Shown here: positions 1-64,000 of the stretch, one piece after another
Position numbering within the stretch: the first letter of the stretch is position 1
Layout: each line of letters starts with the position of its first letter
Assembly (NCBI GenBank): GCA_035630455.1
Contig: DASQKP010000031.1
Span: forward strand, 21,429 to 85,428
DNA from: Thermoleophilaceae bacterium
Lineage (GTDB): Bacteria; Actinomycetota; Thermoleophilia; Solirubrobacterales; Thermoleophilaceae
DNA length: 64,000 bases
Direction: 5' to 3'
The notes under the pieces: generated by a model
Seen by the model: the letters and a program-made list of their open reading frames with translations, nothing else
What the model was told of the DNA's origin: nothing
The model's database searches: none
Position numbers and translations under genes: made by a program

Positions 1-227
1 TGGATCTGGCTCAGCAGGTCCTTCTTGCTGTCCATGTAGTGGTAGAGCCCGCCGCGCTGGAGGCCGGTGGCCTCGACGAGGTCCTCGATCGACGTCGCGT
101 GGTACCCGCGCTCGGCGAAGACGCGCGCCGCGCTGTCGACCACCTCGCGACGGCGCTTGTCGTAGCGGGCGCTGACCTTGCCGCCATTGCCGGCGCCGGC
201 GAAATCGGCCTTACGCTGCTTGGCCAC
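1..227 (-). CDS. TetR/AcrR-family transcriptional regulator, N-terminal part only (gene runs off the left edge)
   Basis: Minus-strand frame absent from the ORF track (no stop in window). My hand translation from GTG 227 reads VAKQRKADFAGAGNGGKVSARYDKRRREVVDSAARVFAERGYHATSIEDLVEATGLQRGGLYHYMDSKKDLLSQI, a typical TetR helix-turn-helix. The GTG overlaps the ADH stop codon, so the start is tentative. Confidence 0.6.
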   Translation of the reverse strand, partial: MAKQRKADFAGAGNGGKVSARYDKRRREVVDSAARVFAERGYHATSIEDLVEATGLQRGGLYHYMDSKKDLLSQI

Positions 228-1263
228 CGACGTCCACCAGCGCCTTGACGACGCCGCCTGAGTCTCGAGTTAGGTCTTCGAACATCTTGGGAGCCTCCTC
301 CAGGGAAACGACCTCGCCGATCAACGCCGACGGGTCCAGGAGCCCCTCGGCGAACAGCTTGACCACCTTGGGCAGGTCGTGACGGTAACCGAGGCTGCCG
401 ACGAGCGCACGCTCGAACATCACGAGGCGGTCGCAGCTGAGGCTGGCGGGCGGGCCGCCGAGCCCGACGAGGACGATGCGACCGCCGCGCTTCGCGCACT
501 CGACCGCCTGCGGCAGGACGGCGGCTACACCGGTCGAGTCGACGACGACGTCGGCCCCGCCGCCGCCGACCTCGGAGCGCACCCGCCGCTCGAGGCCGTC
601 TCCGGCCGCCAGCACGGCGAAGCCGCAGCCGGCGGCGATCGCCGCGCGCCGCTCGTCGGGCTCGACCACGACGGCACGCGCGCCGAGCGCGCGTCCCGTC
701 AGGGCCGCCGCCGCGCCGATCGGCCCGAAGCCCAGAACCAGCAGGTCGTCGCCGGCGCCAAGGCCTCCGCGCTCGAGCGCGTGCAGCGCCACCGCGAACG
801 GCTCGGTGAGCGCGGCGACCTGGTCGGACACGGCGTCGTCGAGCGCGACGAGGCAGTAGTCGGGCACGACGACGTGGCTGGCGAAGGCCCCGTCGGAGTG
901 CAGGCCGATCGAGGCGCCGTAGCGGCAGCGGTGGTAGTCGCCCGCCTCGCACGCGGCGCAGCGCCCGCAGCGCCAGCAGGCGTCAGCGGTCACGCGGGTG
1001 CCGGCCGGCGGCCCGGACGCCCCCTCGCCGACGGCGACGACGACACCGGAGAACTCGTGGCCGAGGGTGATCGGCGCCTGCCGCCCGGTGAGCGGGTGCG
1101 GCTCGTCGCGGATCATCTTCGGACCGTCGCGGAACTCGTTCAGATCGCTTCCGCAGATCCCGCAGAAACTGACTTCGACGAGCGCCTGCCCCGGTCCCGG
1201 CGCCGGGCGCTCGACCTCGTCGAGCCGGATGTCGCCGGCGCCGTGCCAGCGCAGCGCCTTCAC
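211..1263 (-). CDS. Zinc-dependent alcohol dehydrogenase (MDR superfamily; butanediol/sorbitol dehydrogenase-like)
   Basis: 350-aa ORF. Carries CGICGSD and GHEFSG zinc-ADH motifs, a second Cys cluster (CWRCGRCAACEAG) and a Rossmann motif LVLGFGPIG. Confidence 0.9.
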   Translation of the reverse strand: MKALRWHGAGDIRLDEVERPAPGPGQALVEVSFCGICGSDLNEFRDGPKMIRDEPHPLTGRQAPITLGHEFSGVVVAVGEGASGPPAGTRVTADACWRCGRCAACEAGDYHRCRYGASIGLHSDGAFASHVVVPDYCLVALDDAVSDQVAALTEPFAVALHALERGGLGAGDDLLVLGFGPIGAAAALTGRALGARAVVVEPDERRAAIAAGCGFAVLAAGDGLERRVRSEVGGGGADVVVDSTGVAAVLPQAVECAKRGGRIVLVGLGGPPASLSCDRLVMFERALVGSLGYRHDLPKVVKLFAEGLLDPSALIGEVVSLEEAPKMFEDLTRDSGGVVKALVDVGGQAA

Positions 1264-1285
1264 CGGTCTCCTCCGCCCAGCACGG

Positions 1286-2467
1286 TCAGCACCCGAGGTG
1301 GCGCGCGATCACCAGGCGCTGGATCTCGTTCGTGCCCTCGCCGATCTCGAGCACCTTCGCGTCGCAGTAGAAGCGCGCGACCGGGTACTCGTGCATGTAG
1401 CCGTAGCCGCCGTGGATCTGGACGGCCTCGGACACCGCGCTGACCGCCAGGCTCGACGACAGCAGCTTCGCCATCGCCCCCTCCTTGCCGAACGGCTTGC
1501 CCGCGTCACGCAGCGCGGCCGCCCGGTAGACGAGCAGCTTGACGGCCTCCAGCTGGGCGGCGATGTCGGCGAGCTTGAACTGGATCGCCTGGAACTTCGA
1601 CAGTGTGCGCCCGAACTGCCGCCGCTCCTTGGCGTAGGCCAGCGCCATCTCGAGCACCGCCTCCGCGAGCGATATGCCCAGCGTCGCGACCGTGATCCGC
1701 CCGACGTCGAGGACGGCGAGGAACTGCGACAGGCCTTGGCCGGCTACACCGACGACGTGGTCGTCGCTCAGCTCGACGTCGTCGAAGTTCAGCTCGCGGC
1801 TGTCGAGGGCATGCCAGCCGATGCCGCGCAGCTTCGGGCCGAACGAGAACCCAGGGGTCCCCTTCGGCATCAGCAGGGTGACGTAGCCGCCGTCGGTGTC
1901 CTTGGCGTCCTCGGACGCGACGCGCGCGAGGATCACCGGCCCGAGGCTCATGTCGGTGCAGGCGTTCGAGATGAACGTCTTCGACCCTGAGACCACCCAG
2001 CCGCCATCGACGCGCTTGGCGACCGTCTGGATGCCGGCGGCGTCGGAGCCGGCGTTCGGCTCGGTCAGCCCGAACGAGGCCAGCTTCTCGCCGCGCGCGA
2101 TCGGGGTGAGCCAGCGGTCCCGTTGCTCGTCGTCCCCGAAGGTCAGCAGGGGCAACGTCCCGATCGTGAGGTGCGCCTGCCAGGCCGCCGCCACCGACTG
2201 GTCGGCCTTGCCGACCTCGAAGAGGGCCGCCACGAGAGCGCGCGTCGACATGCCGGTGCCGCCGAAGCGCTCGGGCACGAGCAGGCCCATCAGGTCGAGC
2301 TCGCCCATCTTGCGGAACAGCTCGACCGGGAACCGCTCCTCCTGCCACCAACCAGCGGCGTGGGGTGCGATCTCTCCGGCCGCGAAGTCGCGGGCGAGAT
2401 CCCTCAGCGCCGACTCCTCGGCCGTGAGCGAATCCTCTAGTGCGGTGACGACGGGGGTGGATGCCAT
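1286..2467 (-). CDS. Acyl-CoA dehydrogenase
   Basis: ORF 1286-2659 trimmed to ATG 2467 (MASTPVVTALEDSLTAEESALRDLARDFA...). The C-terminus QIHGGYGYMHEYPVARFYCDAKVLEIGEGTNEIQRLVIARHL is the canonical ACAD signature. Confidence 0.9.
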   Translation of the reverse strand: MASTPVVTALEDSLTAEESALRDLARDFAAGEIAPHAAGWWQEERFPVELFRKMGELDLMGLLVPERFGGTGMSTRALVAALFEVGKADQSVAAAWQAHLTIGTLPLLTFGDDEQRDRWLTPIARGEKLASFGLTEPNAGSDAAGIQTVAKRVDGGWVVSGSKTFISNACTDMSLGPVILARVASEDAKDTDGGYVTLLMPKGTPGFSFGPKLRGIGWHALDSRELNFDDVELSDDHVVGVAGQGLSQFLAVLDVGRITVATLGISLAEAVLEMALAYAKERRQFGRTLSKFQAIQFKLADIAAQLEAVKLLVYRAAALRDAGKPFGKEGAMAKLLSSSLAVSAVSEAVQIHGGYGYMHEYPVARFYCDAKVLEIGEGTNEIQRLVIARHLGC

Positions 2468-2475
2468 TGGCAAAG

Positions 2476-2495
2476 TATATCGAACAGTTGGTATA
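2476..2495. promoter_or_regulatory. AT-rich imperfect palindrome TATATCGAACAGTTGGTATA, candidate operator inside the 37-bp divergent ACAD/E2 promoter region
   Basis: Read directly. 15/20 identical to a second copy at 17925-17944. Its TATA arms coincide with -10-like hexamers on both strands (TATAAC 2492-2497 on plus; TATACT 2479-2474 on minus). Confidence 0.5.
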
Positions 2496-2504
2496 ACTTT
2501 CCAA

Positions 2505-3764
2505 ATGGCCGCCCCCACCGCCACGGAGTCCGCGACCGGAACCGTCGTCATGCCCCGCCTCTCCGATTCGATGGAAGAGGGCACGATCCTCGAGTGGCTC
2601 AAGGGAGACGGCGACGCCGTCCTGAGCGGCGCCGATCTGGTCGAGATCGAGACCGACAAGGCGACGACCGTCTACGCCAGCGACTTCGAGGGAACGCTGC
2701 GAATCCTCGTTGCCGTGGGCGAGACCGTGGCGGTCGGCACGCCGATCGCCGAGGTCGGCGAGCCTGGATCCTCACCTGCGGCCCCTCCCCCCGCGGATGC
2801 GACTCCCGCCGACGCGACTGAGCCCACCGCCGCTCCCGCCCCCACCGCAACCACGGAGCCGCTTGAGGCTCGCGTGGCCGCCACGCCGGTGGCGCGCCGG
2901 ATGGCCCGGGAGCACGGCCTCGACCTCGCCGAAGTGGCGGGCAGCGGCCGCGACGGACGCGTCTCGAAGGCCGACGTCGTCCGTGCGCTCGATCGGCCCG
3001 ACACGGATCCGCCGCCGGCGGCGGAACCGCCGGCAGCGCCGGTAGCGGCACCCGCACCCGCCGCGGCGACCGGAGCCGGGGGTGAGCCCGCCATCGAGCC
3101 GCTCAGTCGCACCCAGACCGTGATCGCCCAGCGGATGTCGCAGGCGAAGACGACGATCCCGGAGTTCTGGGTCGAAGCCACCGTCGACATGTCGGCGGCG
3201 GTCGAGCTGCGAGAGCAGATCAAGCAGGCGTCGGACGGTCGGGCTCCCTCGCTCAACGACTTCGTCATCCGAGCGTGCGCCGTGACGCTGCGTGACCACC
3301 CCCGCTTCAACGCGTCCTACGAAGGCGACCGGATCGCGTTGTGGCCGCGGATCAACATCGGCATGGCGGTCGCGGCCGAGGCGACGCTCGTCGTGCCGAC
3401 GATCTTCGACGCCGACCGCAAGGCGCTCGGCGAGATCGCCCGCGAGACCCGCGCCCTGGCCGGGCGGGTACGCGAGGGCACCGTCGTTCCCGCCGACCTC
3501 GGCGGCGGGACCTTCACCGTGTCGAACCTCGGCGGGATGGGCATCACGCGCTTCGCCGCGGTCATCAACCCACCTCAGGCCGCGATCCTCGCCGTCGGCG
3601 CCGTCGTCCGGGCGCCGGTCGAGGTCGACGGCGCGCTGCGCTTCCGGCCGACGATGACCGTCGGCCTGACCTGCGACCACCGGGTCGTCTACGGCGCCGA
3701 CGCCGCCGCCTTCCTCGCCGACCTTCGGGACCGCCTGGAGCGGCCGCTGCTGCTCGCACTCTGA
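2505..3764 (+). CDS. Dihydrolipoamide acyltransferase (E2) of a 2-oxoacid/acetoin dehydrogenase complex
   Basis: Lipoyl domain with ETDKA lipoyl-lysine motif, Ala/Pro linkers, subunit-binding domain (ATPVARRMAREHGLDLAEVAGSGRDGRVSKADV) and catalytic motif DHRVVYGADAAAFL. ATG 2505 preferred; ATG 2550 (MPRLSDSMEEG) is an alternative start. Confidence 0.9.
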   Translation: MAAPTATESATGTVVMPRLSDSMEEGTILEWLKGDGDAVLSGADLVEIETDKATTVYASDFEGTLRILVAVGETVAVGTPIAEVGEPGSSPAAPPPADATPADATEPTAAPAPTATTEPLEARVAATPVARRMAREHGLDLAEVAGSGRDGRVSKADVVRALDRPDTDPPPAAEPPAAPVAAPAPAAATGAGGEPAIEPLSRTQTVIAQRMSQAKTTIPEFWVEATVDMSAAVELREQIKQASDGRAPSLNDFVIRACAVTLRDHPRFNASYEGDRIALWPRINIGMAVAAEATLVVPTIFDADRKALGEIARETRALAGRVREGTVVPADLGGGTFTVSNLGGMGITRFAAVINPPQAAILAVGAVVRAPVEVDGALRFRPTMTVGLTCDHRVVYGADAAAFLADLRDRLERPLLLAL

Positions 3765-3766
3765 CT

Positions 3767-4717
3767 ATGGCCCGTTCTAAAGCACAGACCCAGGAACTGC
3801 TCGACAGCTACCGCACGATGCTGCGCATCCGCCGCTTCGAGGAGGCCGTCGCGCGCCACTTCCGCGCCGGCGACGTCCACGGCTTCGTCCACGTGTCGAT
3901 CGGCCAGGAGGCCGTCGCCGCGGGCGCCTGTGGACCCCTCGGCGCCGGCGACGTCATCACCACGACGCATCGCGGCCACGGCCACTGCATCGCCAAGGGC
4001 GCAGACCCCGAAGCGATGATGGCGGAGCTCTTCGGCCGCGACACGGGAATCTGCCGTGGCAAGGGAGGGTCGATGCACATCGCCGACCCCGCGCTCGGCA
4101 TCCTCGGCGCGAACGGGGTCGTCGGCGGCGGAATCCCGCTGGCGGTCGGAGCCGGACTGGCGGCGCGAGTGCGGCGTACCGGCACGATCGCGATGCCGTT
4201 CTTCGGCGAGGGCGCCGTCCATTCGGGCGCGTTCCACGAAGCGATGACGCTCGCGGTCGCGTGGTCGCTGCCGGTGGTGTTCGTCTGCGAGGACAACGGC
4301 TATGCCGAGTTCACCCGGTCCGGATCCTGGAAGGGACCGACCGTGGCCGACCGCGCGCGCAGCTACGGCATGCCCGCGGAGGAGGTCGACGGCAGCGACG
4401 TGCTCGCCGTGCGCGCGGCCGTGCTCGCCAGCGCCGAGCCTGCCCGCGCGGGCGACGGGCCCCGCTTCCTCGTCGCCCACACGTTCCGCTTCAGCGGCCA
4501 CTACGAGGGCGACCCGGAGCCCTACCGCGAGGACGACGACCGTGCCCTCTGGGACGAGCGCGACCCGCTGGCGGTGGCCCGCAAGGCGCTCGGCAGCCGG
4601 CACGACGCGGCGCTCGAGCAGCTCGGCGAGCAGGTGGCCGAGGAGATCGACGCCGCAGTCAAGCGCGCCGCCGAGGCGCCCTACCCCACCGCAAGCGAGG
4701 TCTTCGATCATGTCTGA
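3767..4717 (+). CDS. 2-oxoacid dehydrogenase E1 component, alpha subunit (TPP-dependent)
   Basis: ATG lies 2 nt after the E2 stop (MARSKAQTQELLDSYRTMLRIRRFEE...). TPP-binding motif GEGAVHSGAFHEAMTLAVAWSLPVVFVCEDNGYA. Confidence 0.9.
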   Translation: MARSKAQTQELLDSYRTMLRIRRFEEAVARHFRAGDVHGFVHVSIGQEAVAAGACGPLGAGDVITTTHRGHGHCIAKGADPEAMMAELFGRDTGICRGKGGSMHIADPALGILGANGVVGGGIPLAVGAGLAARVRRTGTIAMPFFGEGAVHSGAFHEAMTLAVAWSLPVVFVCEDNGYAEFTRSGSWKGPTVADRARSYGMPAEEVDGSDVLAVRAAVLASAEPARAGDGPRFLVAHTFRFSGHYEGDPEPYREDDDRALWDERDPLAVARKALGSRHDAALEQLGEQVAEEIDAAVKRAAEAPYPTASEVFDHV

Positions 4718-5687
4718 AACTCCGCGCTACATGGAGGCGGTCAACCAGGCGCTCGCCGACGAGATGGAGCGCGACGACGACGTCATCCTGATGGGAGTCG
4801 ACGTCGGCGAGGCCGGCGGCGTCTACGGCGTCACCAAGGGCCTCTACGAGCGCTTCGGCGCGGAGCGGGTCTGGGACACGCCGATCGCCGAAGCCGGCGT
4901 GCTCGGCGCGGCGACCGGCGCCGCCATCTCCGGGCTGCGCCCCGTCGCCGAGGTGATGTACATGGACTTCATCTCGGTCTGCCTCGACCCGATCGTCAAC
5001 CAGGCGGCGAAGCTCCGCTACATGACCGGCGGCGGCGTGACGGTGCCGATAGTGTTCCGGATGCAGACCGGCGGCGGCCGCAGCGGCGGCGCCCAGCACT
5101 CCCAGAGCCTCGAGGCCGTGTTGGCCCACATTCCCGGCCTGAAGGTCTTCTGCCCCGCCGACGCCCGCGACGCGCACGACCTGCTCGTCGAGGCGATCCG
5201 CGACCCGGGGCCCGTCTGCTACGTCGAGAACCGGCGCCTCTACCGGCGCCGCGACGACGAGTGGGACCGCCCCGCCCTGCCCGCCGGGCAGCCGCGGATC
5301 GTGCGCGCAGGCGAAGGAGCGACGGTCGTGACGTGGGGCCGGATGGTCTCCGAGACGCGTGCCGTCCTCGACGAGCTGGACGGCGCCGCGGCGAACGTCG
5401 AGCTGATCGACCTCCGCACGCTCGTGCCGTGCGACCTCGCGATCGTCGCGGAGAGCGTGCGCCGGACCGGCCGCTGCCTGGTCGTCCACGAAGCGGTCGA
5501 GCGTCATGGACCAGGCGGCGAGATCGTCGCGCGACTGGTCGAGCAGGTGCTCTGGCACGTCGACGGCCCGGTGCGACGCCTCGGCGCGCTGCCGACGCCG
5601 GTCCCCTACAGCCCCCCGCTCGAGGCCGAGATGCTGCCGTCGCCTGAGCGGATCGCCGAGGCGATCCGCGCGCTGCTCGACGACTGA
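4710..5687 (+). CDS. 2-oxoacid dehydrogenase E1 component, beta subunit
   Basis: ATG 4710 overlaps the E1alpha stop (ATGTCTGA). MSETPRYMEAVNQALADEMERDDDVILMGVDVGEAGGVYGVTKGLYERFG is typical of the transketolase-like E1beta fold. Confidence 0.9.
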   Translation: MSETPRYMEAVNQALADEMERDDDVILMGVDVGEAGGVYGVTKGLYERFGAERVWDTPIAEAGVLGAATGAAISGLRPVAEVMYMDFISVCLDPIVNQAAKLRYMTGGGVTVPIVFRMQTGGGRSGGAQHSQSLEAVLAHIPGLKVFCPADARDAHDLLVEAIRDPGPVCYVENRRLYRRRDDEWDRPALPAGQPRIVRAGEGATVVTWGRMVSETRAVLDELDGAAANVELIDLRTLVPCDLAIVAESVRRTGRCLVVHEAVERHGPGGEIVARLVEQVLWHVDGPVRRLGALPTPVPYSPPLEAEMLPSPERIAEAIRALLDD

Positions 5688-5701
5688 CTGCCACGGGAGC
5701 G

Positions 5702-6484
5702 TCAGCCGATGCCGGTCCAGCGCGGCGGGCGGCGCTCGAGGAAGGCCTGCGGCCCCTCGACGGCGTCCTCGGTCGCGCGCACTCGCACCCAGGAGGAGTC
5801 GTTCTGGCGCCAGCCGTCGGCGGCCGTCCCCTCGACCGTCGCGGCGACGATCGCCATGCTCTCCTCGATCGCCACCGGGGCGTTGGCCGCGATCCGGCCG
5901 GCGATCTCGAGCGCCCGGTCGAGGACCTCGGCGCGCGGCACGCAGTGGTTGACCAGCCCGAGCCGCTCGGCCTCGGCCGCTCCGATCCGGTCGGCGGTCA
6001 AGATCAGCTCGAGGGCCTTCTTCGGACCGATCGCCTGCGGCAGGCGGATCAGCCCGCCGGCCCCGGCGATGATGCCGACCCGGACCTCGGGCAGCGAGAA
6101 CTGGGCCTCCTCGGCGGCGACCACGATGTCGCAGGCGAGCGCCAGCTCGCATCCGCCGGCGAGCGCGAATCCGTTGACGGCCGCGATCAGCGGCTTGCGT
6201 CGCCGCCCGCGAACGATCCCGCAGAAGCCGCCCTCGATTCCGATGATGCCGTCGAGCTCGCCGCGGTCGAGGGCGCCCAGGTCGGCGCCGGCCGAGAAGG
6301 CGCTACCGGCGCCTGTCAGCACCCCGACGCGCACCTCGGGATCGTCCTCGAGCCGGCGGATCGTCGCGGCAACCGCGCTCGACGTCGCCGCGTCGACGGC
6401 GTTGCGCAGCTCCGGGCGGTTGAGCGTGACGATCGCGACCTGTCCGCGCCGCTCCCAGAGGACGTTCGCCTCGGCGTCGCTCAT
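5702..6484 (-). CDS. Enoyl-CoA hydratase/isomerase (crotonase family)
   Basis: ORF trimmed to ATG 6484 (ATGA overlap with the SDR stop). VAIVTLNRPELRNAVD ... LTGAGSAFSAGADL crotonase motifs. Confidence 0.9.
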   Translation of the reverse strand: MSDAEANVLWERRGQVAIVTLNRPELRNAVDAATSSAVAATIRRLEDDPEVRVGVLTGAGSAFSAGADLGALDRGELDGIIGIEGGFCGIVRGRRRKPLIAAVNGFALAGGCELALACDIVVAAEEAQFSLPEVRVGIIAGAGGLIRLPQAIGPKKALELILTADRIGAAEAERLGLVNHCVPRAEVLDRALEIAGRIAANAPVAIEESMAIVAATVEGTAADGWRQNDSSWVRVRATEDAVEGPQAFLERRPPRWTGIG

Positions 6485-7266
6485 GCGAGCAGCCCGCCGT
6501 CGACGTAGAGCGTCACGCCGTTGACGTAGGCGGCGGCATCCGACGCGAGGAAGGCGATGGCCGCGGCGATGTCGCCCGGCTGGCCCCAGCGGCGCAGCGG
6601 GATCTGCTCGATGCTCGACTCGAAGAACTCGCCGTCGTTGCGCAACCCGCTGCTGAGCTGGGTGTCGATCCAGCCCGGGCCGAGGCAGTTGACGCGCACG
6701 CCGCGCGGGCCCCACTCGCGCGCCGCCGCGCGGCTCAGCCCGACGACCGCGGCCTTGGCGGCGGAGTAGTAGGACATCTTCTCGATCCCGCGTCGCGCGG
6801 CGATCGAGACCACGTTGGTCACAGACGACTCGGCCGGGCGCTCGAACAGCAGCGGCGCACACGCGCGCATGACGTTCTGGACGGCGGTCAGGTTGAGCGC
6901 GATCGCCTGGTCGAAGTGCTCCGGGTCGACCTTCTCGATCGCTCGGATCCACTGCGCCCCGCCCGCGTTGTTGACGACGATCTGCAGCCCTCCGAGCTCG
7001 TCGCCGACCCGGCTGACGAGGCTCTCGACCTGCTCTCGATCGGTCACGTCGCAGGTGATCGGCAGCGCGCGCCGGCCAAGCGCCTCCACCTCGGCCGCCA
7101 CGGACTCGATCTCATCCGCGGTCCGCGCGGCCAGCGCGACGTCGGCGCCGAGCTGCGCTAACGCGAGCGCGGTGGCGCGGCCGATCCCACGGCCGGCGCC
7201 CGTCACGAGCGCCGTCCGACCGTCGAGGCCGAAATCGACCCTGTCCGAAATTGCCTCGGCCGTCAT
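6481..7266 (-). CDS. Short-chain dehydrogenase/reductase (3-hydroxyacyl-CoA/3-oxoacyl reductase-like)
   Basis: TGAGRGIG cofactor motif, NNAG, and catalytic YSAAKAAV (YxxxK). Confidence 0.9.
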   Translation of the reverse strand: MTAEAISDRVDFGLDGRTALVTGAGRGIGRATALALAQLGADVALAARTADEIESVAAEVEALGRRALPITCDVTDREQVESLVSRVGDELGGLQIVVNNAGGAQWIRAIEKVDPEHFDQAIALNLTAVQNVMRACAPLLFERPAESSVTNVVSIAARRGIEKMSYYSAAKAAVVGLSRAAAREWGPRGVRVNCLGPGWIDTQLSSGLRNDGEFFESSIEQIPLRRWGQPGDIAAAIAFLASDAAAYVNGVTLYVDGGLLA

Positions 7267-8834
7267 GCCACGACCTCCGCCTGCTCGCGCTCGCGCAGCG
7301 CCCGCTTGAGGACCTTGCCGGAGGGGTTGCGCGGCAGCTCGTCCACGAACCGGAAGCCCTTCGGCACCTTGTAGCCAGAGAGCCGCTCGCGGCAGAACGC
7401 CGTCAGCTCGTCCGGCGACGGCACCGCCTCGCCGCGCGCGACGACGTAGGCGACCGGAGCCTCTCCCCAGCGCTCGTCGGGCCGCCCGACGACGGCGACC
7501 TCGGAGACCGCGGGGTGCTCGTAGAGAACCCGCTCGACCTCCGAGGAGGCGATGTTCTCGCCGCCAGAGAGGATCATGTCCTTGAGCCGGTCGACGATGA
7601 ACAGGTATCCGTCTTCGTCAAGCATGCCGATGTCGCCGGTGTGCAGCCAGCCTCCGCGCAACGCAATTGCCGTCGTCTCCTCGTCGTAGATGTAGCCCTT
7701 GCAGACTTTCGGCCCGCGCATGACGATCTCGCCGGGCGTGTTGGGCGGCACGGGCCGGTCGTCCTCGTCGACTATCCGGACCTCCGCGTTGCAGACTGGC
7801 CGGCCGACCGAGCCCAGCTTGTGGGTCGTCAGGCGCTTGTCGAGGAAGGTGTCGCCGCTGACTGTCTCGGTCATCCCGTAGCCATCGGCGAACCATGCGT
7901 TGGGAAACGCTGCCAGCACGCGCTCGATCAGCGGCAGTGGCATCTTCTCGCCGCCGTCGCTGAGCAGCAGCACCGAACTCAGGTCACGCTCGCCGAGCGA
8001 CGGATCGGCGAGAACCGAGTTGATCATCACCGGCGCCATCCAGACGTGGGTGATCCGCAGCCGCTCGATGGCGTCGAGCGCCTGGGCCGCGTCGAAGCGA
8101 CGCAGGATGTGGCTCTCGCCACCGACCTGGAGCATCGACGTGGTCACCATGTCGAGGCCGCCAACGTGGTAGAGCGGTCCGCAGACCAGGTTGCGGTGCG
8201 CGGCGGTGAACCCGAACTCGACGGTGTGCGCGAGGTTCTTGGCTTCGAGGTTGGCGAACGTGATCATCACGCCCTTGGGTCGCGACGTCGTTCCGGACGT
8301 GTACATCAGCCTCGCCATGTCGTCGCCGGCCACCTCGACCGGCGCCTCGATCGGCTCGGCCGCCGCGCCCAGCGCGTCCAGCTCGGTCCAGCCCTCATGC
8401 GGGAGGAGGCCGATCACGCCGTCGCAGCACAGCTCGCCGGCGGCCTCGACCAACTCGGCGAGCTCCGGCTCGCTGATCAGCAGTCGCGTGCGTGCGTGGT
8501 TGACGATGTAGTTCAGCTCGGGCCCCGCCAGGCGCCAGTTGAGCGGCATCAACACTGCGCCGATGTGGGCGCAGGCGTACATCAGCTCGACGAAGCGGAT
8601 GTCGTTGTGCAGCAGCACGCCGACCACGTCGCCGCGCCGTGCCCCGGCGGTGGCGAGCGCGCCGGCCGTCGTCTTGACCCGCTCGTGGAGCTGCGCCCAT
8701 GTCATCTGCGACCCGTTGCCCGCCAGCGCCAGCGCGCCGCCGCGGCGGTCGGCGTGGTGAGCGAGCACGCGGCTCGGGTTGACCGCGGGCTGCTCCACGA
8801 GTCCGTCCGCGCGACCGCCGTTGGCGGCGCTCAT
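7263..8834 (-). CDS. AMP-forming acyl-CoA synthetase / ligase
   Basis: ORF trimmed to ATG 8834 (ATGA overlap). Motifs YTSGTTSRPKGV, GWLHTGDIG and C-terminal PRNPSGKVLKRAL. Confidence 0.9.
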   Translation of the reverse strand: MSAANGGRADGLVEQPAVNPSRVLAHHADRRGGALALAGNGSQMTWAQLHERVKTTAGALATAGARRGDVVGVLLHNDIRFVELMYACAHIGAVLMPLNWRLAGPELNYIVNHARTRLLISEPELAELVEAAGELCCDGVIGLLPHEGWTELDALGAAAEPIEAPVEVAGDDMARLMYTSGTTSRPKGVMITFANLEAKNLAHTVEFGFTAAHRNLVCGPLYHVGGLDMVTTSMLQVGGESHILRRFDAAQALDAIERLRITHVWMAPVMINSVLADPSLGERDLSSVLLLSDGGEKMPLPLIERVLAAFPNAWFADGYGMTETVSGDTFLDKRLTTHKLGSVGRPVCNAEVRIVDEDDRPVPPNTPGEIVMRGPKVCKGYIYDEETTAIALRGGWLHTGDIGMLDEDGYLFIVDRLKDMILSGGENIASSEVERVLYEHPAVSEVAVVGRPDERWGEAPVAYVVARGEAVPSPDELTAFCRERLSGYKVPKGFRFVDELPRNPSGKVLKRALREREQAEVVA

Positions 8835-10201
8835 CGGCGGGTTCCGATCTCGTGCGCGCCGCTGGCGAGACCGCTGCCCGGGCTGGGTCCGACGATCTCC
8901 AGCCGGGTTCCCCAGGGATCTTCGAAGTAAGCCGCCTGCCAGCCGTGGAGTGGGTGCTGCGGGTCCTCCACGTCGATCGGCTCGACGACGAACCGGACCC
9001 CCGCCGCCGCCAGCCGCTGGTGCACCTCGCGCACGTCGCGCACGCCGAACGAGACGTGGTCGAGGCCCGGGTCCACGATTGTCCGCCGGGTGGTGGCGTC
9101 GTCGTCGCCGCGCGGCTGATGAAGCCACAGCTCGATCCGGCTGCCGCCTGGGCAGAGCAGCTGCACGACCCCCCCGGTCGCGTCCTCCAGTCCGGTCACG
9201 GCTGTGAGGAAGCCACCTTCCAGGGCGTGGCGCCAATCCTCCTCGAGACCGAGGATGTCCCGGTAGAACCGCAGGCCGGCCTCAATGTCGGGCACCTCGA
9301 TCGCGATGTGCGACCCGATGCCCGAGACCCAGTCTCCGTCGAGGCCGGTGGCGAGCGGCCCGCCCGTGGCGGGTTTGCCCTCGACGCGCGCGAGGAACGG
9401 GCGCAGCCGCGCCACGCAGTCCCGCCAGTGCGACAGCACGACACCGTGGAAGGCGCCCGAGACGAACGCGAGCTCGCCCCGAGGAGCCGCCGCGGCGAGC
9501 GCCTCGGCGTTCGACGGATCGACGAACGGGCTGCGCTCCGGCGAGATCACCAGCAGCGGCGCCTGCAGCTTTCCGACCGCGTCGGAGAGGTCGACTCCCA
9601 TCAGGCAGATGGCGATCCCGGTGACCACGCGCGGGTCGATGTTCCGCTGGCGGGCGGCCAGCCACTCCGCGATCGCCGGATCGACGTCGGGCCCAAGGCG
9701 GCCACTGACGATCTCCTCGACCCAGGTCGTCATGCCCTCCTCGGTGGCAACGAGGTCAGGCCAGTGCGCGATGTTGGCGATCCGCGTCCCGTCGAACGCC
9801 GTCGAGCAGGTCGTGACCGACCGCACCCGCGCCGGGTTCGCCGCGGCGAAGGCGAGGCCGATAGTCCCGCCGAACGACTCGCCGACAAAGTGGAAGGCGT
9901 CGACGCCGGCGGCGTCGAGCACGCGCTCGAGATCGTCGACGAAGCGCTCGAACGGGTAGCCGTCGGCCGACCACGCGGCGGCCGACTCGCCGTGGCCGCG
10001 CAGGTCGATGGCGAGCACGGGCCGGTCGGCCGCGACGGCCGCGATCCAGGGGCGCCACACGTCGAGCGACAGCCCGAGGCCGTGCAGGAAGACGATCGGA
10101 GTCGCGTCCGGGGCCCACGGCGGGCGCAGGTCTACGGTCGCGAAGGCCAGCTCGTCGCCGTCGACGTCGATCGTCTGGCGATCCAGCGGTTGCGCCGTCA
10201 T
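8831..10201 (-). CDS. Fusion protein: N-terminal alpha/beta-hydrolase (enol-lactonase/MCP-hydrolase-like) plus C-terminal VOC (glyoxalase/extradiol dioxygenase-fold) domain
   Basis: ATG 10201 (ATGA overlap with the ATPase stop). The N-terminal half has IVFLHGLGLSLDVWRPW, LRGHGES and the nucleophile elbow GESFGG. The C-terminal ~150 aa has HIAIEVPDIEAGLRFYRDILGL, LDHVSFGV and YFEDPWGTRLEI, i.e. the paired beta-alpha-beta-beta-beta modules with His/His/Glu ligand positions. Confidence 0.8.
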   Translation of the reverse strand: MTAQPLDRQTIDVDGDELAFATVDLRPPWAPDATPIVFLHGLGLSLDVWRPWIAAVAADRPVLAIDLRGHGESAAAWSADGYPFERFVDDLERVLDAAGVDAFHFVGESFGGTIGLAFAAANPARVRSVTTCSTAFDGTRIANIAHWPDLVATEEGMTTWVEEIVSGRLGPDVDPAIAEWLAARQRNIDPRVVTGIAICLMGVDLSDAVGKLQAPLLVISPERSPFVDPSNAEALAAAAPRGELAFVSGAFHGVVLSHWRDCVARLRPFLARVEGKPATGGPLATGLDGDWVSGIGSHIAIEVPDIEAGLRFYRDILGLEEDWRHALEGGFLTAVTGLEDATGGVVQLLCPGGSRIELWLHQPRGDDDATTRRTIVDPGLDHVSFGVRDVREVHQRLAAAGVRFVVEPIDVEDPQHPLHGWQAAYFEDPWGTRLEIVGPSPGSGLASGAHEIGTRR

Positions 10202-11778
10202 GTCGCCTCGACCGGCAGTCGGTCGCCTCCGTGCCCGTAGCAAGCCGCCGAGATCGCGTGCTCATTCAGCTGACCGCCGGTCAGCTCGACGTGGAGGCCG
10301 CCCTCCCAGAGGACGAGGACGCGGCTCGCGACCTGAGCGAGCTCGTCGTGCTCGCTCGACACGATCAGGACCGCCATCGACTCCTCGGCGGCCGCCGCCA
10401 GCACCTTGTTGAAGATCTCGCGCCGGGCCTCGATATCGACGCCGTGCGCCGGCTCGTGGAGGATCAGCAGCTTGGGTCCGAGGCCCATCCACTTGCCGAG
10501 CAGGGCCTTCTGCTGGTTGCCGCCGCTGAGCTGGCCGAAGACGGCGTGCGGCGTACGCGGCTTGACGGCGTACCGCTCGGTCAGGTCGCGGACGTCGCGG
10601 ACCTGGCGGTCGCCGTCGAGCCAGCCGCGACGGAAGTAGTCGCCCAGCGTCGCGAGGGTGACGTTCTCCGTCACGGTCGCCTCGGCCACCGCCCCCTCGC
10701 CGATCCGCTGACCGGGAACCAGCGCCACGCCGGCGCGGATCGCGTCGCGCGGCCTGGCCTGTCCGAGCTCGGTCCCGTCGACCTCGATCGAGCCGCTCGC
10801 AGCCTTGGTCGCGCCGAAGAGCAGGCCGGGCAGCTCGTCCTGGCCCATCCCCAGCAGTCCCGTGACACCCACCACCTCGCCGGCGCGGACCTCGAACGAG
10901 AGGTCGCGCAGGATCGCGCCGTTCAAGCCGCGCACGCGCAGCACCTCGGCCGCGGCGCTGGCCTGCAGCCGCCCGCCGGACAGCTCCTCGACGTCGCGGC
11001 CGACGATCAGGCGGATCAGCTCGCGCTCGGTGAGGTCCGCGGTCGGCACCGTTCCGGCGCCGCGCCCGTCGCGCAGCACCGTGACCGCGTCGGTGACGGC
11101 GGTGATCTCGTCGAGCCGATGGCTGACGAACAGGACGGCGCTGCCGTCGCCGGCGACGCGCCGGACGGCGGTGAAGAGGCGCTCGACCTGGTCGTCGGGG
11201 AGCGCCGCGGTCGCCTCGTCGAGCACCAGCAGGCCGGCGCCGTGGGCGCCCTCGATCCCGTCGAGCGCGCGGGCGATGGCGAGGATCGCGCGCTCGCCGC
11301 CCGGCAGCGCGGCGACGGGCTGGTCGATGTCCAGATCGAGCTCGAAGCGCGCGAGCAGGCGGCGGGCGTCGGCGCGCGCCGCGCGCCAGCGCAGCCGCCG
11401 CAGCGGCGGCTCGGTCGCCCACTGGGCGATCCGCAGGTTGTCGACGATCGACAGCGTGTCGACGAGCGCGAGGTCCTGGTGGAGGATCGAGATTCCGAGC
11501 GCGGCCGGGCCACGCGGACCGAGCGGCAGCTCCACGTCCTCGCCCCGCACCGCGAGCCTGCCCCCCGGATCCGGCGCGTGGAAGCCGCCGAGGATCTTGA
11601 TGAACGTCGACTTGCCGCAGCCGTTCTGGCCGATCAGCCCGTGCACGGTGCCCGGGGCGATGTCGAGCGAGAAGTCGCTCAGCGCGGCTGTCGAGCCGAA
11701 CGTCTTGGAGATCCCCCTGACGGAGAGGATCGGCACGTCCGCGCCCGGCGCCGCGGCCGCCTGAGCCGGCGCCGTCAT
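10198..11778 (-). CDS. ABC transporter ATP-binding protein with two fused NBDs (CUT2/RbsA-type)
   Basis: ORF trimmed to ATG 11778 (ATGA overlap). Walker A GQNGCGKST, second-half signature LSGGNQQKALLGKW. 526 aa, consistent with tandem NBDs. Confidence 0.9.
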   Translation of the reverse strand: MTAPAQAAAAPGADVPILSVRGISKTFGSTAALSDFSLDIAPGTVHGLIGQNGCGKSTFIKILGGFHAPDPGGRLAVRGEDVELPLGPRGPAALGISILHQDLALVDTLSIVDNLRIAQWATEPPLRRLRWRAARADARRLLARFELDLDIDQPVAALPGGERAILAIARALDGIEGAHGAGLLVLDEATAALPDDQVERLFTAVRRVAGDGSAVLFVSHRLDEITAVTDAVTVLRDGRGAGTVPTADLTERELIRLIVGRDVEELSGGRLQASAAAEVLRVRGLNGAILRDLSFEVRAGEVVGVTGLLGMGQDELPGLLFGATKAASGSIEVDGTELGQARPRDAIRAGVALVPGQRIGEGAVAEATVTENVTLATLGDYFRRGWLDGDRQVRDVRDLTERYAVKPRTPHAVFGQLSGGNQQKALLGKWMGLGPKLLILHEPAHGVDIEARREIFNKVLAAAAEESMAVLIVSSEHDELAQVASRVLVLWEGGLHVELTGGQLNEHAISAACYGHGGDRLPVEAT

Positions 11779-12815
11779 GCCGCGCTCCCGGCGGCCGCGC
11801 GGCGGCGCCCTACGACCAGCGACAGCGCGACCGCGAGCACGAGCACCGTGCCGTTGAAGATGTCGGTGATGTAGCCGGTGGCCCCGGTCGTGATCTGGAG
11901 GCCGACGATCCCGGTGATCACCAGGTAGATCGCCGCGACCGTCCCCCAGGCGTTGAAGCGGCCGGGCTTGATGGTCGTCGCCCCGAGGAACGCTCCGGCG
12001 AAGGCCGACAGCAAATAGGACTGGGCCGAGAACGGATCGACCGCGTTGAGCAGCCCGCCCTGGAGCAGGCCCGCGAGCGCGGCGATCAGCGAGCTCGCGA
12101 CGAGCGCCACGGTGCGCACGGCCCCGACTGGGATGCCGTTGAGTCGCGCGACCTCGGGGCCGGAGCCGACGAAGTAGAGCCAGCGGCCGACCGGCGTGTG
12201 CTCCAGCACGTACCAGAGCGCGAACGCGAGGCCGATCGCGTAGTAGAAGGTGAGCGGAAGGCCGAGCAGCCGAGTCGAGCTGACGGTGACGACGACCTCC
12301 GGCAGACCGGAGAACGTCTTGGACTCGGTCAGGAGCAGCGTCAGGCCACCGAGCGCCGTCCCGGTGCCGAGCGTCGTGATGAACGAGTTGACGCCGACCT
12401 TGACGATGAAGAAGGCGTTGGTGAGGCCGATCGCAACCGCCAGCGCCAGCGCGAACAGGAGCGCCGGCACGACCGGCCAGCTGTGGTCGACGGTGACGAG
12501 CGCGAACATCGCCGAGACGAACGCGAACACGCCGACGATCGAGAGGTCGAACTCGCCCGCCGCGAGCGGGATCGTCAACCCGAGCGCCAGCATCAGCAGG
12601 ATCGCCTGCGTACCGAGGATGTTCTGCAGGTTGGTGACCGTGAAGAACTGGCTCGGCGCCACCAGCGAGAAGACCACCACCAGGACCACCAGCAGCGCGG
12701 GAACGCCGAACCGGTAGAGCACCTCGCCGGCCCACCAGCCCGCGCTGCGGCGGGCGGTGGCCGGCTGGTCGGCCAGGTCAGCCACGTCGGTCCGCGCGCA
12801 GCTTCGCCGTCGCAT
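11775..12815 (-). CDS. ABC transporter permease (RbsC/CUT2-type)
   Basis: Polytopic hydrophobic protein with the GEFDLSIVGV motif region typical of ribose-type permeases. Alternative GTG start at 12785 would give an 8-nt overlap (GTGGCTGA) with the HyuB stop. Confidence 0.85.
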   Translation of the reverse strand: MRRRSCARTDVADLADQPATARRSAGWWAGEVLYRFGVPALLVVLVVVFSLVAPSQFFTVTNLQNILGTQAILLMLALGLTIPLAAGEFDLSIVGVFAFVSAMFALVTVDHSWPVVPALLFALALAVAIGLTNAFFIVKVGVNSFITTLGTGTALGGLTLLLTESKTFSGLPEVVVTVSSTRLLGLPLTFYYAIGLAFALWYVLEHTPVGRWLYFVGSGPEVARLNGIPVGAVRTVALVASSLIAALAGLLQGGLLNAVDPFSAQSYLLSAFAGAFLGATTIKPGRFNAWGTVAAIYLVITGIVGLQITTGATGYITDIFNGTVLVLAVALSLVVGRRRAAAGSAA

Positions 12816-14589
12816 CGACGTCGACGGTCATCGCCTGGGGATCGATCACGACTCCGTACTGCTCGGACGCGATCTCGAGCGTGATGAACTCGTCGCGGAG
12901 GTCGGTCAGGACCGCCTCGGGGTCACGCTCGAGCGGGTCGCCGAAGCCACCGCCGGACGCCTGCTCCCAGCGGATCGTGCTGCCGGCCTCCATCGGGTGG
13001 TTGGTGACCTTCGAGGGCAGCTCCTCGACGTCGCCGTCGGCGCCGAACTTGGTGACCCGCAGCGGCGTTCCGTCGCTGCCGCCGAAGATCCCCCAGGGCG
13101 CCTCGTAGGTGCCCTCGGCCTCGCTGGTCATGACGGTGTCGACGAGGAACCGGCTCTCGCGGACACTCGCCACGCCGCCGCGCCACTGGCCCGCGGCCGG
13201 CGGATCTGGACGCAGCTCGTAGCGCTCGGTGCGGATCGGGAAGAGCATGTCGAGCTCCTCGATCGGGACGTTGCGCGAGTTGATGACCAGCGTGTCGACG
13301 GCGTCGAGGCCGTCCTTGCCCTGCCGGCCTCCGTAGCTGCCCTCGATGATGTCGTAGTGGCTCCAGTACTCCTGCTTCTCCTCGTCGAAGCCGGCATACA
13401 CCGCCACCGAGAGCGTGCTCGTGCCGGCTGAGATCTTGTCCGGCACGACCTGGGCCAGCGCCTTCATCGCCGTGTCGCCCGCCGTGCAGACCAGGCAGGC
13501 GCGCGGGCCCGCCGAGCGCGGGAACGCGGGGTTGAAGATCGTGCCCACCGGCGCGATCACCGTCACGGGCCGGAAGAGGCCGTGGTTCTGCGGGATCCCC
13601 TGGTCGGCGAAGACCGCCTGGTCGAGGAAGATCGAGCGCACGATCGTGTAGAAGCCCGGAACCGTCGAGCCCCCGAACGGGCAGTTGAAGCCCGTCAGCG
13701 AGTTCTCCTCGCTGCCTGTCAGGTCGCAGGTGACGTTCGAGCCCTCGATCGTGACCTTGGCCTTGACCTTGAGCGGCTTGTCACGGTTGCGCCCGTCGTC
13801 GTCGAGGTAGCCCTCGGCCTCCCAGCTGCCGTCGGGGATCTTCTCGATCTCGGCGCGCATCATCCGCTCGCTGTAGTCGAGCCACTCGCCGATCGCCGGC
13901 ATCACGGTGTCCTTGCCGTACTTCTCCAGTAGCTCGTGCATCCGCCGCTCGCCGAGCCGACAGGTCGCGATCATCGCCTCGGTGTCGCCCTCGACGTAGG
14001 TCGGGGTGCGCGTGTTGTCGAGGAAGAACCGCCAGAGCATCTCGTTGCGGACACCGCGGTCGTAGAGCTTGAGCGAGTCGTAGATCTTGGCCTCGGCGAA
14101 GACGTCGAAGACGTCGATCGCGATGCCCGGGAAGACGCCGCCGACATCGGTCAGGTGGGTCGTCGCCGCCGACCACGCCACCTGCTCGCCCTCCCAGAAG
14201 ATCGGGACGGCGACGAGCAGGTCGGGCGCATGCGAGGCACCCTCGTAGGGGTTGTTGTGGATGATGACGTCGCCCTCGTTGACGTCGCCCTCGAGCCGCC
14301 GCATGAAGCCCTGGATGTAGGCGGGGATCGAGCCGATGTGCATCGGGCTGGTGTCGCTCTCGCAGATCTCCTCGCCGGCGACCGTGAACAGGCCGCCGCC
14401 GATGTCCTCGACCTGCTGCGCGCCGGGCGAGAAGGCCAGCCGCTTGATCGCGTGGCCCATCTCGTGGCCGGCGGCGACGAACGCCCCGCCGATCACCGCG
14501 AGCGTCACGGGATCGACGGTGCCGTGGCCACCGTGGGCCGCCTCGGCGCGCGACTTCGGACGCGCTGGAGCAGTCGAACCGTCAGACAT
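12778..14589 (-). CDS. Hydantoinase B/oxoprolinase-family protein (HyuB-like)
   Basis: 603 aa. N-terminus DPVTLAVIGGAFVAAGHEMGHAIKRLAFSPGAQQVEDIGGGLF matches the hydantoinase_B fold. Overlaps the HyuA stop by 8 nt (ATGTCTGA). Confidence 0.9.
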   Translation of the reverse strand: MSDGSTAPARPKSRAEAAHGGHGTVDPVTLAVIGGAFVAAGHEMGHAIKRLAFSPGAQQVEDIGGGLFTVAGEEICESDTSPMHIGSIPAYIQGFMRRLEGDVNEGDVIIHNNPYEGASHAPDLLVAVPIFWEGEQVAWSAATTHLTDVGGVFPGIAIDVFDVFAEAKIYDSLKLYDRGVRNEMLWRFFLDNTRTPTYVEGDTEAMIATCRLGERRMHELLEKYGKDTVMPAIGEWLDYSERMMRAEIEKIPDGSWEAEGYLDDDGRNRDKPLKVKAKVTIEGSNVTCDLTGSEENSLTGFNCPFGGSTVPGFYTIVRSIFLDQAVFADQGIPQNHGLFRPVTVIAPVGTIFNPAFPRSAGPRACLVCTAGDTAMKALAQVVPDKISAGTSTLSVAVYAGFDEEKQEYWSHYDIIEGSYGGRQGKDGLDAVDTLVINSRNVPIEELDMLFPIRTERYELRPDPPAAGQWRGGVASVRESRFLVDTVMTSEAEGTYEAPWGIFGGSDGTPLRVTKFGADGDVEELPSKVTNHPMEAGSTIRWEQASGGGFGDPLERDPEAVLTDLRDEFITLEIASEQYGVVIDPQAMTVDVDATAKLRADRRG

Positions 14590-16681
14590 TCTGGGCCTCC
14601 GTGCAATCGATGATGACGTTGCCGTACTGATCCACTTCCGCTCTCAGGTCGGGTGGCAACACGGTCGTCGCGGTCTGGTGGTCGATGATCGCCGGGCCTG
14701 TCACGACGTTGCCCGCGAGCAGCTTGGACCCGTCGTAGAAGGCCGTGTCCAGCCGCTCCGTGACTCCGCCGACCTCGAACGCCACCGGGGCGCGCTCGAT
14801 GACCGCATCGTCCGGGGGCGTCTCGCCGCCGGCCTCGATCTGGTTGAGCTCCAGGTCGGGCATGAGCCCGATCCCGTAAACCCGCAGGTGGACGATCTGG
14901 ACCGGCTTCTCGCTGCCGAAGCGCCAGAAGTACTCCCGCTCGTGCGCGTCGTGGAACGACTCCTCGAGTTGCGCGATAGCCGCGTCGTCGAACTCGCCCG
15001 ACGGAGCCGGGACGAGCAGCTCGTAGGCCTGCCCGACGTAGCGGCAGTCGGCGTGGCGCTGCAGGATCATCTCGCTCTCGTCGACGCCGGCCTGCGCCAG
15101 CGACTCGCGCGCCTGCTCCTCCAGCTCGGCGAACACCGCCTGGAGGTCCGCCGGGTTGGCGGAGGGAACGTCGACCATGACGGTGCGCGAGTACTCGTAC
15201 TTGAGGTCCGCGGCGAGCAGGCCGAGCGCCGAGGTCACTCCCGGCTGGCCCGGCACGACCACCGACGGGATCGACAGCTCACGGGCGATCTCCGCGGCCC
15301 ACAGCGGGCCGGCTCCTCCGAAGGCGACGAGGCTGAAGTCGCGCGGGTCGAAGCCCTTGCGGACGCTGTTCAGCTCGATCGCCCGCACCATGTTGTGCGT
15401 GAGGATCTTGAGCGCCGCCATCGCCGCGTCGTCGCGGTCGCGGTCGCCGACACGGCCGACGATGTGGTCGTCGAAGGCCTTCTCCGCGGCCTCGACGTCG
15501 ATCGACATCCGCCCATCGAGCAGGCCCTGGGGACGGAGGCGGCCGAGCACCACCTGTGCGTCGGTCGCGGTCGCCTCGACCCCGCCCTTGCCGTAGCTCG
15601 CCGGGCCCGGGATCGCGCCCGCGCTGCTCGGCCCGACCTGTAGGAGGCCGCCCGAGTCGACACGGGCGATCGAGCCGCCGCCGGCGCCGATCGCGTCCAT
15701 GTCGACCATCGGCAGCATCACGTCGTAGCCGCCGATCGCCGTGTCGTAGAGCCTGCGCATCCGCAGCTCCCCGCCGGGCGCGACGCCGATGTCGGCGGAG
15801 GTGCCGCCGACGTCGAGGGTGATCACGTTCGGATGCCCCGTCTGGCGCCCGATCCAGACCCCGCCGATGATTCCGGCGACCGGGCCCGACATAAGCAGCG
15901 AGACCGGCTTGGCGCTGGCGTCGGGGACGCTCACGACGCCGCCGCTGGAGGTCATCAGGCCGATGTCCAGCTCCGGCGCGTCCGTGGCCAGCGCCTCGCG
16001 CAGGTTGTCGAGGTAGCGGCCGGTCTTGGGGCCGATGTACGCGTTGAGGCAGGCCGTCGAGAACCGCTCGTACTCGCGGTGCAGCGGCACCACCTCGTGG
16101 CTGACCGACAGGTACGCCTCCGGGAACTCCTCACGGACGATCTCGGCGGCGCGCTTCTCGTGGTCGGAGTTGAGGAAGGCGAAGAGGAAGCCGACGGTGA
16201 TCGCGTCGACCCCGTCGGCCTTCAGCTCGCGGACAGTCTGGCGGACCTTCTCCTCGTCGAGCGGCACGAGGACGTCGCCGCTCGGCGCGTCGATCTTCTC
16301 CGGGACCACGCGCCGGTTGGCACGCGACGCCAGCGAGGGCTCCCGCCAGGGCAGGTCCTGCTGGATCGAGAACGTGAACGGGCGGCGGTGACGGCCGATG
16401 TAGAGCACGTCCCGGTAGCCCTCGGTGGTGATGAAGCCCACCTCGCTGCCGTTCTTCTCGAGCACGATGTTCGTACCGACGGTCGTCCCGTGAAGCAGCT
16501 GGTCGATGTCGGAGACCTCGACGTCGTGCATCTCACAGATCTCGCGCAGGCCCGCCAGCAGCGCCTCCGCCGGGTTGGACGGCGACGACGGCAGCTTGTG
16601 GACCTCGATCCGCTTCTGCTCCGCGTTCCAGTAGACGAGGTCGGTGAACGTTCCGCCGACGTCTGCGCCAACGCGGTTCAC
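14582..16681 (-). CDS. Hydantoinase A/oxoprolinase-family protein (HyuA-like, ATP-binding ASKHA fold)
   Basis: ORF trimmed to GTG 16681 (GTGA overlap with the binding-protein stop). VNRVGADVGGTFTDLVYW N-terminal motif plus an internal DVGGTSADIG phosphate-binding motif. Confidence 0.9.
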   Translation of the reverse strand: MNRVGADVGGTFTDLVYWNAEQKRIEVHKLPSSPSNPAEALLAGLREICEMHDVEVSDIDQLLHGTTVGTNIVLEKNGSEVGFITTEGYRDVLYIGRHRRPFTFSIQQDLPWREPSLASRANRRVVPEKIDAPSGDVLVPLDEEKVRQTVRELKADGVDAITVGFLFAFLNSDHEKRAAEIVREEFPEAYLSVSHEVVPLHREYERFSTACLNAYIGPKTGRYLDNLREALATDAPELDIGLMTSSGGVVSVPDASAKPVSLLMSGPVAGIIGGVWIGRQTGHPNVITLDVGGTSADIGVAPGGELRMRRLYDTAIGGYDVMLPMVDMDAIGAGGGSIARVDSGGLLQVGPSSAGAIPGPASYGKGGVEATATDAQVVLGRLRPQGLLDGRMSIDVEAAEKAFDDHIVGRVGDRDRDDAAMAALKILTHNMVRAIELNSVRKGFDPRDFSLVAFGGAGPLWAAEIARELSIPSVVVPGQPGVTSALGLLAADLKYEYSRTVMVDVPSANPADLQAVFAELEEQARESLAQAGVDESEMILQRHADCRYVGQAYELLVPAPSGEFDDAAIAQLEESFHDAHEREYFWRFGSEKPVQIVHLRVYGIGLMPDLELNQIEAGGETPPDDAVIERAPVAFEVGGVTERLDTAFYDGSKLLAGNVVTGPAIIDHQTATTVLPPDLRAEVDQYGNVIIDCTEAQNV

Positions 16682-17895
16682 TGGGTCACCTCCGGCATGC
16701 TCCACTGACGTCGGTAGGCGTCCTCGTAGGCGGTCGACTTGCCGCCCTTGGTGATCACGTCCCAGAGTTCGTCCTGGTCCTCGAGCGCGCTCGCGGGGAT
16801 GTCCTTGAGGTTCTCGTAGGTGAACAGCTTCTGCGGGATGTTCTGCTCGGACGGCTCCGCGCCGGCTGCCAGGCGCAGGCCCTGGTCGTAGAAGGCCCAG
16901 CCGAGGCCCTTGTTGTTCTGGCCGACGCTGCCCAGCTGAACGTCGCCCTTCTTGATCCAGCGCAGGTTCGGGTCCAGCGCGCCGTTCTCGGAGACGATGT
17001 GGATGTCGTCCTGCTTGCCGAGTTGGCGGATGGCGGGCGCGATGAAGTTGCCGATCACGTCGATCGACGGCGCGAACCAGTTCAGCTCGGGGTTGCGGCT
17101 GATCAGCGTCTTGGTGAGGCTCGGGATCTCGGTGTTCAGCGTCGCGACGCGGGCGTCGGACTCGGCCACCTCGGCGTCCGGGCAGAACTGCCCGAGCGCG
17201 TCCTTGAAGCCGGCGGCGACGTTCTTGGTCGAGCGGTACTCCGAGACCGTGATGACGTGGGCGTTGACGTCGCACTTGTCACGGACGGCGGCGTACGCGG
17301 CCATCACCTCGCCGGCCTCGGTGTAGCTGTAGGTCGCGTTGGCGTTGGTGCCCGGATCGAGCGGGTCGTCAGGGTCGCCGTTGTTGGCGCTGACGACCGG
17401 GATGCCGGCCTCCTGGGCCTTCTCCAGCGGTCCGGCGAACGCCTTCGGGTCGAGCGAGAACAGCACGATCGCGCCGGCCTTCTGCTGGATCGCCTGCTCG
17501 ATGCCGCGCTGCATCTCGGAGATGTCGTTCTGCCCGTCGAAGACCACGCCCTCGACGCCGGCGGTCTTGCCGGCGTCCTCAAACGCCTCGACGACGACCT
17601 GTACGAAGGGGATGCCGAGCGTCGGCGAGATCAAGTGGATGGGGTTGGTCTTGCCGCGCAACTCGGCGACGTCGATCGGCTCGCCGCCCGGGTCGAACAC
17701 GGCCGGCCCGGAGAAGTCGTCGACCAGGCGCTGAGCCTCCTCGAGGCCGGTGCCGGCGCTTGCGCCGTCACCTGATCCCTGGCTGTCGCCGGCTGGACTG
17801 TCGTCCCCGCCGCAGGCCGCGATGAACAGCGCCAGCACTGCTACGACAAGCGCGACGAAGTTCCGAATGGTGTGGGGACGTGCGAGCAAGCTCAC
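16678..17895 (-). CDS. ABC transporter substrate-binding lipoprotein (PBP type 1, sugar-binding-like)
   Basis: GTG 17895 is preceded by AAGGAGAG. Signal peptide plus lipobox (LALFIAACGG). The body resembles ribose/monosaccharide-type periplasmic binding proteins. Confidence 0.85.
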   Translation of the reverse strand: MSLLARPHTIRNFVALVVAVLALFIAACGGDDSPAGDSQGSGDGASAGTGLEEAQRLVDDFSGPAVFDPGGEPIDVAELRGKTNPIHLISPTLGIPFVQVVVEAFEDAGKTAGVEGVVFDGQNDISEMQRGIEQAIQQKAGAIVLFSLDPKAFAGPLEKAQEAGIPVVSANNGDPDDPLDPGTNANATYSYTEAGEVMAAYAAVRDKCDVNAHVITVSEYRSTKNVAAGFKDALGQFCPDAEVAESDARVATLNTEIPSLTKTLISRNPELNWFAPSIDVIGNFIAPAIRQLGKQDDIHIVSENGALDPNLRWIKKGDVQLGSVGQNNKGLGWAFYDQGLRLAAGAEPSEQNIPQKLFTYENLKDIPASALEDQDELWDVITKGGKSTAYEDAYRRQWSMPEVTQ

Positions 17896-17924
17896 TCTGT
17901 GACTCTCCTTGTGAGGACCGGCGA

Positions 17925-17944
17925 TATACCGAACGAGCGGTATA
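17925..17944. promoter_or_regulatory. AT-rich palindrome TATACCGAACGAGCGGTATA, candidate operator of the nine-gene operon
   Basis: Read directly. 7-bp perfect arms TATACCG/CGGTATA with a 6-bp spacer. It overlaps the predicted -10 and sits 30-49 nt upstream of the binding-protein start. 15/20 identical to 2476-2495. Confidence 0.5.
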
Positions 17945-17969
17945 ATACAGAGGGGGTTATCCCTGTCAA
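17942..17969 (-). promoter_or_regulatory. Sigma70/SigA-like promoter: TTGACA (17969-17964), 16 nt spacer, TATTAT (17947-17942)
   Basis: The minus strand reads cTTGACAgggataaccccctctgTATTATaccg. The -35 overlaps the stop codon of the upstream MFS gene. Confidence 0.5.
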
Positions 17970-19444
17970 GCAGGCCAACTGGCTGGCGCTGTCGACTCTT
18001 CGATTCCCGCTTCCAAAGCGGGAATCCGGGGAATCGCAAGGGCGAAACCGGCCGCGACGAGCCCGGCGGCGGCCATCACCAGGAATGCCGCGACGTAGGC
18101 GCTCTCGGCCGGCGTCGCGGTCCCCTCGACCGTCGCGGCGGCCAGCAGCGTCGCGACGAGCGCGGCCGAGAAAGCGCCCCCGACGGCGCGCGCGACCGTG
18201 TTCAGGCCGGTGGCGATGCCTATGTCGCGGGCGTCCACCCCGGCAACGATCAGATTCGCCATCGACGTCCAGGCGAACGAGATCCCGCCGCCGATCAGCA
18301 CTCCCGCGAAGACCACGTCGCCGACGCCGTCGTGGGCCGCGGCGAGCGAGCCGAACGCCACGGCGACCAGCAGCGCCCCCAAGGCCAGCACCGCGCGCCC
18401 GCCGTAGCGATTCGCGAGCGCTCCGGCGACCGGTCCACAGACGAGCATCGCCACGGCACTCGGCAGCATCACCAACCCGGCTCCGACCATCGACAGGCCC
18501 AGCCCGTGACCTCCGTCGACGGCGACGTGGGAGTACTGCGGAATCAGGATGAACGACCCGAACATCGCCACGCCGACGAAGAAGCTCGCGCCGTTGGTCG
18601 CGAGCATCGACCGCTCCCCCAGCATCCGCATGTCGACCAACGGCTCCCGCACGCGCCCTTCGAGGACGGCGAAGGCCAGCAGCGTCCCCACGCCCGCAAG
18701 CATCAGCCCGACCGTCGGCGCGGCGCCCCAGCCCCACGCGCTCGCCTTGGAGATCGCCAGCAGCACGGCGACCAGCCCGAGCGACAGCACGGCGGCTCCA
18801 CCCCAGTCGAGCGTGGCCCGCCCGCGCGGCGGGTCGTTCGGCACGACCCACCAGACCGCGGCGGCCGCCGGCAGGGCGATCAGCCCGACGAGAAAGAGCC
18901 AGGCCAGCTCGCCATGGTCGAGGATCGCTCCCGCTAGCGGAAGGCCCATGCCGCCGCCGATACCGAAGGTCGCCGACAGCAGCCCGATCGCCACCGCCTT
19001 GCGCTCAGCGGGGAAGGTGTCGTTGACGATCCCGAAGGCAAGCGCGAAGACCCCTCCGGCGACTCCCTGGACCACTCTCCCGCCGATCAGCACCTCGATC
19101 GAGCCGGCAAGCGCGCAGATCACCGAGCCGAGCCCGAAGACGACGAGCACGGCCGTCAGCACCCGCCGCCTGCCGTGGAGATCGCCGAGCTTGCCGACCA
19201 GCGGCGCGCAGACGGCGGCGGACAGCAGATAGCCGGACAGCGCCCATGCCGCCGACGGGCCCGTAGTGCCGAACGCCTCCGCGATCGCCGGCAGGGCCGG
19301 CGCGACCATCGTGTGCAACAGCGAGAAGGAGAACGCCCCGATCAGCAGGGCGACCAAGACGGCAGCTGGCGAGCGGCCGTCCGCGGCGCTGGGTGATTGG
19401 GGGGCGGTGTAGGCGCGGCTAGCCATGCCGTCAGGCGCCGCCAC
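17966..19444 (-). CDS. MFS transporter (DHA2/EmrB-like drug:H+ antiporter family)
   Basis: 492 aa, about 14 hydrophobic segments. MFS motif LVGKLGDLHGRRRVL after TM2. Confidence 0.85.
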   Translation of the reverse strand: MAAPDGMASRAYTAPQSPSAADGRSPAAVLVALLIGAFSFSLLHTMVAPALPAIAEAFGTTGPSAAWALSGYLLSAAVCAPLVGKLGDLHGRRRVLTAVLVVFGLGSVICALAGSIEVLIGGRVVQGVAGGVFALAFGIVNDTFPAERKAVAIGLLSATFGIGGGMGLPLAGAILDHGELAWLFLVGLIALPAAAAVWWVVPNDPPRGRATLDWGGAAVLSLGLVAVLLAISKASAWGWGAAPTVGLMLAGVGTLLAFAVLEGRVREPLVDMRMLGERSMLATNGASFFVGVAMFGSFILIPQYSHVAVDGGHGLGLSMVGAGLVMLPSAVAMLVCGPVAGALANRYGGRAVLALGALLVAVAFGSLAAAHDGVGDVVFAGVLIGGGISFAWTSMANLIVAGVDARDIGIATGLNTVARAVGGAFSAALVATLLAAATVEGTATPAESAYVAAFLVMAAAGLVAAGFALAIPRIPALEAGIEESTAPASWPA

Positions 19445-19508
19445 TCCGCGCGGTGAATGTAACAGACCACCAGCGGCCCGACGGGGGCTTTGGTCGGGCG
19501 ACGGGCGG

Positions 19509-19973
19509 CTAGACGAGCGCGCGGCCGACGGACTCGGCGACGCAGCAGGGCTTCTCGGAGCCCTCGACCTCGAGCGTGAAGCGGGTCACGACCTGGAACC
19601 AGCCGCCGCCGACATCGTCGACCGAGACGACCTCGGCGCTGGCGCGGACACGCGACCCGACCGGGACGGGCGCCGGGAAGCGGACCTTGTTCCAGCCGTA
19701 GTTGACGCCGAGCTTGAAACCGGTCGACTCGATCAGCGCGAGCCGGAAGCCGTCGATCATCGACAGCGTCAGGTTGCCGTGCGAGATCGTGGTGCCGAAC
19801 GGGCTCTCGCGGGCGGCGCGCTCGACGTCGACGTGGATCCACTGGTCGTCGCCCGACAGCTCGGCGAACGAGTCGATCATCGGCTGCGTCACCTCGCGCC
19901 ACTCGCTGGGACCGACCGGCTTGCCGATCAGCCCGCGCAGCCCCTCGATTCCGTCGACGGTCGCCAGCGCCAT
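19509..19973 (-). CDS. MaoC-like (R)-specific enoyl-CoA hydratase, hot-dog fold
   Basis: 154 aa with SGDDQWIHVDVERAARESPFGTTISHGNLTLS, the MaoC dehydratase motif region. Confidence 0.85.
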   Translation of the reverse strand: MALATVDGIEGLRGLIGKPVGPSEWREVTQPMIDSFAELSGDDQWIHVDVERAARESPFGTTISHGNLTLSMIDGFRLALIESTGFKLGVNYGWNKVRFPAPVPVGSRVRASAEVVSVDDVGGGWFQVVTRFTLEVEGSEKPCCVAESVGRALV

Positions 19974-19974
19974 A

Positions 19975-20244
19975 TCAGGCGGCGGAACGGCGGGCGAAGC
20001 GCTCGCGACGCTTCGCGGCCTCCTCGTCGCGGTCCTTCGGCGGGGCGTTGCTCACCAGTCCGTCGAGCAGCGTCCGCGTGGCCGCGGTGACCTCCTCGAC
20101 CGCACGATCGAACGCCTCCTGATTGGCCTTCGACGGCTTGGTCGAGCCGCTGATCTTGCGGACGTACTGCAACGCCGCGTCGTGGACCTCGTCCTCGTTC
20201 GCGGGTGGCTCGAAGTTATGCAGGGTTCGGATGTTTCGGCACAT
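19975..20244 (-). CDS. DUF2277-family small protein
   Basis: ORF trimmed to ATG 20244. MCRNIRTLHNFEPPANEDEVHDAALQYVRKISGSTKPSKANQEAFDRAV matches my recollection of the conserved actinobacterial MCRNIRTLHNFEPPAT... family. Confidence 0.7.
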   Translation of the reverse strand: MCRNIRTLHNFEPPANEDEVHDAALQYVRKISGSTKPSKANQEAFDRAVEEVTAATRTLLDGLVSNAPPKDRDEEAAKRRERFARRSAA

Positions 20245-20281
20245 GTCACTGAGCGTAGTGGCAACGCCTATCTTGGAGGGG

Positions 20282-21757
20282 GTGCATGCACGCGCCAAAG
20301 TCAGCGCGTTCGCGATCACCGTCCTGACGGTGATGCTGATCGCCGCGACCCCCGCCTTTGGCGCCGCCGCCCATGACGGCTGGGGATTCGCGGTCGCCGA
20401 CGACGACTGGGAGTGGGACGACCCGGGCTATCTCCCGTCGCTGGAGGACGAGTTCGCCGCCCTCGGGCCGAAGGCCTTTCGCTTCCAGATGATCTGGAAC
20501 GCGGCCGACCTTCCATGGCACCTCGACCGAGCGCGGGGAATCATCGCTCGCGCCAGAGCCCAAGGCGTAGAGCAGATCGTCGTGACGTTCAAGCGGAGCG
20601 TGGGCTCCGATACCGACCCCGTCTACGGCGTCAAGCCCACCGCGGAGGGCTACACCGAGCACGTCAGCGAGGTCGTGCGCCTGCTCGCCGACGACGTCGA
20701 CGTCTGGGGACCCGCCAACGAGCCCAATCGCGGTGAGACGTGGCTGCCGGGGGTGTCGGGAGCGCAACTGCTGGCGGGGTACTACGCGGGTCTGGAGGAC
20801 GCGGTCGCCACCTGGGACCCGACGGCGGCGACCACCTCCCCCGACTTCGTCGACCGCGCCGACCTGGGGACGATCGCCAACTACGTCAACCCGTACGAGA
20901 ACGCCGGCGGCGGCTGGGGCGACCATGTCGCCATCCACCCGTACGCGGGGGCGTACAACGAGACCACCAGCACGACGCTCGACATCATCGGCCTAGCGCC
21001 ACCGGGAGCGAGCGTCTGGGTCACCGAGGTCGGCGCCTTCGGCAGGAGCCAGCGCGGAATCGAGGCCTCCGAGACGTCCCAGAACGACACGGTCTGGTGG
21101 CTCGCGACGATCCTGGCGGAGCTGCCCCAAGTCGAGCGGATCCACTACTACCACATGCGCGGAAACCCCCAAGCCGCTTGGGATACCGGCCTGCTGAACG
21201 TCGACCGCGGCAAGCGAATCGCCTGGCACACCTGGTGCGCCATGGCCCACGGCGACCTGGAGCACGCCGCCTGCCAACCGGTGACACGGCGGTCGGTCGT
21301 GCCGTCGCCGCTCGATCCGTCACTGCCCGACCCCCCTCTCGCCGGGCCGGCCAGCGCGACCGCGGGCCCACCCCAGCCCGACTGCCCGTACGCGCTCACC
21401 TGCGCTGCCCCGCCACCCGACCGCACGCCTCCCACGCTGACCATCGACCGTCGCAACAGGCTCGGCTACGACGACTTCATGAACGGCTTCGCCTTCCGCG
21501 TGCGGCCAAGCGAGCGCAGCGCTCTGAAGATCGAGGTCCTCGTCCGCCTACGCCGCGCGGGCGATAGCCCTCGCCGTTACGTGACCGTGGCGAAGAAGAG
21601 CCTTGCGGCAGCCGACGGCTCGCACGTCGTCCGGCTCAAACCGCGACACCGGGCGCTCAGCGGACGACACCGATTCCTCGCCCGCCTGCGGGTGCACGCC
21701 ACCGATCTCGAGGGCAACCGCGGGACAGCGACCAAGCTGCTCCGCGTCAGTCGATAG
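20282..21757 (+). CDS. Secreted clan GH-A (TIM-barrel) glycoside hydrolase-like protein with a basic C-terminal module
   Basis: GTG 20282 follows GGAGGG. Signal peptide ...IAATPAFGAAAHD. Acid/base-type motif WGPANEPN and nucleophile-type motif VWVTEVGAF. Pro-rich linker, then an Arg-rich C-terminal module. ATG 20243 is an alternative start. Confidence 0.7.
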   Translation: MHARAKVSAFAITVLTVMLIAATPAFGAAAHDGWGFAVADDDWEWDDPGYLPSLEDEFAALGPKAFRFQMIWNAADLPWHLDRARGIIARARAQGVEQIVVTFKRSVGSDTDPVYGVKPTAEGYTEHVSEVVRLLADDVDVWGPANEPNRGETWLPGVSGAQLLAGYYAGLEDAVATWDPTAATTSPDFVDRADLGTIANYVNPYENAGGGWGDHVAIHPYAGAYNETTSTTLDIIGLAPPGASVWVTEVGAFGRSQRGIEASETSQNDTVWWLATILAELPQVERIHYYHMRGNPQAAWDTGLLNVDRGKRIAWHTWCAMAHGDLEHAACQPVTRRSVVPSPLDPSLPDPPLAGPASATAGPPQPDCPYALTCAAPPPDRTPPTLTIDRRNRLGYDDFMNGFAFRVRPSERSALKIEVLVRLRRAGDSPRRYVTVAKKSLAAADGSHVVRLKPRHRALSGRHRFLARLRVHATDLEGNRGTATKLLRVSR

Positions 21758-23074
21758 TCACTCCACCAGCCGCACCTCGAAGGCGGCGCTGGTGAGGTCG
21801 CCGGCGCCGTCGAGGAGGCCGAGTATCTTGGCGACGTAGGCCTGGGTCTCGGGGTAGTCGGGAATGCAGCCGCAGGCGGCGACGGGCGCCGGGCCGGCGT
21901 TGTAGGCGGCGAGGGCGAGCGGGACGGAGGCGAACTGGCGCAGCAGGTCGTGCATCAGGTGGGCCTGGGCATCGATCGCGGCCTTGGGATCGAAGGGGTT
22001 GGAGAGGCCGTAGCTGGCCGCCGTCCCCGGCATGAACTGGGCGATTCCCTGGGCGCCCGCCGGTGAGCTCGCGAAAGGGTTGAAGTTGGACTCTGCGTAG
22101 AGCTGGGCCGAGAGAACGGCGGCACCGACGTTCCAGCGCTGGGAGGCCCGCGAGATGGCGTCGGCGAACTGGGGCGGGACGAACGACGGGATCGCGGAGC
22201 GGCCGTCGCGGATCTTGGCGCCGTAGCCGACCGAGGCGGAGCCGGCCGCGCGAACGTAGCCGTAGTGCCAGGGCTCCCAGCTGTACCTCTGCACGAACCC
22301 GAAGCGCTGGGCGTTCGCCGCGAGCCATCCGTAGGCGGCATTCGGCCCCAGGTCCAGCTCGGTTCCGAGGCGGTGAAGACTCTTGCCGGGTGGGGCAACC
22401 CAGCGGGGATCTGGGTTCGCGGCGAACAGGGCCGCTTGCTCGGCGTCGGAACGGAAGCCGCTGACCACGATCAGAGAGAGGCCGTCAGAGAGCGCGGCCG
22501 CCGCCATGCGGTCGAAGGCCATCGCCACATCGGGCCTCATCGGCTTCCCACCTCGGTAGGCCAGCGGACCCGAGTAGCCGCCACCGCTCGCCATCGTCGG
22601 CATCGCGGCTCCGCCACCTAGTGGCGCCAGCTCGGCGGTGGCGCTCGCCTCGACCGCGACGCGCCGTTTGCGCGCCCCATCCTTGACCCGGACGTCGACC
22701 GTCCCGCGTGTCCGCACCCGGACCCGTGTCGGCGCGAAGCCTCCGCCCGGAAACGTGACGTCGGTCAGTCCGAGCCGGACGCCGTTGCGCTCGCCGGCGC
22801 GGACCGCCGCCGAGCGGGCGCGAGCGAGGTACTCGAGCGTCGACAGGTGGTGCGGATTCGGCAGGCCGTTCGGGAGCGTGACCGGCTCGAACAGCCGGAA
22901 GTAATCGTCGCTCATGCGGTGCGCGGCCGAGACGGCCGCCAGGTCGGCGGCGCGCTGGTGGCGGGACTTGCCGCCGAGCGCCTGACCGAAGGCGACGAGG
23001 ACGAGCGTCCCGACGAGCGCCGCCGCGACGACGCCGAGCATCAGCAACAGCGCCTGGCCGCGCTCGCTCCTCAC
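21758..23074 (-). CDS. Three-part fusion: TadG-like N-terminal anchor, VanY/M15 D-Ala-D-Ala carboxypeptidase domain, and SLT lytic transglycosylase domain
   Basis: The N-terminus MRSERGQALLLMLGVVAAALVG...RHQRAADLAAVSAAHRM resembles the TadE/G-like Flp-pilus assembly N-terminus. M15 zinc motifs SLHRLGTELD and EPWHYGY. SLT motifs YAESNF, GIAQFMPGTA and AYNAGP. Confidence 0.8.
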   Translation of the reverse strand: MRSERGQALLLMLGVVAAALVGTLVLVAFGQALGGKSRHQRAADLAAVSAAHRMSDDYFRLFEPVTLPNGLPNPHHLSTLEYLARARSAAVRAGERNGVRLGLTDVTFPGGGFAPTRVRVRTRGTVDVRVKDGARKRRVAVEASATAELAPLGGGAAMPTMASGGGYSGPLAYRGGKPMRPDVAMAFDRMAAAALSDGLSLIVVSGFRSDAEQAALFAANPDPRWVAPPGKSLHRLGTELDLGPNAAYGWLAANAQRFGFVQRYSWEPWHYGYVRAAGSASVGYGAKIRDGRSAIPSFVPPQFADAISRASQRWNVGAAVLSAQLYAESNFNPFASSPAGAQGIAQFMPGTAASYGLSNPFDPKAAIDAQAHLMHDLLRQFASVPLALAAYNAGPAPVAACGCIPDYPETQAYVAKILGLLDGAGDLTSAAFEVRLVE

Positions 23075-23772
23075 GGCGCGACCGCCACGAGGTCGGCGAG
23101 CTGGGCGACGCGGCGGCCCAGCTCACCGCGGGCCTCACGACCGGCGAGCGCGAGCTGCGCGCCCATCCGGGCGTCGGGCAGGCGCAGGGCGCAGCGGGCG
23201 TCCCAGCGCTCGTCGGCGTCGCGGTCGCGATTCAGGACGACGACCGGCTCGGGACCGACGCGGCACAGGGACTCTGCGAGAACGGAGGCGAGCGCCGGCT
23301 CCGTCCCGGGACCCGCGACGAGGACCACGGCGTCGACGAGCGACGCGGCGACCGACGTCCCCGCCGCGTCGGCCACATCGAGAACCAGCGGGGCGAGATC
23401 GCGGGCGGCATCGACGAACGCCGCGTGGTCGGGACCGGCGACCGTCAGGCAGATCCGCCCGACCGCGCGCGTCTGCGACGGCAGCGAACGCTGGACCGCC
23501 CGGCCAAGGCGCCCGGCCGCTGGCGTCCCCAGCGGGATCCCACCGCCGGCAACGGTCTCGGTGCTGACGATCGCCGCTCCGCCGTCGTCGCGCAGCGCCA
23601 GCTCGGCCGCCAGCGCCCGCGCCACGGTCGTGGTCCCGCAGCGCGGCGCCAGTCCCGCCACGGCGACCACGGGTCGCGCCATCCGTTTCCAGGCCCGGTC
23701 GGCCTCGGCGCTCGCCGGCTCCAGCGGCTCGACGAGGAAATCGGCGACCGTCGACAGCAGTCCGCCCCTCAT
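23071..23772 (-). CDS. Hypothetical protein with a degenerate MinD/ParA/CpaE(TadZ)-like P-loop
   Basis: VVAVAGLAPRCGTTTVARALAAELA aligns to the deviant Walker A (xKGGxGKTT) but lacks both lysines. Walker B-like LVLDVAD. 4-nt overlaps on both sides. Confidence 0.5.
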   Translation of the reverse strand: MRGGLLSTVADFLVEPLEPASAEADRAWKRMARPVVAVAGLAPRCGTTTVARALAAELALRDDGGAAIVSTETVAGGGIPLGTPAAGRLGRAVQRSLPSQTRAVGRICLTVAGPDHAAFVDAARDLAPLVLDVADAAGTSVAASLVDAVVLVAGPGTEPALASVLAESLCRVGPEPVVVLNRDRDADERWDARCALRLPDARMGAQLALAGREARGELGRRVAQLADLVAVAP

Positions 23773-24110
23773 GGCAGCTCCACCGCCGCCTCGGCGCGGA
23801 CCTCGAGCTTGCGCGCGACGAGCTTCAGCGGCGACGGCGGGCGCAGCCGCACGCCCACCGTCCCGCCGCTCACTTCAACCCGAGCCTGTGCTTGCGACCA
23901 GCCCGGCAGCGCGTGCTTCACGGCCGCCCGCGCGTCTCCCCCACCCGCCAGCGCGAGCGCGCCTGCCTCGGCGGCGGTGCCCGCCAGCACGGCCGAGTAG
24001 CCGACGGCCAGCAACTGCATCAAGACCAGCCCGACCACCAGCAGCACCGGCAGCGCCGCCACCACCTCGACCAGAGCCTGCCCGCGCTCAGAGCCCAGAT
24101 CGCCGTTCAC
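23769..24110 (-). CDS. TadE-like (Flp pilus minor pseudopilin-like) protein
   Basis: 113 aa. N-terminus SERGQALVEVVAALPVLLVVGLVLMQ is the TadE-like motif (ERGQA.VE...LP.LL). Confidence 0.75.
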   Translation of the reverse strand: MNGDLGSERGQALVEVVAALPVLLVVGLVLMQLLAVGYSAVLAGTAAEAGALALAGGGDARAAVKHALPGWSQAQARVEVSGGTVGVRLRPPSPLKLVARKLEVRAEAAVELP

Positions 24111-24460
24111 GACCCGTCCCCGAGCGACGCCGTCGCCCCGACCGCCACCGGCAGCCGCCAGCGGTGCAGCAGCAGCGGCAGCTCCACGCTGACCGCCACC
24201 CGCCCGTCGCGACGCTCGACCTCGAGACCGGGCTCCAGCCCCGCCGGCAGCACGGAGCGGACGGCCGCCTTCACGTCACCGTCGACCACCTCCGCCCGTG
24301 CCCCGGCGCGCGCGGCATGGGCCGCGAGCCACGCCGTATGACCGGCGAGCGCGCACTGCCAGACGAGCGCGCCCACCAGCAAGACGAACGGCAACGCGGC
24401 CACCAGCTCGACGCTCGACTGCCCCTGTTCGGACCGCCCGAGGCGGCGTAGAAAGCTCAT
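24107..24460 (-). CDS. TadE-like (Flp pilus minor pseudopilin-like) protein
   Basis: 117 aa. N-terminus SEQGQSSVELVAALPFVLLVGALVWQ is the TadE-like motif. Confidence 0.75.
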   Translation of the reverse strand: MSFLRRLGRSEQGQSSVELVAALPFVLLVGALVWQCALAGHTAWLAAHAARAGARAEVVDGDVKAAVRSVLPAGLEPGLEVERRDGRVAVSVELPLLLHRWRLPVAVGATASLGDGS

Positions 24461-24517
24461 GCCACCGACCGTCTCAGCGGCCGTGAGACGGGAAAACCCC
24501 GCTCTGTTACAGCACTG

Positions 24518-25693
24518 CTACGTGCGTGTTACAGCTCGACGCCCCTTGAGCAGGATCGCCACGCCGAGCACGGCGCTGGCGATCGAGCCGGCGAAGATGC
24601 CGAACTTGGCGGTGTCGATCGTCAGCGGGTCGCTGTACGCCAGCTGCGCGATGAACAGCGAGACGGTGAAGCCGATTCCGCCGAGCGCGGCGATCCCCCA
24701 GACGTGCTGGGCACGCACACCCTCTGGAAGCTTGCCGATCCCGAGCCGAGCGACGAGCAGGATCGTGCCGGCGATCCCGAGCAGCTTGCCGAGCACCAGG
24801 CCGATCGCGATCGCCCAGGCGATCCGGCTCTCCGCGGCGGCCGAGATCGTCGAGCTGTCGAGCACGATGCCGGCGTTCGCCAGCGCGAACAGCGGGATGA
24901 CCAGGAAGCTGCTGAACGGGTGCAGCCGATCCTCGACCTCCTCGAGCACCTGGCGGCCGTCGATCGGACGGGCTGGCATCAGCAGCCCGACCGCGACCCC
25001 GGCGATCGTCGCGTGGACACCCGACTCCAGCATCGCGACCCAGACGAAGATGCCGAGCGGCACATAGGCGATCACCCGCCGCACTCCCAGCGCCCGCATC
25101 GCGACGATCGCCGCCAGGCCCGCCACGACGGCCGCCAGCCAGGCCAGCGAGATCCCCGAGCTGTAGAAGATCGCGATCACCGCGATCGCGACCACGTCGT
25201 CGACGACGGCGATCGTCAACAGCAGCAGCTTCACTCCCGCCGGGATGCGGTCGCCCAGCAGCGCCAGCACGCCGACGGCGAACGCGATGTCGGTCGCCGT
25301 CGGGATCGCCCAGCCGCTCGCGCCCTCGCCACCGAGCGTCAGCAGCGCGAAGATGATCGCCGGCAGCGCCGCCCCGCCAAGCGCGGCGAGCACCGGAACC
25401 GTCGCGGTCCGGCGGTCGCGCAGGTCGCCCGTCACGAACTCGCGCTTGACCTCGAGCGCGACGACGAAGAAGAACAACGCCATCAGCCCGTCGTTGACCC
25501 AGTGCTGGAGGTCCTCGGTGATCGACAGCGAGCCGACACCGAGAGTCAGCTCCGTATGCCAGAAGGACAGGTAGCTGCCGCCGAGGTTCGCCCAGACCAG
25601 CGCCACCGCGGTGGCGACGAGCAGGACGACCCCGCCGGTCGTCTCGTCGTGGAGGTACTCGGTCGCGGCGTCGATGTTCTCGCGGACGCTCAC
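24518..25693 (-). CDS. nhaA: Na+/H+ antiporter NhaA
   Basis: 391 aa. DLQHWVNDGLMALFFFVVALEVKRE and ...PLFALANAG are hallmark NhaA motifs. GTG start. Confidence 0.92.
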   Translation of the reverse strand: MSVRENIDAATEYLHDETTGGVVLLVATAVALVWANLGGSYLSFWHTELTLGVGSLSITEDLQHWVNDGLMALFFFVVALEVKREFVTGDLRDRRTATVPVLAALGGAALPAIIFALLTLGGEGASGWAIPTATDIAFAVGVLALLGDRIPAGVKLLLLTIAVVDDVVAIAVIAIFYSSGISLAWLAAVVAGLAAIVAMRALGVRRVIAYVPLGIFVWVAMLESGVHATIAGVAVGLLMPARPIDGRQVLEEVEDRLHPFSSFLVIPLFALANAGIVLDSSTISAAAESRIAWAIAIGLVLGKLLGIAGTILLVARLGIGKLPEGVRAQHVWGIAALGGIGFTVSLFIAQLAYSDPLTIDTAKFGIFAGSIASAVLGVAILLKGRRAVTRT

Positions 25694-26050
25694 TCAGTCG
25701 TACGCGCGGTACTGAGTCCAGACCCAGTAGACCCCATACGAGCAGGCGCCGAGCAGCGCGAGCCAGACCACGACACCGGCGCCGCCGACGTCGAACAGCC
25801 TGTTGGTCGCGCAGAAGGTCAGGAACGCCAGCCCGATCGAGCCGTAGAGCACCGCCCGATTGGCGTCCGGCAGCCCCTCCAGATCCATCCGGAACTGACG
25901 GAACAGGCGGTAGCCAAGCATCGCGATCGCCGTGAAGAAGGCGATCGAGAGGGCGGTGAGCAGCAGGTTGAGCGCGTTGTCGCCGCCTGGCAGCCCGGTC
26001 AGCAGCAGCGCCACCAGCGCGATCAGGCCGAACTTCCAGAACAGGCTCAC
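25694..26050 (-). CDS. Small integral membrane protein, unknown function
   Basis: 118 aa with four hydrophobic segments. Abuts the nhaA start with no gap. GTG start. Confidence 0.6.
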   Translation of the reverse strand: MSLFWKFGLIALVALLLTGLPGGDNALNLLLTALSIAFFTAIAMLGYRLFRQFRMDLEGLPDANRAVLYGSIGLAFLTFCATNRLFDVGGAGVVVWLALLGACSYGVYWVWTQYRAYD

Positions 26051-26060
26051 GGCCCCGATC

Positions 26061-26894
26061 CTAGCCCGGCGACTGGATCGCGCCGGTGGCCGTCAGCGCC
26101 AGCACCAGGACGCCGAGCACCACCCGGTAGCCGACGAACAGCCGCACCGAGTGGGTCGTCAGGTAGCGCAGCAGCCAGGCGATCGCCGCGTAGCCGACGA
26201 AGAACGCGATCACAGTCGCCAGCAGGATGTAGCCGAGCGGCTCGCCGTTGCCCTCCTCGCCCGACAGGACGCTCGCGAGCTGGAACAGGCCGCTCAGCAC
26301 GACCGCCGGGATCGCCAGCAGGAACGAGAAGCGCGCCGCGGCCGTGCGGTCGAGGCCCAGCAGCAGGCCCGCGCTCATCGTCGCGCCCGAGCGCGACACG
26401 CCGGGGATCAGCGCCAGCGACTGCGCCAGGCCGATCAGGATGCCGTCGCGCGTCGAGATCTGGCCCAGCTCGCGCTCGTGGGTGCCGACTCGATCGGCGT
26501 AGCCGAGCACCAGGCCGAAGACGATCAGCACCGTCCCGACCAAATACAGGTCGCGCGCGCCGTTCTCGATCTGGGTCTCGAACGTCAGGCCGAGCAGGCC
26601 GATCGGGATCGTCGCGACGATCAGATACCAGCCCATCCGCGCGTGCACGGTCGAGCGCAGCACCGGCCGGTAGAGCGAGCGCAGCCACACCGTCGCGATC
26701 GACCAGATGTCGTTGCGGAAGTAGATGAGCACCGCCGCCTCGGTGCCCAGCTGCGTCACGGCGGTGAACGCCGCCCCCGGGTCCTCCCAGCCGAGCATCG
26801 CCGGGACGATCAGCTGGTGGGCGCTGGAGGAGATCGGCAGGAACTCGGTGAGCCCCTGCAGGATGCCCAGCACTATGGCCTCGATCAGCGACAC
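26061..26894 (-). CDS. uppP: Undecaprenyl-diphosphate phosphatase
   Basis: MSLIEAIVLGILQGLTEFLPISSSAH and PGVSRSGATM are the BacA/UppP signature motifs. Confidence 0.92.
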   Translation of the reverse strand: MSLIEAIVLGILQGLTEFLPISSSAHQLIVPAMLGWEDPGAAFTAVTQLGTEAAVLIYFRNDIWSIATVWLRSLYRPVLRSTVHARMGWYLIVATIPIGLLGLTFETQIENGARDLYLVGTVLIVFGLVLGYADRVGTHERELGQISTRDGILIGLAQSLALIPGVSRSGATMSAGLLLGLDRTAAARFSFLLAIPAVVLSGLFQLASVLSGEEGNGEPLGYILLATVIAFFVGYAAIAWLLRYLTTHSVRLFVGYRVVLGVLVLALTATGAIQSPG

Positions 26895-26954
26895 GGCCGC
26901 AGAACCCTAGTGAGAAGGCCGGGCGCCGCCCCAGCCGGTAAACTCGCGCGCCGA

Positions 26955-27209
26955 ATGAAGGCTCGAATCACCCTCGTTGCCAGCCTTGCCCTTTCGGCCT
27001 GGCTGCTGCTCGCCGTCCCCGCCCTCGCGCACGACAACGGCGAGGGCCTCCTGGGCGAGACCAACGACAAGATCATCACGTTCTTCTCGCTCGGCGTGGT
27101 CGTCTTCTTCGCGGTGCTGGTCACCCTGCTCTCCTGGCTCCAGTCGACGCTGGACAAGCGCAAGGAGCAGCGCAAGGGGACCAAGGTCCGCGACATCGTC
27201 GGCTGGTAA
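26955..27209 (+). CDS. Small secreted/membrane-anchored protein, unknown function
   Basis: 84 aa. Signal peptide (…AVPALAHDNGEG), one TM helix and a basic tail. Weak RBS, so moderate confidence. Confidence 0.5.
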   Translation: MKARITLVASLALSAWLLLAVPALAHDNGEGLLGETNDKIITFFSLGVVVFFAVLVTLLSWLQSTLDKRKEQRKGTKVRDIVGW

Positions 27210-27429
27210 ATCCGGCCCGATGGCCGGCGCCTGGCGGCGTCATCGGCCCACTTGATTTGGCAGAGCCAAACCGGCGGGGCCTGCTTCCTTGCCAGGCTTG
27301 GCCCTCGAACCGGATTCCCAAATGTTCACACCGTGGGCGTGCTGAGGCGCGACTATCCGTCGTGCAGTCTCCCCCACGGCACGCGGCCCCGGCTTCCCCG
27401 CACGGGGCCGCTGCTATTTCGGGGCTAGA

Positions 27430-28212
27430 GTGCGAGCGGGTATGGGGCTCGACGCCGACCAGGTGACCTACGAGCGGCGCGGTGCGGCGGCGGTCGTGAC
27501 GATCGACCGCCAGGAGCGTCGCAACGCGGTCGACGGGCCGACCGCGGACCTGCTCCAGGAGGCGTTCGCCCGTTTCGAGCGGGACGACGACGCGCGGGTC
27601 ATGGTTCTCACCGGAGCCGGCGACGAGTCGTTCTGCGCCGGGGCCGACCTCAAGGCGATCGACACGCTCGGCCCACGCCTCGACTCTCCTGAGGGACCGC
27701 TCGGCTTCACGCGGCTCACGCCCTCCAAGCCGACGATCGCCGCGATCTCGGGCTGGTGCCTGGCCGGCGGCCTCGAGCTCGCGCTGTGGTGCGACCTGCG
27801 GATCGCGGCGGCGGGGTCGCGCTTCGGGTTCACCGAGCGCCGCTTCGGCGTGCCGCTGATCGACGGCGGCACCCAGCGGCTGCCGCGGATCGTCGGACTC
27901 GGCCGCGCGCTCGACATCGTCCTGACCGGCCGCATCCTCGAGGCCGGCGAGGCGCTCGAGATCGGAATGCTGACCGAGATCGTCGCGAGCGGCGCGGCCC
28001 TCGACCGGGCACTGGAGATGGTGGAGGCGCTCGCCGCCTTCCCCCAGCAAACAATGCTCGCCGACCGCCGAGCCGCGATCGACGGCCTCGGCCTTCCACT
28101 CGCCGACGGCCTCGCGCTCGAGGCCGAGTCCGGCCCCGCCACCTTCGCCGACGCCCGCGAAGGCGCGGCCCGCTTCGCCGGTGGCGAGGGCCGGGGCGGC
28201 GCAGCCGTCTAG
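27430..28212 (+). CDS. Enoyl-CoA hydratase/isomerase (crotonase family)
   Basis: AAVVTIDRQERRNAVD ... LTGAGDESFCAGADL, plus CLAGGLELALWCDLRIA. Start could be GTG 27430 or ATG 27442. Confidence 0.85.
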   Translation: MRAGMGLDADQVTYERRGAAAVVTIDRQERRNAVDGPTADLLQEAFARFERDDDARVMVLTGAGDESFCAGADLKAIDTLGPRLDSPEGPLGFTRLTPSKPTIAAISGWCLAGGLELALWCDLRIAAAGSRFGFTERRFGVPLIDGGTQRLPRIVGLGRALDIVLTGRILEAGEALEIGMLTEIVASGAALDRALEMVEALAAFPQQTMLADRRAAIDGLGLPLADGLALEAESGPATFADAREGAARFAGGEGRGGAAV

Positions 28213-28223
28213 AGTGCGCGGCC

Positions 28224-29090
28224 GTGAGCGCACCGGCGATCGAGGTCTCCGACCTCCGCAAGAGCTATGGCGACGTCGACGCCGTCCGCGGGCTTTCCTT
28301 CGAGGTCCAGCGCGGCGAGGTGTTCGGCCTGCTCGGTCCCAACGGGGCCGGCAAGACGACGACTGTCGAGATCCTCGAGGGCTACCGCCGCCGCTCCGGA
28401 GGGAACGTCAGCGTGCTCGGCCACGACCCCGAACGGCGCGAGCGCGAGCTGCGCCAGCGTGTCGGGATCGTCCTCCAGAGCTGCGGCTTCTACCCGCGCC
28501 TGACCGTCCGCGAGGCCGTTGGGCACATGGCGAAGGCCTACCCGAAGCCACTCGACGCGCGCGAGGCGATCGCGCTCGTCGGCCTCGAGAAGAGCGCCGA
28601 CGTCCGCGCCGGCAAGCTCTCCGGCGGCCAGCAGCGGCGGCTCGACCTGGCCCTTGCCCTGGTCGGCGACCCCGAGCTGGTGTTCCTCGACGAGCCGACG
28701 ACCGGCTTCGACCCCGCCGCGCGCCGCGACGCCTGGGAGGTCGTGCGGCGGCTGCGCGAGCTCGACAAGACCGTGCTGCTGACGACCCACTACCTCGACG
28801 AGGCCCAGGAGCTCGCCGACCGCGTCGTGATCGTCAAGGACGGCGTCGTCGTAGCCGAGGGGCCGCCGTCGGACCTGACGCCCGACTCCGGCGGCTACCG
28901 CGTCTCCTACGTCTCCAGCGGCCGGCGCGTCGAGCACCAGACCGAGGACCCGACCGACCTGCTGCACCGGCTGACCGGCGACGCGCTCGGCCGCGGCGAG
29001 CGGCTCGAGGGCCTCGAGGTGGCGCGACCGACGCTGGAGGACGTTTACCTCGAGCTGACCGCCGAGGCCGCCGAGGAGGAGGGCGAGTGA
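28224..29090 (+). CDS. ABC transporter ATP-binding protein (ABC-2/DrrA-like exporter)
   Basis: GTG 28224. Walker A GPNGAGKTT, signature LSGGQQRRLDLA, Walker B LVFLDEPTTGFD. Confidence 0.9.
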   Translation: MSAPAIEVSDLRKSYGDVDAVRGLSFEVQRGEVFGLLGPNGAGKTTTVEILEGYRRRSGGNVSVLGHDPERRERELRQRVGIVLQSCGFYPRLTVREAVGHMAKAYPKPLDAREAIALVGLEKSADVRAGKLSGGQQRRLDLALALVGDPELVFLDEPTTGFDPAARRDAWEVVRRLRELDKTVLLTTHYLDEAQELADRVVIVKDGVVVAEGPPSDLTPDSGGYRVSYVSSGRRVEHQTEDPTDLLHRLTGDALGRGERLEGLEVARPTLEDVYLELTAEAAEEEGE

Positions 29091-29824
29091 GCGGCGCCGC
29101 ACTCGCCTGGCAGCAGTTCCGGATCGAGCGCAAGCTCTTCTGGCGCAACCCGAGCGCCGCCTTCTTCAGCTTCATCCTGCCGCTGACGCTGCTGTTGCTG
29201 GTCGCGTCGGTGTTCGCCGACGACCCCAGCGAGCTCGACGTCCTGATCCCTGGCGTCGCCGGCATGAGCGTGATGGCCACGACCTTCAACGCCATGGCCT
29301 ACAACCTGACCTTCCTGCGCGAGCAGGGAATCCTCAAGCGGATGCGCGGCACGCCGATGCCGACCGGCTCCTACTTCGCCGGCTTCCTCGGCAACGCGGT
29401 CGCCAACGCCTTCGTCCAGGTCGGCCTGGTCGTGATCGTCGGCCACTTCCTCTACGACGTCGCATGGCCGAAGAACTGGTTCGAGCTGGCCGTCTTCACG
29501 ATCGTCGGCGTCATCACCTTCGGCTCGCTCGGGATCGCCCTGTCGCACGCGATCCCGAACTTCGACTCGGCCTCGGCCTACGTCAACGCGCTCTTCCTGC
29601 CGGCGATCATGATCTCCGGCGTCTTCTACTCGAGCGACTCGCTGCCGGCCGGCCTTGCCGCCGTCGCCGAGGCACTGCCGCTGAAGCACGTGATCGACGG
29701 CTTCTACGACGCGATCGTTACCGGCCAGGGCCTCTCGCACGAGCTCGGGGCGCTGGCGGTACTGGCGCTCTGGGGCGCCGCCGGCATCTTCCTGGCGATC
29801 CGCGGCTTCCGCTGGGAGCGGTAG
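29087..29824 (+). CDS. ABC-2 type transporter permease
   Basis: GTG 29087 (GTGA overlap). Six hydrophobic segments and a REQGILKRMRGTPMP motif typical of ABC-2 permeases. Confidence 0.85.
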   Translation: MSGAALAWQQFRIERKLFWRNPSAAFFSFILPLTLLLLVASVFADDPSELDVLIPGVAGMSVMATTFNAMAYNLTFLREQGILKRMRGTPMPTGSYFAGFLGNAVANAFVQVGLVVIVGHFLYDVAWPKNWFELAVFTIVGVITFGSLGIALSHAIPNFDSASAYVNALFLPAIMISGVFYSSDSLPAGLAAVAEALPLKHVIDGFYDAIVTGQGLSHELGALAVLALWGAAGIFLAIRGFRWER

Positions 29825-29831
29825 ACCAGCA

Positions 29832-31004
29832 CTACGGCTGGGGTCTGCCGTCCCAGTCGTGCTCGAAGGCCCAGCGCGCGCCGACGGTCCAGGCCTGCAC
29901 CCGGTTGGCGATCGCGATCGGCGTGGGGCCTTCGACTCCGACGGCGTAGAGCTCGGGAGCGCCACCGAGGCGGTCGAGCGCATCGAGCACGCCGGCACGC
30001 ACGCGCTCGGCTTCGTCGTGGCAGCCGGCCGCCCGTAGGCCTCCCCAGCCGAGCCAGGAGTCGAACGGCCAGACCGCGCCGCGGTGGTAGGCGTCGGGAT
30101 CGAACCGAGAATGGCTCTCGGAGAGTGTGCGCAAGCCCCACGGAGTGAGCAAGTCGGGCTGGACGAGCCGCTCCGCCGTGCCAGCGGGAGCGGCGTCCGC
30201 CCACAGCAGCCACCCGAGTGAGGACCCGGCGCCGCGAACACGGCTGCCGTCGCCCTCGATCGCGATCGTCTCCGGCAGCCCACCCGGCTCGGCGGCGAAC
30301 GCGGCGGCCACACGCGCTCGCAGCGAGTCCGCCAGCTGGCGGTGGTGTCGTTCGCCTGAGAGGCGGGCAAGCGCGCAAGCAGCCGCCACGGCGGCTGCCT
30401 GGCTGTCCGCATCGGCGAGTGGCGGCGCTGGCGCCGAGCCGTTCTCGCGCAGGATGCCGCCTCCGTGCGTGTCCGGGTCGAGCGGATCGGTCGTATCGCG
30501 CCAGCCCTGCTGGGCGAGGCCGCCGGGCGCCCGGCGCGGCCCGTGCCGGACGAGTCCGCCACCGCGCGCCAGCGCCCGCTCCAACCACCGCCCCGCCGCG
30601 CGCCAGGTCGGCTCGAGCTCCTCGGTCAGGCGGTCGTCGCCTAGCGCGTCGAGCAGCACCAGGAACCAAGACGTCGAGTCGGCCGAGCCGTAGTAGAGCA
30701 GTCCGCCCTCGCGCACCGGCCAGACCATGTCGATCAGCCGCCCCGGCGCACGGAGCCAGCGCTCGTGGAGGATCTTGCCGGGCTCCTCGTCGGTATCCGG
30801 GTCGTCGTGCCTCCCCTGCAACGCGGCCAGCTCGCGCAGCGTCGCCACGGCGACGTCGGGACGGGACGGCAGCACCTGCAAAGCAAAGATCAGCGAATCG
30901 CGTCCGAAGAGGGTGTTGAAGCGCCCGGCATCGTCCTCGCCCGCTTCCGCACTGGCAAATGCCCAGCCGGCCGGCGAAAGGACGCTGTCGATCGCCTCGT
31001 CCAC
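29832..31004 (-). CDS. Glycogen-debranching-enzyme-like (amylo-alpha-1,6-glucosidase C-terminal, alpha/alpha-6 barrel) hydrolase
   Basis: 390 aa. FGRDSLIFAL, YYGSADSTSWFLVLL, QGWRD and AVWPFDSW resemble the GDE_C / six-hairpin glycosidase fold. Substrate unknown. Confidence 0.7.
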   Translation of the reverse strand: MDEAIDSVLSPAGWAFASAEAGEDDAGRFNTLFGRDSLIFALQVLPSRPDVAVATLRELAALQGRHDDPDTDEEPGKILHERWLRAPGRLIDMVWPVREGGLLYYGSADSTSWFLVLLDALGDDRLTEELEPTWRAAGRWLERALARGGGLVRHGPRRAPGGLAQQGWRDTTDPLDPDTHGGGILRENGSAPAPPLADADSQAAAVAAACALARLSGERHHRQLADSLRARVAAAFAAEPGGLPETIAIEGDGSRVRGAGSSLGWLLWADAAPAGTAERLVQPDLLTPWGLRTLSESHSRFDPDAYHRGAVWPFDSWLGWGGLRAAGCHDEAERVRAGVLDALDRLGGAPELYAVGVEGPTPIAIANRVQAWTVGARWAFEHDWDGRPQP

Positions 31005-31018
31005 CCGTCCGGCCGCCG

Positions 31019-31849
31019 TCAGCCCTTGACCGCGCCCGCGGTCATGCCGGCGACGATCCGCTTCTGGAAGATGATCACGAGCGCGACGAGCGGGATCGTG
31101 ATGATCACCGACGCGGCGCTGATCGTGCCGAGCGGAACCTCGAACTCGGTGCTGCCGGTGAAGTTCGCGACGGCGACGGGCACCGTGTAGGCGGAGGGAG
31201 AGCTGGTCAGCGTGACCGCGAGCAGGAACTCGTTCCAGACGAAGAAGGCGGTCAACAGGCCCGCCGTCACGAGGCCCGGCGCGGCGAGCGGCAGCACGAC
31301 CTTGCGGAACGCCTGGAAGTGCGTCGCGCCGTCTACCAGCGCCGCCTCCTCCAGCTCCTTCGGGATCTCCTTGAAGAACGAGGCGAGGATGTAGATCGCC
31401 AGCGGCAGGGCGAACGTCAGGTAGGGAACGATCAGCCCTGTGTAGGTGTTGTAGAGGCCGATGTCGGTCCAGAGCTTGAAGATCGGCGCCGCGATCGCGA
31501 TCGGCGGGAAGGTCGAGATCGACAGCACGACGGCGAGGATCAGGAACTTGAACTTGAACCGCAGGCGCGCGAGCGCATAGGCGGCGAACGAGCCGAAGAC
31601 CAGCGCCAGGGCGGTCGTAACCGTCGTGATGATCACGCTGTTGCGCAGCGCCGAGGTGAAGTCGTTGTTCTCGAAGATCGACGAGTAGTTGTCGAGCGAG
31701 GGGTTCGGAGGGATCAGGTCGGCGTTAGAGAGATCCGTGCCGGTCTTCAGCGAGACGTTGATCAGCCAGTAGAACGGCACCAGGCAGAACACGCAGATCG
31801 CCGCGACGGCGATCCAGAGCAGCAGCGAGCGCAGGCGTGGCGCGATCAT
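31019..31849 (-). CDS. Carbohydrate ABC transporter permease (CUT1, MalG-like)
   Basis: 276 aa, six TM segments, EAA-loop EEAALVDGATHFQAFRKVVLPLAAPG. Confidence 0.9.
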   Translation of the reverse strand: MIAPRLRSLLLWIAVAAICVFCLVPFYWLINVSLKTGTDLSNADLIPPNPSLDNYSSIFENNDFTSALRNSVIITTVTTALALVFGSFAAYALARLRFKFKFLILAVVLSISTFPPIAIAAPIFKLWTDIGLYNTYTGLIVPYLTFALPLAIYILASFFKEIPKELEEAALVDGATHFQAFRKVVLPLAAPGLVTAGLLTAFFVWNEFLLAVTLTSSPSAYTVPVAVANFTGSTEFEVPLGTISAASVIITIPLVALVIIFQKRIVAGMTAGAVKG

Positions 31850-31850
31850 C

Positions 31851-32792
31851 TCAATCGTCCGCCACCAGCGAGCGGAGGTTGCCGCCCACCAATCGGATGT
31901 AGAGGAACGAGACGCCCATCACGATCGCAAACGTGAGCACCGAGAGCGCCGACCCGTATCCGATCAGCCGATTCGTGGTCAGCTCCTGGTAGGACAGCAG
32001 CGACAGCGTGGTGGTGTCGTTGGCGCCGCGGGTGAGCACGTAGGGCAGGTCGAAGATCCGCAGCGCGTCGAGCGTGCGGAAGATCAGCGCGACGAGGATC
32101 GCCGGCGCCAGCAGCGGCAGCGTGATGCGCCGGAAGCGCTGCAGCGTCGTTGCCCCGTCGACCTTCGCGGCGTCGTAGACATCGTTGGGGATCACCTGCA
32201 GGCCGGCGAGCAGCAGCAGCGCCATGAAGGGGGCCGTCTTCCAGACGTCGGCCAGCACCATCACGGCCATCGACCAGCCGGTCTCGCCCAGCCAGACGAC
32301 GTCGGCGCCCGGCAGACCGAGCGCCGAGAGGACCTGCGGCGCGAGGCCGAGGTTCGGCTCGAAGATCGTCCGCCAGGTGATCGCGCTGACGACCGTCAGG
32401 ACCGCCCATGGGATGAGGACGACGGTGCGCAGGATCGCGCGGCCCCGGAACGCCTCGTGCATCGCCAGCGCCATGCCGAGCCCGACCAGCAGCTCGAGGC
32501 CGACGGAGATCGCGGTGAAGAGGAACGTCACCGTCACGGCGTCCCAGAACTGCGGCGAGGAGAACGCCTCGGAGTAGTTGTCGAAGCCCGCGAAGCGCGA
32601 CAGCCCCGGGACGCGCACGCTGTACTCGTTCAGCGACAGCCAGATCGCGTAGCCGATCGGGTAGGCGGCGACCAGCGCCATCACGATCAGCGACGGCGCC
32701 AGCATCGCCCGCGCGAGCCGCCGCTCGCCGCTGCCGTAGCGACGCTTCCCGCGAGCCCGGCGCCGTCCCAGCCTCGCGGTCGATGCCTCCAT
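31851..32792 (-). CDS. Carbohydrate ABC transporter permease (CUT1, MalF-like)
   Basis: 313 aa, EAA-loop DAAKVDGATTLQRFRRITLPLLAPA. Confidence 0.9.
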   Translation of the reverse strand: MEASTARLGRRRARGKRRYGSGERRLARAMLAPSLIVMALVAAYPIGYAIWLSLNEYSVRVPGLSRFAGFDNYSEAFSSPQFWDAVTVTFLFTAISVGLELLVGLGMALAMHEAFRGRAILRTVVLIPWAVLTVVSAITWRTIFEPNLGLAPQVLSALGLPGADVVWLGETGWSMAVMVLADVWKTAPFMALLLLAGLQVIPNDVYDAAKVDGATTLQRFRRITLPLLAPAILVALIFRTLDALRIFDLPYVLTRGANDTTTLSLLSYQELTTNRLIGYGSALSVLTFAIVMGVSFLYIRLVGGNLRSLVADD

Positions 32793-32806
32793 CGCCTGCT
32801 CCCTAG

Positions 32807-34078
32807 CTAGAAGGTCTCCAGCGCGTCTTGGATGTCGGCGTTCATGTCCTGGGCCGCCTGGTCAGGCGACTTGTCGCCCTGCAGCGCGGCGTAGACGTTG
32901 GTGTAGATCGCCTCGCTGATCTGCGGGTAGACCGGCGACACGGGGCGCGGTTGTGCCTGCTCGACGGCGTCGCGCAGCGCGCCCGCGAACGGCAGCGCCT
33001 TCTTCACCGAGGGCATGTCGTAGACCTCGCTCACCACCGCCGGCAACGACGCCTCGGTCGCCTGGATCTCCTGCTGGCCGGGCTCGACGGCGAACTCGAT
33101 GAACGCGAGCGATCCCTCGGGATTCCCGGAGAAGGCCGAGATCGCGAGGTTGTAGCCACCGAGAACGCCCGCGCCGGGATTGCCCTCGTAGGGCGGGAAC
33201 GTCGTCACGTCGAAGCTGTCCGCGATCTGCGAGTCCTTGCCCAGCGCGTAGGCGTAGGGCCAATTGCGCATGTAGGTCGCCCGGCCGCCCTCGAAGGCGC
33301 GCCGCGACTCCTCCTCCATGTAGGTCGTGACCGCCTTCGGCACGTCGCCGCTGTCGATCCCGTCGCGCATGAAGGTGAGCACGTTGCGGACCTCGTCGCT
33401 GTCAGCCGTCGCCTCGCTACCGCCCTCGTCGACGACCGTCCCACCGGCGCTGTACAGCAGCTCGAGGAAGTTGACGGTCAGTCCCTCGTAGCGAGCGCCC
33501 TGGTAGATGAAGCCGCTGGCATCGCCCGCCTGCTGGTACATCTGCTCCCAGCTCTTGGGCTCCGGCCCTCCGTCCTGACCCGTGCGCCAGTAGATGAACC
33601 CGGCGTTGGTGTTGAACGGGAAGGCCCAGTACTTGTCCTCGTACTTCGCCGTCTCGAGCGTCGACGGGATGAACGCGTCGGCCTGTCGCTCGATCGCGTC
33701 GCTGACGTCGAGCAGCCAGTTCTGGGCCGCGTACTCCGCCGTCCAGATCACGTCCACGCCCAACACGTCGCACTGCGGCGACTCGGCGCGCAGCCGCTGG
33801 ATCTGGAGCCGCCGCTGATCGTCGGCCGACTCCGGCAGCTCGAGCAGCTCCACGTTGGCGTCGGGATTCGCCTTGTTGAAGTTGTCGACGACCGTGCTGA
33901 ACGCGCCGGTGGTGTCCTTGCCAATGCACCACGTGACGTCGCCCTGGGCTCGCGACTCGCTCACGGCCTGAGAATCCGAGGACCCGCCTCCGCCGCCACC
34001 GTCGTCGTCATCGCCGCAACCGGCGAGCGCGAGTAGTAGGCCGGCGATCAGAATCGCCGCAAGGCGCGCAACGTTCAT
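32807..34078 (-). CDS. Extracellular solute-binding lipoprotein (CUT1 sugar-binding)
   Basis: ORF trimmed to ATG 34078 (RBS AAAGAGGAG). MNVARLAAILIAGLLLALAGCGDDDD lipobox. The body is typical of family-1 sugar SBPs. Confidence 0.85.
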   Translation of the reverse strand: MNVARLAAILIAGLLLALAGCGDDDDGGGGGGSSDSQAVSESRAQGDVTWCIGKDTTGAFSTVVDNFNKANPDANVELLELPESADDQRRLQIQRLRAESPQCDVLGVDVIWTAEYAAQNWLLDVSDAIERQADAFIPSTLETAKYEDKYWAFPFNTNAGFIYWRTGQDGGPEPKSWEQMYQQAGDASGFIYQGARYEGLTVNFLELLYSAGGTVVDEGGSEATADSDEVRNVLTFMRDGIDSGDVPKAVTTYMEEESRRAFEGGRATYMRNWPYAYALGKDSQIADSFDVTTFPPYEGNPGAGVLGGYNLAISAFSGNPEGSLAFIEFAVEPGQQEIQATEASLPAVVSEVYDMPSVKKALPFAGALRDAVEQAQPRPVSPVYPQISEAIYTNVYAALQGDKSPDQAAQDMNADIQDALETF

Positions 34079-34148
34079 GACGAGCTCCTCTTTTGCCGCT
34101 CTCTCCTCCCGAGGTGTACCCAGGCAATTGCCCCTCAAACAGACTTCG

Positions 34149-34844
34149 CTACAGCCGCAGGGTGGCGCCGTTGTCGCGCAGCCAGCGCTCCTCGTCCCTG
34201 TAACCGGGACGCCGCGACGCGAGCAGGTCCCAGAAGCGCTGGGAGTGGTCGTGGATCTCGAGGTGGGCGACCTCGTGCTCGACGACGTAGTCGAGGATCT
34301 CCGGTGGAGCGAGCAGCAGGCGCCAGTTGAAGCTCATGCCGCCCTTCGACGAGCAGCTCGCCCAGCGGCTGCGCTGGCCGCGGATCTGAAGGCTGGCGTA
34401 GGACTGACCGACGCGAGCGACGGCGGCGTCGAGCCGGCTCGCGACCTCGGTCCGCGCCTGAGCGCGATACCAGCGCTCGAGCGCCGCGCGGACCGCGTCG
34501 AGGCCAGGATCGGAGACGCGGACCGTCAGCTCCCCGCCGCGCCGCGCTACGTGATCGCGCCGGCGCCCGGGCTCGACGCGCACTCGGAGCCGCAGCGGCT
34601 CCCCCAAGAAGGGAACCTCGCCGCCATCTTCGAGCAGCGGCCGCGGACGCTCGGCCTCCGCGGCGCGCATCCGCAGCAGCGTACGCTCGATCCAGGCCCG
34701 CTTCGACTGTACGAACGGCTCGACCTCGTCGAGCGGCAGCCGGCGCGGAACGACCACCTCGACGTCATCGGCAGTCACCTGGATCCGAGCGCGGCGCGCC
34801 CGGTCCGAGCGACGCACTGTGTAGGACGGCTCAGACACCGGCAC
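34149..34844 (-). CDS. YgjP-like (DUF45/M48-related) metal-dependent hydrolase
   Basis: C-terminal HEVAHLEIHDHSQRFW (HExxH...H) motif. Start uncertain (GTG 34844 or 34838, or ATG 34898 overlapping the upstream SDR). Confidence 0.7.
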   Translation of the reverse strand: MPVSEPSYTVRRSDRARRARIQVTADDVEVVVPRRLPLDEVEPFVQSKRAWIERTLLRMRAAEAERPRPLLEDGGEVPFLGEPLRLRVRVEPGRRRDHVARRGGELTVRVSDPGLDAVRAALERWYRAQARTEVASRLDAAVARVGQSYASLQIRGQRSRWASCSSKGGMSFNWRLLLAPPEILDYVVEHEVAHLEIHDHSQRFWDLLASRRPGYRDEERWLRDNGATLRL

Positions 34845-34869
34845 AAGAGTAGGCGGCCGCGCGGCGCGC

Positions 34870-35658
34870 TCAGAGGATGATCGGGACGCTGCCGCCATCG
34901 ACGCTCCAGGCGGCGCCGGCGACGTTCGACGCTCGCTCGGAGCAGAGAAAGGCGATCACGGCCGCGACCTCTTCCTCGGTGCCGATCCGGCCGAGCGGGA
35001 TCTTGTCGCCGAGGCCGGCGATCACCTGCTCGCGATCGATCCCCTGCTGAGCGGCGGTCTGATCGGCGAGGCCACCTTCGTCGAGCCACATGCCTGTCCC
35101 AACGACGCCCGGCGCGACGGCGTTGACGAGCACCCCCTTTGGCGCGAAGGCATCGGCGTAGGTGCGCGAGAGCGAGAGCTGGGCGGCCTTGGTTACCGAA
35201 TAGGCGGCGTTGCGCTGCGACGGCCGCTTGCCCGAGGACGAACAGACGTTGACGATCCGTCCCCATCCGGCGGCGACCATCCGCGGCGCGGCGGCGCGCA
35301 TCAGCCGCATCGGCGCCATCACGTGCAGCTCCCACTGCTCCTGCCAGTCGCTGTCAGTGAGCTCGTCGAGGCCGGCCATCCTGGTCACTCCCGCATTGTT
35401 GACCAGCACGTCGACGCGGCCGAGACGCTGCTCGCAGGCGGCGATGACACGCTCGGCGGCATCGGGCTCGGTGATGTCGGCGGCGAGGATCTCGGCACGC
35501 TCGCCGCACGCCGCCGCCGCCGCTACGAGCGCCTGCTCAGAGCGGCCGACGAGCAGCAGTTGCGCCCCCTCGGCGGCCAGCAGCTTCGCGGTCGCCAGGC
35601 CGATGCCGCGGCTGCCGCCTGTGATCACGCAGGCCCTGTCGCGCAGTCCGAGATCCAT
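34870..35658 (-). CDS. Short-chain dehydrogenase/reductase
   Basis: ITGGSRGIG, NNAG and YSVTKAAQ (YxxxK) motifs. Confidence 0.9.
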   Translation of the reverse strand: MDLGLRDRACVITGGSRGIGLATAKLLAAEGAQLLLVGRSEQALVAAAAACGERAEILAADITEPDAAERVIAACEQRLGRVDVLVNNAGVTRMAGLDELTDSDWQEQWELHVMAPMRLMRAAAPRMVAAGWGRIVNVCSSSGKRPSQRNAAYSVTKAAQLSLSRTYADAFAPKGVLVNAVAPGVVGTGMWLDEGGLADQTAAQQGIDREQVIAGLGDKIPLGRIGTEEEVAAVIAFLCSERASNVAGAAWSVDGGSVPIIL

Positions 35659-35692
35659 GCCGCGAAGTCTCCCAGGCCGCTGGCTTGAGGCC

Positions 35693-36619
35693 CTAGCGGT
35701 TCGCTTGGTGCGGCATCGGCTCGCCGCGCAGCCCCGCGAGCAGGTTGTCGACGGCGATGTCGGCCATCTCGGCGCGCGTCTCGTGCGAGGCCGAGCCGAG
35801 GTGGGGGGCGACGACGAGGTTCGGGGCGGTCAGCAGCGGGTGATCGACCGGCAGTGGCTCGGGGTCGGTGACGTCGAGCGCGGCGCCGGCGATCCAGCCC
35901 TGCTCGAGCGCTTGGCCCAGCGCGTCGGTGTCGACGACCGGGCCGCGCGCGGTGTTGACGAGGTAGGCGTCATCGCGCATCCGGCGCAGTGCATCGGCGT
36001 CGATCAGCCCGCGCGTCTGATCGGTGAGCGGGCAGTGGAGCGTGACGACCGTCGACCGCTCGAGCAGCTCCTCGATCGGCACCCCATCGGTGCGGCCGGC
36101 GTGGAGGACGTCCGCGCCGAAGCCCTCGACGCGCCGCTTCACGGCCTGCCCGATCCGCCCCAGCCCGACGATCCCGACGGTGGCCCGATGGAGGTCGTGG
36201 CCGAGCAGCCGTGCCGGCTCCCAGGTCAGCCACTCCCCCGCCCGAACCTCTGCGTCGCCCTCCGGGATGCGGCGCATGACCGCCAGCATCAGCGCCAGCG
36301 CCAGATCGGCGCTCGTCTCGGTCAGCACGTCGGGCGTGTGGCCGACCGGTACGCCGCGCTCGCTGGCAGCGGCGAGGTCGATGTTGTCGGTGCCGACGGC
36401 GTAGGTGGAGACGGCGCGCAGGCTGGGTGCCGCCTCGAACAGCTCGCGGTCGACCGGGTCGGTGAGCATGCAGAGCAGACCCTCGACACCCGCCGCACGC
36501 TCCCGCAGCTCCTCTCGCGTGGGCGGCAGCCGCTCCGACCAGACCTCTACGTCGTGCTCGGCGGCCAGCCGCGCGACAGCGGCCCCAGGGATCTCGCGAG
36601 TGACGAAGCAGCGTGCCAT
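35693..36619 (-). CDS. D-isomer-specific 2-hydroxyacid dehydrogenase (glyoxylate/hydroxypyruvate reductase-like)
   Basis: ORF trimmed to ATG 36619 (MARCFVTREIP...). NAD motif GIVGLGRIGQAV, then LVNTARGPVVD and APHLGSAS catalytic-region motifs. Confidence 0.9.
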   Translation of the reverse strand: MARCFVTREIPGAAVARLAAEHDVEVWSERLPPTREELRERAAGVEGLLCMLTDPVDRELFEAAPSLRAVSTYAVGTDNIDLAAASERGVPVGHTPDVLTETSADLALALMLAVMRRIPEGDAEVRAGEWLTWEPARLLGHDLHRATVGIVGLGRIGQAVKRRVEGFGADVLHAGRTDGVPIEELLERSTVVTLHCPLTDQTRGLIDADALRRMRDDAYLVNTARGPVVDTDALGQALEQGWIAGAALDVTDPEPLPVDHPLLTAPNLVVAPHLGSASHETRAEMADIAVDNLLAGLRGEPMPHQANR

Positions 36620-36708
36620 CGCTGCGAACCCTTCCAAAAAGCGCGAGCGAAGCATTGTCGGGGTCATCGCCCTGTGAATCCTTCGGCCGACCGGGTAGAT
36701 GCGACCAA

Positions 36709-37218
36709 GTGCCCAAGGACACCGGCTTCCCCCAGACCGACGCGCAGTTCGACTTTTCCCGCGCGCGGCGGCGCCGCGGACTGGCGCGGCTCGCCAACCG
36801 ACTAAAGGGCCGGCCCGGCTCAAAGGTGGCGATCCTCCCGTTCGAGGAGGTCGTCGAGGCACTCGGCCGCGTCGGCGAGCGCCGCCTCGGCCTGAAGTCG
36901 ATCCCGCTCGACTCAATCGTCGGAACCGTCGACCGCGGTCGCGAGTTCGACCGCGGCTTCCGCCCCACGTCCGGTCGCCCCCGCGGCCGCTTCGAGCGGA
37001 TCGCCACCGCCAAGCGCCGCGGCGAGTCGATGCCCCCGATCCGCGTCTACCGGATCGCCAACGCCCACTTCGTCGAGGACGGCCACCACCGCGTCTCCGT
37101 CGCCCGCGCCCAATCCCAACCCGACATCGACGCCTACGTCACCGAGGTCGTCCCCGAGATCGGCCACGACCTCGACCTCCGTAAAGCCACCCCCGCCGAG
37201 CTACGGGCCCTGCGTTAG
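36709..37218 (+). CDS. ParB/sulfiredoxin-like domain protein (stand-alone, DGHHR motif)
   Basis: C-terminal half MPPIRVYRIANAHFVEDGHHRVSVARA carries the ParB N-terminal-domain/Srx-type DGHHR motif. The start is uncertain: GTG 36709 chosen, and the ORF extends up to 36613. Confidence 0.55.
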   Translation: MPKDTGFPQTDAQFDFSRARRRRGLARLANRLKGRPGSKVAILPFEEVVEALGRVGERRLGLKSIPLDSIVGTVDRGREFDRGFRPTSGRPRGRFERIATAKRRGESMPPIRVYRIANAHFVEDGHHRVSVARAQSQPDIDAYVTEVVPEIGHDLDLRKATPAELRALR

Positions 37219-39350
37219 CGCTTCGGCGCGCGAACTACGATTTCCGACGTCTGCCGGAAGATGAGCCGAGTCCCGAACGGCCGGAAGGTGACGACTGCCT
37301 TCACCCGCACGGGTCTTGAGCCACGGAGCAGCTTGCGCTTGCGGGGCGCGAGCCGGAAGCCCAGTCTGCGCGGCACGCCACCCTTGACGCGGGCCCGAGC
37401 GTCCACGAGCGCTACGCGCTTGCCCTTACGCAACAAGTGCGCACGCACGCGCAGCGTGCCCGGCCTACGGGTCTCGAACCGTGGAAGTCGGAGGAGTCCC
37501 GCGGGGCCTCCGCGCAGGAGCTTGGGGAAGGCGCTCGTCAGCCGCGCGAGATCGCGATCAACTGGCCCATAGTCGACCGGTGGTGGTGTCTTGGCGGGGC
37601 GAAGCGGACGCGTGGGGGGTGTACGCGTCCCGCGGAGCGCTATCGAAGCAGGCGCGGGGCCGCCACCCGCATAGGTGACCGTCAGGGTTCCCGCAAGGGG
37701 ACTCGATGCCGTCGGCCTGAAGTCGACCGAGACGACGCAATCGTCCTCGGGCAGCAGCAGCTCATCCGAGCACGTGTCGACTCCTACTCCAAAGCCAGCA
37801 CTCGCGAACACCTCCGCGACCTCGGCAGGCTCGTCGCCGGCGTTGACGATTCTCACCTCGCGTGGAGCGCTCCTGCGCCCCGCACCGACGTACCCGAAGT
37901 CGATCGCGCTGGGACTCGGCGACAGGAACGCGCTGAGAAATGAGGCCGCTTCCACGAACACGTACCGCGGTCCGGAGGCTGAACTGCCCTGGATCTCCAC
38001 CAGGTCGAACAGTTCCTCCGTAGCCCCCGGAGCATCGAAGCGAACGTCAACCTCGCATGTCGCCCGTCGAGGGAGCGTCCCGGCGCAGCCATTGCCGACG
38101 ATCGAGAACGCTCCCGGTGACAGGCCCATGACCTCGATGGCGCCCGGGGCGACTGGCGCCGACCCGGTGTTGTGAACCGTGAACGACTGCGTCGCCGAAC
38201 CGAACGCGCTCAGCCAGCCGAAATCGATCAAGTCCGTGCTGACGTGAAGCGCGTCGCCGAACGCAATGCCGACGCCGGACCCCGAGACCTCCAGGGCCAG
38301 ATCGTCCTCACCGTCCTCATCGAAGTCGGCCATCTCCGTCCCGCTGTGAGAGCCGTTGGCATAAAGCTGGCCGCCATCGAGGCGCTCAAAGCTGCCGTCG
38401 TCGCCTTGGAGAAGTACCTGGACTTTGCCGGTGTTACCAGGCGTCGTCACCAAGTCCATGTCAGCGTCGCCGTCCAGATCACCAGCCTCGACGTCCGCAG
38501 GAAAATCCTCAACAGAGTACGACTCTCGCGTCCCGAATTGACCTGGTCCCGTGCCGGGAAGGACAGACACGGCCTGCCCGGTGAAGTCTGCCGAGACCAC
38601 GTCGAGCAATCCATCCCCATCGACGTCAACAATCTCTGCGCCCGTGGGATGACCGCCCACGTCATGACGGACCGCCGATGCGAACACGCCGCCGGCCCCC
38701 TGCCGGAAGACGAGCACCTCACCGTTGGAGGGATCGACCCCGACAATGTCATCGTCGCCGTCCGAATCCAGATCAGCAACGGCCAATACGGGCGGCAACG
38801 AGACAGCGAGAGAGACCTCATGTATGAAGCTGCCGTCCGGCTGTTGGATCAAGAGGGCGACATGTCGCGACGGTAAGTCGCGTGGCACCGCAACGTCAAG
38901 TCTGTCGTCGCCACCGAAGTCCCCCAGAACCGCATTGTCAGAACCGAACGGTACGGCCATCGTCCCGGCTCCCAGTCCACCGGCCCCGTCTCCACGAAAC
39001 AGCCTGCCGGCCGCGAGAACGTCCAGCACACCATCGCCGTCGAGATCACCCGTATTGATCGTTCCTGGAAACAAGGAATCACCTAGCGGATACGTCTCTA
39101 TGTCGAAGCCGCCCTCCCCATCGCCAAGCCCTACGGCAATCCCCCCGTTTACCCCAGTCAGCACGTCCTGGTGCCCGTCCTCGTCGAAGTCGACGATGTC
39201 CATGCCGCGGGTCATCCCCTGCTCATAGGTCTCCGGCTCGAAGAATGTGATGGCGGCGGTGGCTCCGCCCGGCAGCACGAGACAGACCGCCACCCCAGCG
39301 ATAGCCGCGATCCATAGTGGCTGCCGCAGCACCCGACCGAACCCTGACAA
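37215..39350 (-). CDS. Secreted FG-GAP/VCBS-repeat protein with two choice-of-anchor-D-like beta domains and a basic C-terminal module
   Basis: TTG 39350 is preceded by GGGAGGG, followed by a signal peptide. Repeated D.D.DG..D[VIL] FG-GAP motifs (DFDEDGHQDV, DLDGDGVLDV, DLDSDGDDDI, DVDGDGLLDV, DLDGDADMDL, DFDEDGEDDL). Two segments of the type F.V.N.G..P......G....F......C...L.....C.V.V.F.P. Confidence 0.8.
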   Translation of the reverse strand: MSGFGRVLRQPLWIAAIAGVAVCLVLPGGATAAITFFEPETYEQGMTRGMDIVDFDEDGHQDVLTGVNGGIAVGLGDGEGGFDIETYPLGDSLFPGTINTGDLDGDGVLDVLAAGRLFRGDGAGGLGAGTMAVPFGSDNAVLGDFGGDDRLDVAVPRDLPSRHVALLIQQPDGSFIHEVSLAVSLPPVLAVADLDSDGDDDIVGVDPSNGEVLVFRQGAGGVFASAVRHDVGGHPTGAEIVDVDGDGLLDVVSADFTGQAVSVLPGTGPGQFGTRESYSVEDFPADVEAGDLDGDADMDLVTTPGNTGKVQVLLQGDDGSFERLDGGQLYANGSHSGTEMADFDEDGEDDLALEVSGSGVGIAFGDALHVSTDLIDFGWLSAFGSATQSFTVHNTGSAPVAPGAIEVMGLSPGAFSIVGNGCAGTLPRRATCEVDVRFDAPGATEELFDLVEIQGSSASGPRYVFVEAASFLSAFLSPSPSAIDFGYVGAGRRSAPREVRIVNAGDEPAEVAEVFASAGFGVGVDTCSDELLLPEDDCVVSVDFRPTASSPLAGTLTVTYAGGGPAPASIALRGTRTPPTRPLRPAKTPPPVDYGPVDRDLARLTSAFPKLLRGGPAGLLRLPRFETRRPGTLRVRAHLLRKGKRVALVDARARVKGGVPRRLGFRLAPRKRKLLRGSRPVRVKAVVTFRPFGTRLIFRQTSEIVVRAPKR

Positions 39351-39430
39351 GGAACCCTCCCGCTGAGTTGACCGGGGTCAGTCTAGCCAGTTGGCAAGTA
39401 CGTACGCGCCGTTACCCGCTTCCGACGCGG

Positions 39431-40621
<1,191 letters not shown>

Positions 40622-40661
40622 TGCCTCTCTCCTTACCCGTAATCCCTCGGCCTATCCCGCC

Positions 40662-41492
40662 CTATCCCTTGACCGCACCAGCGGTCAGGCCAGCGACGAT
40701 CCGGCGCTGGAAGATCAGGACCATCACGATGATCGGGACCGTCACGACCACCGCCGCCGCCGAGATCGCGCCGATCGGCTGCTCGAACTGCGACCCGCCG
40801 GTGAAGAAGGCGAGCGCCGCCGGCACCGTGCGCGCATTGTCGGTCGAGGTGAGCGTGTTGGCGAAGATGAAGTCGTTCCAGGCGAAGATGAAGACGAGGA
40901 TCGAAGCGGTGAACACGCCCGGTGCGGCGAGCGGCACGATCACCTTGCGGAACGCCTGAAACGGGGTAGCGCCGTCCACCTGTGCCGCCTGCTCGAGCTC
41001 CCACGGAATCTCGCGGAAGAATGCCGACAGCGTGTAGATCGCCAGCGGCAGCGTGAACGTCATGTAGGGGATGATCAGCCCCGCCCAGGTGTCGTAGAGG
41101 CCAATCGAGCGCCACATGTCGAACAGCGAGCCGACGATCGAGATCGGCGGGAACATCGCCACGGCGAGCGCGCCCGACAGGATCACCGTCTTGCCGGCGA
41201 AGTCGAGCCGCGCCAGCGCGTAGGCGGCCATCGCGGCGAGCCCGATCGAGATCAGCGTCGCGATCATTGCGATGCCGATCGAGTTGACCAGCGCGGCAAT
41301 GAACGTGTCGTCGTTGAAGATCGTCTCGTAGTTCTCGAACGTCGGGCTGCCCGAGAAGAACTTGCCGTCGGAGAGCTTGTCCGAGGGCTTGACCGACAGC
41401 GACGCGATCCAGAGCACGGGGATCAGCGCGTAGAAGATGACAACGAGGATGCCGATCCCCCAAAACACCCGATCGCGTGCCGAGTCGAGCAT
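40662..41492 (-). CDS. Carbohydrate ABC transporter permease (CUT1, SugB/MalG-like)
   Basis: ORF trimmed to ATG 41492, 1 nt after the upstream stop. EAA-loop [26 protein letters not shown]. Confidence 0.9.
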
Positions 41493-41493
41493 C

Positions 41494-42390
41494 TCAGGCC
41501 TCCCCTCGCTGCTGTGCGGTACTCGTGCCGAGCGCCTTGACGAAGAACATCGCAATCAAGATCACCGCGACGAAGATCAGGATCGATATCGCCGATCCCA
41601 GGCCGAGGTTCACCCTGTTGATCAGCACGTTGTAGCCGAGGATCGACACCGTCTCGGTGCCGTTCGCGCCCGCCGTCTGGATGAAGACGGTGTCGAAGAC
41701 GCGGAAGGCGTCGAGCGTGCGGAACAGCAGCGCGACGAGGATCGCCGGCTTCATCAACGGCAGCGTGATCCGGTAGAAGCGCTGGACGGCGTTGGCGCCG
41801 TCGACCTTCGCCGCCTCGTGCAGCTCGTCGGGGACGAGCGCCAGCCCGGCCAGCAACAGCAGCGCCATGAACGGCGTGGTCTTCCAGACCTCGGTCAGGA
41901 TGATCACCAGCAGCGAGCTGTCGCGCTCGTTGAACGGCGCCCAGGTGTCGGAGATCAGCGGCAGGCTCTGGACGAAGCCGCTGGTCGGGTCGAACGCGTA
42001 GCGCCAAGCGAACGCCGCGACGACCGTGACGATTCCGTACGGGATCAGCACCGATGCGCGCACGGCGCCGCGACCGAAGATCGCCCGGTGCATGACCAAC
42101 GCGATCGCCATGCCGAGCACCAGCTCGATCGACACCGAGGCGACGGTGATGATCAGCGTCGTCCCGACGTCGCTCCACCACGTGCTCGACGTCAGCACGT
42201 CGCCGTAGTTCGACAGCCCGACGAACTCCTTGTCGTCGGGGAAGCGCAGGTCGAACTTCTGCAGCGACAGGTAGAAGGCGTAGGCGATCGGATAGCCGGT
42301 GACGATCAGCATCGCGATCACCGCCGGCGCGCAGAGCATGTAGGCGAGCTTGCGCTCGGACTTCGCGCGGTCGCTGGTCGTCGCCGCCAT
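41494..42390 (-). CDS. Carbohydrate ABC transporter permease (CUT1, SugA/MalF-like)
   Basis: 298 aa. EAA-loop [25 protein letters not shown]. Confidence 0.9.
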
Positions 42391-43670
42391 CAGAAGATTC
42401 CCCCCTCGACGGCCTTGTCGATCTTGTCGCTGAGGTCCTGGACGACCGCGGCCGGATCGACGTCGGCGGGCGGGTGGTAGGTCTTCTGGATCGCCAACGA
42501 GATGTCGGCGTAGGCGGGGGTCACGGGCCGCGGGCCGCCGTCCTCGATCGACTCCTGCAAGAGGTCGGAGAACGGGAACGCCTTCTTCAGCGCCGGCTTG
42601 TCGTAGACCGCCGCGCTGGACGGCGCCAGCCCGCCCTTCTCGGCGGCCACGAGCTGGTTGGCCTCGCTAGCGAGGCACTCGGCGGCCTCGAAGGCGAGAT
42701 CCTGCTTCTTCGAGAACGAGGCGACGCCGATGTTGATCCCGCCGAGCGGCGGCTTGCTCGCCTCGCCGGCAACGCTGCGCGGGTAGCGCGCCCAGCCGAT
42801 GTTCTTCTGGAAGTCCTCGCTGACCTCCGCCGCGCTCGGGTAGATGAAGGTGTAGTTGATCTGGTAGTCCGAGCGGCCGGACTCGAAGCCGAGCCGGGCG
42901 TCGTCCTCGGCGTTGGTCGACATGCCGGGCGGCGCCGCCGGCGAGCGCGCGAGCTTGCGCACGATCTCGGCGGCGGTCTTGGCGGTGTCGTCGACCACCA
43001 CGTCGCCCTGCTCGTTGACGATCTGCCCTCCCGCACCCGCGATCAGCGCGTTGACCCAGACGGTGAGGCCCTCGTACTGACGCGCCTGGATCTCGACGGC
43101 CTTGCCGTTGCGCACCGCGTTGTCGATCATCTGGTCCCAGGTGAAATCCTCGGGCGGCTGCTCCACTTGGTCCTTGCGGTACCAGAGCAGCTGGGTGTTC
43201 GAGGTGAACGGGATCGCCCAGACCTTGTCCTGGTAGCGGACGGTCTCGAGCGGCCCCTCGAGCCGGCCCTCCTCGGCGACCTGCTTGCGCTCGCCGGTCC
43301 ACGGCACGATCCAGCCCGCGCCGGCGAACTCGGCCGTCCAGATCACGTCCATCCCGATCAGGTCGACGGTGTCGTCCTCGGCGGCCAGCCGCCGCACGAT
43401 CAGCTCGCGCTGCTGGTTGGCGTCGGTCGGCAGGCGGACATAGTTGATCTGGAAGCGGCCGTTCGACTGGTCGTTGCAGTCCTTGATCGCCTGCTCATAG
43501 GCACCGCCGGGCTCGTTGAAGACGTACCAGTTGATGCTGCGCGCCCCGGTGGACGCCTCCTGGCCGCCGAGCCCAAGGCACCCGCTGAGCGCTACGGCCG
43601 CTGCGACCGCCATTGCCGCCGCCGACGCTCTGCAACTCGTCCTCTGCCCTCTGGGTCCAGCCGGCGTCAC
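42390..43670 (-). CDS. Extracellular solute-binding lipoprotein (CUT1; LpqY/trehalose-maltose-binding-like)
   Basis: Lipobox VALSGC. NWYVFNEPGGAYEQAIKDCN...IGMDVIWTAEFAGAGW resembles LpqY-type SBPs. The gene order SBP-permease-permease-ATPase mirrors lpqY-sugABC. Confidence 0.8.
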   Translation of the reverse strand: MTPAGPRGQRTSCRASAAAMAVAAAVALSGCLGLGGQEASTGARSINWYVFNEPGGAYEQAIKDCNDQSNGRFQINYVRLPTDANQQRELIVRRLAAEDDTVDLIGMDVIWTAEFAGAGWIVPWTGERKQVAEEGRLEGPLETVRYQDKVWAIPFTSNTQLLWYRKDQVEQPPEDFTWDQMIDNAVRNGKAVEIQARQYEGLTVWVNALIAGAGGQIVNEQGDVVVDDTAKTAAEIVRKLARSPAAPPGMSTNAEDDARLGFESGRSDYQINYTFIYPSAAEVSEDFQKNIGWARYPRSVAGEASKPPLGGINIGVASFSKKQDLAFEAAECLASEANQLVAAEKGGLAPSSAAVYDKPALKKAFPFSDLLQESIEDGGPRPVTPAYADISLAIQKTYHPPADVDPAAVVQDLSDKIDKAVEGGIF

Positions 43671-43711
43671 GCCAGCTGTCTACCCGCGTGCGCTTTGTGA
43701 CAAACAGCCGC

Positions 43712-44989
43712 CTACCGTGCGGCGGTGCCATCGCGAACGTGGCGCCGCCAGCTGAGTAGGTCGCGGTAGAGCGACAGCAGCGAGTCGGGGTCGCCGCGCT
43801 GGTCGGCGACGTTGCGGTCGGCCGGATCGACGAGCGGCAGCCAGGGCGTGCCGGTGGTGAAGCCACCACGCGGGCTGGCGTTCCACTGCATCGGGTGGCG
43901 GTGGGCGTCGCGCCCGGCGCGATCGTAGGGCGGCTGGTGGCCCGGCCCGTCGCGCATGCCGATCTCGTCGCCCTGGTAGATGAAGACGATCCCCGGCAAC
44001 GAGCAGGCGAGCTTGGCGGCGTCGCGCACAGTCTCCTCGCCGTAGCGGTTGGGCAGGCGCGGGAAGTCGTGGTTGGAGAGCGCCCAGGCCGCGGTCCCCG
44101 GTAAGGAGAGCTGTGCCTCGATCGCCGCCTCGAGCGCGTCCGCCTCCCACGTCGCGTGGAACAGCTCGAACGCGAAGGTGGCGTCGAGCGACTCCAGGTA
44201 GGGCGCGCTGTCCGCGGCCGGCAGGTAGACCTCGCCGACCAGCAGCGCGTCGCCTGCCGCCTCGCGCAGCGACGCCAGCGCCTCCCGGATCTCGGGCCGG
44301 TTGCGGGAGTAGAGGTGCTCGAGCTGGGCGTACTCCTCGGGCAGCGGCAGCACGAGCGGAGCGCTCACCGGCGGGTCGTCGCGCAGCTGGTCGTCCTTGA
44401 TCAGCCGGTCGATCGCGTCGACGCGGAAGCCGGCGACGCCGCGGTCGAGCCAGAAGCGGACGATCTCGCCGAACGCCGCCACGACCTCGGGGTTGCGCCA
44501 GTCGAGGTCTGGCTGCTCGGGATAGAAGCTGTGCAGGTACCAGCGCGGGCCACCGCCCGGGTCAGGCGACCACGCCGGTCCGCCGAACGTCGACCGCCAG
44601 TTATTCGGCGGGCCTCCGTCGCGGCCATCCGCCCAGATGTACCGGTCCGGGTGCTCACGGAACCACGGATGCTCGATCGACGTGTGGCACGGCACGAGAT
44701 CCATCAGCACCCGCAGCCCGCGATCGTCGGCCGCCGCGATCAGCCGGTCGAAGTCCTCCAGCGTCCCGTAGACCGGATCGACGGCCATGTAGTCCGAGAT
44801 GTCGTAGCCAAAGTCCGCCAGCGGCGACGGATGGATCGGCGACAGCCAGAACCCATCCACCCCCAGCTCCACCAGGTGGTCCAACCGCGTCTCGATCCCA
44901 TACAGATCCCCGATCCCATCCCCATCCGAGTCCTGAAACGACCGCGGATAGACCTGGTAGATCGTCGCGTTCTCCCACCACTTAGTCAC
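43712..44989 (-). CDS. GH13 alpha-glucosidase/oligo-1,6-glucosidase-like enzyme, short form
   Basis: MTKWWENATIYQVYPRSFQDSDGDGIGDL. GH13 regions I (DLVPCHTS), II (GFRVDAIDRL), III (LVGEVY) and IV (SNHDFPR). Only 425 aa. Confidence 0.9.
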   Translation of the reverse strand: MTKWWENATIYQVYPRSFQDSDGDGIGDLYGIETRLDHLVELGVDGFWLSPIHPSPLADFGYDISDYMAVDPVYGTLEDFDRLIAAADDRGLRVLMDLVPCHTSIEHPWFREHPDRYIWADGRDGGPPNNWRSTFGGPAWSPDPGGGPRWYLHSFYPEQPDLDWRNPEVVAAFGEIVRFWLDRGVAGFRVDAIDRLIKDDQLRDDPPVSAPLVLPLPEEYAQLEHLYSRNRPEIREALASLREAAGDALLVGEVYLPAADSAPYLESLDATFAFELFHATWEADALEAAIEAQLSLPGTAAWALSNHDFPRLPNRYGEETVRDAAKLACSLPGIVFIYQGDEIGMRDGPGHQPPYDRAGRDAHRHPMQWNASPRGGFTTGTPWLPLVDPADRNVADQRGDPDSLLSLYRDLLSWRRHVRDGTAAR

Positions 44990-45030
44990 ACGAGGGAACC
45001 TACCCAGCCCTCATCGCTAGCCTCGTCGCG

Positions 45031-45696
45031 ATGCAGGACGAACGTCGTTTCAACGTCCGCACGCTTGTCATCGCCAGTATCGCGTCCGCGGCCGCGGCGT
45101 TGATCACGTCGCAGTTCTGGATCAGGGGTACGCCGATCGCGGCGGCGCTGACGCCGATCATCGTGACGCTGGTCAGCGAGCTGCTGCACCGGCCGACCGA
45201 GAAGATCGCGCAGCGGATGACGACCGAGACGGACGCGCTGCCGGAGGCCGCCGGCGCCGAGCCTCCGCCGCCGAGCGAGGAGACGGCGCCGCGTCCGGCT
45301 CCGGACACCGACTTCAAGGTCTATCGCACGGGAAGCGCACGGCGGAAGCGGATCGCGTGGGTGACGGTGCTTACGACGGGGCTGCTGGCGTTCGTCATCG
45401 CGGCGGTCGTGTTGACAGTTCCCGAGCTGATCGCCGGCGGCTCGATCGGCGGACGCGACCGGGCGACGACGCTCGTCCCGTCGAAGCAGAAGGAGAGCGA
45501 TGGCGGCGACGCGAAGAGCCCGCCCGACCAGGAGACGGTGACCGACGAGCAGACCGTCACCGAGACGGTCCCGAGCGACCCGGAGACGGTCACCGAGACC
45601 ACGCCGAGCGAGCCTCAGTCGCGGACCACTCCCACGACGCCGCGTGAGACCACGCCATCGCCCACGACGACGCCGCCGACCACACCGGCCGAGTAA
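45031..45696 (+). CDS. Membrane protein with a Thr/Pro/Glu-rich C-terminal tail, unknown function
   Basis: 221 aa with two or three hydrophobic segments. The tail contains ETVTDEQTVTETVPSDPETVTETTPSEP repeats. Confidence 0.6.
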   Translation: MQDERRFNVRTLVIASIASAAAALITSQFWIRGTPIAAALTPIIVTLVSELLHRPTEKIAQRMTTETDALPEAAGAEPPPPSEETAPRPAPDTDFKVYRTGSARRKRIAWVTVLTTGLLAFVIAAVVLTVPELIAGGSIGGRDRATTLVPSKQKESDGGDAKSPPDQETVTDEQTVTETVPSDPETVTETTPSEPQSRTTPTTPRETTPSPTTTPPTTPAE

Positions 45697-45706
45697 CGCC
45701 CCCCGA

Positions 45707-46660
45707 TCAGCGCCGTGGGCGCGGCATCCGCGAGGTGTCGACGACCTCGAAGTCGCTGCCGCGGAGGCGGTGCAGCGAGTGGAGGTCGTCGTTGCTCCAG
45801 CGCGGCGACGGAGCGCCCGATACGTACCAGGCGGAGCCGTTGTCGGCGACGAGCGCGCCGTAGCGCTTCAGCGCTCGCAGGACCACGCGCGACTGCGGGG
45901 GAAAGCGCGAGACGTCGAGCCCGCGCCTCACGCGGACCCTCTGACCCATCGCCGGCAGGTTGGGGTCTCTCGAGTCGGAGGCGAAGTGGCGCGCCGGATA
46001 GATGAAGGCGCGCCGGGTGCGCGGGACAGTGATTCGCAGCGCATGGTCGATCCGCCCGCGACGGACCTCGTCGTAGCGCACTAGGCCAGGCAGGATCGGC
46101 AGCCCGGCGGCGTCGGCGGACGTCCAGCCGCGCGGACGGAGGCGGTTGGAGCGCAAGTCCCAACGGGCGCCGGAACCGGCCCGCCAGCGCTTGCCACCGT
46201 CGACCGGGTAGGCGGCGTAGAGCTCGTGCAGCACGCAACGGGCGCGGTCGAGGACGATCACGTGGCGGTCGCCGTCGGCCCGCCGGCCGCCCTCGATCGG
46301 CGCGTCGCGCGGGATCGGGTAGCGGCCGCGGTCCGACTCGTCGGCGTAGTCGAAGCTCACCGGCACGCGCGGCTGCTCGCGACCGACGACGACGTACGGA
46401 ATCCCGATCGGCCCTCCGTCCCAGAGCCCTGATCCGAAGTCGGCGTGAGCGTTGTCTGAGCGCCCGATCGCCCGGACCATCGCGTCAGAGCGCGGGTGTA
46501 CCGGTAGCCGGTCAACTGACTGGTTCCACTGGCTCGACGCGGGGAAGACCGGGCATTGCGCCGCCTTGGGAAGCGGTCGACCCTCTCCGCCGCGCGCAAG
46601 CACGGCGCCCACGACGACCGCGCCCAGAACGGCAATCAGCAGGCGGACCCGAACGCTCAT
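45707..46660 (-). CDS. Secreted conserved hypothetical protein
   Basis: 317 aa with a signal peptide (MSVRVRLLIAVLGAVVVGAVLA) and balanced amino-acid composition. I recognise no family motif. Confidence 0.6.
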   Translation of the reverse strand: MSVRVRLLIAVLGAVVVGAVLARGGEGRPLPKAAQCPVFPASSQWNQSVDRLPVHPRSDAMVRAIGRSDNAHADFGSGLWDGGPIGIPYVVVGREQPRVPVSFDYADESDRGRYPIPRDAPIEGGRRADGDRHVIVLDRARCVLHELYAAYPVDGGKRWRAGSGARWDLRSNRLRPRGWTSADAAGLPILPGLVRYDEVRRGRIDHALRITVPRTRRAFIYPARHFASDSRDPNLPAMGQRVRVRRGLDVSRFPPQSRVVLRALKRYGALVADNGSAWYVSGAPSPRWSNDDLHSLHRLRGSDFEVVDTSRMPRPRR

Positions 46661-46751
46661 CGGGCCAGCCTAGGCTCGACAGCGGCGGGCGAGCGCGCAG
46701 ATGCACGATTGCCAGGGCCCTGACCCCCACAATCGTGCATCTGGTGCCGAA

Positions 46752-47159
46752 TCAGCCGAGCTGCTTCACGGCCGGACCATCGGCCCCGTCGGGGTTGCGG
46801 CCGTCGCGGCCGACGTAGCCGCCCTTCGCCCCCACGACGACATAGACGACGTCGGCGCCGCTCGCGTTGCGGGTCTTGCGGTGCGTCGCGGCCGCGACGC
46901 GCGCGATGCCGCCCGCGCCGAGCCGGTGGACGGTCCCGTCGCCGAACTCGATCTCGAGCTCTCCGGAGTGCACGAAGTACAGCTCCTCCTGCGTGTCGTG
47001 GAAGTGGAACTCCGACTCGATCCCTGTCGGCATGACGATCGCGTTGATCCCGAACTCCTCGACACCGAGCTCGCGCCGGATCTTGCGGAACCCGGGCCCG
47101 TCGCCGAGGTCGTCGAGATTCGCGACCGAATAACCCTCACCCTGCGTGACTTGGCTCAT
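46752..47159 (-). CDS. Cupin-domain protein
   Basis: 135 aa. FHFHDTQEELYFVHSGELEIEFGDG...H matches the two cupin motifs G(x)5HxH.. / G(x)5..H. Confidence 0.8.
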   Translation of the reverse strand: MSQVTQGEGYSVANLDDLGDGPGFRKIRRELGVEEFGINAIVMPTGIESEFHFHDTQEELYFVHSGELEIEFGDGTVHRLGAGGIARVAAATHRKTRNASGADVVYVVVGAKGGYVGRDGRNPDGADGPAVKQLG

Positions 47160-47191
47160 GGCGGAACCCTATAACCGGGTACAAACCCTCC

Positions 47192-47941
47192 ATGGTCAGA
47201 ATCGGCTGCTCGGGCTGGAACTACGACTCATGGCGCGAGGCGCTCTATCCCAAGGGCATGGGCCCGGCCCGCTGGCTGGGCGAGTACTCGCAGCGATTCG
47301 ACACGGTCGAGGTCAACTCGACCTTCTACCGGCTCGCCTCGCGCAAGGCGGTCGAGAAGTGGGTCGCCGACACGCCCGAGGACTTCTGCTTCACCGTCAA
47401 GGCGAGCCGCTACCTGACCCACGTCAAGCGGCTGGCAGACGCTCCGGAGAAAGACTTCGAGCTCACCAAGGGACTCGCCCGCTTCTACGACCCGATCCAG
47501 CCGCTGGCCGACGCCGGCAAGCTGGGTCCGACTCTCTGGCAGCTCCCAGCCAACTTCCGGCGCGACGACGAGCGGCTCGCGAACCTGCTGGACCGCGTCC
47601 CGCCCGGCCGCCACTGCATCGAGTTCCGTGACGCGAGCTGGTTCGCCGACGACGTCTACGAGCTGCTGCATCGACACGACGCGGCGCTGGTGATCGGCGA
47701 CGACCCCGAGCGGCCGCTGCCGGAGGCGGAGCCGACGGCCGACTGGACCTTCGTCCGCCTTCATCGCGGCTCACGCGGACGGCGCGGCAACTACGCGCCG
47801 AGCGAGCTGGAGCAGTGGGCGCGACGAATCGCGAACTGGCGCAAGGACGGACTCGACGTCTACGCCTACTTCAACAACGACTGGGAGGCCTTCGCACCCC
47901 GCAACGCGGAGAAGCTGAAGCAACTTCTCGCGACGGACTAG
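47192..47941 (+). CDS. DUF72 (YecE-like) family protein
   Basis: MVRIGCSGWNYDSWREALYP...FDTVEVNSTFYRL...FTVKASRYLTH is the characteristic DUF72 N-terminus. Confidence 0.85.
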   Translation: MVRIGCSGWNYDSWREALYPKGMGPARWLGEYSQRFDTVEVNSTFYRLASRKAVEKWVADTPEDFCFTVKASRYLTHVKRLADAPEKDFELTKGLARFYDPIQPLADAGKLGPTLWQLPANFRRDDERLANLLDRVPPGRHCIEFRDASWFADDVYELLHRHDAALVIGDDPERPLPEAEPTADWTFVRLHRGSRGRRGNYAPSELEQWARRIANWRKDGLDVYAYFNNDWEAFAPRNAEKLKQLLATD

Positions 47942-48714
47942 CCCCCGGCCGCCTCGGCCTTCGCGAGCCCACGCAGCGCCCAGACGCCGAAGAAGACGAG
48001 CATCCCGATCGCTACCCCGTAGGTGAGCGCCAGATCGGCGGGAACGCCGGAGACGAAGTCGCGCCCGGTCTCGATGACGGCGGTGATCGGGTTGACGCTG
48101 GCCGCCGTCTTGACCCAGCCCGTGAGCAGGTTCAGCGGTACGTAGACCGGAGCGATGAAGATGATCAGGAAGACCGGCGTCTGCATCAGCGGACCGGCCT
48201 GCAGCGAGCGGAAGCGCAGCGCGATCCCCGCCGCCCACATCAGCGCGGTCGTGTTGATCAGCAGCGCAAGCGAGTACATGCCGACCATCTCCGCCGGGCT
48301 GCCGCCGACCTCCATTCCGACCGCCAGCGCAATCGTGGTCAGCAGAACCCAGATGAAAACCGCCCGGCCGGTCGCCACGAGGGCGTAGCCGGCAAGCAGC
48401 GCGCGCCGGTTCGGCGCCGCTAGCATCATCCGCCGGCCGAAGCCGGACTCGAAGTCGCGCGCGATCGCGAAGCCGGTGAACACGCCGCCGAAGGCGCTCG
48501 CCTGGATCAGCACGAAGACGAATTGGAACGTCGTGTAGTTCTCGGGAAAGTCGAAGCCCGGCACGTTGGCGACGTTCGACAGCCCGCCCGCGAACGCCGC
48601 AAAGAAGAACAGCGGGAACATCATCGACGGGATCACCATCGTCGGGTCGTGGAAGAAGCGGTGCAGTCCGCGCCAGCCGACGCCGAGCGCGACCGAGCGG
48701 TTGCGCGCGTTCAC
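47938..48714 (-). CDS. ABC-2 type transporter permease
   Basis: 258 aa, six hydrophobic segments, 4-nt overlap with the upstream permease. Confidence 0.8.
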   Translation of the reverse strand: MNARNRSVALGVGWRGLHRFFHDPTMVIPSMMFPLFFFAAFAGGLSNVANVPGFDFPENYTTFQFVFVLIQASAFGGVFTGFAIARDFESGFGRRMMLAAPNRRALLAGYALVATGRAVFIWVLLTTIALAVGMEVGGSPAEMVGMYSLALLINTTALMWAAGIALRFRSLQAGPLMQTPVFLIIFIAPVYVPLNLLTGWVKTAASVNPITAVIETGRDFVSGVPADLALTYGVAIGMLVFFGVWALRGLAKAEAAGG

Positions 48715-49490
48715 GTGCGCACCACCCGCGCGTTGAGGGCCCGCACCGCGAGCGGCAGGAAGATCGCCGAGATTATCGCCGCGACCCCGAACGCCTCGGC
48801 GAGCGCGGCCACGTCCCAGCCGCCGTAGAAGAGGCTCCGGATGCCGCTGAACATGAAGCTGACCGGGTTGTGCTCGGCGATCGCGCGGAACCAGTCGTTC
48901 TCGATCAGGTCCGCGGGCAGCGCCATCGTCGACAGGAAGAGGAAGACGAACAGCAACGGGAACAGTCCCTGGACCGCCTCCCCGTTGCCGAAGCGGAAAG
49001 CGGCCGTGATGCCGATCAGGCCGAAGGCGAAGACGATCGCGACCTCGAGCGCGAGCAGCACGACGACGCCGGCCGCTCCGGTGTCGAAGGTCGCCCCGGC
49101 CGCTAGGCCGATCGCCAGGAAGATCACGCCCTGGACGAGTCCGAGCGCGATCGTGCCGGCCATCTGCCCGGAGACCAGTCCGGTGCGGCTCAGCGGCGTC
49201 AAGGCGAGCCGGTCGAGGAAGCCCGTCTCGATGTCACGCGCCAGGTCGGCGCCGAGGCCGGCGACGGCGAACAGCCCGGCCTGCATGAACGGCACGGCGA
49301 TGATCCAGGTGAGGTAGTCGGGCGCCGGAAAGCCGGGCAGCTCGGCCGCGGCGTCGAGCCCGGCCGCGTTGATCGCGAACAGGAACAGCGGGAAGGTGAT
49401 CGCCGGGATGACCTGGGCGGGCTGGCGCGCCGTGCGAACCAGCGAGCGGCGCGCCAACTCGGAGATCTGCGTGCGCGTGTAGGCGCTCAA
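48711..49490 (-). CDS. ABC-2 type transporter permease
   Basis: 259 aa, six hydrophobic segments, 4-nt overlap with the ATPase gene. Confidence 0.8.
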   Translation of the reverse strand: MSAYTRTQISELARRSLVRTARQPAQVIPAITFPLFLFAINAAGLDAAAELPGFPAPDYLTWIIAVPFMQAGLFAVAGLGADLARDIETGFLDRLALTPLSRTGLVSGQMAGTIALGLVQGVIFLAIGLAAGATFDTGAAGVVVLLALEVAIVFAFGLIGITAAFRFGNGEAVQGLFPLLFVFLFLSTMALPADLIENDWFRAIAEHNPVSFMFSGIRSLFYGGWDVAALAEAFGVAAIISAIFLPLAVRALNARVVRT

Positions 49491-50524
49491 GCCGGTGTTC
49501 CCTCGACGGCCCGCTCGCTGTCGGCGACGAAAGCGCCGGCCTTCTCGTCATCGTCCCCCGACCCCTCGAGCGAGCGACCGGTCTTGTCGAGGAAGACATC
49601 GTCGAGGGTCGGCGCATGCAGCTGCAGACTGGCGACGGCGATGCCCTCGGCGTCGAGCGCGCGGACGACGCCGGCCATCGCCGCGTCGCCGCCCTTCAAC
49701 CGCACGCCGACGCTGCCGTGCTCGTGGTGGACGCAGTCGCCGCCGGCCGAGAAGCGCTGGAGCACCGCGGCCATCTGCTCGCGGCGATCGGGCTCGGCGG
49801 GCACCACCTCGAGGCTCGGCTCGCCGATCTCCGCCTTGAGCACGGCCGGTGTGCCCTCGGCGACGATCCTGCCGCGGTCGATGATCCCGACCCGGTTCGC
49901 GAGCGCGTCGGCCTCCTCCAGGTACTGGGTGGTCAGGAAGACGGTGACGCCATCCTCCTTCGACAGCCGCTCGACCTCCTCCCAGAGCGAGGCGCGGCTC
50001 TGGGGGTCGAGGCCGGTGGTCGGCTCGTCGAGGAAGAGGATGCGCGGGCCGTGGACGAGCGACAGAGCGAGGTCGAGCCGGCGCTTCATGCCGCCCGAGT
50101 AGCCGCCGACACGACGGTCGGCGGCGTCGGAGAGCCCGACGCGCTCGATCAGCTCGTCGCCGCGCCGCATGCGCTCCGCCTTCGCGATGCCGTGCAGCGA
50201 GGTTTGCAGGCGCATGTGCTCACGGCCGGTCAGGAAGGGGTCGAGCGCGGCCTCCTGGAGCGCGGCGCCGATGCTCTCGCGCACGCGCGCGCCGTCGGTC
50301 GCGACCTCCCAGCCGGCCACGCGCGCCGAGCCGGCGGTCGGCGGGAGCAGCGTGGTGAGCATCAGGACGGTCGTCGACTTGCCGGCGCCGTTAGGCCCGA
50401 GGAATCCGTAGATCTCCCCGGGCGCGACCTGAAGGTCGATCCCGTCGACGGCACGCGGTCCCTTCTTGAACTGCTTGACGAGGCCCTCGACTTCGATGCT
50501 TGCGGCGCGCTGGCTGGAGCTCAT
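49487..50524 (-). CDS. ABC transporter ATP-binding protein (DrrA/daunorubicin-resistance-like)
   Basis: ORF trimmed to ATG 50524. Walker A GPNGAGKST, signature YSGGMKRRLDLA, Walker B ILFLDEPTTGLD, C-terminal DrrA-type extension. Confidence 0.9.
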   Translation of the reverse strand: MSSSQRAASIEVEGLVKQFKKGPRAVDGIDLQVAPGEIYGFLGPNGAGKSTTVLMLTTLLPPTAGSARVAGWEVATDGARVRESIGAALQEAALDPFLTGREHMRLQTSLHGIAKAERMRRGDELIERVGLSDAADRRVGGYSGGMKRRLDLALSLVHGPRILFLDEPTTGLDPQSRASLWEEVERLSKEDGVTVFLTTQYLEEADALANRVGIIDRGRIVAEGTPAVLKAEIGEPSLEVVPAEPDRREQMAAVLQRFSAGGDCVHHEHGSVGVRLKGGDAAMAGVVRALDAEGIAVASLQLHAPTLDDVFLDKTGRSLEGSGDDDEKAGAFVADSERAVEGTPA

Positions 50525-50624
50525 GACGCGGCAGGCTAGCACGATGCTTGAACATGTCAACTATTTGTCGTCGCGACCTTTGCCTTGCTTGACTTTTGCG
50601 CTGGAGTAGATACCGTTCGGGGCA

Positions 50625-51059
50625 ATGAGCACGCCGACCAGGGTCGACCCCGCCACCGAGGCCTGGAGCCTCGCCCTCGGGATCGTGTTCTCCGAGAAGC
50701 CCCCACGGGTGCCGGCCGTCGCGTCCGAGTTCGATCTGTCTCCGATGGCGCTGAAGCTGCTCTACACGCTCGAGCCCGACGCGGCCAAGCCGATGAGCGC
50801 GCTGGCCGAGACCCTCTTCTGCGATGCCTCGAACGTCACGGGCATCGTCGATCGCCTCGAGGCACGCGGGCTGATGGAGCGCCGCGACAGTCCCGGCGAT
50901 CGCCGCGTGAAGCTGATCGCGCTGACCGAGGACGGCGCCGTCATGCGCGAGCAGGTCCGGCAGCGGTTGCACGAGCCGCCCGAGCAGATCGCGGCGCTCT
51001 CACGCGAGGACAAGCGCACCCTGCGCGACGTCCTGCGGCGCGCCGTCGACTGCTGCTAG
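50625..51059 (+). CDS. MarR-family transcriptional regulator
   Basis: 144 aa. MSALAETLFCDASNVTGIVDRLEARGLMERRDSPGDRRVKLIALTEDG is the MarR winged helix. Divergent from the ABC exporter. Confidence 0.85.
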   Translation: MSTPTRVDPATEAWSLALGIVFSEKPPRVPAVASEFDLSPMALKLLYTLEPDAAKPMSALAETLFCDASNVTGIVDRLEARGLMERRDSPGDRRVKLIALTEDGAVMREQVRQRLHEPPEQIAALSREDKRTLRDVLRRAVDCC

Positions 51060-51074
51060 CGACTGCGCGGCCCC

Positions 51075-51149
51075 CTGCCGGCGGAAGCGGCGCCCATGGA
51101 CAGTTCTTGCGAGTCCATTCCTCCGGGCCGCGCCCGCTTCCACCGGCAG
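51075..51149. repeat. Long nested inverted repeat (about 19-bp outer stem, 6-bp inner stem) between convergent genes
   Basis: CTGCCGGCGGAAGCGGCGC (51075-51093) pairs with GCGCCCGCTTCCACCGGCAG (51130-51149), with one bulge and one mismatch. Inner ATGGAC (51096-51101) pairs with GTCCAT (51113-51118). Confidence 0.6.
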
Positions 51150-51245
51150 CCTTCCGCCCGTCCTTCCCTCCCCGGGAATCTCATGGCCGAAGACGGCGCT
51201 GGTTGGTACTTGCGTCTCGGATGCTCTTTGTGACATGGGGGGCGA

Positions 51246-51656
51246 CTAGTCGTCGCCGCCCGAGTCGTCCGAGCCCGAGCTGTCGGAGCCGGAGTCGTCG
51301 TCGCCACCGCGCCCACGGCCGCGGCCTCGACCGCGTCCGCTGTCGTCCTCGCCGCCGCCGTCGTCGTCGGCGACGGGCGGCGTGACCGGCGCCACCGGCT
51401 GAGCGTCGCGTCGCGCCGCGGCACGGCGCCGCGCGGCCGCGCGACGAGCTGCCTGGCGGCGGCCCTGCTCGCGCGCACGGGCACGCTGCTTGGCGCGATC
51501 GACCGGCGGAGCCAGCTCCTCGCCCGCGGTGATCGGCTCCGAGGTCAGGCCGACGTCCTCGGTCGTCAGGGCGCGAACGCCCATCGACACCCCGCCGGCG
51601 ACCACCAGCCCGACCAGCGCGATCAGGGTCCAGGTGACGGCGGTCCGACGGCTCAT
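51246..51656 (-). CDS. Membrane-anchored protein with a basic coil and an Asp/Gly/Ser-rich acidic tail, unknown function
   Basis: 136 aa. 4-nt overlap with the histidine-kinase stop. One TM helix, an Arg/Ala-rich segment, then DDDGGGEDDSGRGRGRGRGRGGDDDSGSDSSGSDDSGGDD. Confidence 0.55.
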   Translation of the reverse strand: MSRRTAVTWTLIALVGLVVAGGVSMGVRALTTEDVGLTSEPITAGEELAPPVDRAKQRARAREQGRRQAARRAAARRRAAARRDAQPVAPVTPPVADDDGGGEDDSGRGRGRGRGRGGDDDSGSDSSGSDDSGGDD

Positions 51657-53032
51657 CGCGCCTCCTCCCAGGTGAGCGTGGCGCGGGCGCCGTCGCCGTC
51701 CTCGCGGTTGGCGATCCGCAGCTCTCCGCCCCAGGTCCCGGCAAGCTCCTGCGCGATCGCCAGTCCCAGCCCCGTTCCCGCGGGCCCCTGGCGTCCGGCA
51801 GATCCGCGGTGGAAGCGGCGCAGAACCGTCTCCTCCTCGCCGGGCGCCAGCCCCGGACCGCGGTCGAGCACCTCGACGACGCCGTCGCCCGCGACGATCT
51901 CGACCGCGCTTCCAGCCGGCGAGTAGCGGATCGCGTTCTCGACCAGCGAGTCGACCGCCCGCTCCAGCGCCGCCGGGGAGCAGCGAGCTGGCAGCGCGCC
52001 GTTGGTGTGACGGACGGCCAGGTCGACACCGCCTTCGCGCGCCGGGGCCTCCCAGCGCCGTTGGGCCGCGTCGGCGGCGTCGCCCAGATCGACGGTCTCG
52101 GCCTCGGCGAGCACGTCGGCCTCGCCGGCGCGGCTGAGCACCAGCAGCTCCTCGACCATCGCGCTGAGGCGGTCGACCTCGGCGATGCCGTGGTCGATCT
52201 CCTCGCGCGCGGCGGGGTCGCGCGACTCTGCGCGTGCCTCCTCGAGCCGCAGCCGCAGACCGGTCAGGGGCGTCCGCAGCTGGTGCGACGCGTCGGCGAC
52301 GAACTGGCGTTGTGCCTGGAGCGCCTGCGCCAGGCGCCCGGTCATCGTGTTGAACGAGCGCGCGAGCGACCGCTGCTCGCTGGTTCCCTCCACGGGCGCG
52401 CGGCGGTCGAGGTCGCCGTCGGCGATCTGGCGCGCGGTCGCGTCGAGGCGGTCGAGCGGGCGCGCGATCCGGCGGGCGATCACCCAGCCGACCGCGAGGC
52501 CGAGCAGCAGCACGACGCCGCCGAGCAGGGCGAGGCCCGCGACCGAGCGGCGCACCGCGCGACCGACTGCGTCGACGCTCTGGGTCACCCGGACCGCTCC
52601 CGCCGGCCGCCCCGCCTCGATCACGGGCACGGCCGTCGCGAGCAGCTCCTTGCCGAGGGTGTCGCTGTCGCGCGTCTCCTGGACCGGGCTGCCGTCGAGC
52701 GCCGAGGCGACCTCGGGCCGATTGCCGTAGTCCTCGCCGCGCGTCGCGGTACCAGCGCTGTCGGCGAGCACCAGGCCGGCGCGGTCGACGATCACGACCC
52801 GTCCGCGGACGTTGGCGGCCGAGACTCGGGCCAGGTCCTCCAGCCCGGCGCTGTCGTCGCCGAGCAGGTCGGACGCGGTCGCGGCCACCAGGTCGGCCTG
52901 GCTGCGCGACTGCGAGCGGACCTCGGAATCGACACGGTCGCGGACGTTGAGAGCCAACGGCACGCCGAGCGCGAGGATCGCCAGCAGCAGCACGTAGGCC
53001 ATCGCCAGCAGCAAGCCGGTGCGCAGGCTCAA
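51653..53032 (-). CDS. Sensor histidine kinase (two TM segments, ~150-aa extracytoplasmic domain, HAMP, HisKA, HATPase_c)
   Basis: H-box FVADASHQLRTPLTGL, N-box LVENAIRYSP, G1 DRGPGL, G2 GTGLGLAIA. Confidence 0.9.
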   Translation of the reverse strand: MSLRTGLLLAMAYVLLLAILALGVPLALNVRDRVDSEVRSQSRSQADLVAATASDLLGDDSAGLEDLARVSAANVRGRVVIVDRAGLVLADSAGTATRGEDYGNRPEVASALDGSPVQETRDSDTLGKELLATAVPVIEAGRPAGAVRVTQSVDAVGRAVRRSVAGLALLGGVVLLLGLAVGWVIARRIARPLDRLDATARQIADGDLDRRAPVEGTSEQRSLARSFNTMTGRLAQALQAQRQFVADASHQLRTPLTGLRLRLEEARAESRDPAAREEIDHGIAEVDRLSAMVEELLVLSRAGEADVLAEAETVDLGDAADAAQRRWEAPAREGGVDLAVRHTNGALPARCSPAALERAVDSLVENAIRYSPAGSAVEIVAGDGVVEVLDRGPGLAPGEEETVLRRFHRGSAGRQGPAGTGLGLAIAQELAGTWGGELRIANREDGDGARATLTWEEAR

Positions 53033-53730
53033 GGCGCCGCCATCCGGAAGCCGACCCCCCGCACCGTGTGGATATAGGTCGGGCTCTCGGCCTCGTCGCC
53101 GAGCTTGCGCCGCAGCGTGCCGACGTGGACGTCGAGCGTCTTCGTCGAGCCGTACCAGTTCTCGTCCCAGACGCTCGACAGCAGCTCCTCGCGGGTCACC
53201 ACGTTTCCCGCGTCACGAACGAGGCGGACCAACAGGTCGAACTCACGCCGCGTCAGGTCGAGCTCCCGTCCGGCGAGCGACGCCTGGCGCGCGCCCGGGT
53301 CGACGGTCAGCTCACCGACCGTCTGCGGCGCCGCGGGGGCAGGCGAGCCGTTGCCGGTGCGGCGCAGCACCGCCCTGATCCGTGCGATCACCTCGGCGCT
53401 CGAGAACGGCTTGACGACGTAGTCGTCGGCGCCCAGCTCGAGGCCGACGACGCGGTCCATCTCCGTGCCGCGCGCGGTCAGCATCAGGATCGGCACCTCC
53501 GACTTGCGCCGCAGCTCGCGACAGACGTCGCGCCCGTCGCCGTCGGGCAGGTTGAGGTCGAGCAGCACGAGGTCGAACTCCATCCGATCGGCCAGCGCAA
53601 GCGCCTCCGCCGCGGTGTACGCCGTCACCGGCTCGAAGCCCTCCCGGGCGAGGGCCTTCGCGAACGGCTCGGAGATCGAGCGCTCGTCCTCCACGAACAG
53701 GATGCGCGGGCGTCCCGCCGCAGGTTCCAC
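53029..53730 (-). CDS. OmpR/PhoB-family response regulator
   Basis: ORF trimmed to GTG 53730 (VEPAAGRPRILFVEDE...). Receiver motifs LLDLNLPDGDG and VVKPF, plus a winged-helix LTRREFDLLVRLV...TLDVHVGTLRRKL. Confidence 0.9.
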   Translation of the reverse strand: MEPAAGRPRILFVEDERSISEPFAKALAREGFEPVTAYTAAEALALADRMEFDLVLLDLNLPDGDGRDVCRELRRKSEVPILMLTARGTEMDRVVGLELGADDYVVKPFSSAEVIARIRAVLRRTGNGSPAPAAPQTVGELTVDPGARQASLAGRELDLTRREFDLLVRLVRDAGNVVTREELLSSVWDENWYGSTKTLDVHVGTLRRKLGDEAESPTYIHTVRGVGFRMAAP

Positions 53731-53853
53731 GATCCCACTGTAGCCCGCTTCCAGAGCGGTCCCGAGATCCCTTACCCACTCCTTACCCGTGCCTAGCTGG
53801 CCGCTGGGCGTCCCCACGCGACGCTGCGAGAGCAAGCCATCGAAGGAGCAGCC

Positions 53854-54300
53854 ATGAGCAGGATGCGCATAGCAACGGGATTCACGCTCGCCGTCCTCGG
53901 CCTCGTCGCCGCCGTCGCGGTCGGCTCGACGCTCGTCCCCGCCTCCAACACCGGCGTCCCAGCCGCCAACACCGTCGAGGGCACGACAACCGCCGAGGGC
54001 ACCACCACCGCGGAGCGGACAACCACCGTCGACGACACGACCACTTCTGGCGACGACGACGGCACGGCCGACCAAGGCCCCGGCGACGTCGGCGGCACGG
54101 TCACCTCTGACGACGATGGAACCCCCGACCAAGGCCCCGGCGACTTCGGCGCCACCGACACCATTACAACCCCCGACGATCGCCGCAGCTCCAACAGCGG
54201 CCACGACGATTCCGACGACGACCGCAGCGGCAGTGGCCATGGTGGCGACGACCGCGGATCCGACGACAACAGCGGTCATGGCGGCGGAGACGACGACTGA
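53854..54300 (+). CDS. Secreted, intrinsically acidic Thr/Asp/Gly/Ser/His-rich protein, unknown function
   Basis: ATG is preceded by GAAGGAG. Signal peptide MSRMRIATGFTLAVLGLVAAVAVG. Internal repeats (DDDGTADQGPGDVGGT / DDDGTPDQGPGDFGAT). Tail SGHDDSDDDRSGSGHGGDDRGSDDNSGHGGGDDD. Confidence 0.6.
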   Translation: MSRMRIATGFTLAVLGLVAAVAVGSTLVPASNTGVPAANTVEGTTTAEGTTTAERTTTVDDTTTSGDDDGTADQGPGDVGGTVTSDDDGTPDQGPGDFGATDTITTPDDRRSSNSGHDDSDDDRSGSGHGGDDRGSDDNSGHGGGDDD

Positions 54301-54344
54301 CCGACCCAACGCGGGCGGCCACCGCCGCCCGCGCCGTTCCTACC

Positions 54345-54521
54345 TTAGTTACGCCTGAGCTGACGAGTCTCAACCCACGACAGCACCAGGAAGTAGGCGA
54401 GCACCGAAACCGCGACGACGCCGTAGTACGCGCCAGCGCTCCAGCTTCCTAATCCAGCGAGGACAGTTCCTCCGACGGCCAGCGCTAGCGAGAGCGAAAG
54501 AGCGGGCTTGCATATATACAT
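54345..54521 (-). CDS. Unlisted 58-aa two-TM membrane peptide
   Basis: Hand-translated: MYICKPALSLSLALAVGGTVLAGLGSWSAGAYYGVVAVSVLAYFLVLSWVETRQLRRN, TAA stop. GAGGAGG lies about 12 nt upstream of the ATG. Below the 60-aa cutoff of the ORF track. Confidence 0.45.
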   Translation of the reverse strand: MYICKPALSLSLALAVGGTVLAGLGSWSAGAYYGVVAVSVLAYFLVLSWVETRQLRRN

Positions 54522-54525
54522 GATT

Positions 54526-54777
54526 CTAGACTACCTCCTCGAGCAGGAATCCGCAAACGAACACCAACGTCCCAACGACGCCGCCCAACAGCGCGCCCAT
54601 CTCGGCCCAAAGCGCTCGCCGCTCTCCATCAAGCCGCCTAGCCAGTGCCATCAAGCCGCCGAACAGGGCGCCGAGCACAGACGCGCTCGGGACGAACGTG
54701 ACGAACACCAGACGTTCCGGCATTACCTCAACGGTTATGTCGATCGCCGCACGGGCGACCATGTCTAAATAGTTCAT
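54526..54777 (-). CDS. Small (about 83 aa) two-TM membrane protein
   Basis: The C-terminal part of ORF 54526-54894 has hydrophobic segments LVFVTFVPSASVLGALFGGLMALA and MGALLGGVVGTLVFVCGFLL. Start uncertain (ATG 54777, 54762 or 54894). Confidence 0.4.
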   Translation of the reverse strand: MNYLDMVARAAIDITVEVMPERLVFVTFVPSASVLGALFGGLMALARRLDGERRALWAEMGALLGGVVGTLVFVCGFLLEEVV

Positions 54778-55102
54778 GCCCGATGAAGTCCGCAGCGCCA
54801 AGAACTCGCCCCACCCACGGTGAATTGGTTCTCTGAAGTAACTCGCCGTAGACGTCGCTTCCGCGGGTGGCGACGATTTTGCGTTTGCGCGCACAGGCGT
54901 AGCGAGCGCAGCGTCGGGCGGAGCCCCTCCCGTCGATTACGCAAGGACCCTGAGCCGACAAACCGCGCCAGGGACGGGGCGCAGTCCCAGCGGAGCGACC
55001 GGAGCCGAGCACGGAAACCAAAATCGACGTCAGGACCCGCGGCCACCAACGCCCCAGCCCTAGGACGAATCTCCGCCCCCAGCGGTACGCTCGCCGAGCG
55101 CC

Positions 55103-56446
55103 ATGCCGCTCGACCTCATCGCCTCCGCGTTCGGTCCGGTCCAGCAGAACTACCTGCTGGAGGCGCGTCAGATGCAGGCGATGTCGTTCGTCGCCCACAT
55201 CCCGCTGGTCTGCTTCGGCGTCGCCTTCCCCGCGCTGGTGGTGTTCGCCGAGTGGCGCCACCACCGGACCGGCAACCCCGTCTACCGCACGCTCGCCCGC
55301 CGCTGGTCGAAGATCATGCTGGCGCTGTTCGCGGTCGGCGTGGTCAGCGGGACGATCCTCAGCTTCGAGCTCGGCCTGCTGTGGCCCGGCTTCATGGCGG
55401 CATTCGGCGACGTCTTCGGGCTCGGCTTCACGCTCGAGGGCTTCTCGTTCTTCATCGAGGCGATCTTCATCGCGATCTATGTCTACGGCTGGGATCGCCT
55501 GCCGCCGCGCACCCATCTGCTGACCGGCATCCCGGTGATCGTCTCCGGCATCACCGGCTCCTTCTTCGTGATCGCGGTCAACGCATGGATGAACAACCCG
55601 AGCGGCTTCCGGATGGAGAACGGCGAGGCCGTCGACATCGACCCGTGGGGCGCGCTGTTCGGCAACTCGTACCTGGCCCACGAGATGGTCCACATGTACG
55701 TCGCGGCCTACATAGTCGCGGGCTTCCTGCTGGCGTCGATCTACGGTTGGCAGTGGCTGAAGGGCAACCGCAGCGACTACGTGCGCACGGCCCTGACGCT
55801 GTCCCTGACAGCGGCCGCGATCGCCGCGCCGGTGCAGCTGATCGTCGGCGACTGGGCTGCGCGCACGGTGGCGAAGGAGCAGCCGGTCAAGCTCGCGTCG
55901 TTCGAGGATCTCCAGGAGACCACGGAGGGCGCTCCGTTCGACATCCCGCCCGGAATCGAGATTCCGGACATGCTGTCGCTGCTCGCCTTCCACGACCCGA
56001 ACGCGACGGTCACCGGGCTGGACTCGGTGCCGCCCGACGACCGCCCGCCGGTCGGCATCGTCCGCGCGTCGTTCCTGACGATGGTCGGCATCGGTTCGCT
56101 GCTGGCGGCGCTGGCGGCTGTGTTCCTCTACGTGCGCGTGCGCAAGCGGCGGCTGCCGGAGTCGCGCTGGTTCTGGCGCGCCGCGATCGCCGCCGGCCCG
56201 CTGTCGGTCGTCGCGCTGATCGCCGGTTGGGTGACGACCGAGGTCGGACGGCAGCCGTGGGTGGTCTACGGGGTGATGCGCACCGAGGACGCCGTGACGG
56301 GCGCCGGTGGGATCCCGGTCGGCTACGCGACGATGGCGATCGTCTACGCGGGCGTCTTCGCGGCGGTCATCTGGATCCTGAGACGGCTCGCGGCGCGCCC
56401 GCTCGAGGAGGACGCCGCGCCCGCCCCCGAGGGAACCCATGGCTGA
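55103..56446 (+). CDS. cydA: Cytochrome bd ubiquinol oxidase subunit I
   Basis: 447 aa. ...ARQMQAMSFVAHIPLVCFGVAFP..., GTILSFELGLLWPGF and EVGRQPWVVYG (Q-loop/C-terminal motif). Confidence 0.92.
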   Translation: MPLDLIASAFGPVQQNYLLEARQMQAMSFVAHIPLVCFGVAFPALVVFAEWRHHRTGNPVYRTLARRWSKIMLALFAVGVVSGTILSFELGLLWPGFMAAFGDVFGLGFTLEGFSFFIEAIFIAIYVYGWDRLPPRTHLLTGIPVIVSGITGSFFVIAVNAWMNNPSGFRMENGEAVDIDPWGALFGNSYLAHEMVHMYVAAYIVAGFLLASIYGWQWLKGNRSDYVRTALTLSLTAAAIAAPVQLIVGDWAARTVAKEQPVKLASFEDLQETTEGAPFDIPPGIEIPDMLSLLAFHDPNATVTGLDSVPPDDRPPVGIVRASFLTMVGIGSLLAALAAVFLYVRVRKRRLPESRWFWRAAIAAGPLSVVALIAGWVTTEVGRQPWVVYGVMRTEDAVTGAGGIPVGYATMAIVYAGVFAAVIWILRRLAARPLEEDAAPAPEGTHG

Positions 56447-57668
56447 GATCCCGATCATCCTGATCCTCGTCGGGCTCGCCGCCTACACGGTCCTCGGCGG
56501 CGCCGACTTCGGCGCCGGCATCTGGGAGCTGACCGCCCGCGGCGAGCGCGGCTCCGCGCTGCGCGACCACACCCACCGGTCGATGGCGCCGGTCTGGGAG
56601 GCGAACCACGTCTGGCTGATCTTCGTTCTGGTGATGGCCTGGACGTGCTACCCGGAGGCGTTCAGCTCGATCGTCTCGACGCTGACGATCCCCCTGTTCG
56701 TCGCGGGCGTCGGGATCATCCTGCGCGGCGCCGGGTACGCCCTCCGCGCCGGCAGCTCGACGCCCCGCGAGGAGGGCAGGATCAGCCTGCTGTTCGCACT
56801 CTCGTCGGTGCTGACGCCGTTCGCGCTCGGGCTGGTCGTCGGCGGAATCGCGTCCGGCCGCGTCCCGGTCGGCAACGCCCAGGGCGACGAGATCACCAGC
56901 TGGCTGAACGCGACTTCGCTGCTGATCGGCGTGCTCGCGGTCGCGACGGCCGCCTATCTCGCCGCCGTCTACCTGGCCGCCGACGCGCGCCGGATGGGCT
57001 CCGACGACGTCGCCGAGGCCTTCCGTACGCGCGCCCTGATCGCAGGCGTGATCGCCGGTGTCCTCGCCCTGGCTGGCCCCTTCATCCTCAGCTCCGACGC
57101 GCCGGACATCTACGACGGCCTGACCAGCGGCGCCGGCCTGGTCGCCCTGCTCGCCTCGGGCGTGGCCGGTGTAACGGCGCTCGCGCTGGTCGTGACGCGA
57201 CGCTACGGGGCCGCGCGGGTGGCGGCCGCCGCGGCGGTGGTGGCGATCGTCGCCGGCTGGGGACTCGCCCAGCAACCGGAGATCCTGCCCGGCCTGACGA
57301 TCGACGAGGCCGCGGCGAGTGACACGACGATCACCGCGGTGCTGATCGGCTTCGCGGCCGGCCTGGTGATTCTGGTGCCGTCGCTCGTCTACCTGTTCCG
57401 CCTGGTGCTGTCCGGCCGCTTCGATCCGGCCACCGCGCCGTGGCCCGGTCCCGATCCGGCTCGAGCCGCGGCCGTGAATGCCGGCCCGAACGCCCACAGC
57501 TCGCTGCGCACCACCCTGATCACAGGCGCCGTCACGGCCATCGGAGCGGGAATCACCTTCGTCTCCGAGGGCCCGCTGCGCAGCGTCGGCGTCGCGCTGA
57601 TGCTCGCCGGCGCGGTCGCGTGCTTCTTCGCGGTGGCCAGCTTGGACGAAGCCGAACCTCCGGCTTAG
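56439..57668 (+). CDS. cydB: Cytochrome bd ubiquinol oxidase subunit II, with about 80-aa C-terminal extension
   Basis: The N-terminus LGGADFGAGIWEL...PVWEANHVWLIF is typical of CydB. 8-nt overlap with cydA. 409 aa. Confidence 0.9.
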   Translation: MAEIPIILILVGLAAYTVLGGADFGAGIWELTARGERGSALRDHTHRSMAPVWEANHVWLIFVLVMAWTCYPEAFSSIVSTLTIPLFVAGVGIILRGAGYALRAGSSTPREEGRISLLFALSSVLTPFALGLVVGGIASGRVPVGNAQGDEITSWLNATSLLIGVLAVATAAYLAAVYLAADARRMGSDDVAEAFRTRALIAGVIAGVLALAGPFILSSDAPDIYDGLTSGAGLVALLASGVAGVTALALVVTRRYGAARVAAAAAVVAIVAGWGLAQQPEILPGLTIDEAAASDTTITAVLIGFAAGLVILVPSLVYLFRLVLSGRFDPATAPWPGPDPARAAAVNAGPNAHSSLRTTLITGAVTAIGAGITFVSEGPLRSVGVALMLAGAVACFFAVASLDEAEPPA

Positions 57669-57722
57669 CCTTTTCCGACACCAAGCGGGGATTGAGCTTC
57701 CCATGCTCGGGGGAAGAGGCAT

Positions 57723-57751
57723 TTGACACTGCCCGTGGCGAGGAGAAGAAT
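57723..57751 (+). promoter_or_regulatory. Possible sigma70-like promoter TTGACA-17 nt-AAGAAT upstream of the xylose-type ABC operon
   Basis: Read directly: TTGACA at 57723-57728, AAGAAT at 57746-57751, 55 nt upstream of ATG 57807. The -10 is weak. Confidence 0.3.
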
Positions 57752-57806
57752 CGTCTTCAGGGGCTGGACGAAGCAGTCACACACATAAGACCGAGGGAGG
57801 TCTCCC

Positions 57807-58924
<1,118 letters not shown>

Positions 58925-58928
<4 letters not shown>

Positions 58929-59803
58929 GCGACGGAGCGCCTGTGCTGGCGCTGGAGAAGGTCAGTAAGAGCTTCGGCCCAGTGCAGGCGCTCCAGGACG
59001 TCGACTTCGAGGTGCGGCCAGGTGAGGTGGTCGCCCTCGTCGGCGACAACGGAGCCGGGAAGTCGACGCTCGTGAAGGCGATCGCCGGCATCCACTCGAT
59101 CGACGACGGGCGGATCCTCTTCGAGGGTCAGCCCGTCAAGGTCTCGACGCCGACCGACGCGGTCGACCTCGGGATCGCGACCGTCTACCAAGACCTCGCG
59201 CTCTGCGACAACCTCGACGTCGTCGAGAACCTGTTCCTCGGTCGCGAGGAGCGTGGCGGCGGCGTCGCGGCGCTCACGCGTCAGCTCGACGAGACGTCGA
59301 TGGAGCGCCAGGCCCACGAGCTGCTCGACAACCTGGCGGTGACGATCACCGACGTGCGGTCGGAGGTCGGCACGATGTCCGGCGGGCAGCGCCAGCAGGT
59401 GGCGATCGCGCGCTCGCTGCTCGGCGAGCCGAAGGTCGTGATGCTCGACGAGCCGACCGCCGCGCTCGGTGTGCGTCAGACCGCGCAGGTGCTGGCGCTG
59501 ATCAAGCGGCTACGCGACAAGGGTCACGGTGTGGTGGTCATCAGCCACAACCTCGCCGACGTCTTCGAGGTCGCGGACCGCATCGTCGTGCTGCGGCTCG
59601 GCCGCCTGGCGGCCCTCTTCGACGCCAAGGAGACGAGCAACGAGGAGGTCGTCGGCGCGATCACCGGCGCAAGCGACCCCAGCACAGGCGAGCTCGGACC
59701 CGCCGTCGACGACGTGATGAATGCGGCCAGGCGCCGCGACGCGCCACCAGGCGAGACGCCGGACGGCGAGCCCACTGAGCGCGAGAGCGGAGATGCGTCA
59801 TGA
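58925..59803 (+). CDS. Sugar ABC transporter ATP-binding protein (single NBD)
   Basis: GTG 58925 (GTGA overlap). Walker A GDNGAGKST, signature MSGGQRQQVAIARSL, Walker B VVMLDEPTAALG. Confidence 0.9.
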
Positions 59804-61026
59804 CGGTCGAGGCGACAGCGGCCGAGCCGGCGCCGAGCGGTGGAGGCGATCCCGACGGCAAGCCGATGAAGGGCTTCGTCAGGCGCTTCGTCGAGGGCGA
59901 CCTCGGCGAGCTGCGGGTGATCATCGTGCTGGCGGTGATCTGGGCGATCTTCCAGAGCCAGGAGGACCGCTTCCTCAGCGCGGTCAACCTGACCAATTTG
60001 CTGCTCCAGATCACGGCGATCGGGCTCGTCTCGGTCGGCGTGGTGCTGGTCTTGCTGCTCGGCGAGATCGACCTGTCGGTCGGCGCCGTCAGCGGCCTCT
60101 GCGCGGCGGTGATGGCCGTCCTGAGCGTCAAGCACGGCTGGTCGCCATACCTGGCCATCGCGGCCGCCGTGCTCGTGGGAACCGCGATCGGGATGTTCCA
60201 GGGATCGGTGTTCACCCAGTTCGGGGTGCCGTCGTTCGTCGTCACGCTCGCGGGGCTGCTTGCGTGGCAGGGCGCCCAGCTGGAGGTGCTCGGCACGACC
60301 GGCACGGTCAACATCACCGACCCCACGATCACCGGCCTGACGAGCACCTTCTACGAGGGCGCGACCGGCTGGGCGATCGCGATCGCCGGGATCGCCGTCT
60401 ACGCCGCGGTATCGCTGCTCGCGTGGCGGCGCAAGACCGCCGCCGGCCTGCGCGTCCAGCCGCTCGGCGCGCTGCTGCTGCGCCTGGCGCTGGCGACGAT
60501 CGCGATCTTCGTGGCCGTCACCGTCCTGAACGACGACCGCGGCGTCCCGCTCGCCGCACTGATCCTCGTCGGCTTCGTGATCCTGTTCCAGTTCATCACT
60601 ACGAAGACGACCTTCGGCCGCCACATCTACGCCGTCGGAGGCAATGACGAGGCGGCCCGCCGCGCCGGGATCAAGGTCAAGCGGATTCGCATCGTGGTCT
60701 TCATGATCGCCTCGTCGATGGCCGCCGTCGGCGGCATCATGGCGGCGTCGCGCCTACTTGCGGTCAACCAGTCCTCGGGCGCCGGCGACTTCCTGCTGCT
60801 GGCGATCGCCGGACCGGTGATCGCCGGGACCAGCCTGTTCGGCGGCCGCGGCTCGGTCTGGACGGCGCTGCTCGGCGCGCTGGTGATCGGCTCGATCTCC
60901 AACGGCATGGACCTGCTCGCGCTCGAGTCCTCGGTCAAGTTCATGGTCACCGGCGCGGTGCTGCTGATCGCGGTGATCATCGACGCGCTGGCGCGCCGCC
61001 GACGCCAGGCGACGGGCCGGGTCTAG
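59800..61026 (+). CDS. Sugar ABC transporter permease (XylH/CUT2-type)
   Basis: ATGA overlap. 408 aa, about 10-12 TM segments, GEIDLSVGAVSG motif region typical of XylH/RbsC permeases. Confidence 0.9.
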   Translation: MTVEATAAEPAPSGGGDPDGKPMKGFVRRFVEGDLGELRVIIVLAVIWAIFQSQEDRFLSAVNLTNLLLQITAIGLVSVGVVLVLLLGEIDLSVGAVSGLCAAVMAVLSVKHGWSPYLAIAAAVLVGTAIGMFQGSVFTQFGVPSFVVTLAGLLAWQGAQLEVLGTTGTVNITDPTITGLTSTFYEGATGWAIAIAGIAVYAAVSLLAWRRKTAAGLRVQPLGALLLRLALATIAIFVAVTVLNDDRGVPLAALILVGFVILFQFITTKTTFGRHIYAVGGNDEAARRAGIKVKRIRIVVFMIASSMAAVGGIMAASRLLAVNQSSGAGDFLLLAIAGPVIAGTSLFGGRGSVWTALLGALVIGSISNGMDLLALESSVKFMVTGAVLLIAVIIDALARRRRQATGRV

Positions 61027-61029
61027 GGC

Positions 61030-62490
61030 CTAGACGGCGGCGGGTGCTGCCTCGCCACGGCGGGCGGCCTCGGCGTGTTCGCGACTATCGCGCGAGGAGA
61101 TCAGGACGGCGGCGAGGATGGCGCCGAGCGCCGCGAATCCCGCACAGACCAGGAAGGCGTTCTGGAAGCCCTCGGTCAGCGCCACGACGCGGTCGGCCTC
61201 GCCAGAGGAGAGGGCGTCGACGGTCGTCGAGTTGGCCACTGTCGCCGCGATCGCCAGACCGAGGGCGCCACCCACCTGCTGCGAGGTGTTGATCAGGCCC
61301 GACGCGAGACCGGCCTCGTCATGGCGCGTGCCGGTGACGGCGGCGATCGTCACGGGGACGAAGGCGAAACCGAGCCCGACGGCGACGATCATCGACGGGA
61401 ACAGCACGTCGCCGAGATACGTGCCGTTCGGGGCCGAGACCTGCGAGAACCACAGCAGCCCGACCGCGATCAGCAGCATTCCCGTGATCAGCGTCGGCTT
61501 GAAGCCGACGCGCGTCACCAGCTGCGACGCGCCGCCGGCGCTGAGGATGATCAGGATGCTCAGCGGCACGTAGGACAGCCCGGCCTTCAGCGGGTCATAG
61601 CCAAGCACCTGCTGGAGGTAGAGCGAGATGAAGAAGAACATCGAGAACAGCGACATTCCGACCAGCAGGCCGACGATGTTCGCGCCGGTCAGGGTGCGCA
61701 GGCGGAAGATCGTGAACGGCATCAGTGGGTTGCGGCTGCGCGACTCGATCGTCACGAACACGACCAGCAGCGCGAGCGCGCCGCCGAGGATCAGCAGGGT
61801 CTCGCTCGATCCCCAGCCGACGTCGACGGTGTTGACCAGCCCGTAGACGAGCAGCGCGAGGCCGGCGGTCACCGACACCGCGCCCGGGATGTCGAACGAG
61901 GTCGCGGTCGGATGACGGCTCTCCATCAGCAGGCGCGGCGCGAGGAACGCGACGATCGCCGCGATCGGCACGTTGACGAGTAGCACCCACTCCCAGCCGA
62001 AGTACTCGGTCAGCACGCCGCCGAGCAGCACGCCAGCCGCGCCCCCGGCACCGGCGACGGCGCCCCAGACTCCCAGCGCGCGATTGCGCTCGGCGCCCTC
62101 GGCGAAGGTCGTGGTGACGATCGACAGCGCCGCCGGCGAGATGATCGCGGCGCCCAGGCCCTGGACCGCGCGAGCGGCGATCAGCTGCGCCTCGCTGGTC
62201 GCTAGGCCGCCGGCCAGCGACGCTACGCCGAACAGCAGCGCGCCGGTGATGAACATCCGCCGCCGCCCGAGCAGGTCCGCCATCCGCCCGCCGAGCAGCA
62301 GGAAGCCGCCGAAGGTCAGCGTGTAGGCGTTGACGACCCATGAGAGGTTCTCCTGCGAGAAGTCGAGGTCGCGCCCGATCGAGGGCAGCGCGACGTTGAC
62401 GATCGACGCGTCGAGCACGACGATGAACTGGGTCGCGGCGAGCAGCAGCAGAGCGAGGCCCTTCGAGCGGCCGTTCTCGAGCGTCGACAT
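61030..62490 (-). CDS. MFS transporter (DHA2/EmrB-QacA family, 14 TMS)
   Basis: 486 aa. LLGGRMADLLGRRRMF motif A and ATQFIVVLDASIVNVALPSI, typical of DHA2. Confidence 0.9.
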   Translation of the reverse strand: MSTLENGRSKGLALLLLAATQFIVVLDASIVNVALPSIGRDLDFSQENLSWVVNAYTLTFGGFLLLGGRMADLLGRRRMFITGALLFGVASLAGGLATSEAQLIAARAVQGLGAAIISPAALSIVTTTFAEGAERNRALGVWGAVAGAGGAAGVLLGGVLTEYFGWEWVLLVNVPIAAIVAFLAPRLLMESRHPTATSFDIPGAVSVTAGLALLVYGLVNTVDVGWGSSETLLILGGALALLVVFVTIESRSRNPLMPFTIFRLRTLTGANIVGLLVGMSLFSMFFFISLYLQQVLGYDPLKAGLSYVPLSILIILSAGGASQLVTRVGFKPTLITGMLLIAVGLLWFSQVSAPNGTYLGDVLFPSMIVAVGLGFAFVPVTIAAVTGTRHDEAGLASGLINTSQQVGGALGLAIAATVANSTTVDALSSGEADRVVALTEGFQNAFLVCAGFAALGAILAAVLISSRDSREHAEAARRGEAAPAAV

Positions 62491-62594
62491 CAGGTGGATC
62501 TCCTAATACGGGGGCGAGCGCAGATCTGGGCGAGCTTACTAAAGGTGAGCGAGTTTGTCCTGGCGCGCCAATTGGGACTAGTGTCGGCCGCGCG

Positions 62595-63452
62595 ATGACC
62601 CGCTCGCTCTCGACCCTATCGACACCGCGGCCACTGCCAAGCGTGACCGCTCGCCCCCACGGCCTGCTCGAGGCGCCGCGGCCCGCGGCCGACGACTCCG
62701 TCCTCTACAGCGACGTCCTGGTCGGTGGCGTCTACCGCGTGCCGGTCGCCGGCGACCGCGAGCCCGAGACGGTGCTGCCGAAGCGGCGCGGCATCGGAGG
62801 ATTGGTGCCCCACCGCGACGGAGGGCTGGTCGTGACGGGGCGCACCGTCGTCCACGTCGACGGCGAGCGTCAGCGCGAGCTGCTGTCGCTCGACGGTGTC
62901 GCCGGCTTCAACGACCTCACGACCGACTCCGCCGGACGTGTGCTGGCAGGCGCGCTGCGCTTCCAGCCCTTCCTCGGCGAGGACCCGGTCCCGACCGAGG
63001 TCTGGCGCATCTCCGCGCCGGGAGTCGCCGAGGTGGCGGCCGAGGGAATCGACTGGCCGAACGGCATCGCGATGACGCCCGACGACGGCGCGCTGTACGT
63101 CTCGGACACGGCCAACGGCGTCATACGGGTCTTCGTCGGCGGCCGCACTCAGGGCGACGTCTTCGCCTCCGTCGCGAGCGGCACCGTCGACGGCCTCGCG
63201 CTAGACGAGGACGGCGGCGTCTGGGTCGCGCTCGGCGACGGCGGAATCGCCCGCTTCGACGCCGACGGCAACCTCGACGGCTTCGCCGCCGTCCCCTCCG
63301 CCTTCGTGTCGAGCCTCTGCTTCGGCGGCCCCGACCGCCGCGACGTCTTCATCACGACCGCCGACAATCCCGCCGACCCCACCAAGGGCGGGACCGTCTT
63401 CCACGCGCGCGCCGAGGTGGCGGGCGTCGAGGTAAACGCCGCCACCGTCTGA
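62595..63452 (+). CDS. SMP-30/gluconolactonase/LRE-like beta-propeller protein
   Basis: WPNGIAMTPDDGALYVSDT, VDGLALDEDGGVWVA and LCFGGPDRRDVFITTA motifs. Confidence 0.8.
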   Translation: MTRSLSTLSTPRPLPSVTARPHGLLEAPRPAADDSVLYSDVLVGGVYRVPVAGDREPETVLPKRRGIGGLVPHRDGGLVVTGRTVVHVDGERQRELLSLDGVAGFNDLTTDSAGRVLAGALRFQPFLGEDPVPTEVWRISAPGVAEVAAEGIDWPNGIAMTPDDGALYVSDTANGVIRVFVGGRTQGDVFASVASGTVDGLALDEDGGVWVALGDGGIARFDADGNLDGFAAVPSAFVSSLCFGGPDRRDVFITTADNPADPTKGGTVFHARAEVAGVEVNAATV

Positions 63453-63474
63453 CGCCGCATAGGCTGCCGCCCCT

Positions 63475-64000
63475 ATGGGAGATCTCAGCGGCAGAACAGT
63501 GTTCATGTCCGGCGGCAGCCGGGGAATCGGGCTTGCGATCGCCAAGCGCCTGGCCAGCGAGGGCGCGAACATCGCCTTCGTCGCCAAGACCGACCAGCCG
63601 CATCCGAAGCTGCCCGGGACGATCCACACCGCCGCCGAGGAGATCGAGGCCGCCGGCGGCAAGGCGCTGCCGATCCTCGGCGACGTCCGTGACGAGGCCC
63701 AGGTCGCCGCCGCCGTCGAGCAGGCCGTCGAACGGTTCGGCGGAATCGACATCTGCGTCAACAACGCCTCGGCGATCAACCTCGCCCCGATCGGGGACCT
63801 GCCGCCCAAGCGCTACGACCTGATGCTCGACATCAACGTGCGCGGCACTTTCGTCGTCACCCAGGCCTGCCTCCCCCACCTGCGCGCCTCCGACCACGCG
63901 CACGTGCTGACGCTCAGCCCGCCGCTGTCGCTCGACCCGCGCTGGCTGAAGGGCCACTCCGCCTACACCGTCTCGAAGTTCGGCATGTCGATGATCACCC
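63475..64000 (+). CDS. Short-chain dehydrogenase/reductase (partial, runs off the right edge)
   Basis: Hand-translated from ATG 63475: MGDLSGRTVFMSGGSRGIGLAIAKRLASEGANIAFVAKT...NNASAI...YTVSKFGMS (GxxxGxG, NNAS, YxxxK). Confidence 0.85.
   Translation, partial: MGDLSGRTVFMSGGSRGIGLAIAKRLASEGANIAFVAKTDQPHPKLPGTIHTAAEEIEAAGGKALPILGDVRDEAQVAAAVEQAVERFGGIDICVNNASAINLAPIGDLPPKRYDLMLDINVRGTFVVTQACLPHLRASDHAHVLTLSPPLSLDPRWLKGHSAYTVSKFGMSMIT

Follow-up and report, generated by a model that had tools for sequence, protein, structure and literature searches.

Enzymes of the hydantoinase A/B type (HyuAB) have been described in a coenzyme A (CoA)-dependent pathway and in the vicinity of ABC importers. 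In the iaa operon, with which Aromatoleum/Azoarcus degrade indoleacetate, the HyuAB-type hydrolase IaaCE is part of a CoA-dependent pathway (PMC8453981, PMC8360864), and in the literature searched this is the only published case of HyuAB-type ring opening in a CoA-thioester pathway with binding-protein-dependent uptake; HyuAB also lies beside ABC importers in the opine-lactam regions of Ti plasmids (PMC6733357). By gene content, the hydantoinase-like hydrolase IaaCE, the CoA ligase IaaB, and the binding protein IaaM have counterparts in the nine-gene operon described here, which lies in a 64,000-nt window (the whole stretch of DNA analyzed) from an uncultured soil actinobacterium of the class Thermoleophilia. 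Beyond these, the iaa pathway requires the B12-dependent mutase IaaGH, the CoA transferase IaaL, and the decarboxylating acyl-CoA dehydrogenase IaaF, and no counterpart of any of the three is present here. A sequence-only reading of this DNA had proposed an operon for uptake, ring opening or carboxylation, hydrolysis, CoA activation, and β-oxidation-like chemistry; our analysis supports that interpretation in part, and the precedents above narrow what is new in it. Its remark that the gene order is not recognizable as a characterized pathway stands, as no characterized homologue or matching pathway was found among NCBIfam equivalogs or in literature searches, and the cut-offs for caprolactamase, acetophenone carboxylase, and sugar-specific CUT2 proteins were missed. 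The enzyme families are familiar; the combination, the gene order, and the substrate of the operon have not been described previously. Our preferred reading, to which we give about an even chance, is that uncultured Thermoleophilia use this operon, under the control of a repressor, to take up and degrade a small polar cyclic-amide compound; the likeliest candidate is a cyclic imide, hydantoin, or lactam with a ring of five or six members.

The nine coding sequences all lie on the minus strand, at 17895..5702, with a GC3 of 0.91 to 0.95 in the called frame:

17895..16678, minus strand: substrate-binding protein (SBP), 405 aa
16681..14582, minus strand: HyuA, 699 aa
14589..12778, minus strand: HyuB, 603 aa
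12785 (or 12815)..11775, minus strand: permease
11778..10198, minus strand: tandem-NBD ATPase, 526 aa
10201..8831, minus strand: alpha/beta-hydrolase::VOC fusion
8834..7263, minus strand: AMP-forming acyl-CoA synthetase (ACS), 523 aa
7266..6481, minus strand: SDR, 261 aa
6484..5702, minus strand: crotonase, 260 aa

All nine domain assignments pass the Pfam gathering score, in agreement with the annotations first proposed, and the gap-free series of overlaps proposed along with them was likewise found. All eight junctions overlap by 4 or 8 nt, one of them ambiguously: SBP/HyuA by 4 nt (GTGA), HyuA/HyuB by 8 nt (ATGTCTGA), HyuB/permease by 8 nt (GTGGCTGA) if the permease starts at GTG 12785 or by 38 nt if it starts at ATG 12815, and the last five, from permease to crotonase, by 4 nt each (ATGA). 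In relatives, the overlap at the permease is called as 8 nt (L014) or 17 nt (L009). A GGAGG-like Shine-Dalgarno sequence is recognizable upstream of five of the eight internal starts, within the preceding gene, and a scan of 16 kb revealed no terminator-like site inside the operon. Overlaps of 4 nt are frequent among high-GC actinobacteria, so these alone are not remarkable. Identical order and overlaps, however, recur in independent relatives, and we infer from this layout that the nine genes are translationally coupled and expressed as a single transcript.

The gene-neighborhood search showed that the cluster occurs in uncultured Thermoleophilia metagenome-assembled genomes, where relatives with the same order share 61-98% protein identity, and returned no characterized member. 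Order and overlaps recur in L003 (88-98% protein identity) and, for the 5' part, in L014, L004, L015/L016, and L013, while L009 keeps the complete HyuB-to-crotonase order at 61-87% identity (61% for the fusion protein). Altogether, the nine-gene cluster is a real, conserved operon.

Two elements precede its first codon, GTG 17895:

17942..17969, minus strand: sigma-70-type promoter, TTGACA-16-TATTAT, 11 of 12 consensus matches, the -35 hexamer beginning at 17969
17925..17944, no strand assigned: candidate operator, a perfect palindrome TATACCG-N6-CGGTATA with 7-nt arms 100% complementary

Consistent with the single promoter that had been suggested ahead of the operon, a consensus scan of 16 kb (4500..20500) detected this promoter-like site only, with 0.5 expected, and five relatives carry both hexamers (-35 and -10) unchanged around a spacer of variable sequence. 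The palindrome overlaps both the -10 hexamer and the probable start of transcription, and it is unchanged in L003, L013, L014, L015, and L016; the exact pattern had no further occurrence in 93 fetched loci, and a second, degenerate copy lies downstream in L013, L015, and L016. The invariance of promoter and palindrome in five relatives points to a candidate repressor operator at the -10 region, with no regulator gene for it found in the 64,000-nt window.

On sequence comparison, HyuAB is assigned to the hydrolase type and not to the carboxylases. HyuA, the ATP-binding subunit, matches PF05378, PF01968, and PF19278 and carries the motifs DVGGTFTD (residue 7), DVGGT (290), and GAIPGP (355), and HyuB, the metal-dependent hydrolytic subunit, matches PF02538 (469.6 bits). 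The closest solved relative of both is N-methylhydantoinase (7hk5/9h03, EC 3.5.2.14, fused 1288 aa), at ~50% identity over HyuA residues 1-694 and HyuB residues 26-598: HyuA scores 728.6 bits to 7hk5_A, 340 to caprolactamase 6yra_A, and 231 to acetone carboxylase beta, while HyuB scores 576.8 bits to 7hk5_A residues 701-1277, 226 to CapB, and 79 to acetone carboxylase alpha. N-methylhydantoinase has the same domain set and likewise no gamma subunit, whereas HyuA and HyuB are separate polypeptides. With the best solved relative so labeled, the operon might serve N-methylhydantoin/creatinine or 5-oxoproline salvage, with HyuAB orthologous to a known enzyme. We consider this very improbable: the gene context is wholly different, with creatinine deaminase, N-carbamoylsarcosine amidase, and sarcosine oxidase all absent from the operon and its flanks; CoA ligase, SDR, and crotonase would be needless in such pathways; and the fourth metal ligand is Gln in the solved enzyme but His in CapB and in this HyuB (His145).

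Caprolactamase CapAB (Pseudomonas jessenii, 6yra) and valerolactamase OplBA are two-subunit ATP-dependent lactam hydrolases, as proposed for HyuAB, and have in common with it the ATP motifs DxGGTxTD, DxGGT, and GxxPGP and a D-H-D-H metal tetrad, HyuB D62/H120/D123/H145 aligning with CapB D41/H99/D102/H124 (PMC8453981). Against NCBIfam cut-offs of 1000, however, the CapA and CapB models give 524 and 279 bits, so that the caprolactamase equivalogs are missed, as are those of acetophenone carboxylase, and unlike in the CapAB/OplBA systems no aminotransferase follows the genes here. At the three pocket positions mappable from the alignment, Leu38, Ile60, and Ile62 of CapB are replaced by Gln59, Ser81, and Met83, so the HyuB pocket appears more polar.

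The carboxylation that had been left open beside ring opening would make HyuAB an ATP-dependent ketone carboxylase of the acetone/acetophenone type (5svb, 5m45, 5l9w), yielding a β-keto acid that the ligase would convert to a β-ketoacyl-CoA. These enzymes belong to the same superfamily and have the HyuB metal tetrad (PMC8453981), a β-keto acid is a natural CoA-ligase substrate, and the nearby Zn-dependent alcohol dehydrogenase could make the ketone. Scores to carboxylases are nevertheless 231-278 (HyuA) and 79-106 (HyuB) bits overall, a factor of 3 to 7 below those to N-methylhydantoinase, and the NCBIfam ApcA/ApcC/ApcD models give 100-302 bits against cut-offs of 1250-1500. Moreover, neither a gamma nor an epsilon gene is present in the operon, which has no room for a gamma-subunit gene, HyuB (603 aa) lacks an extension that carboxylase alpha (776 aa) has, and SDR then crotonase would have to run reductively. 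The score difference (729/577 bits to N-methylhydantoinase versus 231/79 to acetone carboxylase) and the missing gamma subunit disfavor carboxylation, and we regard it as quite improbable.

Like the CUT2 importers RbsBCA, XylFGH, and AraFGH, the transport system combines a Peripla_BP_4 protein of the ribose-binding type (PF13407, 112.7 bits), a BPD_transp_2 permease, here a single RbsC-type protein (PF02653, 91.6 bits), and a fused double ATPase of the RbsA/AraG/XylG type with two ABC_tran stretches; the SBP is a predicted lipoprotein (lipobox ...FIAAC-GG, ribosome-binding site AAGGAGAG). Unlike in CUT2 operons, a pair of enzyme genes separates the binding-protein gene from the permease gene, and the sugar-specific equivalog cut-offs are all missed widely. 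The SBP reaches at best 29 bits against 420, the permease is similar to GguB/RbsC/AraH and scores under the NCBIfam cut-offs of all, and the ATPase meets no NCBIfam equivalog (AraG, 358 bits versus 689; XylG, 354 versus 699). The SBP, whose best PDB match is weak (E = 4e-9), is almost without relatives outside this operon family, again unlike CUT2 proteins; five homologue clusters were found, every one in the same gene arrangement. Importers with Peripla_BP_4-type binding proteins normally carry sugars or polyols, a poor fit to a plain imide or hydantoin that counts against our preferred reading.

The fusion protein joins a serine alpha/beta-hydrolase (aa 1-~280; Abhydrolase_1, 104 bits; nucleophile Ser109 in GESFGG, His252) to a single VOC/glyoxalase-fold domain (aa ~295-440; Glyoxalase, 50.6 bits), which matched no specific family. 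In an AF2 model, the hydrolase part has a pLDDT of ~90, and the VOC part is modeled at low confidence. The best folds for the hydrolase part are 3-oxoadipate enol-lactonase PcaD (2xua; top match, TM 0.89, Ser-His catalytic residues conserved) and 3om8 (TM 0.87-0.89 for the two), followed by the KAI2/D14 butenolide hydrolases and the AHL lactonase Est816. Sequence identity to PcaD and related lactonases/esterases is only 22-24%, the PcaD-family model TIGR02427 gives 93.8 bits against a cut-off of 255.85, and PcaD, unlike this protein, is not fused to a VOC domain. Full-length fusions form three clusters at 90% identity, with one representative among 1.84 billion, so the architecture is essentially unique. 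That the nearest folds are lactonases/esterases and not amidases is a second point against the preferred reading, and the VOC domain, with no family match and a low-confidence model, is a third.

The first two of these points would suit an operon that degrades a sugar- or polyol-conjugated lactam/lactone (opine-, Amadori-, or glyconolactam-like). There the CUT2-type importer would recognize the carbohydrate moiety, and ring opening would fall to HyuAB for a pyroglutamyl-type lactam and to the PcaD-like hydrolase for the corresponding lactone. Mannityl and deoxyfructosyl opines occur as lactones as well as lactams, and to our knowledge opine importers use other binding-protein classes, which speak for and against this possibility, respectively. 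The position of HyuAB beside ABC importers in the Ti-plasmid opine-lactam regions (PMC6733357) also favors it. The operon, however, encodes no sugar-processing enzyme (kinase, isomerase, aldolase, or opine-type oxidoreductase), its ligase, crotonase, and SDR would have no obvious role, and the SBP is very distant from all sugar-specific families; we judge a conjugated substrate of this kind rather unlikely.

The ACS (AMP-binding, 288.6 bits, plus AMP-binding_C) has as its nearest solved structures feruloyl/fatty-acyl-CoA synthetase (8wev/8weu, 339 bits), FadD5, and MenE. The SDR is classical (adh_short_C2, 231 bits; motifs TGAGRGIG, NNAG, and YSAAK) and passes only the generic NCBIfam subfamily PRK07231. 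The crotonase has the enoyl-CoA hydratase fold (ECH_1, 209.7 bits) with both catalytic glutamates kept, in GGCELALACD and LPEVRVG, and its nearest structures are mycobacterial EchA1 annotated as "carnitinyl-CoA dehydratase" (~200 bits). As for the β-oxidation-like module once envisaged, SDR and crotonase are indeed present, but the module is incomplete: the operon has no thiolase or lyase, and an acyl-CoA dehydrogenase sits outside it.

The three modules, importer plus HyuAB, hydrolase plus ligase, and SDR plus crotonase, are each found apart elsewhere. The nine genes might accordingly be a mosaic, co-transcribed but serving two or three unrelated purposes, such as nitrogen-source uptake and ring opening plus an independent acid-CoA pathway, with a gene order that holds no pathway information. 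HyuAB pairs occur without the other genes in L001 and L002, ligase homologues (53-61% identity) form a divergent pair with hydrolase homologues, without HyuAB, in L010-L012 (a pairing that also counts in favor of the preferred pathway), and more distant hydrolase relatives have unrelated neighbor genes. On the other hand, the HyuB-to-crotonase order is complete down to 61% fusion-protein identity in L009, every junction overlaps behind one promoter, and a hydrolase homologue (47% identity) directly precedes HyuA-HyuB in L001, where it is fused to them in register. Ring opening and CoA chemistry are, moreover, paired in other HyuAB contexts too. In five to six of these, HyuAB homologues at 50-65% identity (50-70% for HyuA/HyuB of the Thermoleophilia contigs L002 and L091-L093 and the Rhodococcus plasmid) adjoin non-homologous enzymes for similar steps: L002/L005, L091, L092, and L093 have an isochorismatase or amidase, CoA_transf_3, an HMGL-like or HpcH/CitE-like lyase, and an Asp/Glu racemase nearby, and the Rhodococcus pyridinivorans SB3094 plasmid (NC_023144.1) has HyuAB-amidase beside MaoC, a CoA transferase, an acyl-CoA dehydrogenase, and a CoA ester lyase. 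These clusters, themselves uncharacterized, are like the present one in having an amide hydrolase adjacent and enzymes for CoA activation and hydration/cleavage nearby, but differ in having an isochorismatase or amidase in place of the alpha/beta-hydrolase, a CoA transferase in place of the ligase, MaoC and a lyase in place of crotonase and SDR, and an MFS transporter in place of the ABC importer. Because their accessory enzymes are 30-38% identical to those here or of other families, the likeness concerns logic and not orthology. By analogy, these contexts appear to repeat the same chemical logic independently, which supports the proposed order from uptake and ring opening through hydrolysis and CoA activation to β-carbon chemistry, and we consider a mosaic unlikely.

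In the cyclic-amide pathway that we prefer, the lipoprotein SBP, a dimer of the RbsC-like permease, and the fused ATPase would import the compound, an architecture read from the genes. HyuA would then use ATP to activate the amide as a phosphorylated iminol, and the activated ring would be hydrolyzed at the HyuB metal site; the motifs are observed, and the mechanism is taken over from caprolactamase and N-methylhydantoinase. The PcaD-like domain would cut a second hydrolyzable bond to give a carboxylic acid, either the half-amide or carbamoyl group from ring opening or an ester/lactone, and the fused VOC domain might isomerize or epimerize. The ligase would form the CoA thioester, the crotonase would hydrate the enoyl-CoA, and the SDR would oxidize the 3-hydroxyacyl-CoA to 3-oxoacyl-CoA; as no thiolase or lyase lies inside the operon, cleavage is placed outside it. 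This order is not fixed: CoA ligation could precede the HyuAB step, the sequence that is now proposed for indoleacetate. Expression would proceed from the single promoter, its -10 region under the palindromic operator, with overlapping stop and start codons coupling the nine products.

Cleavage may involve the acyl-CoA dehydrogenase, the Zn-dependent alcohol dehydrogenase, and the E1/E2 complex encoded beside the operon, where four features flank it:

17966..19444, minus strand: DHA2-family MFS transporter (MFS_1, 162 bits; EmrB subfamily, 180 versus a cut-off of 230)
2505..5687, plus strand: E2, E1alpha, and E1beta of a pyruvate/acetoin-type 2-oxoacid dehydrogenase complex (Pfam and NCBIfam)
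2467..1286, minus strand: acyl-CoA dehydrogenase, divergent from E2 (Pfam and NCBIfam)
1308..211, minus strand: Zn-dependent alcohol dehydrogenase (Pfam and NCBIfam)

The 2-oxoacid dehydrogenase genes converge on the crotonase gene across a 14-nt gap, and E1beta remains adjacent to the operon in L003 (98%) and, at 67% over 52 aa, where L009 ends. A second, operator-like palindrome (2476..2495) lies in the 37-bp divergent region between acyl-CoA dehydrogenase and E2, within the promoter region of the 2-oxoacid dehydrogenase genes. These dehydrogenase genes are possibly associated with the operon, and the functional unit may extend past 5702-17969 to include them. On the other side, the stop codon of the upstream MFS gene overlaps the operon -35 hexamer, and an MFS gene precedes the binding-protein gene also in L003, L013, L014, and L016, at 58-87% identity.

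Because the window has a G+C content of about 70%, at which long spurious open reading frames are common, reading frames were selected by third-position G+C (GC3). Nine consecutive minus-strand genes with GC3 values of 0.91-0.95 were found, each of which exceeds the Pfam gathering score of its assigned family by a wide margin. The genes, all supported by both GC3 and Pfam, are as follows.

17895..16678, minus strand, binding protein
16681..14582, minus strand, HyuA
14589..12778, minus strand, HyuB
12785 (or 12815)..11775, minus strand, permease
11778..10198, minus strand, double ATPase
10201..8831, minus strand, alpha/beta-hydrolase::VOC fusion
8834..7263, minus strand, acyl-CoA synthetase
7266..6481, minus strand, SDR
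6484..5702, minus strand, crotonase

Stop and start codons overlap at all junctions, in order as GTGA, ATGTCTGA, GTGGCTGA and then ATGA five times, with the third becoming a 38-nt overlap if the permease truly starts at the upstream ATG. A GGAGG-like sequence lies within the preceding gene for five of the eight internal starts. Over 16 kb, a scan for consensus sites identified TTGACA-16-TATTAT at 17969..17942 as the sole promoter-like site and detected no terminator-like site within the operon. With its domains above the Pfam gathering score, every junction overlapping and a single promoter-like site, the nine-gene operon described in the sequence-only reading is accurate, although the end coordinate assigned to it, 17969, marks the -35 hexamer and not a codon.

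When the sequences preceding the binding-protein gene in the window and four relatives were aligned, two blocks proved invariant, GCTTGACA and ATTATACCGCTCG-TCGGTATA, separated by 16-17 nt that vary freely. In the second block the -10 hexamer is merged with a perfect palindrome, TATACCG-N6-CGGTATA, of which a further degenerate copy is found a few bases downstream in three more distant relatives. The exact palindrome is present in five loci with the operon and in none of the 88 other loci fetched for comparison. Such a footprint would be expected if a dimeric repressor bound across the transcription start; among the flanking genes scanned, none for a regulator was found to adjoin the operon. 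A riboswitch in the operon leader was ruled out, as the leader of roughly 45 nt is too short and no Rfam family is present in positions 1..21000 of the window.

The operon recurs in related genomes. Its HyuA is identical to a protein on a 75.8-kb JGI metagenome contig, and its fusion protein to one in an NCBI metagenome-assembled genome (MAG) labelled Thermoleophilaceae. A MAG labelled uncultured Solirubrobacterales (L003) has the entire cluster at 88-98% protein identity, together with the MFS gene in front of it and the E1beta gene that converges on it, while another relative (L014) carries the MFS, binding-protein, HyuA, HyuB and permease genes in the same order at 77-98% identity. In L004, L015/L016 and L013 a binding protein of 65-80% identity is followed, where the contig allows, by HyuA (79-83%) at a 4-nt overlap. 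L009 carries HyuB, permease, ATPase, fusion, ligase, SDR and crotonase at 61-87% identity, and there the HyuB-to-crotonase order and four 4-nt overlaps survive with the fusion at just 61% identity. All instances of the operon come from Thermoleophilia or unassigned metagenome contigs, and none from a cultured organism. This is a real, conserved and lineage-restricted operon.

By every sequence criterion tried, HyuAB is a predicted member of the hydantoinase/oxoprolinase family. The domains Hydant_A_N, Hydantoinase_A, Hydant_A_C and Hydantoinase_B score 164.5, 272.7, 60.6 and 469.6 bits, respectively, all above Pfam gathering scores. The A-subunit ATP-binding motifs of this family, DxGGTxTD, DxGGT and GxxPGP (PMC8453981), occur in HyuA as DVGGTFTD at residue 7, DVGGT at 290 and GAIPGP at 355, and the HyuB metal tetrad D62, H120, D123 and H145 aligns with D41, H99, D102 and H124 of the caprolactamase subunit CapB (PMC8453981). 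The fourth of these ligands, His124 in CapB, is a Gln at approximately residue 820 of the solved N-methylhydantoinase chain 7hk5_A; HyuB retains His145 (window ~14155-14157).

Among solved relatives, the fused-chain N-methylhydantoinase (7hk5/9h03; about 50% identity) scored 728.6 bits with HyuA and 576.8 bits with HyuB, followed by caprolactamase (340 and 226 bits), acetophenone carboxylase (278 and 106 bits) and acetone carboxylase (231 and 79 bits). An identity of about 50% is close enough to predict the same reaction type, and not the same substrate. The companion genes of the creatinine pathway are missing around the operon, as no creatinine deaminase, N-carbamoylsarcosine amidase or sarcosine oxidase was found within it or about 6 kb to either side. 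Caprolactamase CapAB is likewise distinct, with NCBIfam NF050156/NF050157 scores of 524.5/279.3 bits versus a cut-off of 1000. A ketone carboxylase is a weaker explanation: ApcC and ApcD score 302 and 100, each versus a cut-off of 1500. Acetone/acetophenone-type carboxylases need a small gamma (Zn) subunit, the gene for which is absent from the operon, and there is no room for an extra one because all junctions overlap. The carboxylation offered earlier as one possible role of HyuAB therefore gives way to hydrolysis, given scores that favour N-methylhydantoinase and the absence of a gamma-subunit gene. We conclude that HyuAB is probably a hydrolase-type, ATP-dependent, cyclic-amide-opening enzyme that falls outside all characterised substrate classes, and that the operon would work like known ATP-dependent lactam and hydantoin hydrolase systems.

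Our best guess of the substrate is a small polar cyclic imide, hydantoin or lactam, because the nearest HyuAB relative is N-methylhydantoinase and because of the predicted pocket. The CapB pocket residues Leu38, Ile60 and Ile62 correspond to HyuB Gln59, Ser81 and Met83 in our own mapping from the alignment, which covers the three mappable positions. The N-methylhydantoinase of Pseudomonas putida 77 also hydrolyses succinimide and glutarimide. Literature searches on the gene combination, PDB code 9H03 and imide activity of N-methylhydantoinase found no usable papers.

The serine hydrolase domain of the fusion protein (GESFGG, His252) was modelled confidently, and its best fold match is the enol-lactonase PcaD, followed by butenolide hydrolases and an acyl-homoserine-lactone lactonase. 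The match to PcaD (3-oxoadipate enol-lactonase) is one of fold (TM 0.89), whereas the identity is only 24% and TIGR02427 scores 93.8 bits versus a cut-off of 255.85. The VOC domain could not be placed in a subfamily, with sequence searches of PDB and NCBIfam returning generic matches only and its AF2 model having pLDDT < 60. Its top NCBIfam scores are catechol 2,3-dioxygenase (34.8 bits; cut-off 320), epimerase (28.3; 115) and glyoxalase I (23; 120), so that identity as methylmalonyl-CoA epimerase, glyoxalase I or extradiol dioxygenase was rejected. HMMER, run exhaustively against 1.84 billion cluster representatives, found the full-length fusion in a single one, all other matches covering one domain only, and the plasmid collection contained no match at E <= 1e-20. 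The cluster names of stand-alone hydrolase and VOC relatives were uninformative. Profile searches of metagenomes with the hydrolase domain returned 74 loci (27-46% identity) without operon context; HyuAB lies near the hydrolase with unrelated genes between them in one locus (L029) and converges on it at only 35-37% identity in another (L023), both treated as weak evidence.

The importer comprises a Peripla_BP_4 binding protein, a BPD_transp_2 permease and a fused tandem-NBD ATPase (Pfam), the component set of CUT2 (ribose-type) importers, yet sugar-specific equivalogs are all missed widely (binding protein at best 29 bits versus 420, ATPase 358 versus 689, permease 109 versus 450). The binding protein is a lipoprotein whose best solved relative is found at only E = 4e-9. 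Just five clusters of its homologues occur in a collection of 5.8 billion proteins, and the four traced to contigs (all except P0280) show the same arrangement. Its AF2 model, built from a 6-sequence alignment, has a mean pLDDT of 33. Both the sugar type of the importer and the lactonase fold neighbours of the hydrolase count against our guess of a small polar cyclic imide, hydantoin or lactam. We retain a sugar-conjugated lactam or lactone as a rival substrate because of these two features; the guess to which HyuAB points is still the preferred one.

The last three genes are consistent with CoA-linked degradation. The ligase resembles feruloyl- and fatty-acyl-CoA synthetases, the SDR has classical motifs including the catalytic Tyr/Lys, and the crotonase is predicted to be a true hydratase, not a ring-cleaving or decarboxylating variant, because both catalytic glutamates are present; a BadI-type ring-cleaving role was rejected for the same reason. 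A beta-oxidation set is thus present in part, as an acyl-CoA synthetase, an enoyl-CoA hydratase with both Glu residues and the SDR as predicted 3-hydroxyacyl-CoA dehydrogenase. The sequence-only reading had placed a beta-oxidation-like module here, which proves to be incomplete: no thiolase was found among the genes scanned (operon, 211..5687 and 17966..31004), and the acyl-CoA dehydrogenase gene lies outside the operon, at 2467..1286.

Combinations of the same elements occur in other loci. In L001, a 47%-identical hydrolase homologue without VOC is followed by HyuA (65%) at a 4-nt overlap and HyuB (79%), while in L010, L011 and L012 a hydrolase homologue (45-48%) is divergent from an adjoining ligase homologue (53-61%) and HyuAB is absent. 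The hydrolase is therefore the element common to both pairings. A stand-alone VOC gene lies near the hydrolase homologue in L010/L011; it has no detectable similarity to the operon VOC, and a Rosetta-stone argument for the fusion was dropped. L010 (GCA_964533285.1, CAZHLT010000025.1) also contains two copies of a gene set made up of a TPP-dependent enzyme, two Oxidored_FMN+Pyr_redox_2 reductases and an SDR, each copy adjoining a CUT2 importer, and its ligase/hydrolase pair (61% and 48% identical to those of the window) sits between the two copies.

About 8000 candidates match the operon HyuA at E < 1e-50, and homologues at 52-64% identity recur in different but parallel gene settings. L002/L005, L091 and L092 have the order GntR, family III CoA transferase, Zn-dependent alcohol dehydrogenase, isochorismatase-family hydrolase, HyuA, HyuB, HMG-CoA-lyase-like, Asp/Glu-racemase-family and MFS; HyuAB of L093 is oriented divergently from CoA-transferase and HpcH/CitE-type lyase genes and has an isochorismatase-family gene nearby. 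The HyuAB pairs of these loci are 55-64% identical to that of the window, and polysaccharide-deacetylase-family and Amidohydro_1 genes are often close by. On the Rhodococcus pyridinivorans SB3094 plasmid (L094; NC_023144.1, 165077-178061), HyuA-HyuB-amidase lies behind a GntR regulator and is divergent from genes for a MaoC dehydratase, CoA transferase, PrpD-family protein, acyl-CoA dehydrogenase and CoA ester lyase. This second group resembles a CoA module for itaconate or C5 dicarboxylates and is broken up by an IS256 element. This cultured strain may be a tractable model for the HyuAB clade. The accessory proteins of the parallel loci, at 30-38% identity to those of the window or from other families, are not orthologues, yet the predicted roles follow one series throughout, from ring opening and amide hydrolysis through CoA activation and hydration to C-C cleavage or oxidation. 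That this series recurs independently is the main argument that the nine genes form one pathway, to which a mosaic operon is the weaker alternative, and it points to a carboxylic, probably dicarboxylic, acid product.

From the observed architecture, motifs and conservation of the operon, we infer an order of steps as well as the nature of the substrate. The compound would be imported by the ABC system, its amide activated with ATP by HyuA and hydrolysed by HyuB, and a second bond cut by the serine hydrolase, with possible isomerisation by the VOC domain. The ligase would then make the CoA thioester, which the crotonase would hydrate and the SDR oxidise to a 3-oxoacyl-CoA, leaving the last cleavage to an enzyme encoded outside the operon. 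The route proposed earlier stands in part, with hydrolysis in place of carboxylation, a partial beta-oxidation set and precedents in the literature. The indoleacetate (iaa) operon already places a hydrolase of the HyuAB type within a CoA pathway (PMC8453981, PMC8360864), and HyuAB lies beside ABC importers in Ti-plasmid opine-lactam regions (PMC6733357). Given these precedents, the general idea is not new. The B12-dependent mutase IaaGH, the CoA transferase IaaL and the benzylmalonyl-CoA dehydrogenase IaaF of the iaa operon (PMC8360864) are all absent from the operon studied here, and no B12-mutase or CoA-transferase domain was detected in it or its flanks. What is new is the particular set of nine genes, the placing of HyuAB between those for the binding protein and the permease, the near-orphan binding protein and the essentially unique hydrolase::VOC fusion.

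We think it rather unlikely that this operon and the CoA-transferase/lyase clusters with 50-65% identical HyuAB (in other Thermoleophilia and on Rhodococcus plasmids) are versions of a single ATP-dependent pathway, so far undescribed and widespread among soil actinobacteria, that acts on cyclic imides or similar small N-heterocycles. Under that proposal, the N-methylhydantoinase-like clade may open the ring and an amide hydrolase may remove the nitrogen, after which the dicarboxylic acid so formed, branched or unsaturated, would be broken down in CoA-esterified form; the operon may then combine a sugar-type ABC importer, its binding protein recruited to a non-sugar ligand, with a unique fusion enzyme. 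Substituted succinimides or maleimides, such as arise in tetrapyrrole decay, are candidate substrates on pure speculation. The hydantoinase/oxoprolinase family is very large with only a handful of known substrates, and an operon tying one HyuAB clade to an importer, a second hydrolase and CoA chemistry offers concrete, testable access to a new class of substrates. Were the substrate an ordinary hydantoin or lactam, the operon would be just one more catabolic cluster; interest would rise if the recurrent link of HyuAB, amide hydrolase and CoA represents an undescribed cyclic-imide or heterocycle route. If the binding protein truly binds a non-sugar heterocycle, the ligand range of ribose-type ABC importers would widen. 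Thermoleophilia are abundant in soil and almost entirely uncultured, so that each defined catabolic trait sheds light on their nutrition. Enzymes that hydrolyse lactams and imides with ATP also attract interest as a mild means of opening stable lactams (PMC11033972).

Downstream of the operon, E2, E1alpha and E1beta genes (2505-5687, plus strand), an unusual order for a pyruvate/acetoin-type 2-oxoacid dehydrogenase operon, end 14 nt from the converging crotonase stop codon, with no terminator-like hairpin between E1beta and crotonase; the position of E1beta beside crotonase is kept in L003 and L009. A second palindrome, TATATCG-N6-TGGTATA, with two mismatches, occurs at 2476..2495 in the 37-bp gap between the acyl-CoA dehydrogenase ATG (2467, minus strand) and the E2 ATG (2505, plus strand). 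Shuffle statistics predict 0.01 matches per window, and the match is weaker than this implies because the TATA motifs in a divergent pair of -10-like boxes account for 8 of its 14 half-site bases. It suggests co-regulation of these flanking genes with the operon, with which E2-E1alpha-E1beta and the acyl-CoA dehydrogenase/Zn-dependent alcohol dehydrogenase genes are possibly associated. The acyl-CoA dehydrogenase and E2 genes both seem to lack a leader, each having a -10-like box 6-8 nt ahead of its ATG.

On the other side, all relatives whose sequence reaches far enough carry an MFS gene ahead of that for the binding protein (58-87% identity), and read-through into the operon or a functional link is possible. 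The stop codon of this DHA2-family MFS gene (17966-19444, minus strand) overlaps the -35 hexamer of the operon promoter. Further upstream (19509-20427 and 21758-24517, both minus strand) are genes for a MaoC-like dehydratase and DUF2277, the latter kept and the former absent in L014, and beyond them a VanY/SLT-domain protein with a Tad-like N-terminus and a TadE-like gene. The VanY/SLT-domain and TadE-like genes appear unrelated to the operon.

Follow-up and report, generated by a model that had tools for sequence, protein, structure and literature searches.

Two palindromic sites predicted to place three catabolic operons of a Thermoleophilaceae bacterium under one TetR repressor of the KstR2/PfmR subfamily

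A TetR operator shared between transcription units is nothing unusual in bacterial gene control. KstR2 senses acyl-CoA and represses a catabolic regulon; its effector is HIP-CoA and its box is AnCAAGnnCTTGnT. BkaR (Rv2506 / MSMEG_4718) of mycobacteria is an autoregulated TetR repressor of acyl-CoA and branched-chain keto-acid dehydrogenase genes; its dimers bind palindromes within a divergent promoter region, with two operators (GTTA-N-T-N4-A-N-TAAC) per intergenic region (PMC3920632). In Thermus thermophilus, the TetR repressor PaaR (TTHA0973) governs a CoA-dependent catabolic pathway through a palindromic operator with AACG/CGTT-type half-sites and the consensus AACnAACGTTnGTT (PMC6651687). 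PfmR (TTHB023) of T. thermophilus HB8 is the protein of structure entry 3VPR, the identity of the entry being confirmed (PMC10636190). In PMC7022988, the PfmR operator consensus of Agari et al. (2012, J Bacteriol 194:4630) is given as TACCGACCGNTNGGTN, and the natural sites, bound at 0.3–5 nM, read CCTACCGACCGGTCGG, CTTACCGACCGGTTGG and TTTACCGACCGGTTGG, together with an overlapping pair reading ACTACCGACCGTTCGGTAAG. The same paper describes PfmR as autoregulated, with an operon of its own that contains ACADs, an SDR, a MaoC dehydratase and an acyl-CoA ligase, and describes its sites as spanning -10 boxes and start points (PMC7022988).

Layout of the island and its two candidate operators

The stretch of DNA analysed here (64 kb; the window) comes from contig C31 of the draft genome G000, an uncultured MAG of 2.4 Mb in 44 contigs with 70% GC. 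The layout of the original prediction holds, with a minus-strand TetR–ADH–ACAD operon, a divergent E2–E1alpha–E1beta unit and a minus-strand nine-gene operon starting at 17895. The island genes (those of the nine-gene operon named from Pfam/NCBIfam) and the two predicted operators are as follows.

1–227, minus strand: 5' part of the TetR gene (whole gene C31:21023-21655, 210 aa)
211–1263, minus strand: Zn-dependent alcohol dehydrogenase (ADH), middle gene of the ACAD–ADH–TetR operon
1286–2467, minus strand: acyl-CoA dehydrogenase (ACAD), first gene of the ACAD–ADH–TetR operon
2476–2495: predicted operator O2, TATATCGAACAGTTGGTATA, at the centre of the 37-bp ACAD/E2 intergenic region
2505–3764, plus strand: E2, first gene of the divergent unit
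3767–4717, plus strand: E1alpha, divergent unit
4710–5687, plus strand: E1beta, divergent unit
5702–17895, minus strand: nine-gene operon, convergent on E1beta
16678–17895, minus strand: binding protein, operon gene 1
14582–16681, minus strand: HyuA, operon gene 2
12778–14589, minus strand: HyuB, operon gene 3
11775–12785, minus strand: permease, operon gene 4
10198–11778, minus strand: tandem ATPase, operon gene 5
8831–10201, minus strand: alpha/beta-hydrolase::VOC, operon gene 6
7263–8834, minus strand: acyl-CoA ligase, operon gene 7
6481–7266, minus strand: SDR, operon gene 8
5702–6484, minus strand: enoyl-CoA hydratase, operon gene 9
17925–17944: predicted operator O1, TATACCGAACGAGCGGTATA, with perfect 7-bp arms TATACCG/CGGTATA

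Every junction within the nine-gene operon is an overlap of 4 or 8 nt. The TetR gene runs 405 nt to the left of the window; it begins with GTG and shares 17 nt with the end of the ADH gene. To its left lie a convergent MFS transporter gene and uvrC, so that the TetR gene marks the end of the island. We saw no other regulator gene among the island genes, which agrees with the claim that TetR is the only one there. ACAD is syntenic with TetR in most orthologous loci. The E2, E1alpha and E1beta proteins form a PDH/BCKDH-like 2-oxoacid dehydrogenase, with NCBIfam scores that are PDH-like but under the cut-offs. An E3-less order recurs elsewhere: in L011, E1beta, E1alpha and E2 lie beside ACAD, and L013 and L014 have E1beta and E2 matches there. 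The MFS transporter that converges with the TetR gene (C31:19453-21006, left of the window) is of the 14-helix type; MFS genes also flank the TetR orthologues in L018 and L030, and another MFS gene (17966–19444) ends 20 nt upstream of O1.

On one side of O1 is the stop of the latter MFS gene (17966), and on the other the nine-gene operon, which starts at 17895; O2 is 15 kb away. The palindrome of O2 is weak, with ATCG...TGGT where ACCG...CGGT is expected. The coordinates first given for the two sites are exact, as is the description of them as identical at 15 of 20 positions in the same orientation, each followed by an A.

Several scans show how rare such sequences are. With up to three mismatches, the earlier consensus TATAYCGAAC-N4-GGTATAA matches only O1 and O2 in the 64-kb window (0.03 expected from shuffles), and TATA-N12-TATA is found at these two places alone in the whole 2.4-Mb draft genome. 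A palindromic consensus built from the half-sites of O1 and O2, TATACCGAACGTTCGGTATA, scores 18 and 16 of 20 at the two sites and 14 at the genome runner-up. The genome-wide scan that had been proposed as a check thus returns no scattered intragenic copies of the motif. The earlier consensus itself has been replaced, the family consensus across loci being TAKACCGACYRGTCGGTMTA.

The regulator and the conservation of its candidate operator

The TetR protein matches TetR_N (PF00440) with 53.7 bits (cut-off 24) and TetR_C_24 with 94.3 bits (cut-off 26.4), and it belongs to the KstR2/PfmR subfamily (TetR_N + TetR_C_24). The closest solved structures are KstR2 4W97 (E = 5.5e-24), PfmR 3VPR (2.4e-23), 3DCF and 2IBD (profile E = 7e-31); the alignment to 3VPR covers residues 26–208, and KstR2 scores equally well. 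A search of 5.8 billion proteins returned 456 homologues at E <= 1e-20, all with TetR_N + TetR_C_24, and the recognition helix TGLQRGGLYHY is invariant in an alignment of 30 homologues. Many homologues, P0005, P0006 and P0008 among them, carry the database label 'cholesterol catabolism regulator'. The annotated neighbours (Pfam/NCBIfam) include no steroid-degradation genes; the KstR2 box AnCAAGnnCTTGnT is absent from the island, and its one match with a single mismatch in the window, at 38227, is within chance. As there are no steroid genes and the operator is different, the label has likely been mis-transferred; it is probably a case of annotation over-transfer, and recognizing it would correct a probable mis-annotation of these homologues.

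Other TetR genes exist in G000, none of them encoding another close paralogue. The only other strong TetR_C_24 protein of the genome (C32:183-524, minus strand) shares 24% identity with the island TetR and has a different recognition helix; no operator-like site was found on contig C32 (3.4 kb).

Using the 30-homologue alignment, we collected 36 related loci from MAGs of Solirubrobacterales, Thermoleophilaceae, Conexibacteraceae, Gaiellales, Rubrobacteraceae and Acidimicrobiaceae, together with a record each from Hyphomicrobiales and Streptomyces (L041 and L043), which match most weakly of all. In most of the 36 loci the TetR protein is 44–80% identical to that of the window, and nearly all of them contain one to four window-like palindromes, e.g. 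TATACCGAACGTACGGTATA (L020), TATACCGTACGTTCGGTATA (L039) and TATACCGACCGAACGGTATA (L016). Targets were assigned by mapping the window proteins onto the loci with tblastn and placing each site relative to the nearest start codons; in the loci listed, the motif comes immediately before the gene named.

Motif upstream of ACAD or SDR: L008, L011, L013, L014, L016, L019, L030, L031, L035–L037, L039, L040
Motif upstream of E2 or E1alpha: L008, L011–L014, L016, L017, L019, L026
Motif upstream of HyuA: L011, L014, L018, L019, L022, L026
Motif upstream of acyl-CoA ligase: L019
Motif upstream of enoyl-CoA hydratase: L030
Motif upstream of a sugar-type binding protein: L010
Motif upstream of the TetR gene itself: L010, L015, L018, L023, L027–L029, L031–L033
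O2-equivalent site in the gap between ACAD/SDR and E2/E1: L008, L011, L013, L014, L016, L019, L024, L035

The comparison with related genomes that had been suggested therefore came out in favour of the proposal: the motif is kept beside TetR orthologues of 44–80% identity in about 34 loci, where it fronts orthologues of the same genes. Two loci carry two operator copies directly before the TetR start codon, 30 bp apart from start to start (L027:9882-9931 and L029:9954-10003). Such pairing suggests that two dimers may bind at some autoregulated promoters, as against the single sites of the window. In the nearest relative (G020), where TetR is 97% identical, O1 and O2 are unchanged and nearby intergenic bases differ; this genome is too close to the window to be informative on its own.

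The motif and the regulator also occur together. Of 41 relatives, G000 and G020 are the only ones with a close TetR orthologue, and they alone contain TATACCG-N6-CGGTATA. The strict pattern TANACCRN6YGGTNTA has 16 matches in the 0.536 Mb of orthologue loci; it matches in both orthologue-bearing genomes, and the 39 relatives without an orthologue yield two weak matches of a dissimilar TACACCG... form, in two genomes. In eight orthologue-bearing genomes a degenerate pattern with two mismatches says nothing about regulon size, because the reversed control matches as often. At zero or one mismatch, seven of the eight matches in these genomes fall within the TetR loci, and the eighth (G042:C11:304353) lies ∼22 kb outside L013 on the same contig. 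The island (TetR orthologue plus operator) is present in two of the 25 genomes of the genus, and TetR orthologues of 60–80% identity occur in other Thermoleophilia families; on this pattern the island looks like an accessory, possibly transferred, module.

We built a weight matrix (24 columns, strand-symmetrised) that converged on 53 sites in 34 loci beside TetR orthologues from Thermoleophilia, Rubrobacter, Gaiellales and Acidimicrobiia, with the window, its near-twin L008 and also L043 excluded. The seeds were picked by their likeness to a window-derived consensus, so the definition of the motif is not fully independent of the window; the enrichment beside TetR orthologues, unlike the definition, is independent of it. 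Seed sites matching that consensus at 15 or more of 20 positions number 30 in the loci except L008 and L043 (∼0.56 Mb), and the 2.4-Mb genome of the window has none besides O1 and O2. The matrix consensus is tTAKACCGACYRGTCGGTMTAa. Its information is highest at the inner ACC/GGT (1.5–1.7 bits), with 1.4 bits at the outer T/A, so that the AT-rich ends are not the best-conserved part of the site; the inner ACCG/CGGT is. When scored with this external matrix, O1 and O2 are the top two of 2.4 million genome positions, both at 29.1 bits, followed by a third match at 18.2 bits and all others at 12.9 bits or less. Eight genomes simulated with a third-order Markov model gave maxima of 14.1–19.4 bits, and none of the eight reached 25 bits.

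The third-best genome match, TCGACCGATCAGTCGGTCAA (C41:2627-2646, outside the window), lies at the 3' end of radA, ∼100 bp upstream of a probable gene that we take to be possibly disA. We dropped this site as a regulon member since it is compatible with chance, one of the eight simulated genomes reaching 18 bits.

Promoter overlap, proposed control and other readings

A promoter consensus scan and reading of the sequence around the two sites gave the following elements.

2474–2503, minus strand: predicted ACAD–ADH–TetR promoter, TGGAAA-18-TATACT (consensus scan)
2492–2497, plus strand: candidate -10 box TATAAC of E2–E1alpha–E1beta (read from the sequence)
17942–17969, minus strand: predicted promoter of the nine-gene operon, TTGACA (17969–17964), 16-nt spacer, TATTAT (17947–17942)

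The TTGACA-16-TATTAT promoter matches the consensus at 11 of 12 positions (0.1 expected in shuffles; consensus scan), and its TTGACA is kept in G020. Its TATTAT overlaps the upstream arm of O1, with the predicted start (∼17935) inside O1; after O1 come a Shine–Dalgarno sequence, AAGGAGAG, and the GTG at 17895. At O2, the TATACT (2479–2474) overlaps the left arm and ends 6 nt short of the ACAD ATG (2467). The claim that both sites overlap -10 hexamers is thus borne out by the consensus scan (TATTAT and TATACT). The right arm of O2 is TATAAC, which ends 7 nt short of the E2 ATG (2505) and went uncalled in the consensus scan because its final base is not T. The gap between the ACAD ATG at 2467 and the E2 ATG at 2505 is 37 bp (2468–2504) and leaves no space for a ribosome-binding site at either gene, so both transcripts are probably leaderless.

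The same arrangement is found elsewhere. In ten orthologous loci ACAD starts 8–13 nt past the end of the site, a distance into which a ribosome-binding site does not fit and at which the operator arm GGTATAnt falls at the -10 position; the arm with its flank before ACAD in those ten loci reads TATAGT, TATAAG, TATAAT or TATACT. In L008, E2 starts 9 nt past the site. Given this spacing and these -10-like arms, the arrangement of a probably leaderless transcript whose -10 box is supplied by the operator arm is conserved across orders. Because each outer TATA arm is also a -10 box, promoter function and not repressor contact could account for part of the sequence conservation there.

Taken together, rarity, conservation and co-occurrence with the regulator support the original proposal of a single TetR regulon that comprises the HyuAB/importer operon, the 2-oxoacid dehydrogenase operon and the ACAD–ADH–TetR operon. 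We consider it highly likely, from the sequence comparisons above, that O1 and O2 are operators of the adjacent KstR2/PfmR-subfamily TetR and that this protein co-controls the three catabolic operons. We infer that the protein binds there as a dimer, that it represses and does not activate, and what kind of effector it responds to. A TetR homodimer would place its helix–turn–helix heads on the inner ACCG and CGGT, the centres of which are 10 bp, or one helical turn, apart. On O2, which overlaps both -10 boxes before the operon that ends in TetR, the dimer would cover the -10 boxes of two promoters that stand back to back and are probably leaderless, and would thereby turn off ACAD–ADH–TetR (autoregulation) and E2–E1alpha–E1beta together. 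On O1 it would cover the -10 box and the predicted start of the importer/HyuAB/CoA-activation operon, and RNA polymerase would be blocked by protein on either site. As in KstR2 and other TetR_C_24 proteins, the ligand of the C-terminal domain is probably an acyl-CoA, here an intermediate of the pathway, which would free the repressor; the three operons would then be induced together. Judged by position, the acyl-CoA genes of the predicted regulon are ACAD, acyl-CoA ligase, enoyl-CoA hydratase and SDR, and an effector of this kind would fit the ligase, ACAD and hydratase genes among them.

It could be argued that the palindromes are promoter architecture and nothing else, with O2 being two back-to-back -10 boxes and O1 a -10 box with a chance inverted copy. 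At O2, both arms could serve divergent leaderless genes as -10 boxes, TATTAT overlaps an arm of O1, and in the orthologous loci the arm and its flank often read TATAAT or TATAGT at the right distance from ACAD. However, it is the inner ACCG/CGGT, without a promoter role, that is most conserved; the second arm is kept where no gene runs in that direction, e.g. before HyuA or before ACAD alone; the motif comes and goes with the TetR orthologue; and no comparable promoter is found elsewhere in the genome. We regard this explanation as highly improbable. A little less so, though still quite improbable in our judgement, is that O1 and O2 are genuine operators but belong to a different regulator and not to the neighbouring TetR; this could be another TetR paralogue or a protein encoded elsewhere. 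The genome does have further TetR genes, including that of the TetR_C_24 protein on C32, and the assembly is ∼90% complete, so a regulator could be absent from it. Nevertheless, the motif lies directly upstream of TetR orthologues in many loci, including those without other target genes (L020, L027, L029, L032, L033 and L042); the C32 paralogue, at only 24% identity, has another recognition helix; all orthologues with the motif have the same helix, TGLQRGGLYHY; and the homologue PfmR binds the same core.

The neighbouring TetR might also act as an activator or a dual regulator instead of a simple ligand-released repressor. Some TetR-family proteins do activate, and Mycobacterium FasR is named an activator in NCBIfam; the sites here overlap -10 boxes and predicted starts, though, and not upstream activator positions, and in the case of PfmR the sites span start points and the targets are up 3.6–3.9-fold in the deletion strain (PMC7022988). 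We give this possibility hardly any weight. A mobile-element or recombination-site reading was rejected because the sites sit in the promoters of syntenic operons in many genomes.

Beyond repression by the neighbouring TetR, a broader interpretation is possible, which as a whole we put forward only tentatively: TetR and its operator may mark a conserved, uncharacterised catabolic pathway of Thermoleophilia and Rubrobacter-like actinobacteria, in which the half-sites have been co-opted as leaderless -10 boxes. The parts of such a pathway would be an ATP-dependent HyuAB (caprolactamase- or carboxylase-like), a dedicated E3-less 2-oxoacid dehydrogenase, ACAD, ADH, SDR, ligase and hydratase. If this is true, the substrate and the repressor-releasing acyl-CoA effector would both be new, and one 20-bp element would serve as promoter and operator for two divergent operons within 37 bp. 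To our knowledge, almost no transcription factor–operator pair has been defined in Thermoleophilia, soil actinobacteria that are little studied, and the proposal provides a testable regulon for the class. It would link three operons into one pathway, with the effector of the repressor pointing to the substrate, and the weight matrix can be used to annotate the same regulon in dozens of MAGs. For promoter engineering in high-GC bacteria the compact layout would make a neat example, since the arms of one operator supply the -10 boxes for two leaderless promoters placed back to back within 37 bp. The regulon leaves current concepts of TetR regulation unchanged.

Comparison with described TetR systems

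Among the described regulators, KstR2 (Rv3557c; Mycobacterium and Rhodococcus; 4W97, 4W1U and 2IBD) is the best match of solved structure and has the same TetR_C_24 domain. PfmR, a TetR-family repressor homologous to the window TetR (E = 2e-23), is ∼30% identical to it and no closer than KstR2. With the window TetR about equidistant (∼30%) from PfmR and from KstR2, the operator of which is different, homology alone cannot predict the operator. BkaR resembles the island TetR in its autoregulation, in the palindromes of a divergent promoter and in its acyl-CoA and keto-acid dehydrogenase targets; it differs in its operator, which has no match in the window with up to one mismatch, and it is not among the close sequence matches to the window TetR. 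The PaaR consensus AACnAACGTTnGTT fits neither O1 nor O2, and there are no paa genes here.

PfmR is the system with the related operator. The natural PfmR sites share with the family consensus found here the core TACCGAC-N2-GTYGG(TA), the family consensus TAKACCGACYRGTCGGTMTA containing TACCGAC-N2-GTCGGTA. At the 13 specified positions of the Agari consensus, compared by eye, O1 matches at 11 and O2 at 10. The in vitro-selected (REPSA) PfmR consensus is centred 2 bp from the 16-bp dyad that is read in the natural sites. The Thermus sites differ in being without the outer TA...TA, which here forms the -10 boxes, and the PfmR regulon differs in content and phylum from the one predicted here, with its HyuAB, ABC importer and E1/E2 genes. 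The island TetR and O1/O2 would constitute a PfmR-like TetR repressor–operator pair.

Follow-up and report, generated by a model that had tools for sequence, protein, structure and literature searches.

The locus described here carries four minus-strand ORFs in the order tadE1-tadE2-p233-p438, which run as an operon from 24460 to 21758, and this cassette is a conserved chromosomal block of the order Solirubrobacterales, a group of soil actinobacteria, where it occurs in at least 555 genomes. Apart from two minor pilins, the cassette encodes only a component that is TadZ-like and one that is TadG-like; its largest product, p438, joins a predicted pilin-like N-terminus to two peptidoglycan-degrading domains. 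The explanation that we favour, for which we see about as much reason for belief as for doubt, is that the cassette is a remote minor-pilin “tip” cluster resembling KilLMN of Myxococcus xanthus and equipped with a wall-opening module, which would serve a Tad machine encoded elsewhere. If this is true, the cassette may show how Tad-type filaments cross a thick cell wall.

Table 1. Features of the cassette and its upstream neighbours in the window (coordinates are those of the whole stretch).
Feature	Coordinates	Strand	Description
uppP/bacA	26061..26894	-	undecaprenyl-pyrophosphate phosphatase; Pfam BacA E 5.8e-82
mp118	25694..26050	-	118 aa, polytopic membrane protein, family-less
nhaA	24518..25693	-	Pfam Na_H_antiport_1 E 3.8e-136
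spacer 5' of tadE1	24461..24517	-	57 nt
tadE1	24107..24460	-	117 aa, TadE-family minor (pseudo)pilin
tadE2	23769..24110	-	113 aa, TadE/TadF-like paralogue of tadE1
p233	23071..23772	-	233 aa, cytoplasmic, predicted ParA/MinD-like (SIMIBI) fold, degenerate P-loop
p438	21758..23074	-	438 aa, modular TadG-like protein
p438, N-terminal domain, predicted pilin-like	22625..23074	-	aa 1-150
p438, VanY/LdcB-like LAS metallopeptidase domain (MEROPS M15B)	22253..22540	-	aa 179-274
p438, SLT domain, family 1 lytic transglycosylase	21881..22159	-	aa 306-398

The four genes were first picked out in a sequence-only reading of the window (the whole stretch of DNA that was analysed, 64 kb), which described them as minus-strand genes joined by 4-nt overlaps. 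These overlaps are indeed present, as GTGA, ATGA and GTGA at the tadE1/tadE2, tadE2/p233 and p233/p438 junctions; the genes are translationally coupled, and all four ORFs are intact and of coding-type composition (GC3 0.88-0.91). Just ahead of the tadE1 start codon lies a 7-bp inverted repeat, CGTCTCA-N7-TGAGACG (24470-24490), and the spacer that contains it yielded neither a sigma-70-type promoter nor a credible terminator. The same reading listed uppP, a membrane protein and nhaA upstream, and all three are there on the same strand, but the conserved partners are uppP and the membrane protein, mp118: apart from the window, only its closest relatives (loci L002-L004) have nhaA between mp118 and tadE1, and the gene is a recent lineage-specific insertion outside the cassette. 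The mp118 product has multiple hydrophobic segments and no Pfam family match; its gene is separated from uppP by 10 nt, directly precedes tadE1 as a conserved neighbour in 48 related loci and is a candidate fifth member of the cassette.

The small proteins had been called TadE-like, an assignment that holds for each by a different route. TadE1 passes the Pfam TadE model (PF07811; 25.1 bits, cut-off 22.9). TadE2 scores 11.2 bits against this model, below the gathering score, and 6 of 32 orthologues match it at E <= 0.01; aligned with the TadE1 family by hhalign over 111 columns (probability 99.9%, E 7e-36), it is by sequence a full-length paralogue of TadE1. The NCBIfam model TadE_Rv3655c (NF041390) matches TadE1 and TadE2 end to end, with 19.2 and 22.6 bits respectively against a curated cut-off of 40 bits, and both proteins are related to this family, yet are non-members by its threshold. 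The leaders read MSFLRRLGRSEQG/QSSVE in TadE1 and MNGDLGSERG/QALVE in TadE2 (the slash marks the Gly-Gln junction), and each is followed by a single N-terminal hydrophobic segment, a helix spanning aa 14-41 in TadE1. The charged leader, the Gly, the Glu at +5 and the helix (G13/QSSVE18 and G10/QALVE15) are those of type IV prepilins and pseudopilins with a class III signal peptide, in which the hydrophobic alpha-1N helix has about 20 residues, and a scan of the window for class-III signal peptides flagged, besides obvious false positives, only the two TadE ORFs. Across 50 orthologues of TadE1, residues G13, Q14, V17 and E18 show conservation of at least 95%. In TadE2, Q11, E15 and P21 are invariant among its orthologues and conservation of G10 reaches at least 90%; elsewhere TadE2 has a mean column identity of 31% across Solirubrobacterales. 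A G/Q..VE motif kept nearly invariant in proteins that otherwise evolve fast argues for selection for prepilin-type processing and assembly.

A TadG-like N-terminus had likewise been proposed for p438, and it is borne out by a match to the Pfam Tad model (PF13400) over aa 6-51, by the small margin of 23.4 against 22.3 bits. This segment contains the TadG signature Q-R-A-A-D-L-A-A-V-S-A-A, in which Q40, R41, D44, L45, A47 and A50 are invariant in the family alignment, and the protein starts with the leader MRSERG/QALLL, with G6/Q7 present and Leu at +5 instead of Glu. The match to TIGR03816, the Rv3654c family of TadE-like proteins, covers aa 4-56 only and reaches 24.4 bits, below the cut-off of 50.95 bits; the resemblance to TadE1 and TadE2 is confined to the leader and the transmembrane segment. 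In the AF2 model a helix at 5-62 (58 residues) and a second at 79-96 precede strands at 117-129 and 136-151, and this N-terminal helix with its beta-hairpin is pilin-like; pLDDT is mostly 66-94 in this block, and the enzyme domains are modelled with low confidence.

The enzymatic part of p438 begins with a VanY domain (PF02557, Pfam E 6.4e-18), in which S232-x-H234-...-D241 and E267-x-x-H270 are invariant and agree with SxHxxGxAxD and ExxH, the zinc and catalytic motifs of the family; Foldseek matches this domain to VanYB and LdcB with 30-34% identity (E about 6e-5). It is followed by an SLT domain (PF01464, Pfam E 4.2e-19) with the invariant motifs E328-S329, G343-I344-A-Q-F and A-Y391-N392-A-G394, which Foldseek matches to the lytic-transglycosylase domain of MltF and for which the NCBIfam models of the flagellar-assembly lytic transglycosylase BB0259 (E 7e-14) and of MltF (E 2.5e-10) both score below their cut-offs. 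The catalytic motifs of both domains are intact, and the peptidase would be a D,D- or L,D-carboxypeptidase.

Pilins with added modules occur in Streptococcus sanguinis, where PilB carries a vWA module and PilC a lectin module, and modular type IV pilin architectures are said to number hundreds (PMC6916266, PMC12075869). p438 resembles PilB and PilC in having a functional module grafted onto a pilin-type N-terminus, but these are type IVa pilins with adhesion modules, whereas p438 is Tad-type, TadG-like and furnished with wall-degrading enzymes. Such enzymes accompany other wall-crossing structures: FlgJ, the flagellar rod cap, has a structural N-terminal domain fused to a muramidase, type IV secretion uses VirB1, TraG (pIP501) and PrgK to open the wall, and type IVb pilus operons include BfpH and R64 PilT. 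Like these, p438 would be a hydrolase physically or genetically tied to a wall-crossing structure; unlike them, it pairs a LAS peptidase with an SLT domain. To our knowledge, no hydrolase fused to a TadG-type pilin-like N-terminus has been described, nor is any Tad system with a dedicated hydrolase known.

p233 is a cytoplasmic protein whose model places it in the ParA/MinD-like (SIMIBI) fold class. No Pfam or NCBIfam family matches it, none of 46 members of its family matches a ParA, MinD or CbiA model of these collections, and a profile search of PDB sequences with the family returned only E > 0.1; the family is narrow, with 290 representatives in 1.84 billion. The AF2 model (pLDDT 84.7, pTM 0.81) is matched by Foldseek in the PDB to 3ea0 as the top hit (E 2.5e-6, TM 0.57) and, with probability 1.0 and TM 0.46-0.57 throughout, to 3ea0, MinD (1hyq), Soj (2bek), FlhG (4rz2) and BcsQ (6yb5), and FleN is also among the matches. 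[quoted passage not shown] A MinD/CpaE-like fold and a lysine-less Walker A are thus what the sequence-only reading had predicted, but of its “dead P-loop” the predicted fold and the missing lysines stand, and a loss of nucleotide binding is putative; in the TadZ of E. rectale, a lysine from a neighbouring helix makes up for the missing P-loop lysine (PMC10482377). p233 shares with TadZ, CpaE and Ssd the fold class, a Walker A that is atypical in lacking the catalytic lysine, and a place among Tad pilin genes. It differs from them in having no sequence-model match, no signature lysine, no glycine-rich loop and no N-terminal receiver-like domain (some 33 poorly modelled residues precede the P-loop strand), and in having no TadA gene adjacent. 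It is TadZ-like in position, without the TadZ N-terminal domain, and does not qualify as TadZ or CpaE. In monoderm Tad machines the extra component is TadZ or TadG (PMC6916266).

Core genes of a pilus had been reported missing within 20 kb of the cassette, and they are missing from the window as a whole: Pfam scans of essentially every sizeable ORF in its 64 kb detected no T2SSE, T2SSF, Peptidase_A24 or Flp. T2SSE, T2SSF and Peptidase_A24 are likewise absent from two related loci annotated in full with Pfam (L001 and L082), and neither a Flp pilin gene nor a prepilin peptidase gene was found in these or in the window. A survey of gene neighbourhoods, which the earlier reading had proposed, located a p438 relative at no fewer than 555 genome loci; complete chromosomes with the cassette include OY970240.1, OY970162.1, OY970298.1 and NZ_CP114014.1. 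In 82 related loci, each spanning 21 kb or less, there was no ORF with a TadA/T2SSE-type Walker A and no Flp-like ORF, nor any TadA-type gene within 10 kb of the cassette. The locus is not a Tad (type IVc pilus) locus, as Flp, TadA/CpaF, TadB/TadC and the prepilin peptidase are absent.

We suggest that a Tad-type (type IVc) filament system is split in these genomes: the cassette would supply its minor pilins (the “tip” or priming half), and the motor half, consisting of the Flp pilin, the TadA ATPase, the TadB/C platform and the TadV peptidase, would have its genes at another place in the genome. A TadV-type peptidase would cut the leaders of TadE1, TadE2 and p438 after the Gly, and the three N-terminal helices would come together as a bundle, giving a heterotrimeric tip complex whose backbone is the TadG-like p438. 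Once this complex is pushed out, the p438 enzymes would trim stem peptides and cut glycan strands locally and so open the thick wall of Gram-positive-type cells for the filament, as FlgJ and VirB1/TraG/PrgK do in parallel cases; a cultivated relative, Conexibacter woesei, is Gram-positive. p233 may place the tip complex or nucleate it, acting as a TadZ-like scaffold that needs no nucleotide. All three leaders are short and charged and have E-[RQ]-G as their last residues; next come Q and a hydrophobic helix. The Glu at +5 is kept in TadE1 and TadE2, not in p438; tip-located minor pseudopilins such as GspK typically have no Glu at +5.

Several observations favour this reading. TadE1 and the N-terminus of p438 pass their Pfam models and TadE2 is a paralogue of TadE1; p438 combines its pilin-like N-terminus with invariant enzyme motifs, and p233 has the predicted fold of a positioning protein. 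The best NCBIfam relatives of the exported proteins, Rv3655c and Rv3654c of M. tuberculosis (NF041390 and TIGR03816), are distal genes of an actinobacterial tad locus, where they follow ssd-tadA-tadB-tadC-flp, and share with the cassette a leader of ERG followed by Q/A; in contrast to them, the cassette proteins score below the curated cut-offs, the genes are on their own, and about 290 residues of enzyme are joined to the Rv3654c-like segment. That the cassette might be an accessory to a remote machine had been suggested before, and a precedent, not cited then, exists in M. xanthus, where “Tip” gene clusters of TadE/F/G-like type, four in number and all but one located apart from kil-gene cluster II, serve one Kil Tad pilus, each with a large TadG-like subunit that bears a modular C-terminal domain and with the TadG-like pilin as the backbone (PMC12075869). 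KilLMN and the cassette have in common a cluster of TadE-, TadF- and TadG-like genes, a TadG-like subunit that is large and modular rather than of simple pilin size, and a tip complex proposed to form on a bundle of N-terminal helices. They differ in that the cassette module is a recognisable VanY-type peptidase with an SLT lytic transglycosylase, that the TadE genes are parted from the TadG-like gene by one for a ParA/MinD-like pseudo-ATPase, and that the host is a monoderm actinobacterium in which the cassette occurs as a single, conserved copy within housekeeping surroundings and the cognate Tad machine is hypothetical. The M. xanthus clusters have no ParA-like gene, which counts against the tip reading, as does the low confidence of the enzyme domains in the p438 model.

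Other evidence against a filament tip points instead to a pilus-independent wall-remodelling complex without a Tad motor, an alternative that we regard as possible and somewhat unlikely. p438 would then be a housekeeping membrane-anchored bifunctional peptidoglycan hydrolase, the TadE-like proteins small bitopic partners or regulators with a retained pilin-type anchor, and p233 would bring the complex to its place, such as the septum or the poles; many envelope machines are positioned by ParA/MinD-like proteins, and the p233 model matches BcsQ, FlhG and MinD in fold. No TadA-type, Flp-like or other core gene occurs in the neighbourhoods scanned (0 of 82 loci), and the site on the core chromosome is conserved across the 555 or more Solirubrobacterales genomes. 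The conserved context is one of housekeeping: uppP, which acts in wall lipid carrier recycling, precedes the block in the window, in about 25 loci and in L001 and L082, a MaoC gene follows the block in the window and many loci, uvrC, rapZ and gap-pgk-tpi lie further downstream in L001, and a PAP2 phosphatase gene adjoins it in L082. p438 is 59-92% identical among the 80 best genome loci, which is more than would be expected of a pilus tip, and it is separable from the other three genes, with insertions of more than 10 kb parting it from the TadE genes in about a quarter of the genomes and distances of up to 15 kb in some. Against this alternative, the Gly at -1, the Gln at +1 and the Glu at +5 are the best-conserved positions of the fast-evolving TadE1 and TadE2, a pattern that is difficult to account for unless the leaders are processed in the prepilin manner and the helices assemble with one another; a ParA-like protein in the cytoplasm would need a membrane-spanning machine to contact extracytoplasmic hydrolase domains; and all three exported proteins come from families defined by Tad loci. 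A stronger form, which we think rather improbable, is that Solirubrobacterales lack a Tad motor altogether and that (mp118)-tadE1-tadE2-p233-p438 is a self-standing envelope system, in which prepilin-like helices and a ParA-fold pseudo-ATPase would assemble the bifunctional peptidase/lytic transglycosylase and position it in the wall; if true, it would be a previously undescribed organisation of peptidoglycan remodelling derived from pilus parts.

It is quite unlikely, in our view, that the same tip complex, displayed at the end of a Tad filament, attacks the walls of neighbours by contact-dependent killing, as has been proposed for the Kil pilus tips, or aids the uptake of DNA or nutrients, instead of opening the wall of its own cell. 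Interchangeable Tad tips do drive contact-dependent prey killing in M. xanthus (PMC12075869), Tad pili take up DNA in Micrococcus luteus (PMC6916266), and a payload of peptidase and lytic transglycosylase could plausibly breach a wall. However, each locus has a single copy of the cassette, its housekeeping surroundings are fixed and its sequence has diversified very little, where effector and tip families show the opposite; the genes 3' of p438 differ between loci, and no candidate immunity gene is conserved beside it; and two genome papers on Solirubrobacterales make no mention of a predatory lifestyle. A decaying, functionless remnant of a former tad locus, which the degenerate P-loop of p233 and the core genes missing nearby might suggest, is hardly credible, since the four ORFs are intact, coupled and coding-type in GC3, their order and motifs are kept across hundreds of species, and the catalytic residues of both p438 enzymes are invariant.

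Four minus-strand genes, tadE1, tadE2, p233 and p438, form a compact cassette in a window whose G+C content is about 70%. In the databases, the nearest relatives of this window are metagenome-assembled genomes that carry the label Thermoleophilaceae or Solirubrobacterales. All four open reading frames named in the sequence-only reading are real, with coding-type composition and a third-position G+C of 0.88-0.91, and the 4-nt junctions between successive genes are confirmed as GTGA, ATGA and GTGA; overlaps of this kind are the usual mark of translational coupling. A 544-aa open reading frame converges on p438 so closely that the two stop codons directly abut (TAG/TCA); it has a weak Glyco_hydro_cc match only (E 0.004), and its position next to p438, on the downstream side, is kept by the closer relatives (L001-L006 and L008), not further out. 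The 57-nt spacer between nhaA and tadE1 holds a perfect 7-bp inverted repeat (CGTCTCA, a 7-nt loop, TGAGACG) 10 nt upstream of the tadE1 ATG. Since this repeat is followed by no T-run it is not a classical terminator, and it could be a regulatory hairpin or an insertion scar. A promoter and terminator scan around the operon gave nothing usable, and an Rfam scan of the window matched no family.

Coordinates of the cassette genes, the domains of p438 and other features of the window
Feature	Position	Strand	Details
TadE1	24107-24460	-	117 aa
TadE2	23769-24110	-	113 aa
p233	23071-23772	-	233 aa
p438	21758-23074	-	438 aa
Tad (TadE/G-like) N-terminal, PF13400	p438 aa 6-51		Pfam 23.4 vs 22.3 bits
VanY	p438 aa 179-274		Pfam E 6e-18
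SLT	p438 aa 306-398		Pfam E 4e-19
nhaA	24518-25693	-	upstream of cassette
mp118	25694-26050	-	118-aa membrane protein, upstream of cassette
uppP/bacA	26061-26894	-	upstream of cassette
544-aa ORF	20123-21757	+	converges on p438
Inverted repeat	24470-24490		in nhaA-tadE1 spacer
FG-GAP/HYDIN protein	37215-39350	-	711 aa

The two small proteins, proposed to be TadE-like from their N-terminal motif, proved so on testing: TadE1 lies above the Pfam TadE gathering score (25.1 versus 22.9 bits), and TadE2, which is below it at 11.2 bits, belongs to the family through its paralogy to TadE1. Only six of 32 TadE2 orthologues reach TadE at E <= 0.01, and the two orthologue families align end to end in a profile-profile comparison (probability 99.9%, E 7e-36), implying that TadE2 is a diverged paralogue of TadE1, comparable to the TadE/TadF pair. 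Both proteins match the full length of the NCBIfam model TadE_Rv3655c, each below the cut-off. Across about 50 orthologues of each protein the best-conserved positions are G13, Q14, V17 and E18 in TadE1 and G10, Q11, V14 and E15 in TadE2. They match a class III (prepilin) signal peptide, in which -1 is Gly, +1 is Gln and +5 is Glu; a single hydrophobic helix follows the leader in both. The remainder of TadE2 has a mean column identity of only 31%, so that conservation of its leader implies a specific constraint there.

The largest protein, p438, shares the E-R-G-Q motif with TadE1 and TadE2. Its leader reads M-R-S-E-R-G/Q-A-L-L-L, in which G6, Q7 and A8 are nearly invariant and position +5 is Leu, not Glu. 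Past the helix an invariant TadG-type motif, Q40-R41-A-A-D44-L45-A-A47, implies that the N-terminus is more than a generic membrane anchor. The AlphaFold model of p438 is poor overall (pLDDT 60.6) and reasonable for residues 1-150, which are modelled as an N-terminal helix of 58 residues followed by another helix and a beta-hairpin, giving a pilin-like 'lollipop'. Both enzyme domains keep their catalytic motifs intact: the LAS peptidase signature (S232-x-H234...D241 and E267-x-x-H270) and the lytic transglycosylase signature (E328-S329 and A-Y391-N392-A-G394) are invariant in 43 sequences. Foldseek searches with this low-confidence model matched VanYB and LdcB (30-34% identity) and the catalytic domain of MltF, that is, the enzyme domains only, with none for the N-terminal domain. 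An exact-sequence look-up of the p438 of the window found nothing on record.

The sequence-only reading had assigned p233 a MinD/CpaE-like fold with a lysine-less Walker A, a claim that the predicted structure bears out and the sequence models do not. Neither Pfam nor NCBIfam models matched p233 or 45 of its relatives, and a profile search of PDB sequences gave nothing better than E = 0.2; because none of these searches links the protein to ParA, MinD or CpaE, only the predicted fold ties it to ParA/MinD. The AlphaFold model, built on an alignment of 46 sequences, is confident (pLDDT 84.7, pTM 0.81), and Foldseek assigns it to the ParA/MinD (SIMIBI) fold, the top match being the ParA-family ATPase 3ea0 (E 2.5e-6, TM 0.57), which may be a TadZ-like protein, a point on which no conclusion here rests; further matches are BcsQ, MinD, Soj, FlhG, FleN and HypB. 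At the P-loop position the family has V-A-V-A-G-L-A-P-R-C-G-T-T-T which, aligned by eye with the MinD motif G-K-G-G-V-G-K-T-T, is devoid of the signature and catalytic lysines and has the glycine-rich loop replaced, whereas a Walker-B-like hhhhD (P-L-V-L-D132) is invariant. The whole of p233 contains one lysine. Nucleotide binding may have been lost. For TadZ of E. rectale, a lysine from a neighbouring helix has been reported to compensate for the absent P-loop lysine (PMC10482377). The family is narrow, with 290 representatives among 1.84 billion proteins in a full profile search, and none of its 704 clusters in a word-indexed search has a Pfam domain; the source names are 'hypothetical protein', except for one 'uncharacterized metal-binding protein'. 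On the predicted structure, this family forms a highly divergent branch of the ParA/MinD fold that has so far gone unannotated.

The earlier view that no pilus core lies near the cassette was upheld by a Pfam scan of essentially every sizeable open reading frame in the 64-kb window, which found no T2SSE, T2SSF, Peptidase_A24 or Flp. The window genes encode metabolic enzymes, ABC, MFS and sugar transporters, a two-component system, cytochrome bd and similar functions, and a scan of the window for Flp-like prepilin patterns returned TadE1, TadE2 and hits within long unrelated reading frames only. An open reading frame with a secretion-ATPase-type Walker A, or a Flp-like one, is absent from all 82 related loci that were compared, and the two loci annotated with Pfam (L001 and L082) hold no Tad core families.

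A neighbourhood survey of the cassette and of the p438 architecture, as the sequence-only reading had proposed, was run on one genome per species and found at least 555 loci that encode a p438 relative, the cassette being conserved across Solirubrobacterales. The best 80 of these at least 555 loci are labelled, with one exception, as Thermoleophilaceae, Solirubrobacterales, Solirubrobacteraceae or unclassified Actinomycetota; one of them lies in the complete genome of Paraconexibacter sp. AEG42_29 (DSM 112329). Chromosomes bearing the cassette are OY970240.1, OY970162.1, OY970298.1, NZ_CP114014.1 and ERZ25039504 contig_33259. The exception (L045), a 2-kb contig in a Longimicrobium sp. (Gemmatimonadota) metagenome-assembled genome whose p438 homologue has 68% identity, is most likely a binning error and not a real presence outside Actinomycetota. 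A tblastn search of TadE1 against plasmids gave no match. Among 71 loci with enough upstream sequence, 54 have tadE, p233 or mp118 homologues upstream of p438 on the same strand, either directly adjacent (43 loci) or with an insertion of 1.2-9 kb before p438 (11 loci), and in the other 17 p438 is alone within 10 kb. The loci of this last group are interspersed with the cassette-linked ones on identity clustering, and in one such case (L082 compared with L061) a uppP-mp118-tadE-tadE-p233 block lies 15 kb upstream of p438 on the same strand and contig. We therefore reject a separate paralogue or TadE-less genomes as the explanation and take the p233-p438 junction to be an insertion hot spot, not the sign of a different system.

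Unrelated inserts of 1.2-15 kb occur at this junction in many species (L027, L035, L046, L050, L052, L058, L066, L069, L075, L078, L080 and L061/L082), while uppP-mp118-tadE-tadE-p233 remains contiguous. The insert in L082 carries PAP2 phosphatase, methyltransferase and FHA genes; the PAP2-family gene (L082 10865-11521) directly follows p233 and uppP precedes the block, which would be two families of possible undecaprenyl-pyrophosphate phosphatase flanking one cassette. Paraconexibacter (L080) has the same gene order. Its p233 counterpart is far more diverged, and inserted ahead of p438 is a small open reading frame on the minus strand (L080 9133-9534) that to our eye resembles a PIN/VapC toxin.

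The gene next to tadE1 is, in a conserved arrangement seen in 48 loci, that of the small polytopic membrane protein mp118, with uppP ahead of it in about 25. Since it remains with tadE1 even where uppP was undetected, mp118 may belong to the cassette as its fifth component. It has no family assignment and a nearly invariant L-P-G-G motif after its first helix. We considered it as a minimal GxGD prepilin peptidase and rejected this, as the Asp of LPGGD in the window is not conserved (consensus LPGGG) and there is neither a second conserved Asp nor a Peptidase_A24 match. Only the window and the three relatives closest to it (L002-L004) have nhaA in the gap that separates mp118 from tadE1; in the window nhaA abuts the mp118 stop (0 nt) and lies 57 nt from the start of tadE1. 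In all other loci tadE1 directly follows mp118, which suggests that nhaA entered an operon-like block recently, as a single gene.

The cassette comprises two minor pilins, a TadZ-like and a TadG-like protein, and nothing else, a set that corresponds to the non-core part of a minimal monoderm Tad machine. In M. xanthus there are four kilLMN 'Tip' clusters, one inside kil-gene cluster II and three in separate tip-gene clusters, all of which serve one Kil Tad pilus, and the TadG-like large subunit is predicted to be the backbone of a heterotrimer, with an N-terminal helix bundle and an exposed modular C-terminal domain (PMC12075869). These clusters are a direct precedent for TadE/F/G-like genes located apart from the core. 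On this precedent and on the cassette contents, we give roughly even odds to the reading that the cassette is a tip or priming cluster remote from its motor, which would be encoded elsewhere, and that its TadG-like subunit bears a module for opening the wall. The leaders of TadE1, TadE2 and p438 would be cleaved and the three proteins would form a heterotrimer, the enzyme module of p438 would open the wall locally, p233 would act as a scaffold and the Tad motor would be supplied in trans. We assume that TadA, TadB/C, Flp and TadV are encoded in the cassette-bearing genomes, since Tad loci are generally prevalent in Actinobacteria and the prepilin motif is conserved. A structural cap fused to a wall hydrolase, FlgJ, serves the flagellar rod, and to our knowledge no dedicated wall-opening enzyme has been described for any Tad system. 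Conexibacter is Gram-positive, a cell-wall context that fits wall opening, and how type IV and Tad filaments cross thick monoderm peptidoglycan is a listed open question (PMC6916266).

Our confidence in a remote tip is limited because the motor is assumed and because a housekeeping wall enzyme would better account for several features. The main rival, which we judge the less likely of the two, is a pilus-independent wall-remodelling complex built of pilus-derived parts. It is favoured by the fixed core-chromosome location adjoining uppP, by how strongly p438 is conserved and by the tolerance of p438 for separation from the other cassette genes, and of the two outcomes it would be the more novel. 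An outward-directed tip, for killing or uptake, is possible but poorly supported, and a decaying remnant of a tad locus is contradicted by the conservation of the cassette and effectively excluded.

The component families and detached TadEFG-type clusters are already known. As far as we found in the literature, the novelty lies in the fusion of a TadG-type N-terminus with an SLT domain and a VanY-type peptidase, in the invariable pairing of p438 with two TadE paralogues and an unannotated family of predicted ParA-fold pseudo-ATPases, and in the order-wide conservation of the cassette away from any pilus motor; searches on Tad or pili in Thermoleophilia, Solirubrobacterales or Conexibacter, and on pilin-hydrolase fusions, found nothing relevant. 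The cassette is a concrete candidate for wall crossing, in which the TadG-like minor pilin is itself a predicted peptidase and lytic transglycosylase. Its conservation extends over an entire order of soil actinobacteria, abundant and poorly studied, of which at least one cultured member, the Paraconexibacter strain, has a complete genome. If the Tad core is present, the new 'adaptable Tad tip' concept, so far one of predatory proteobacteria, would come to include monoderms and a payload of enzymes; if it is absent, pilus parts would have been recruited to a wall-remodelling machine.

Elsewhere in the window, a 711-aa protein combines FG-GAP repeats with HYDIN/ASH-type Ig-like domains. The G+C content around its gene is about 65%, against about 70%, and it may be an acquired surface protein.
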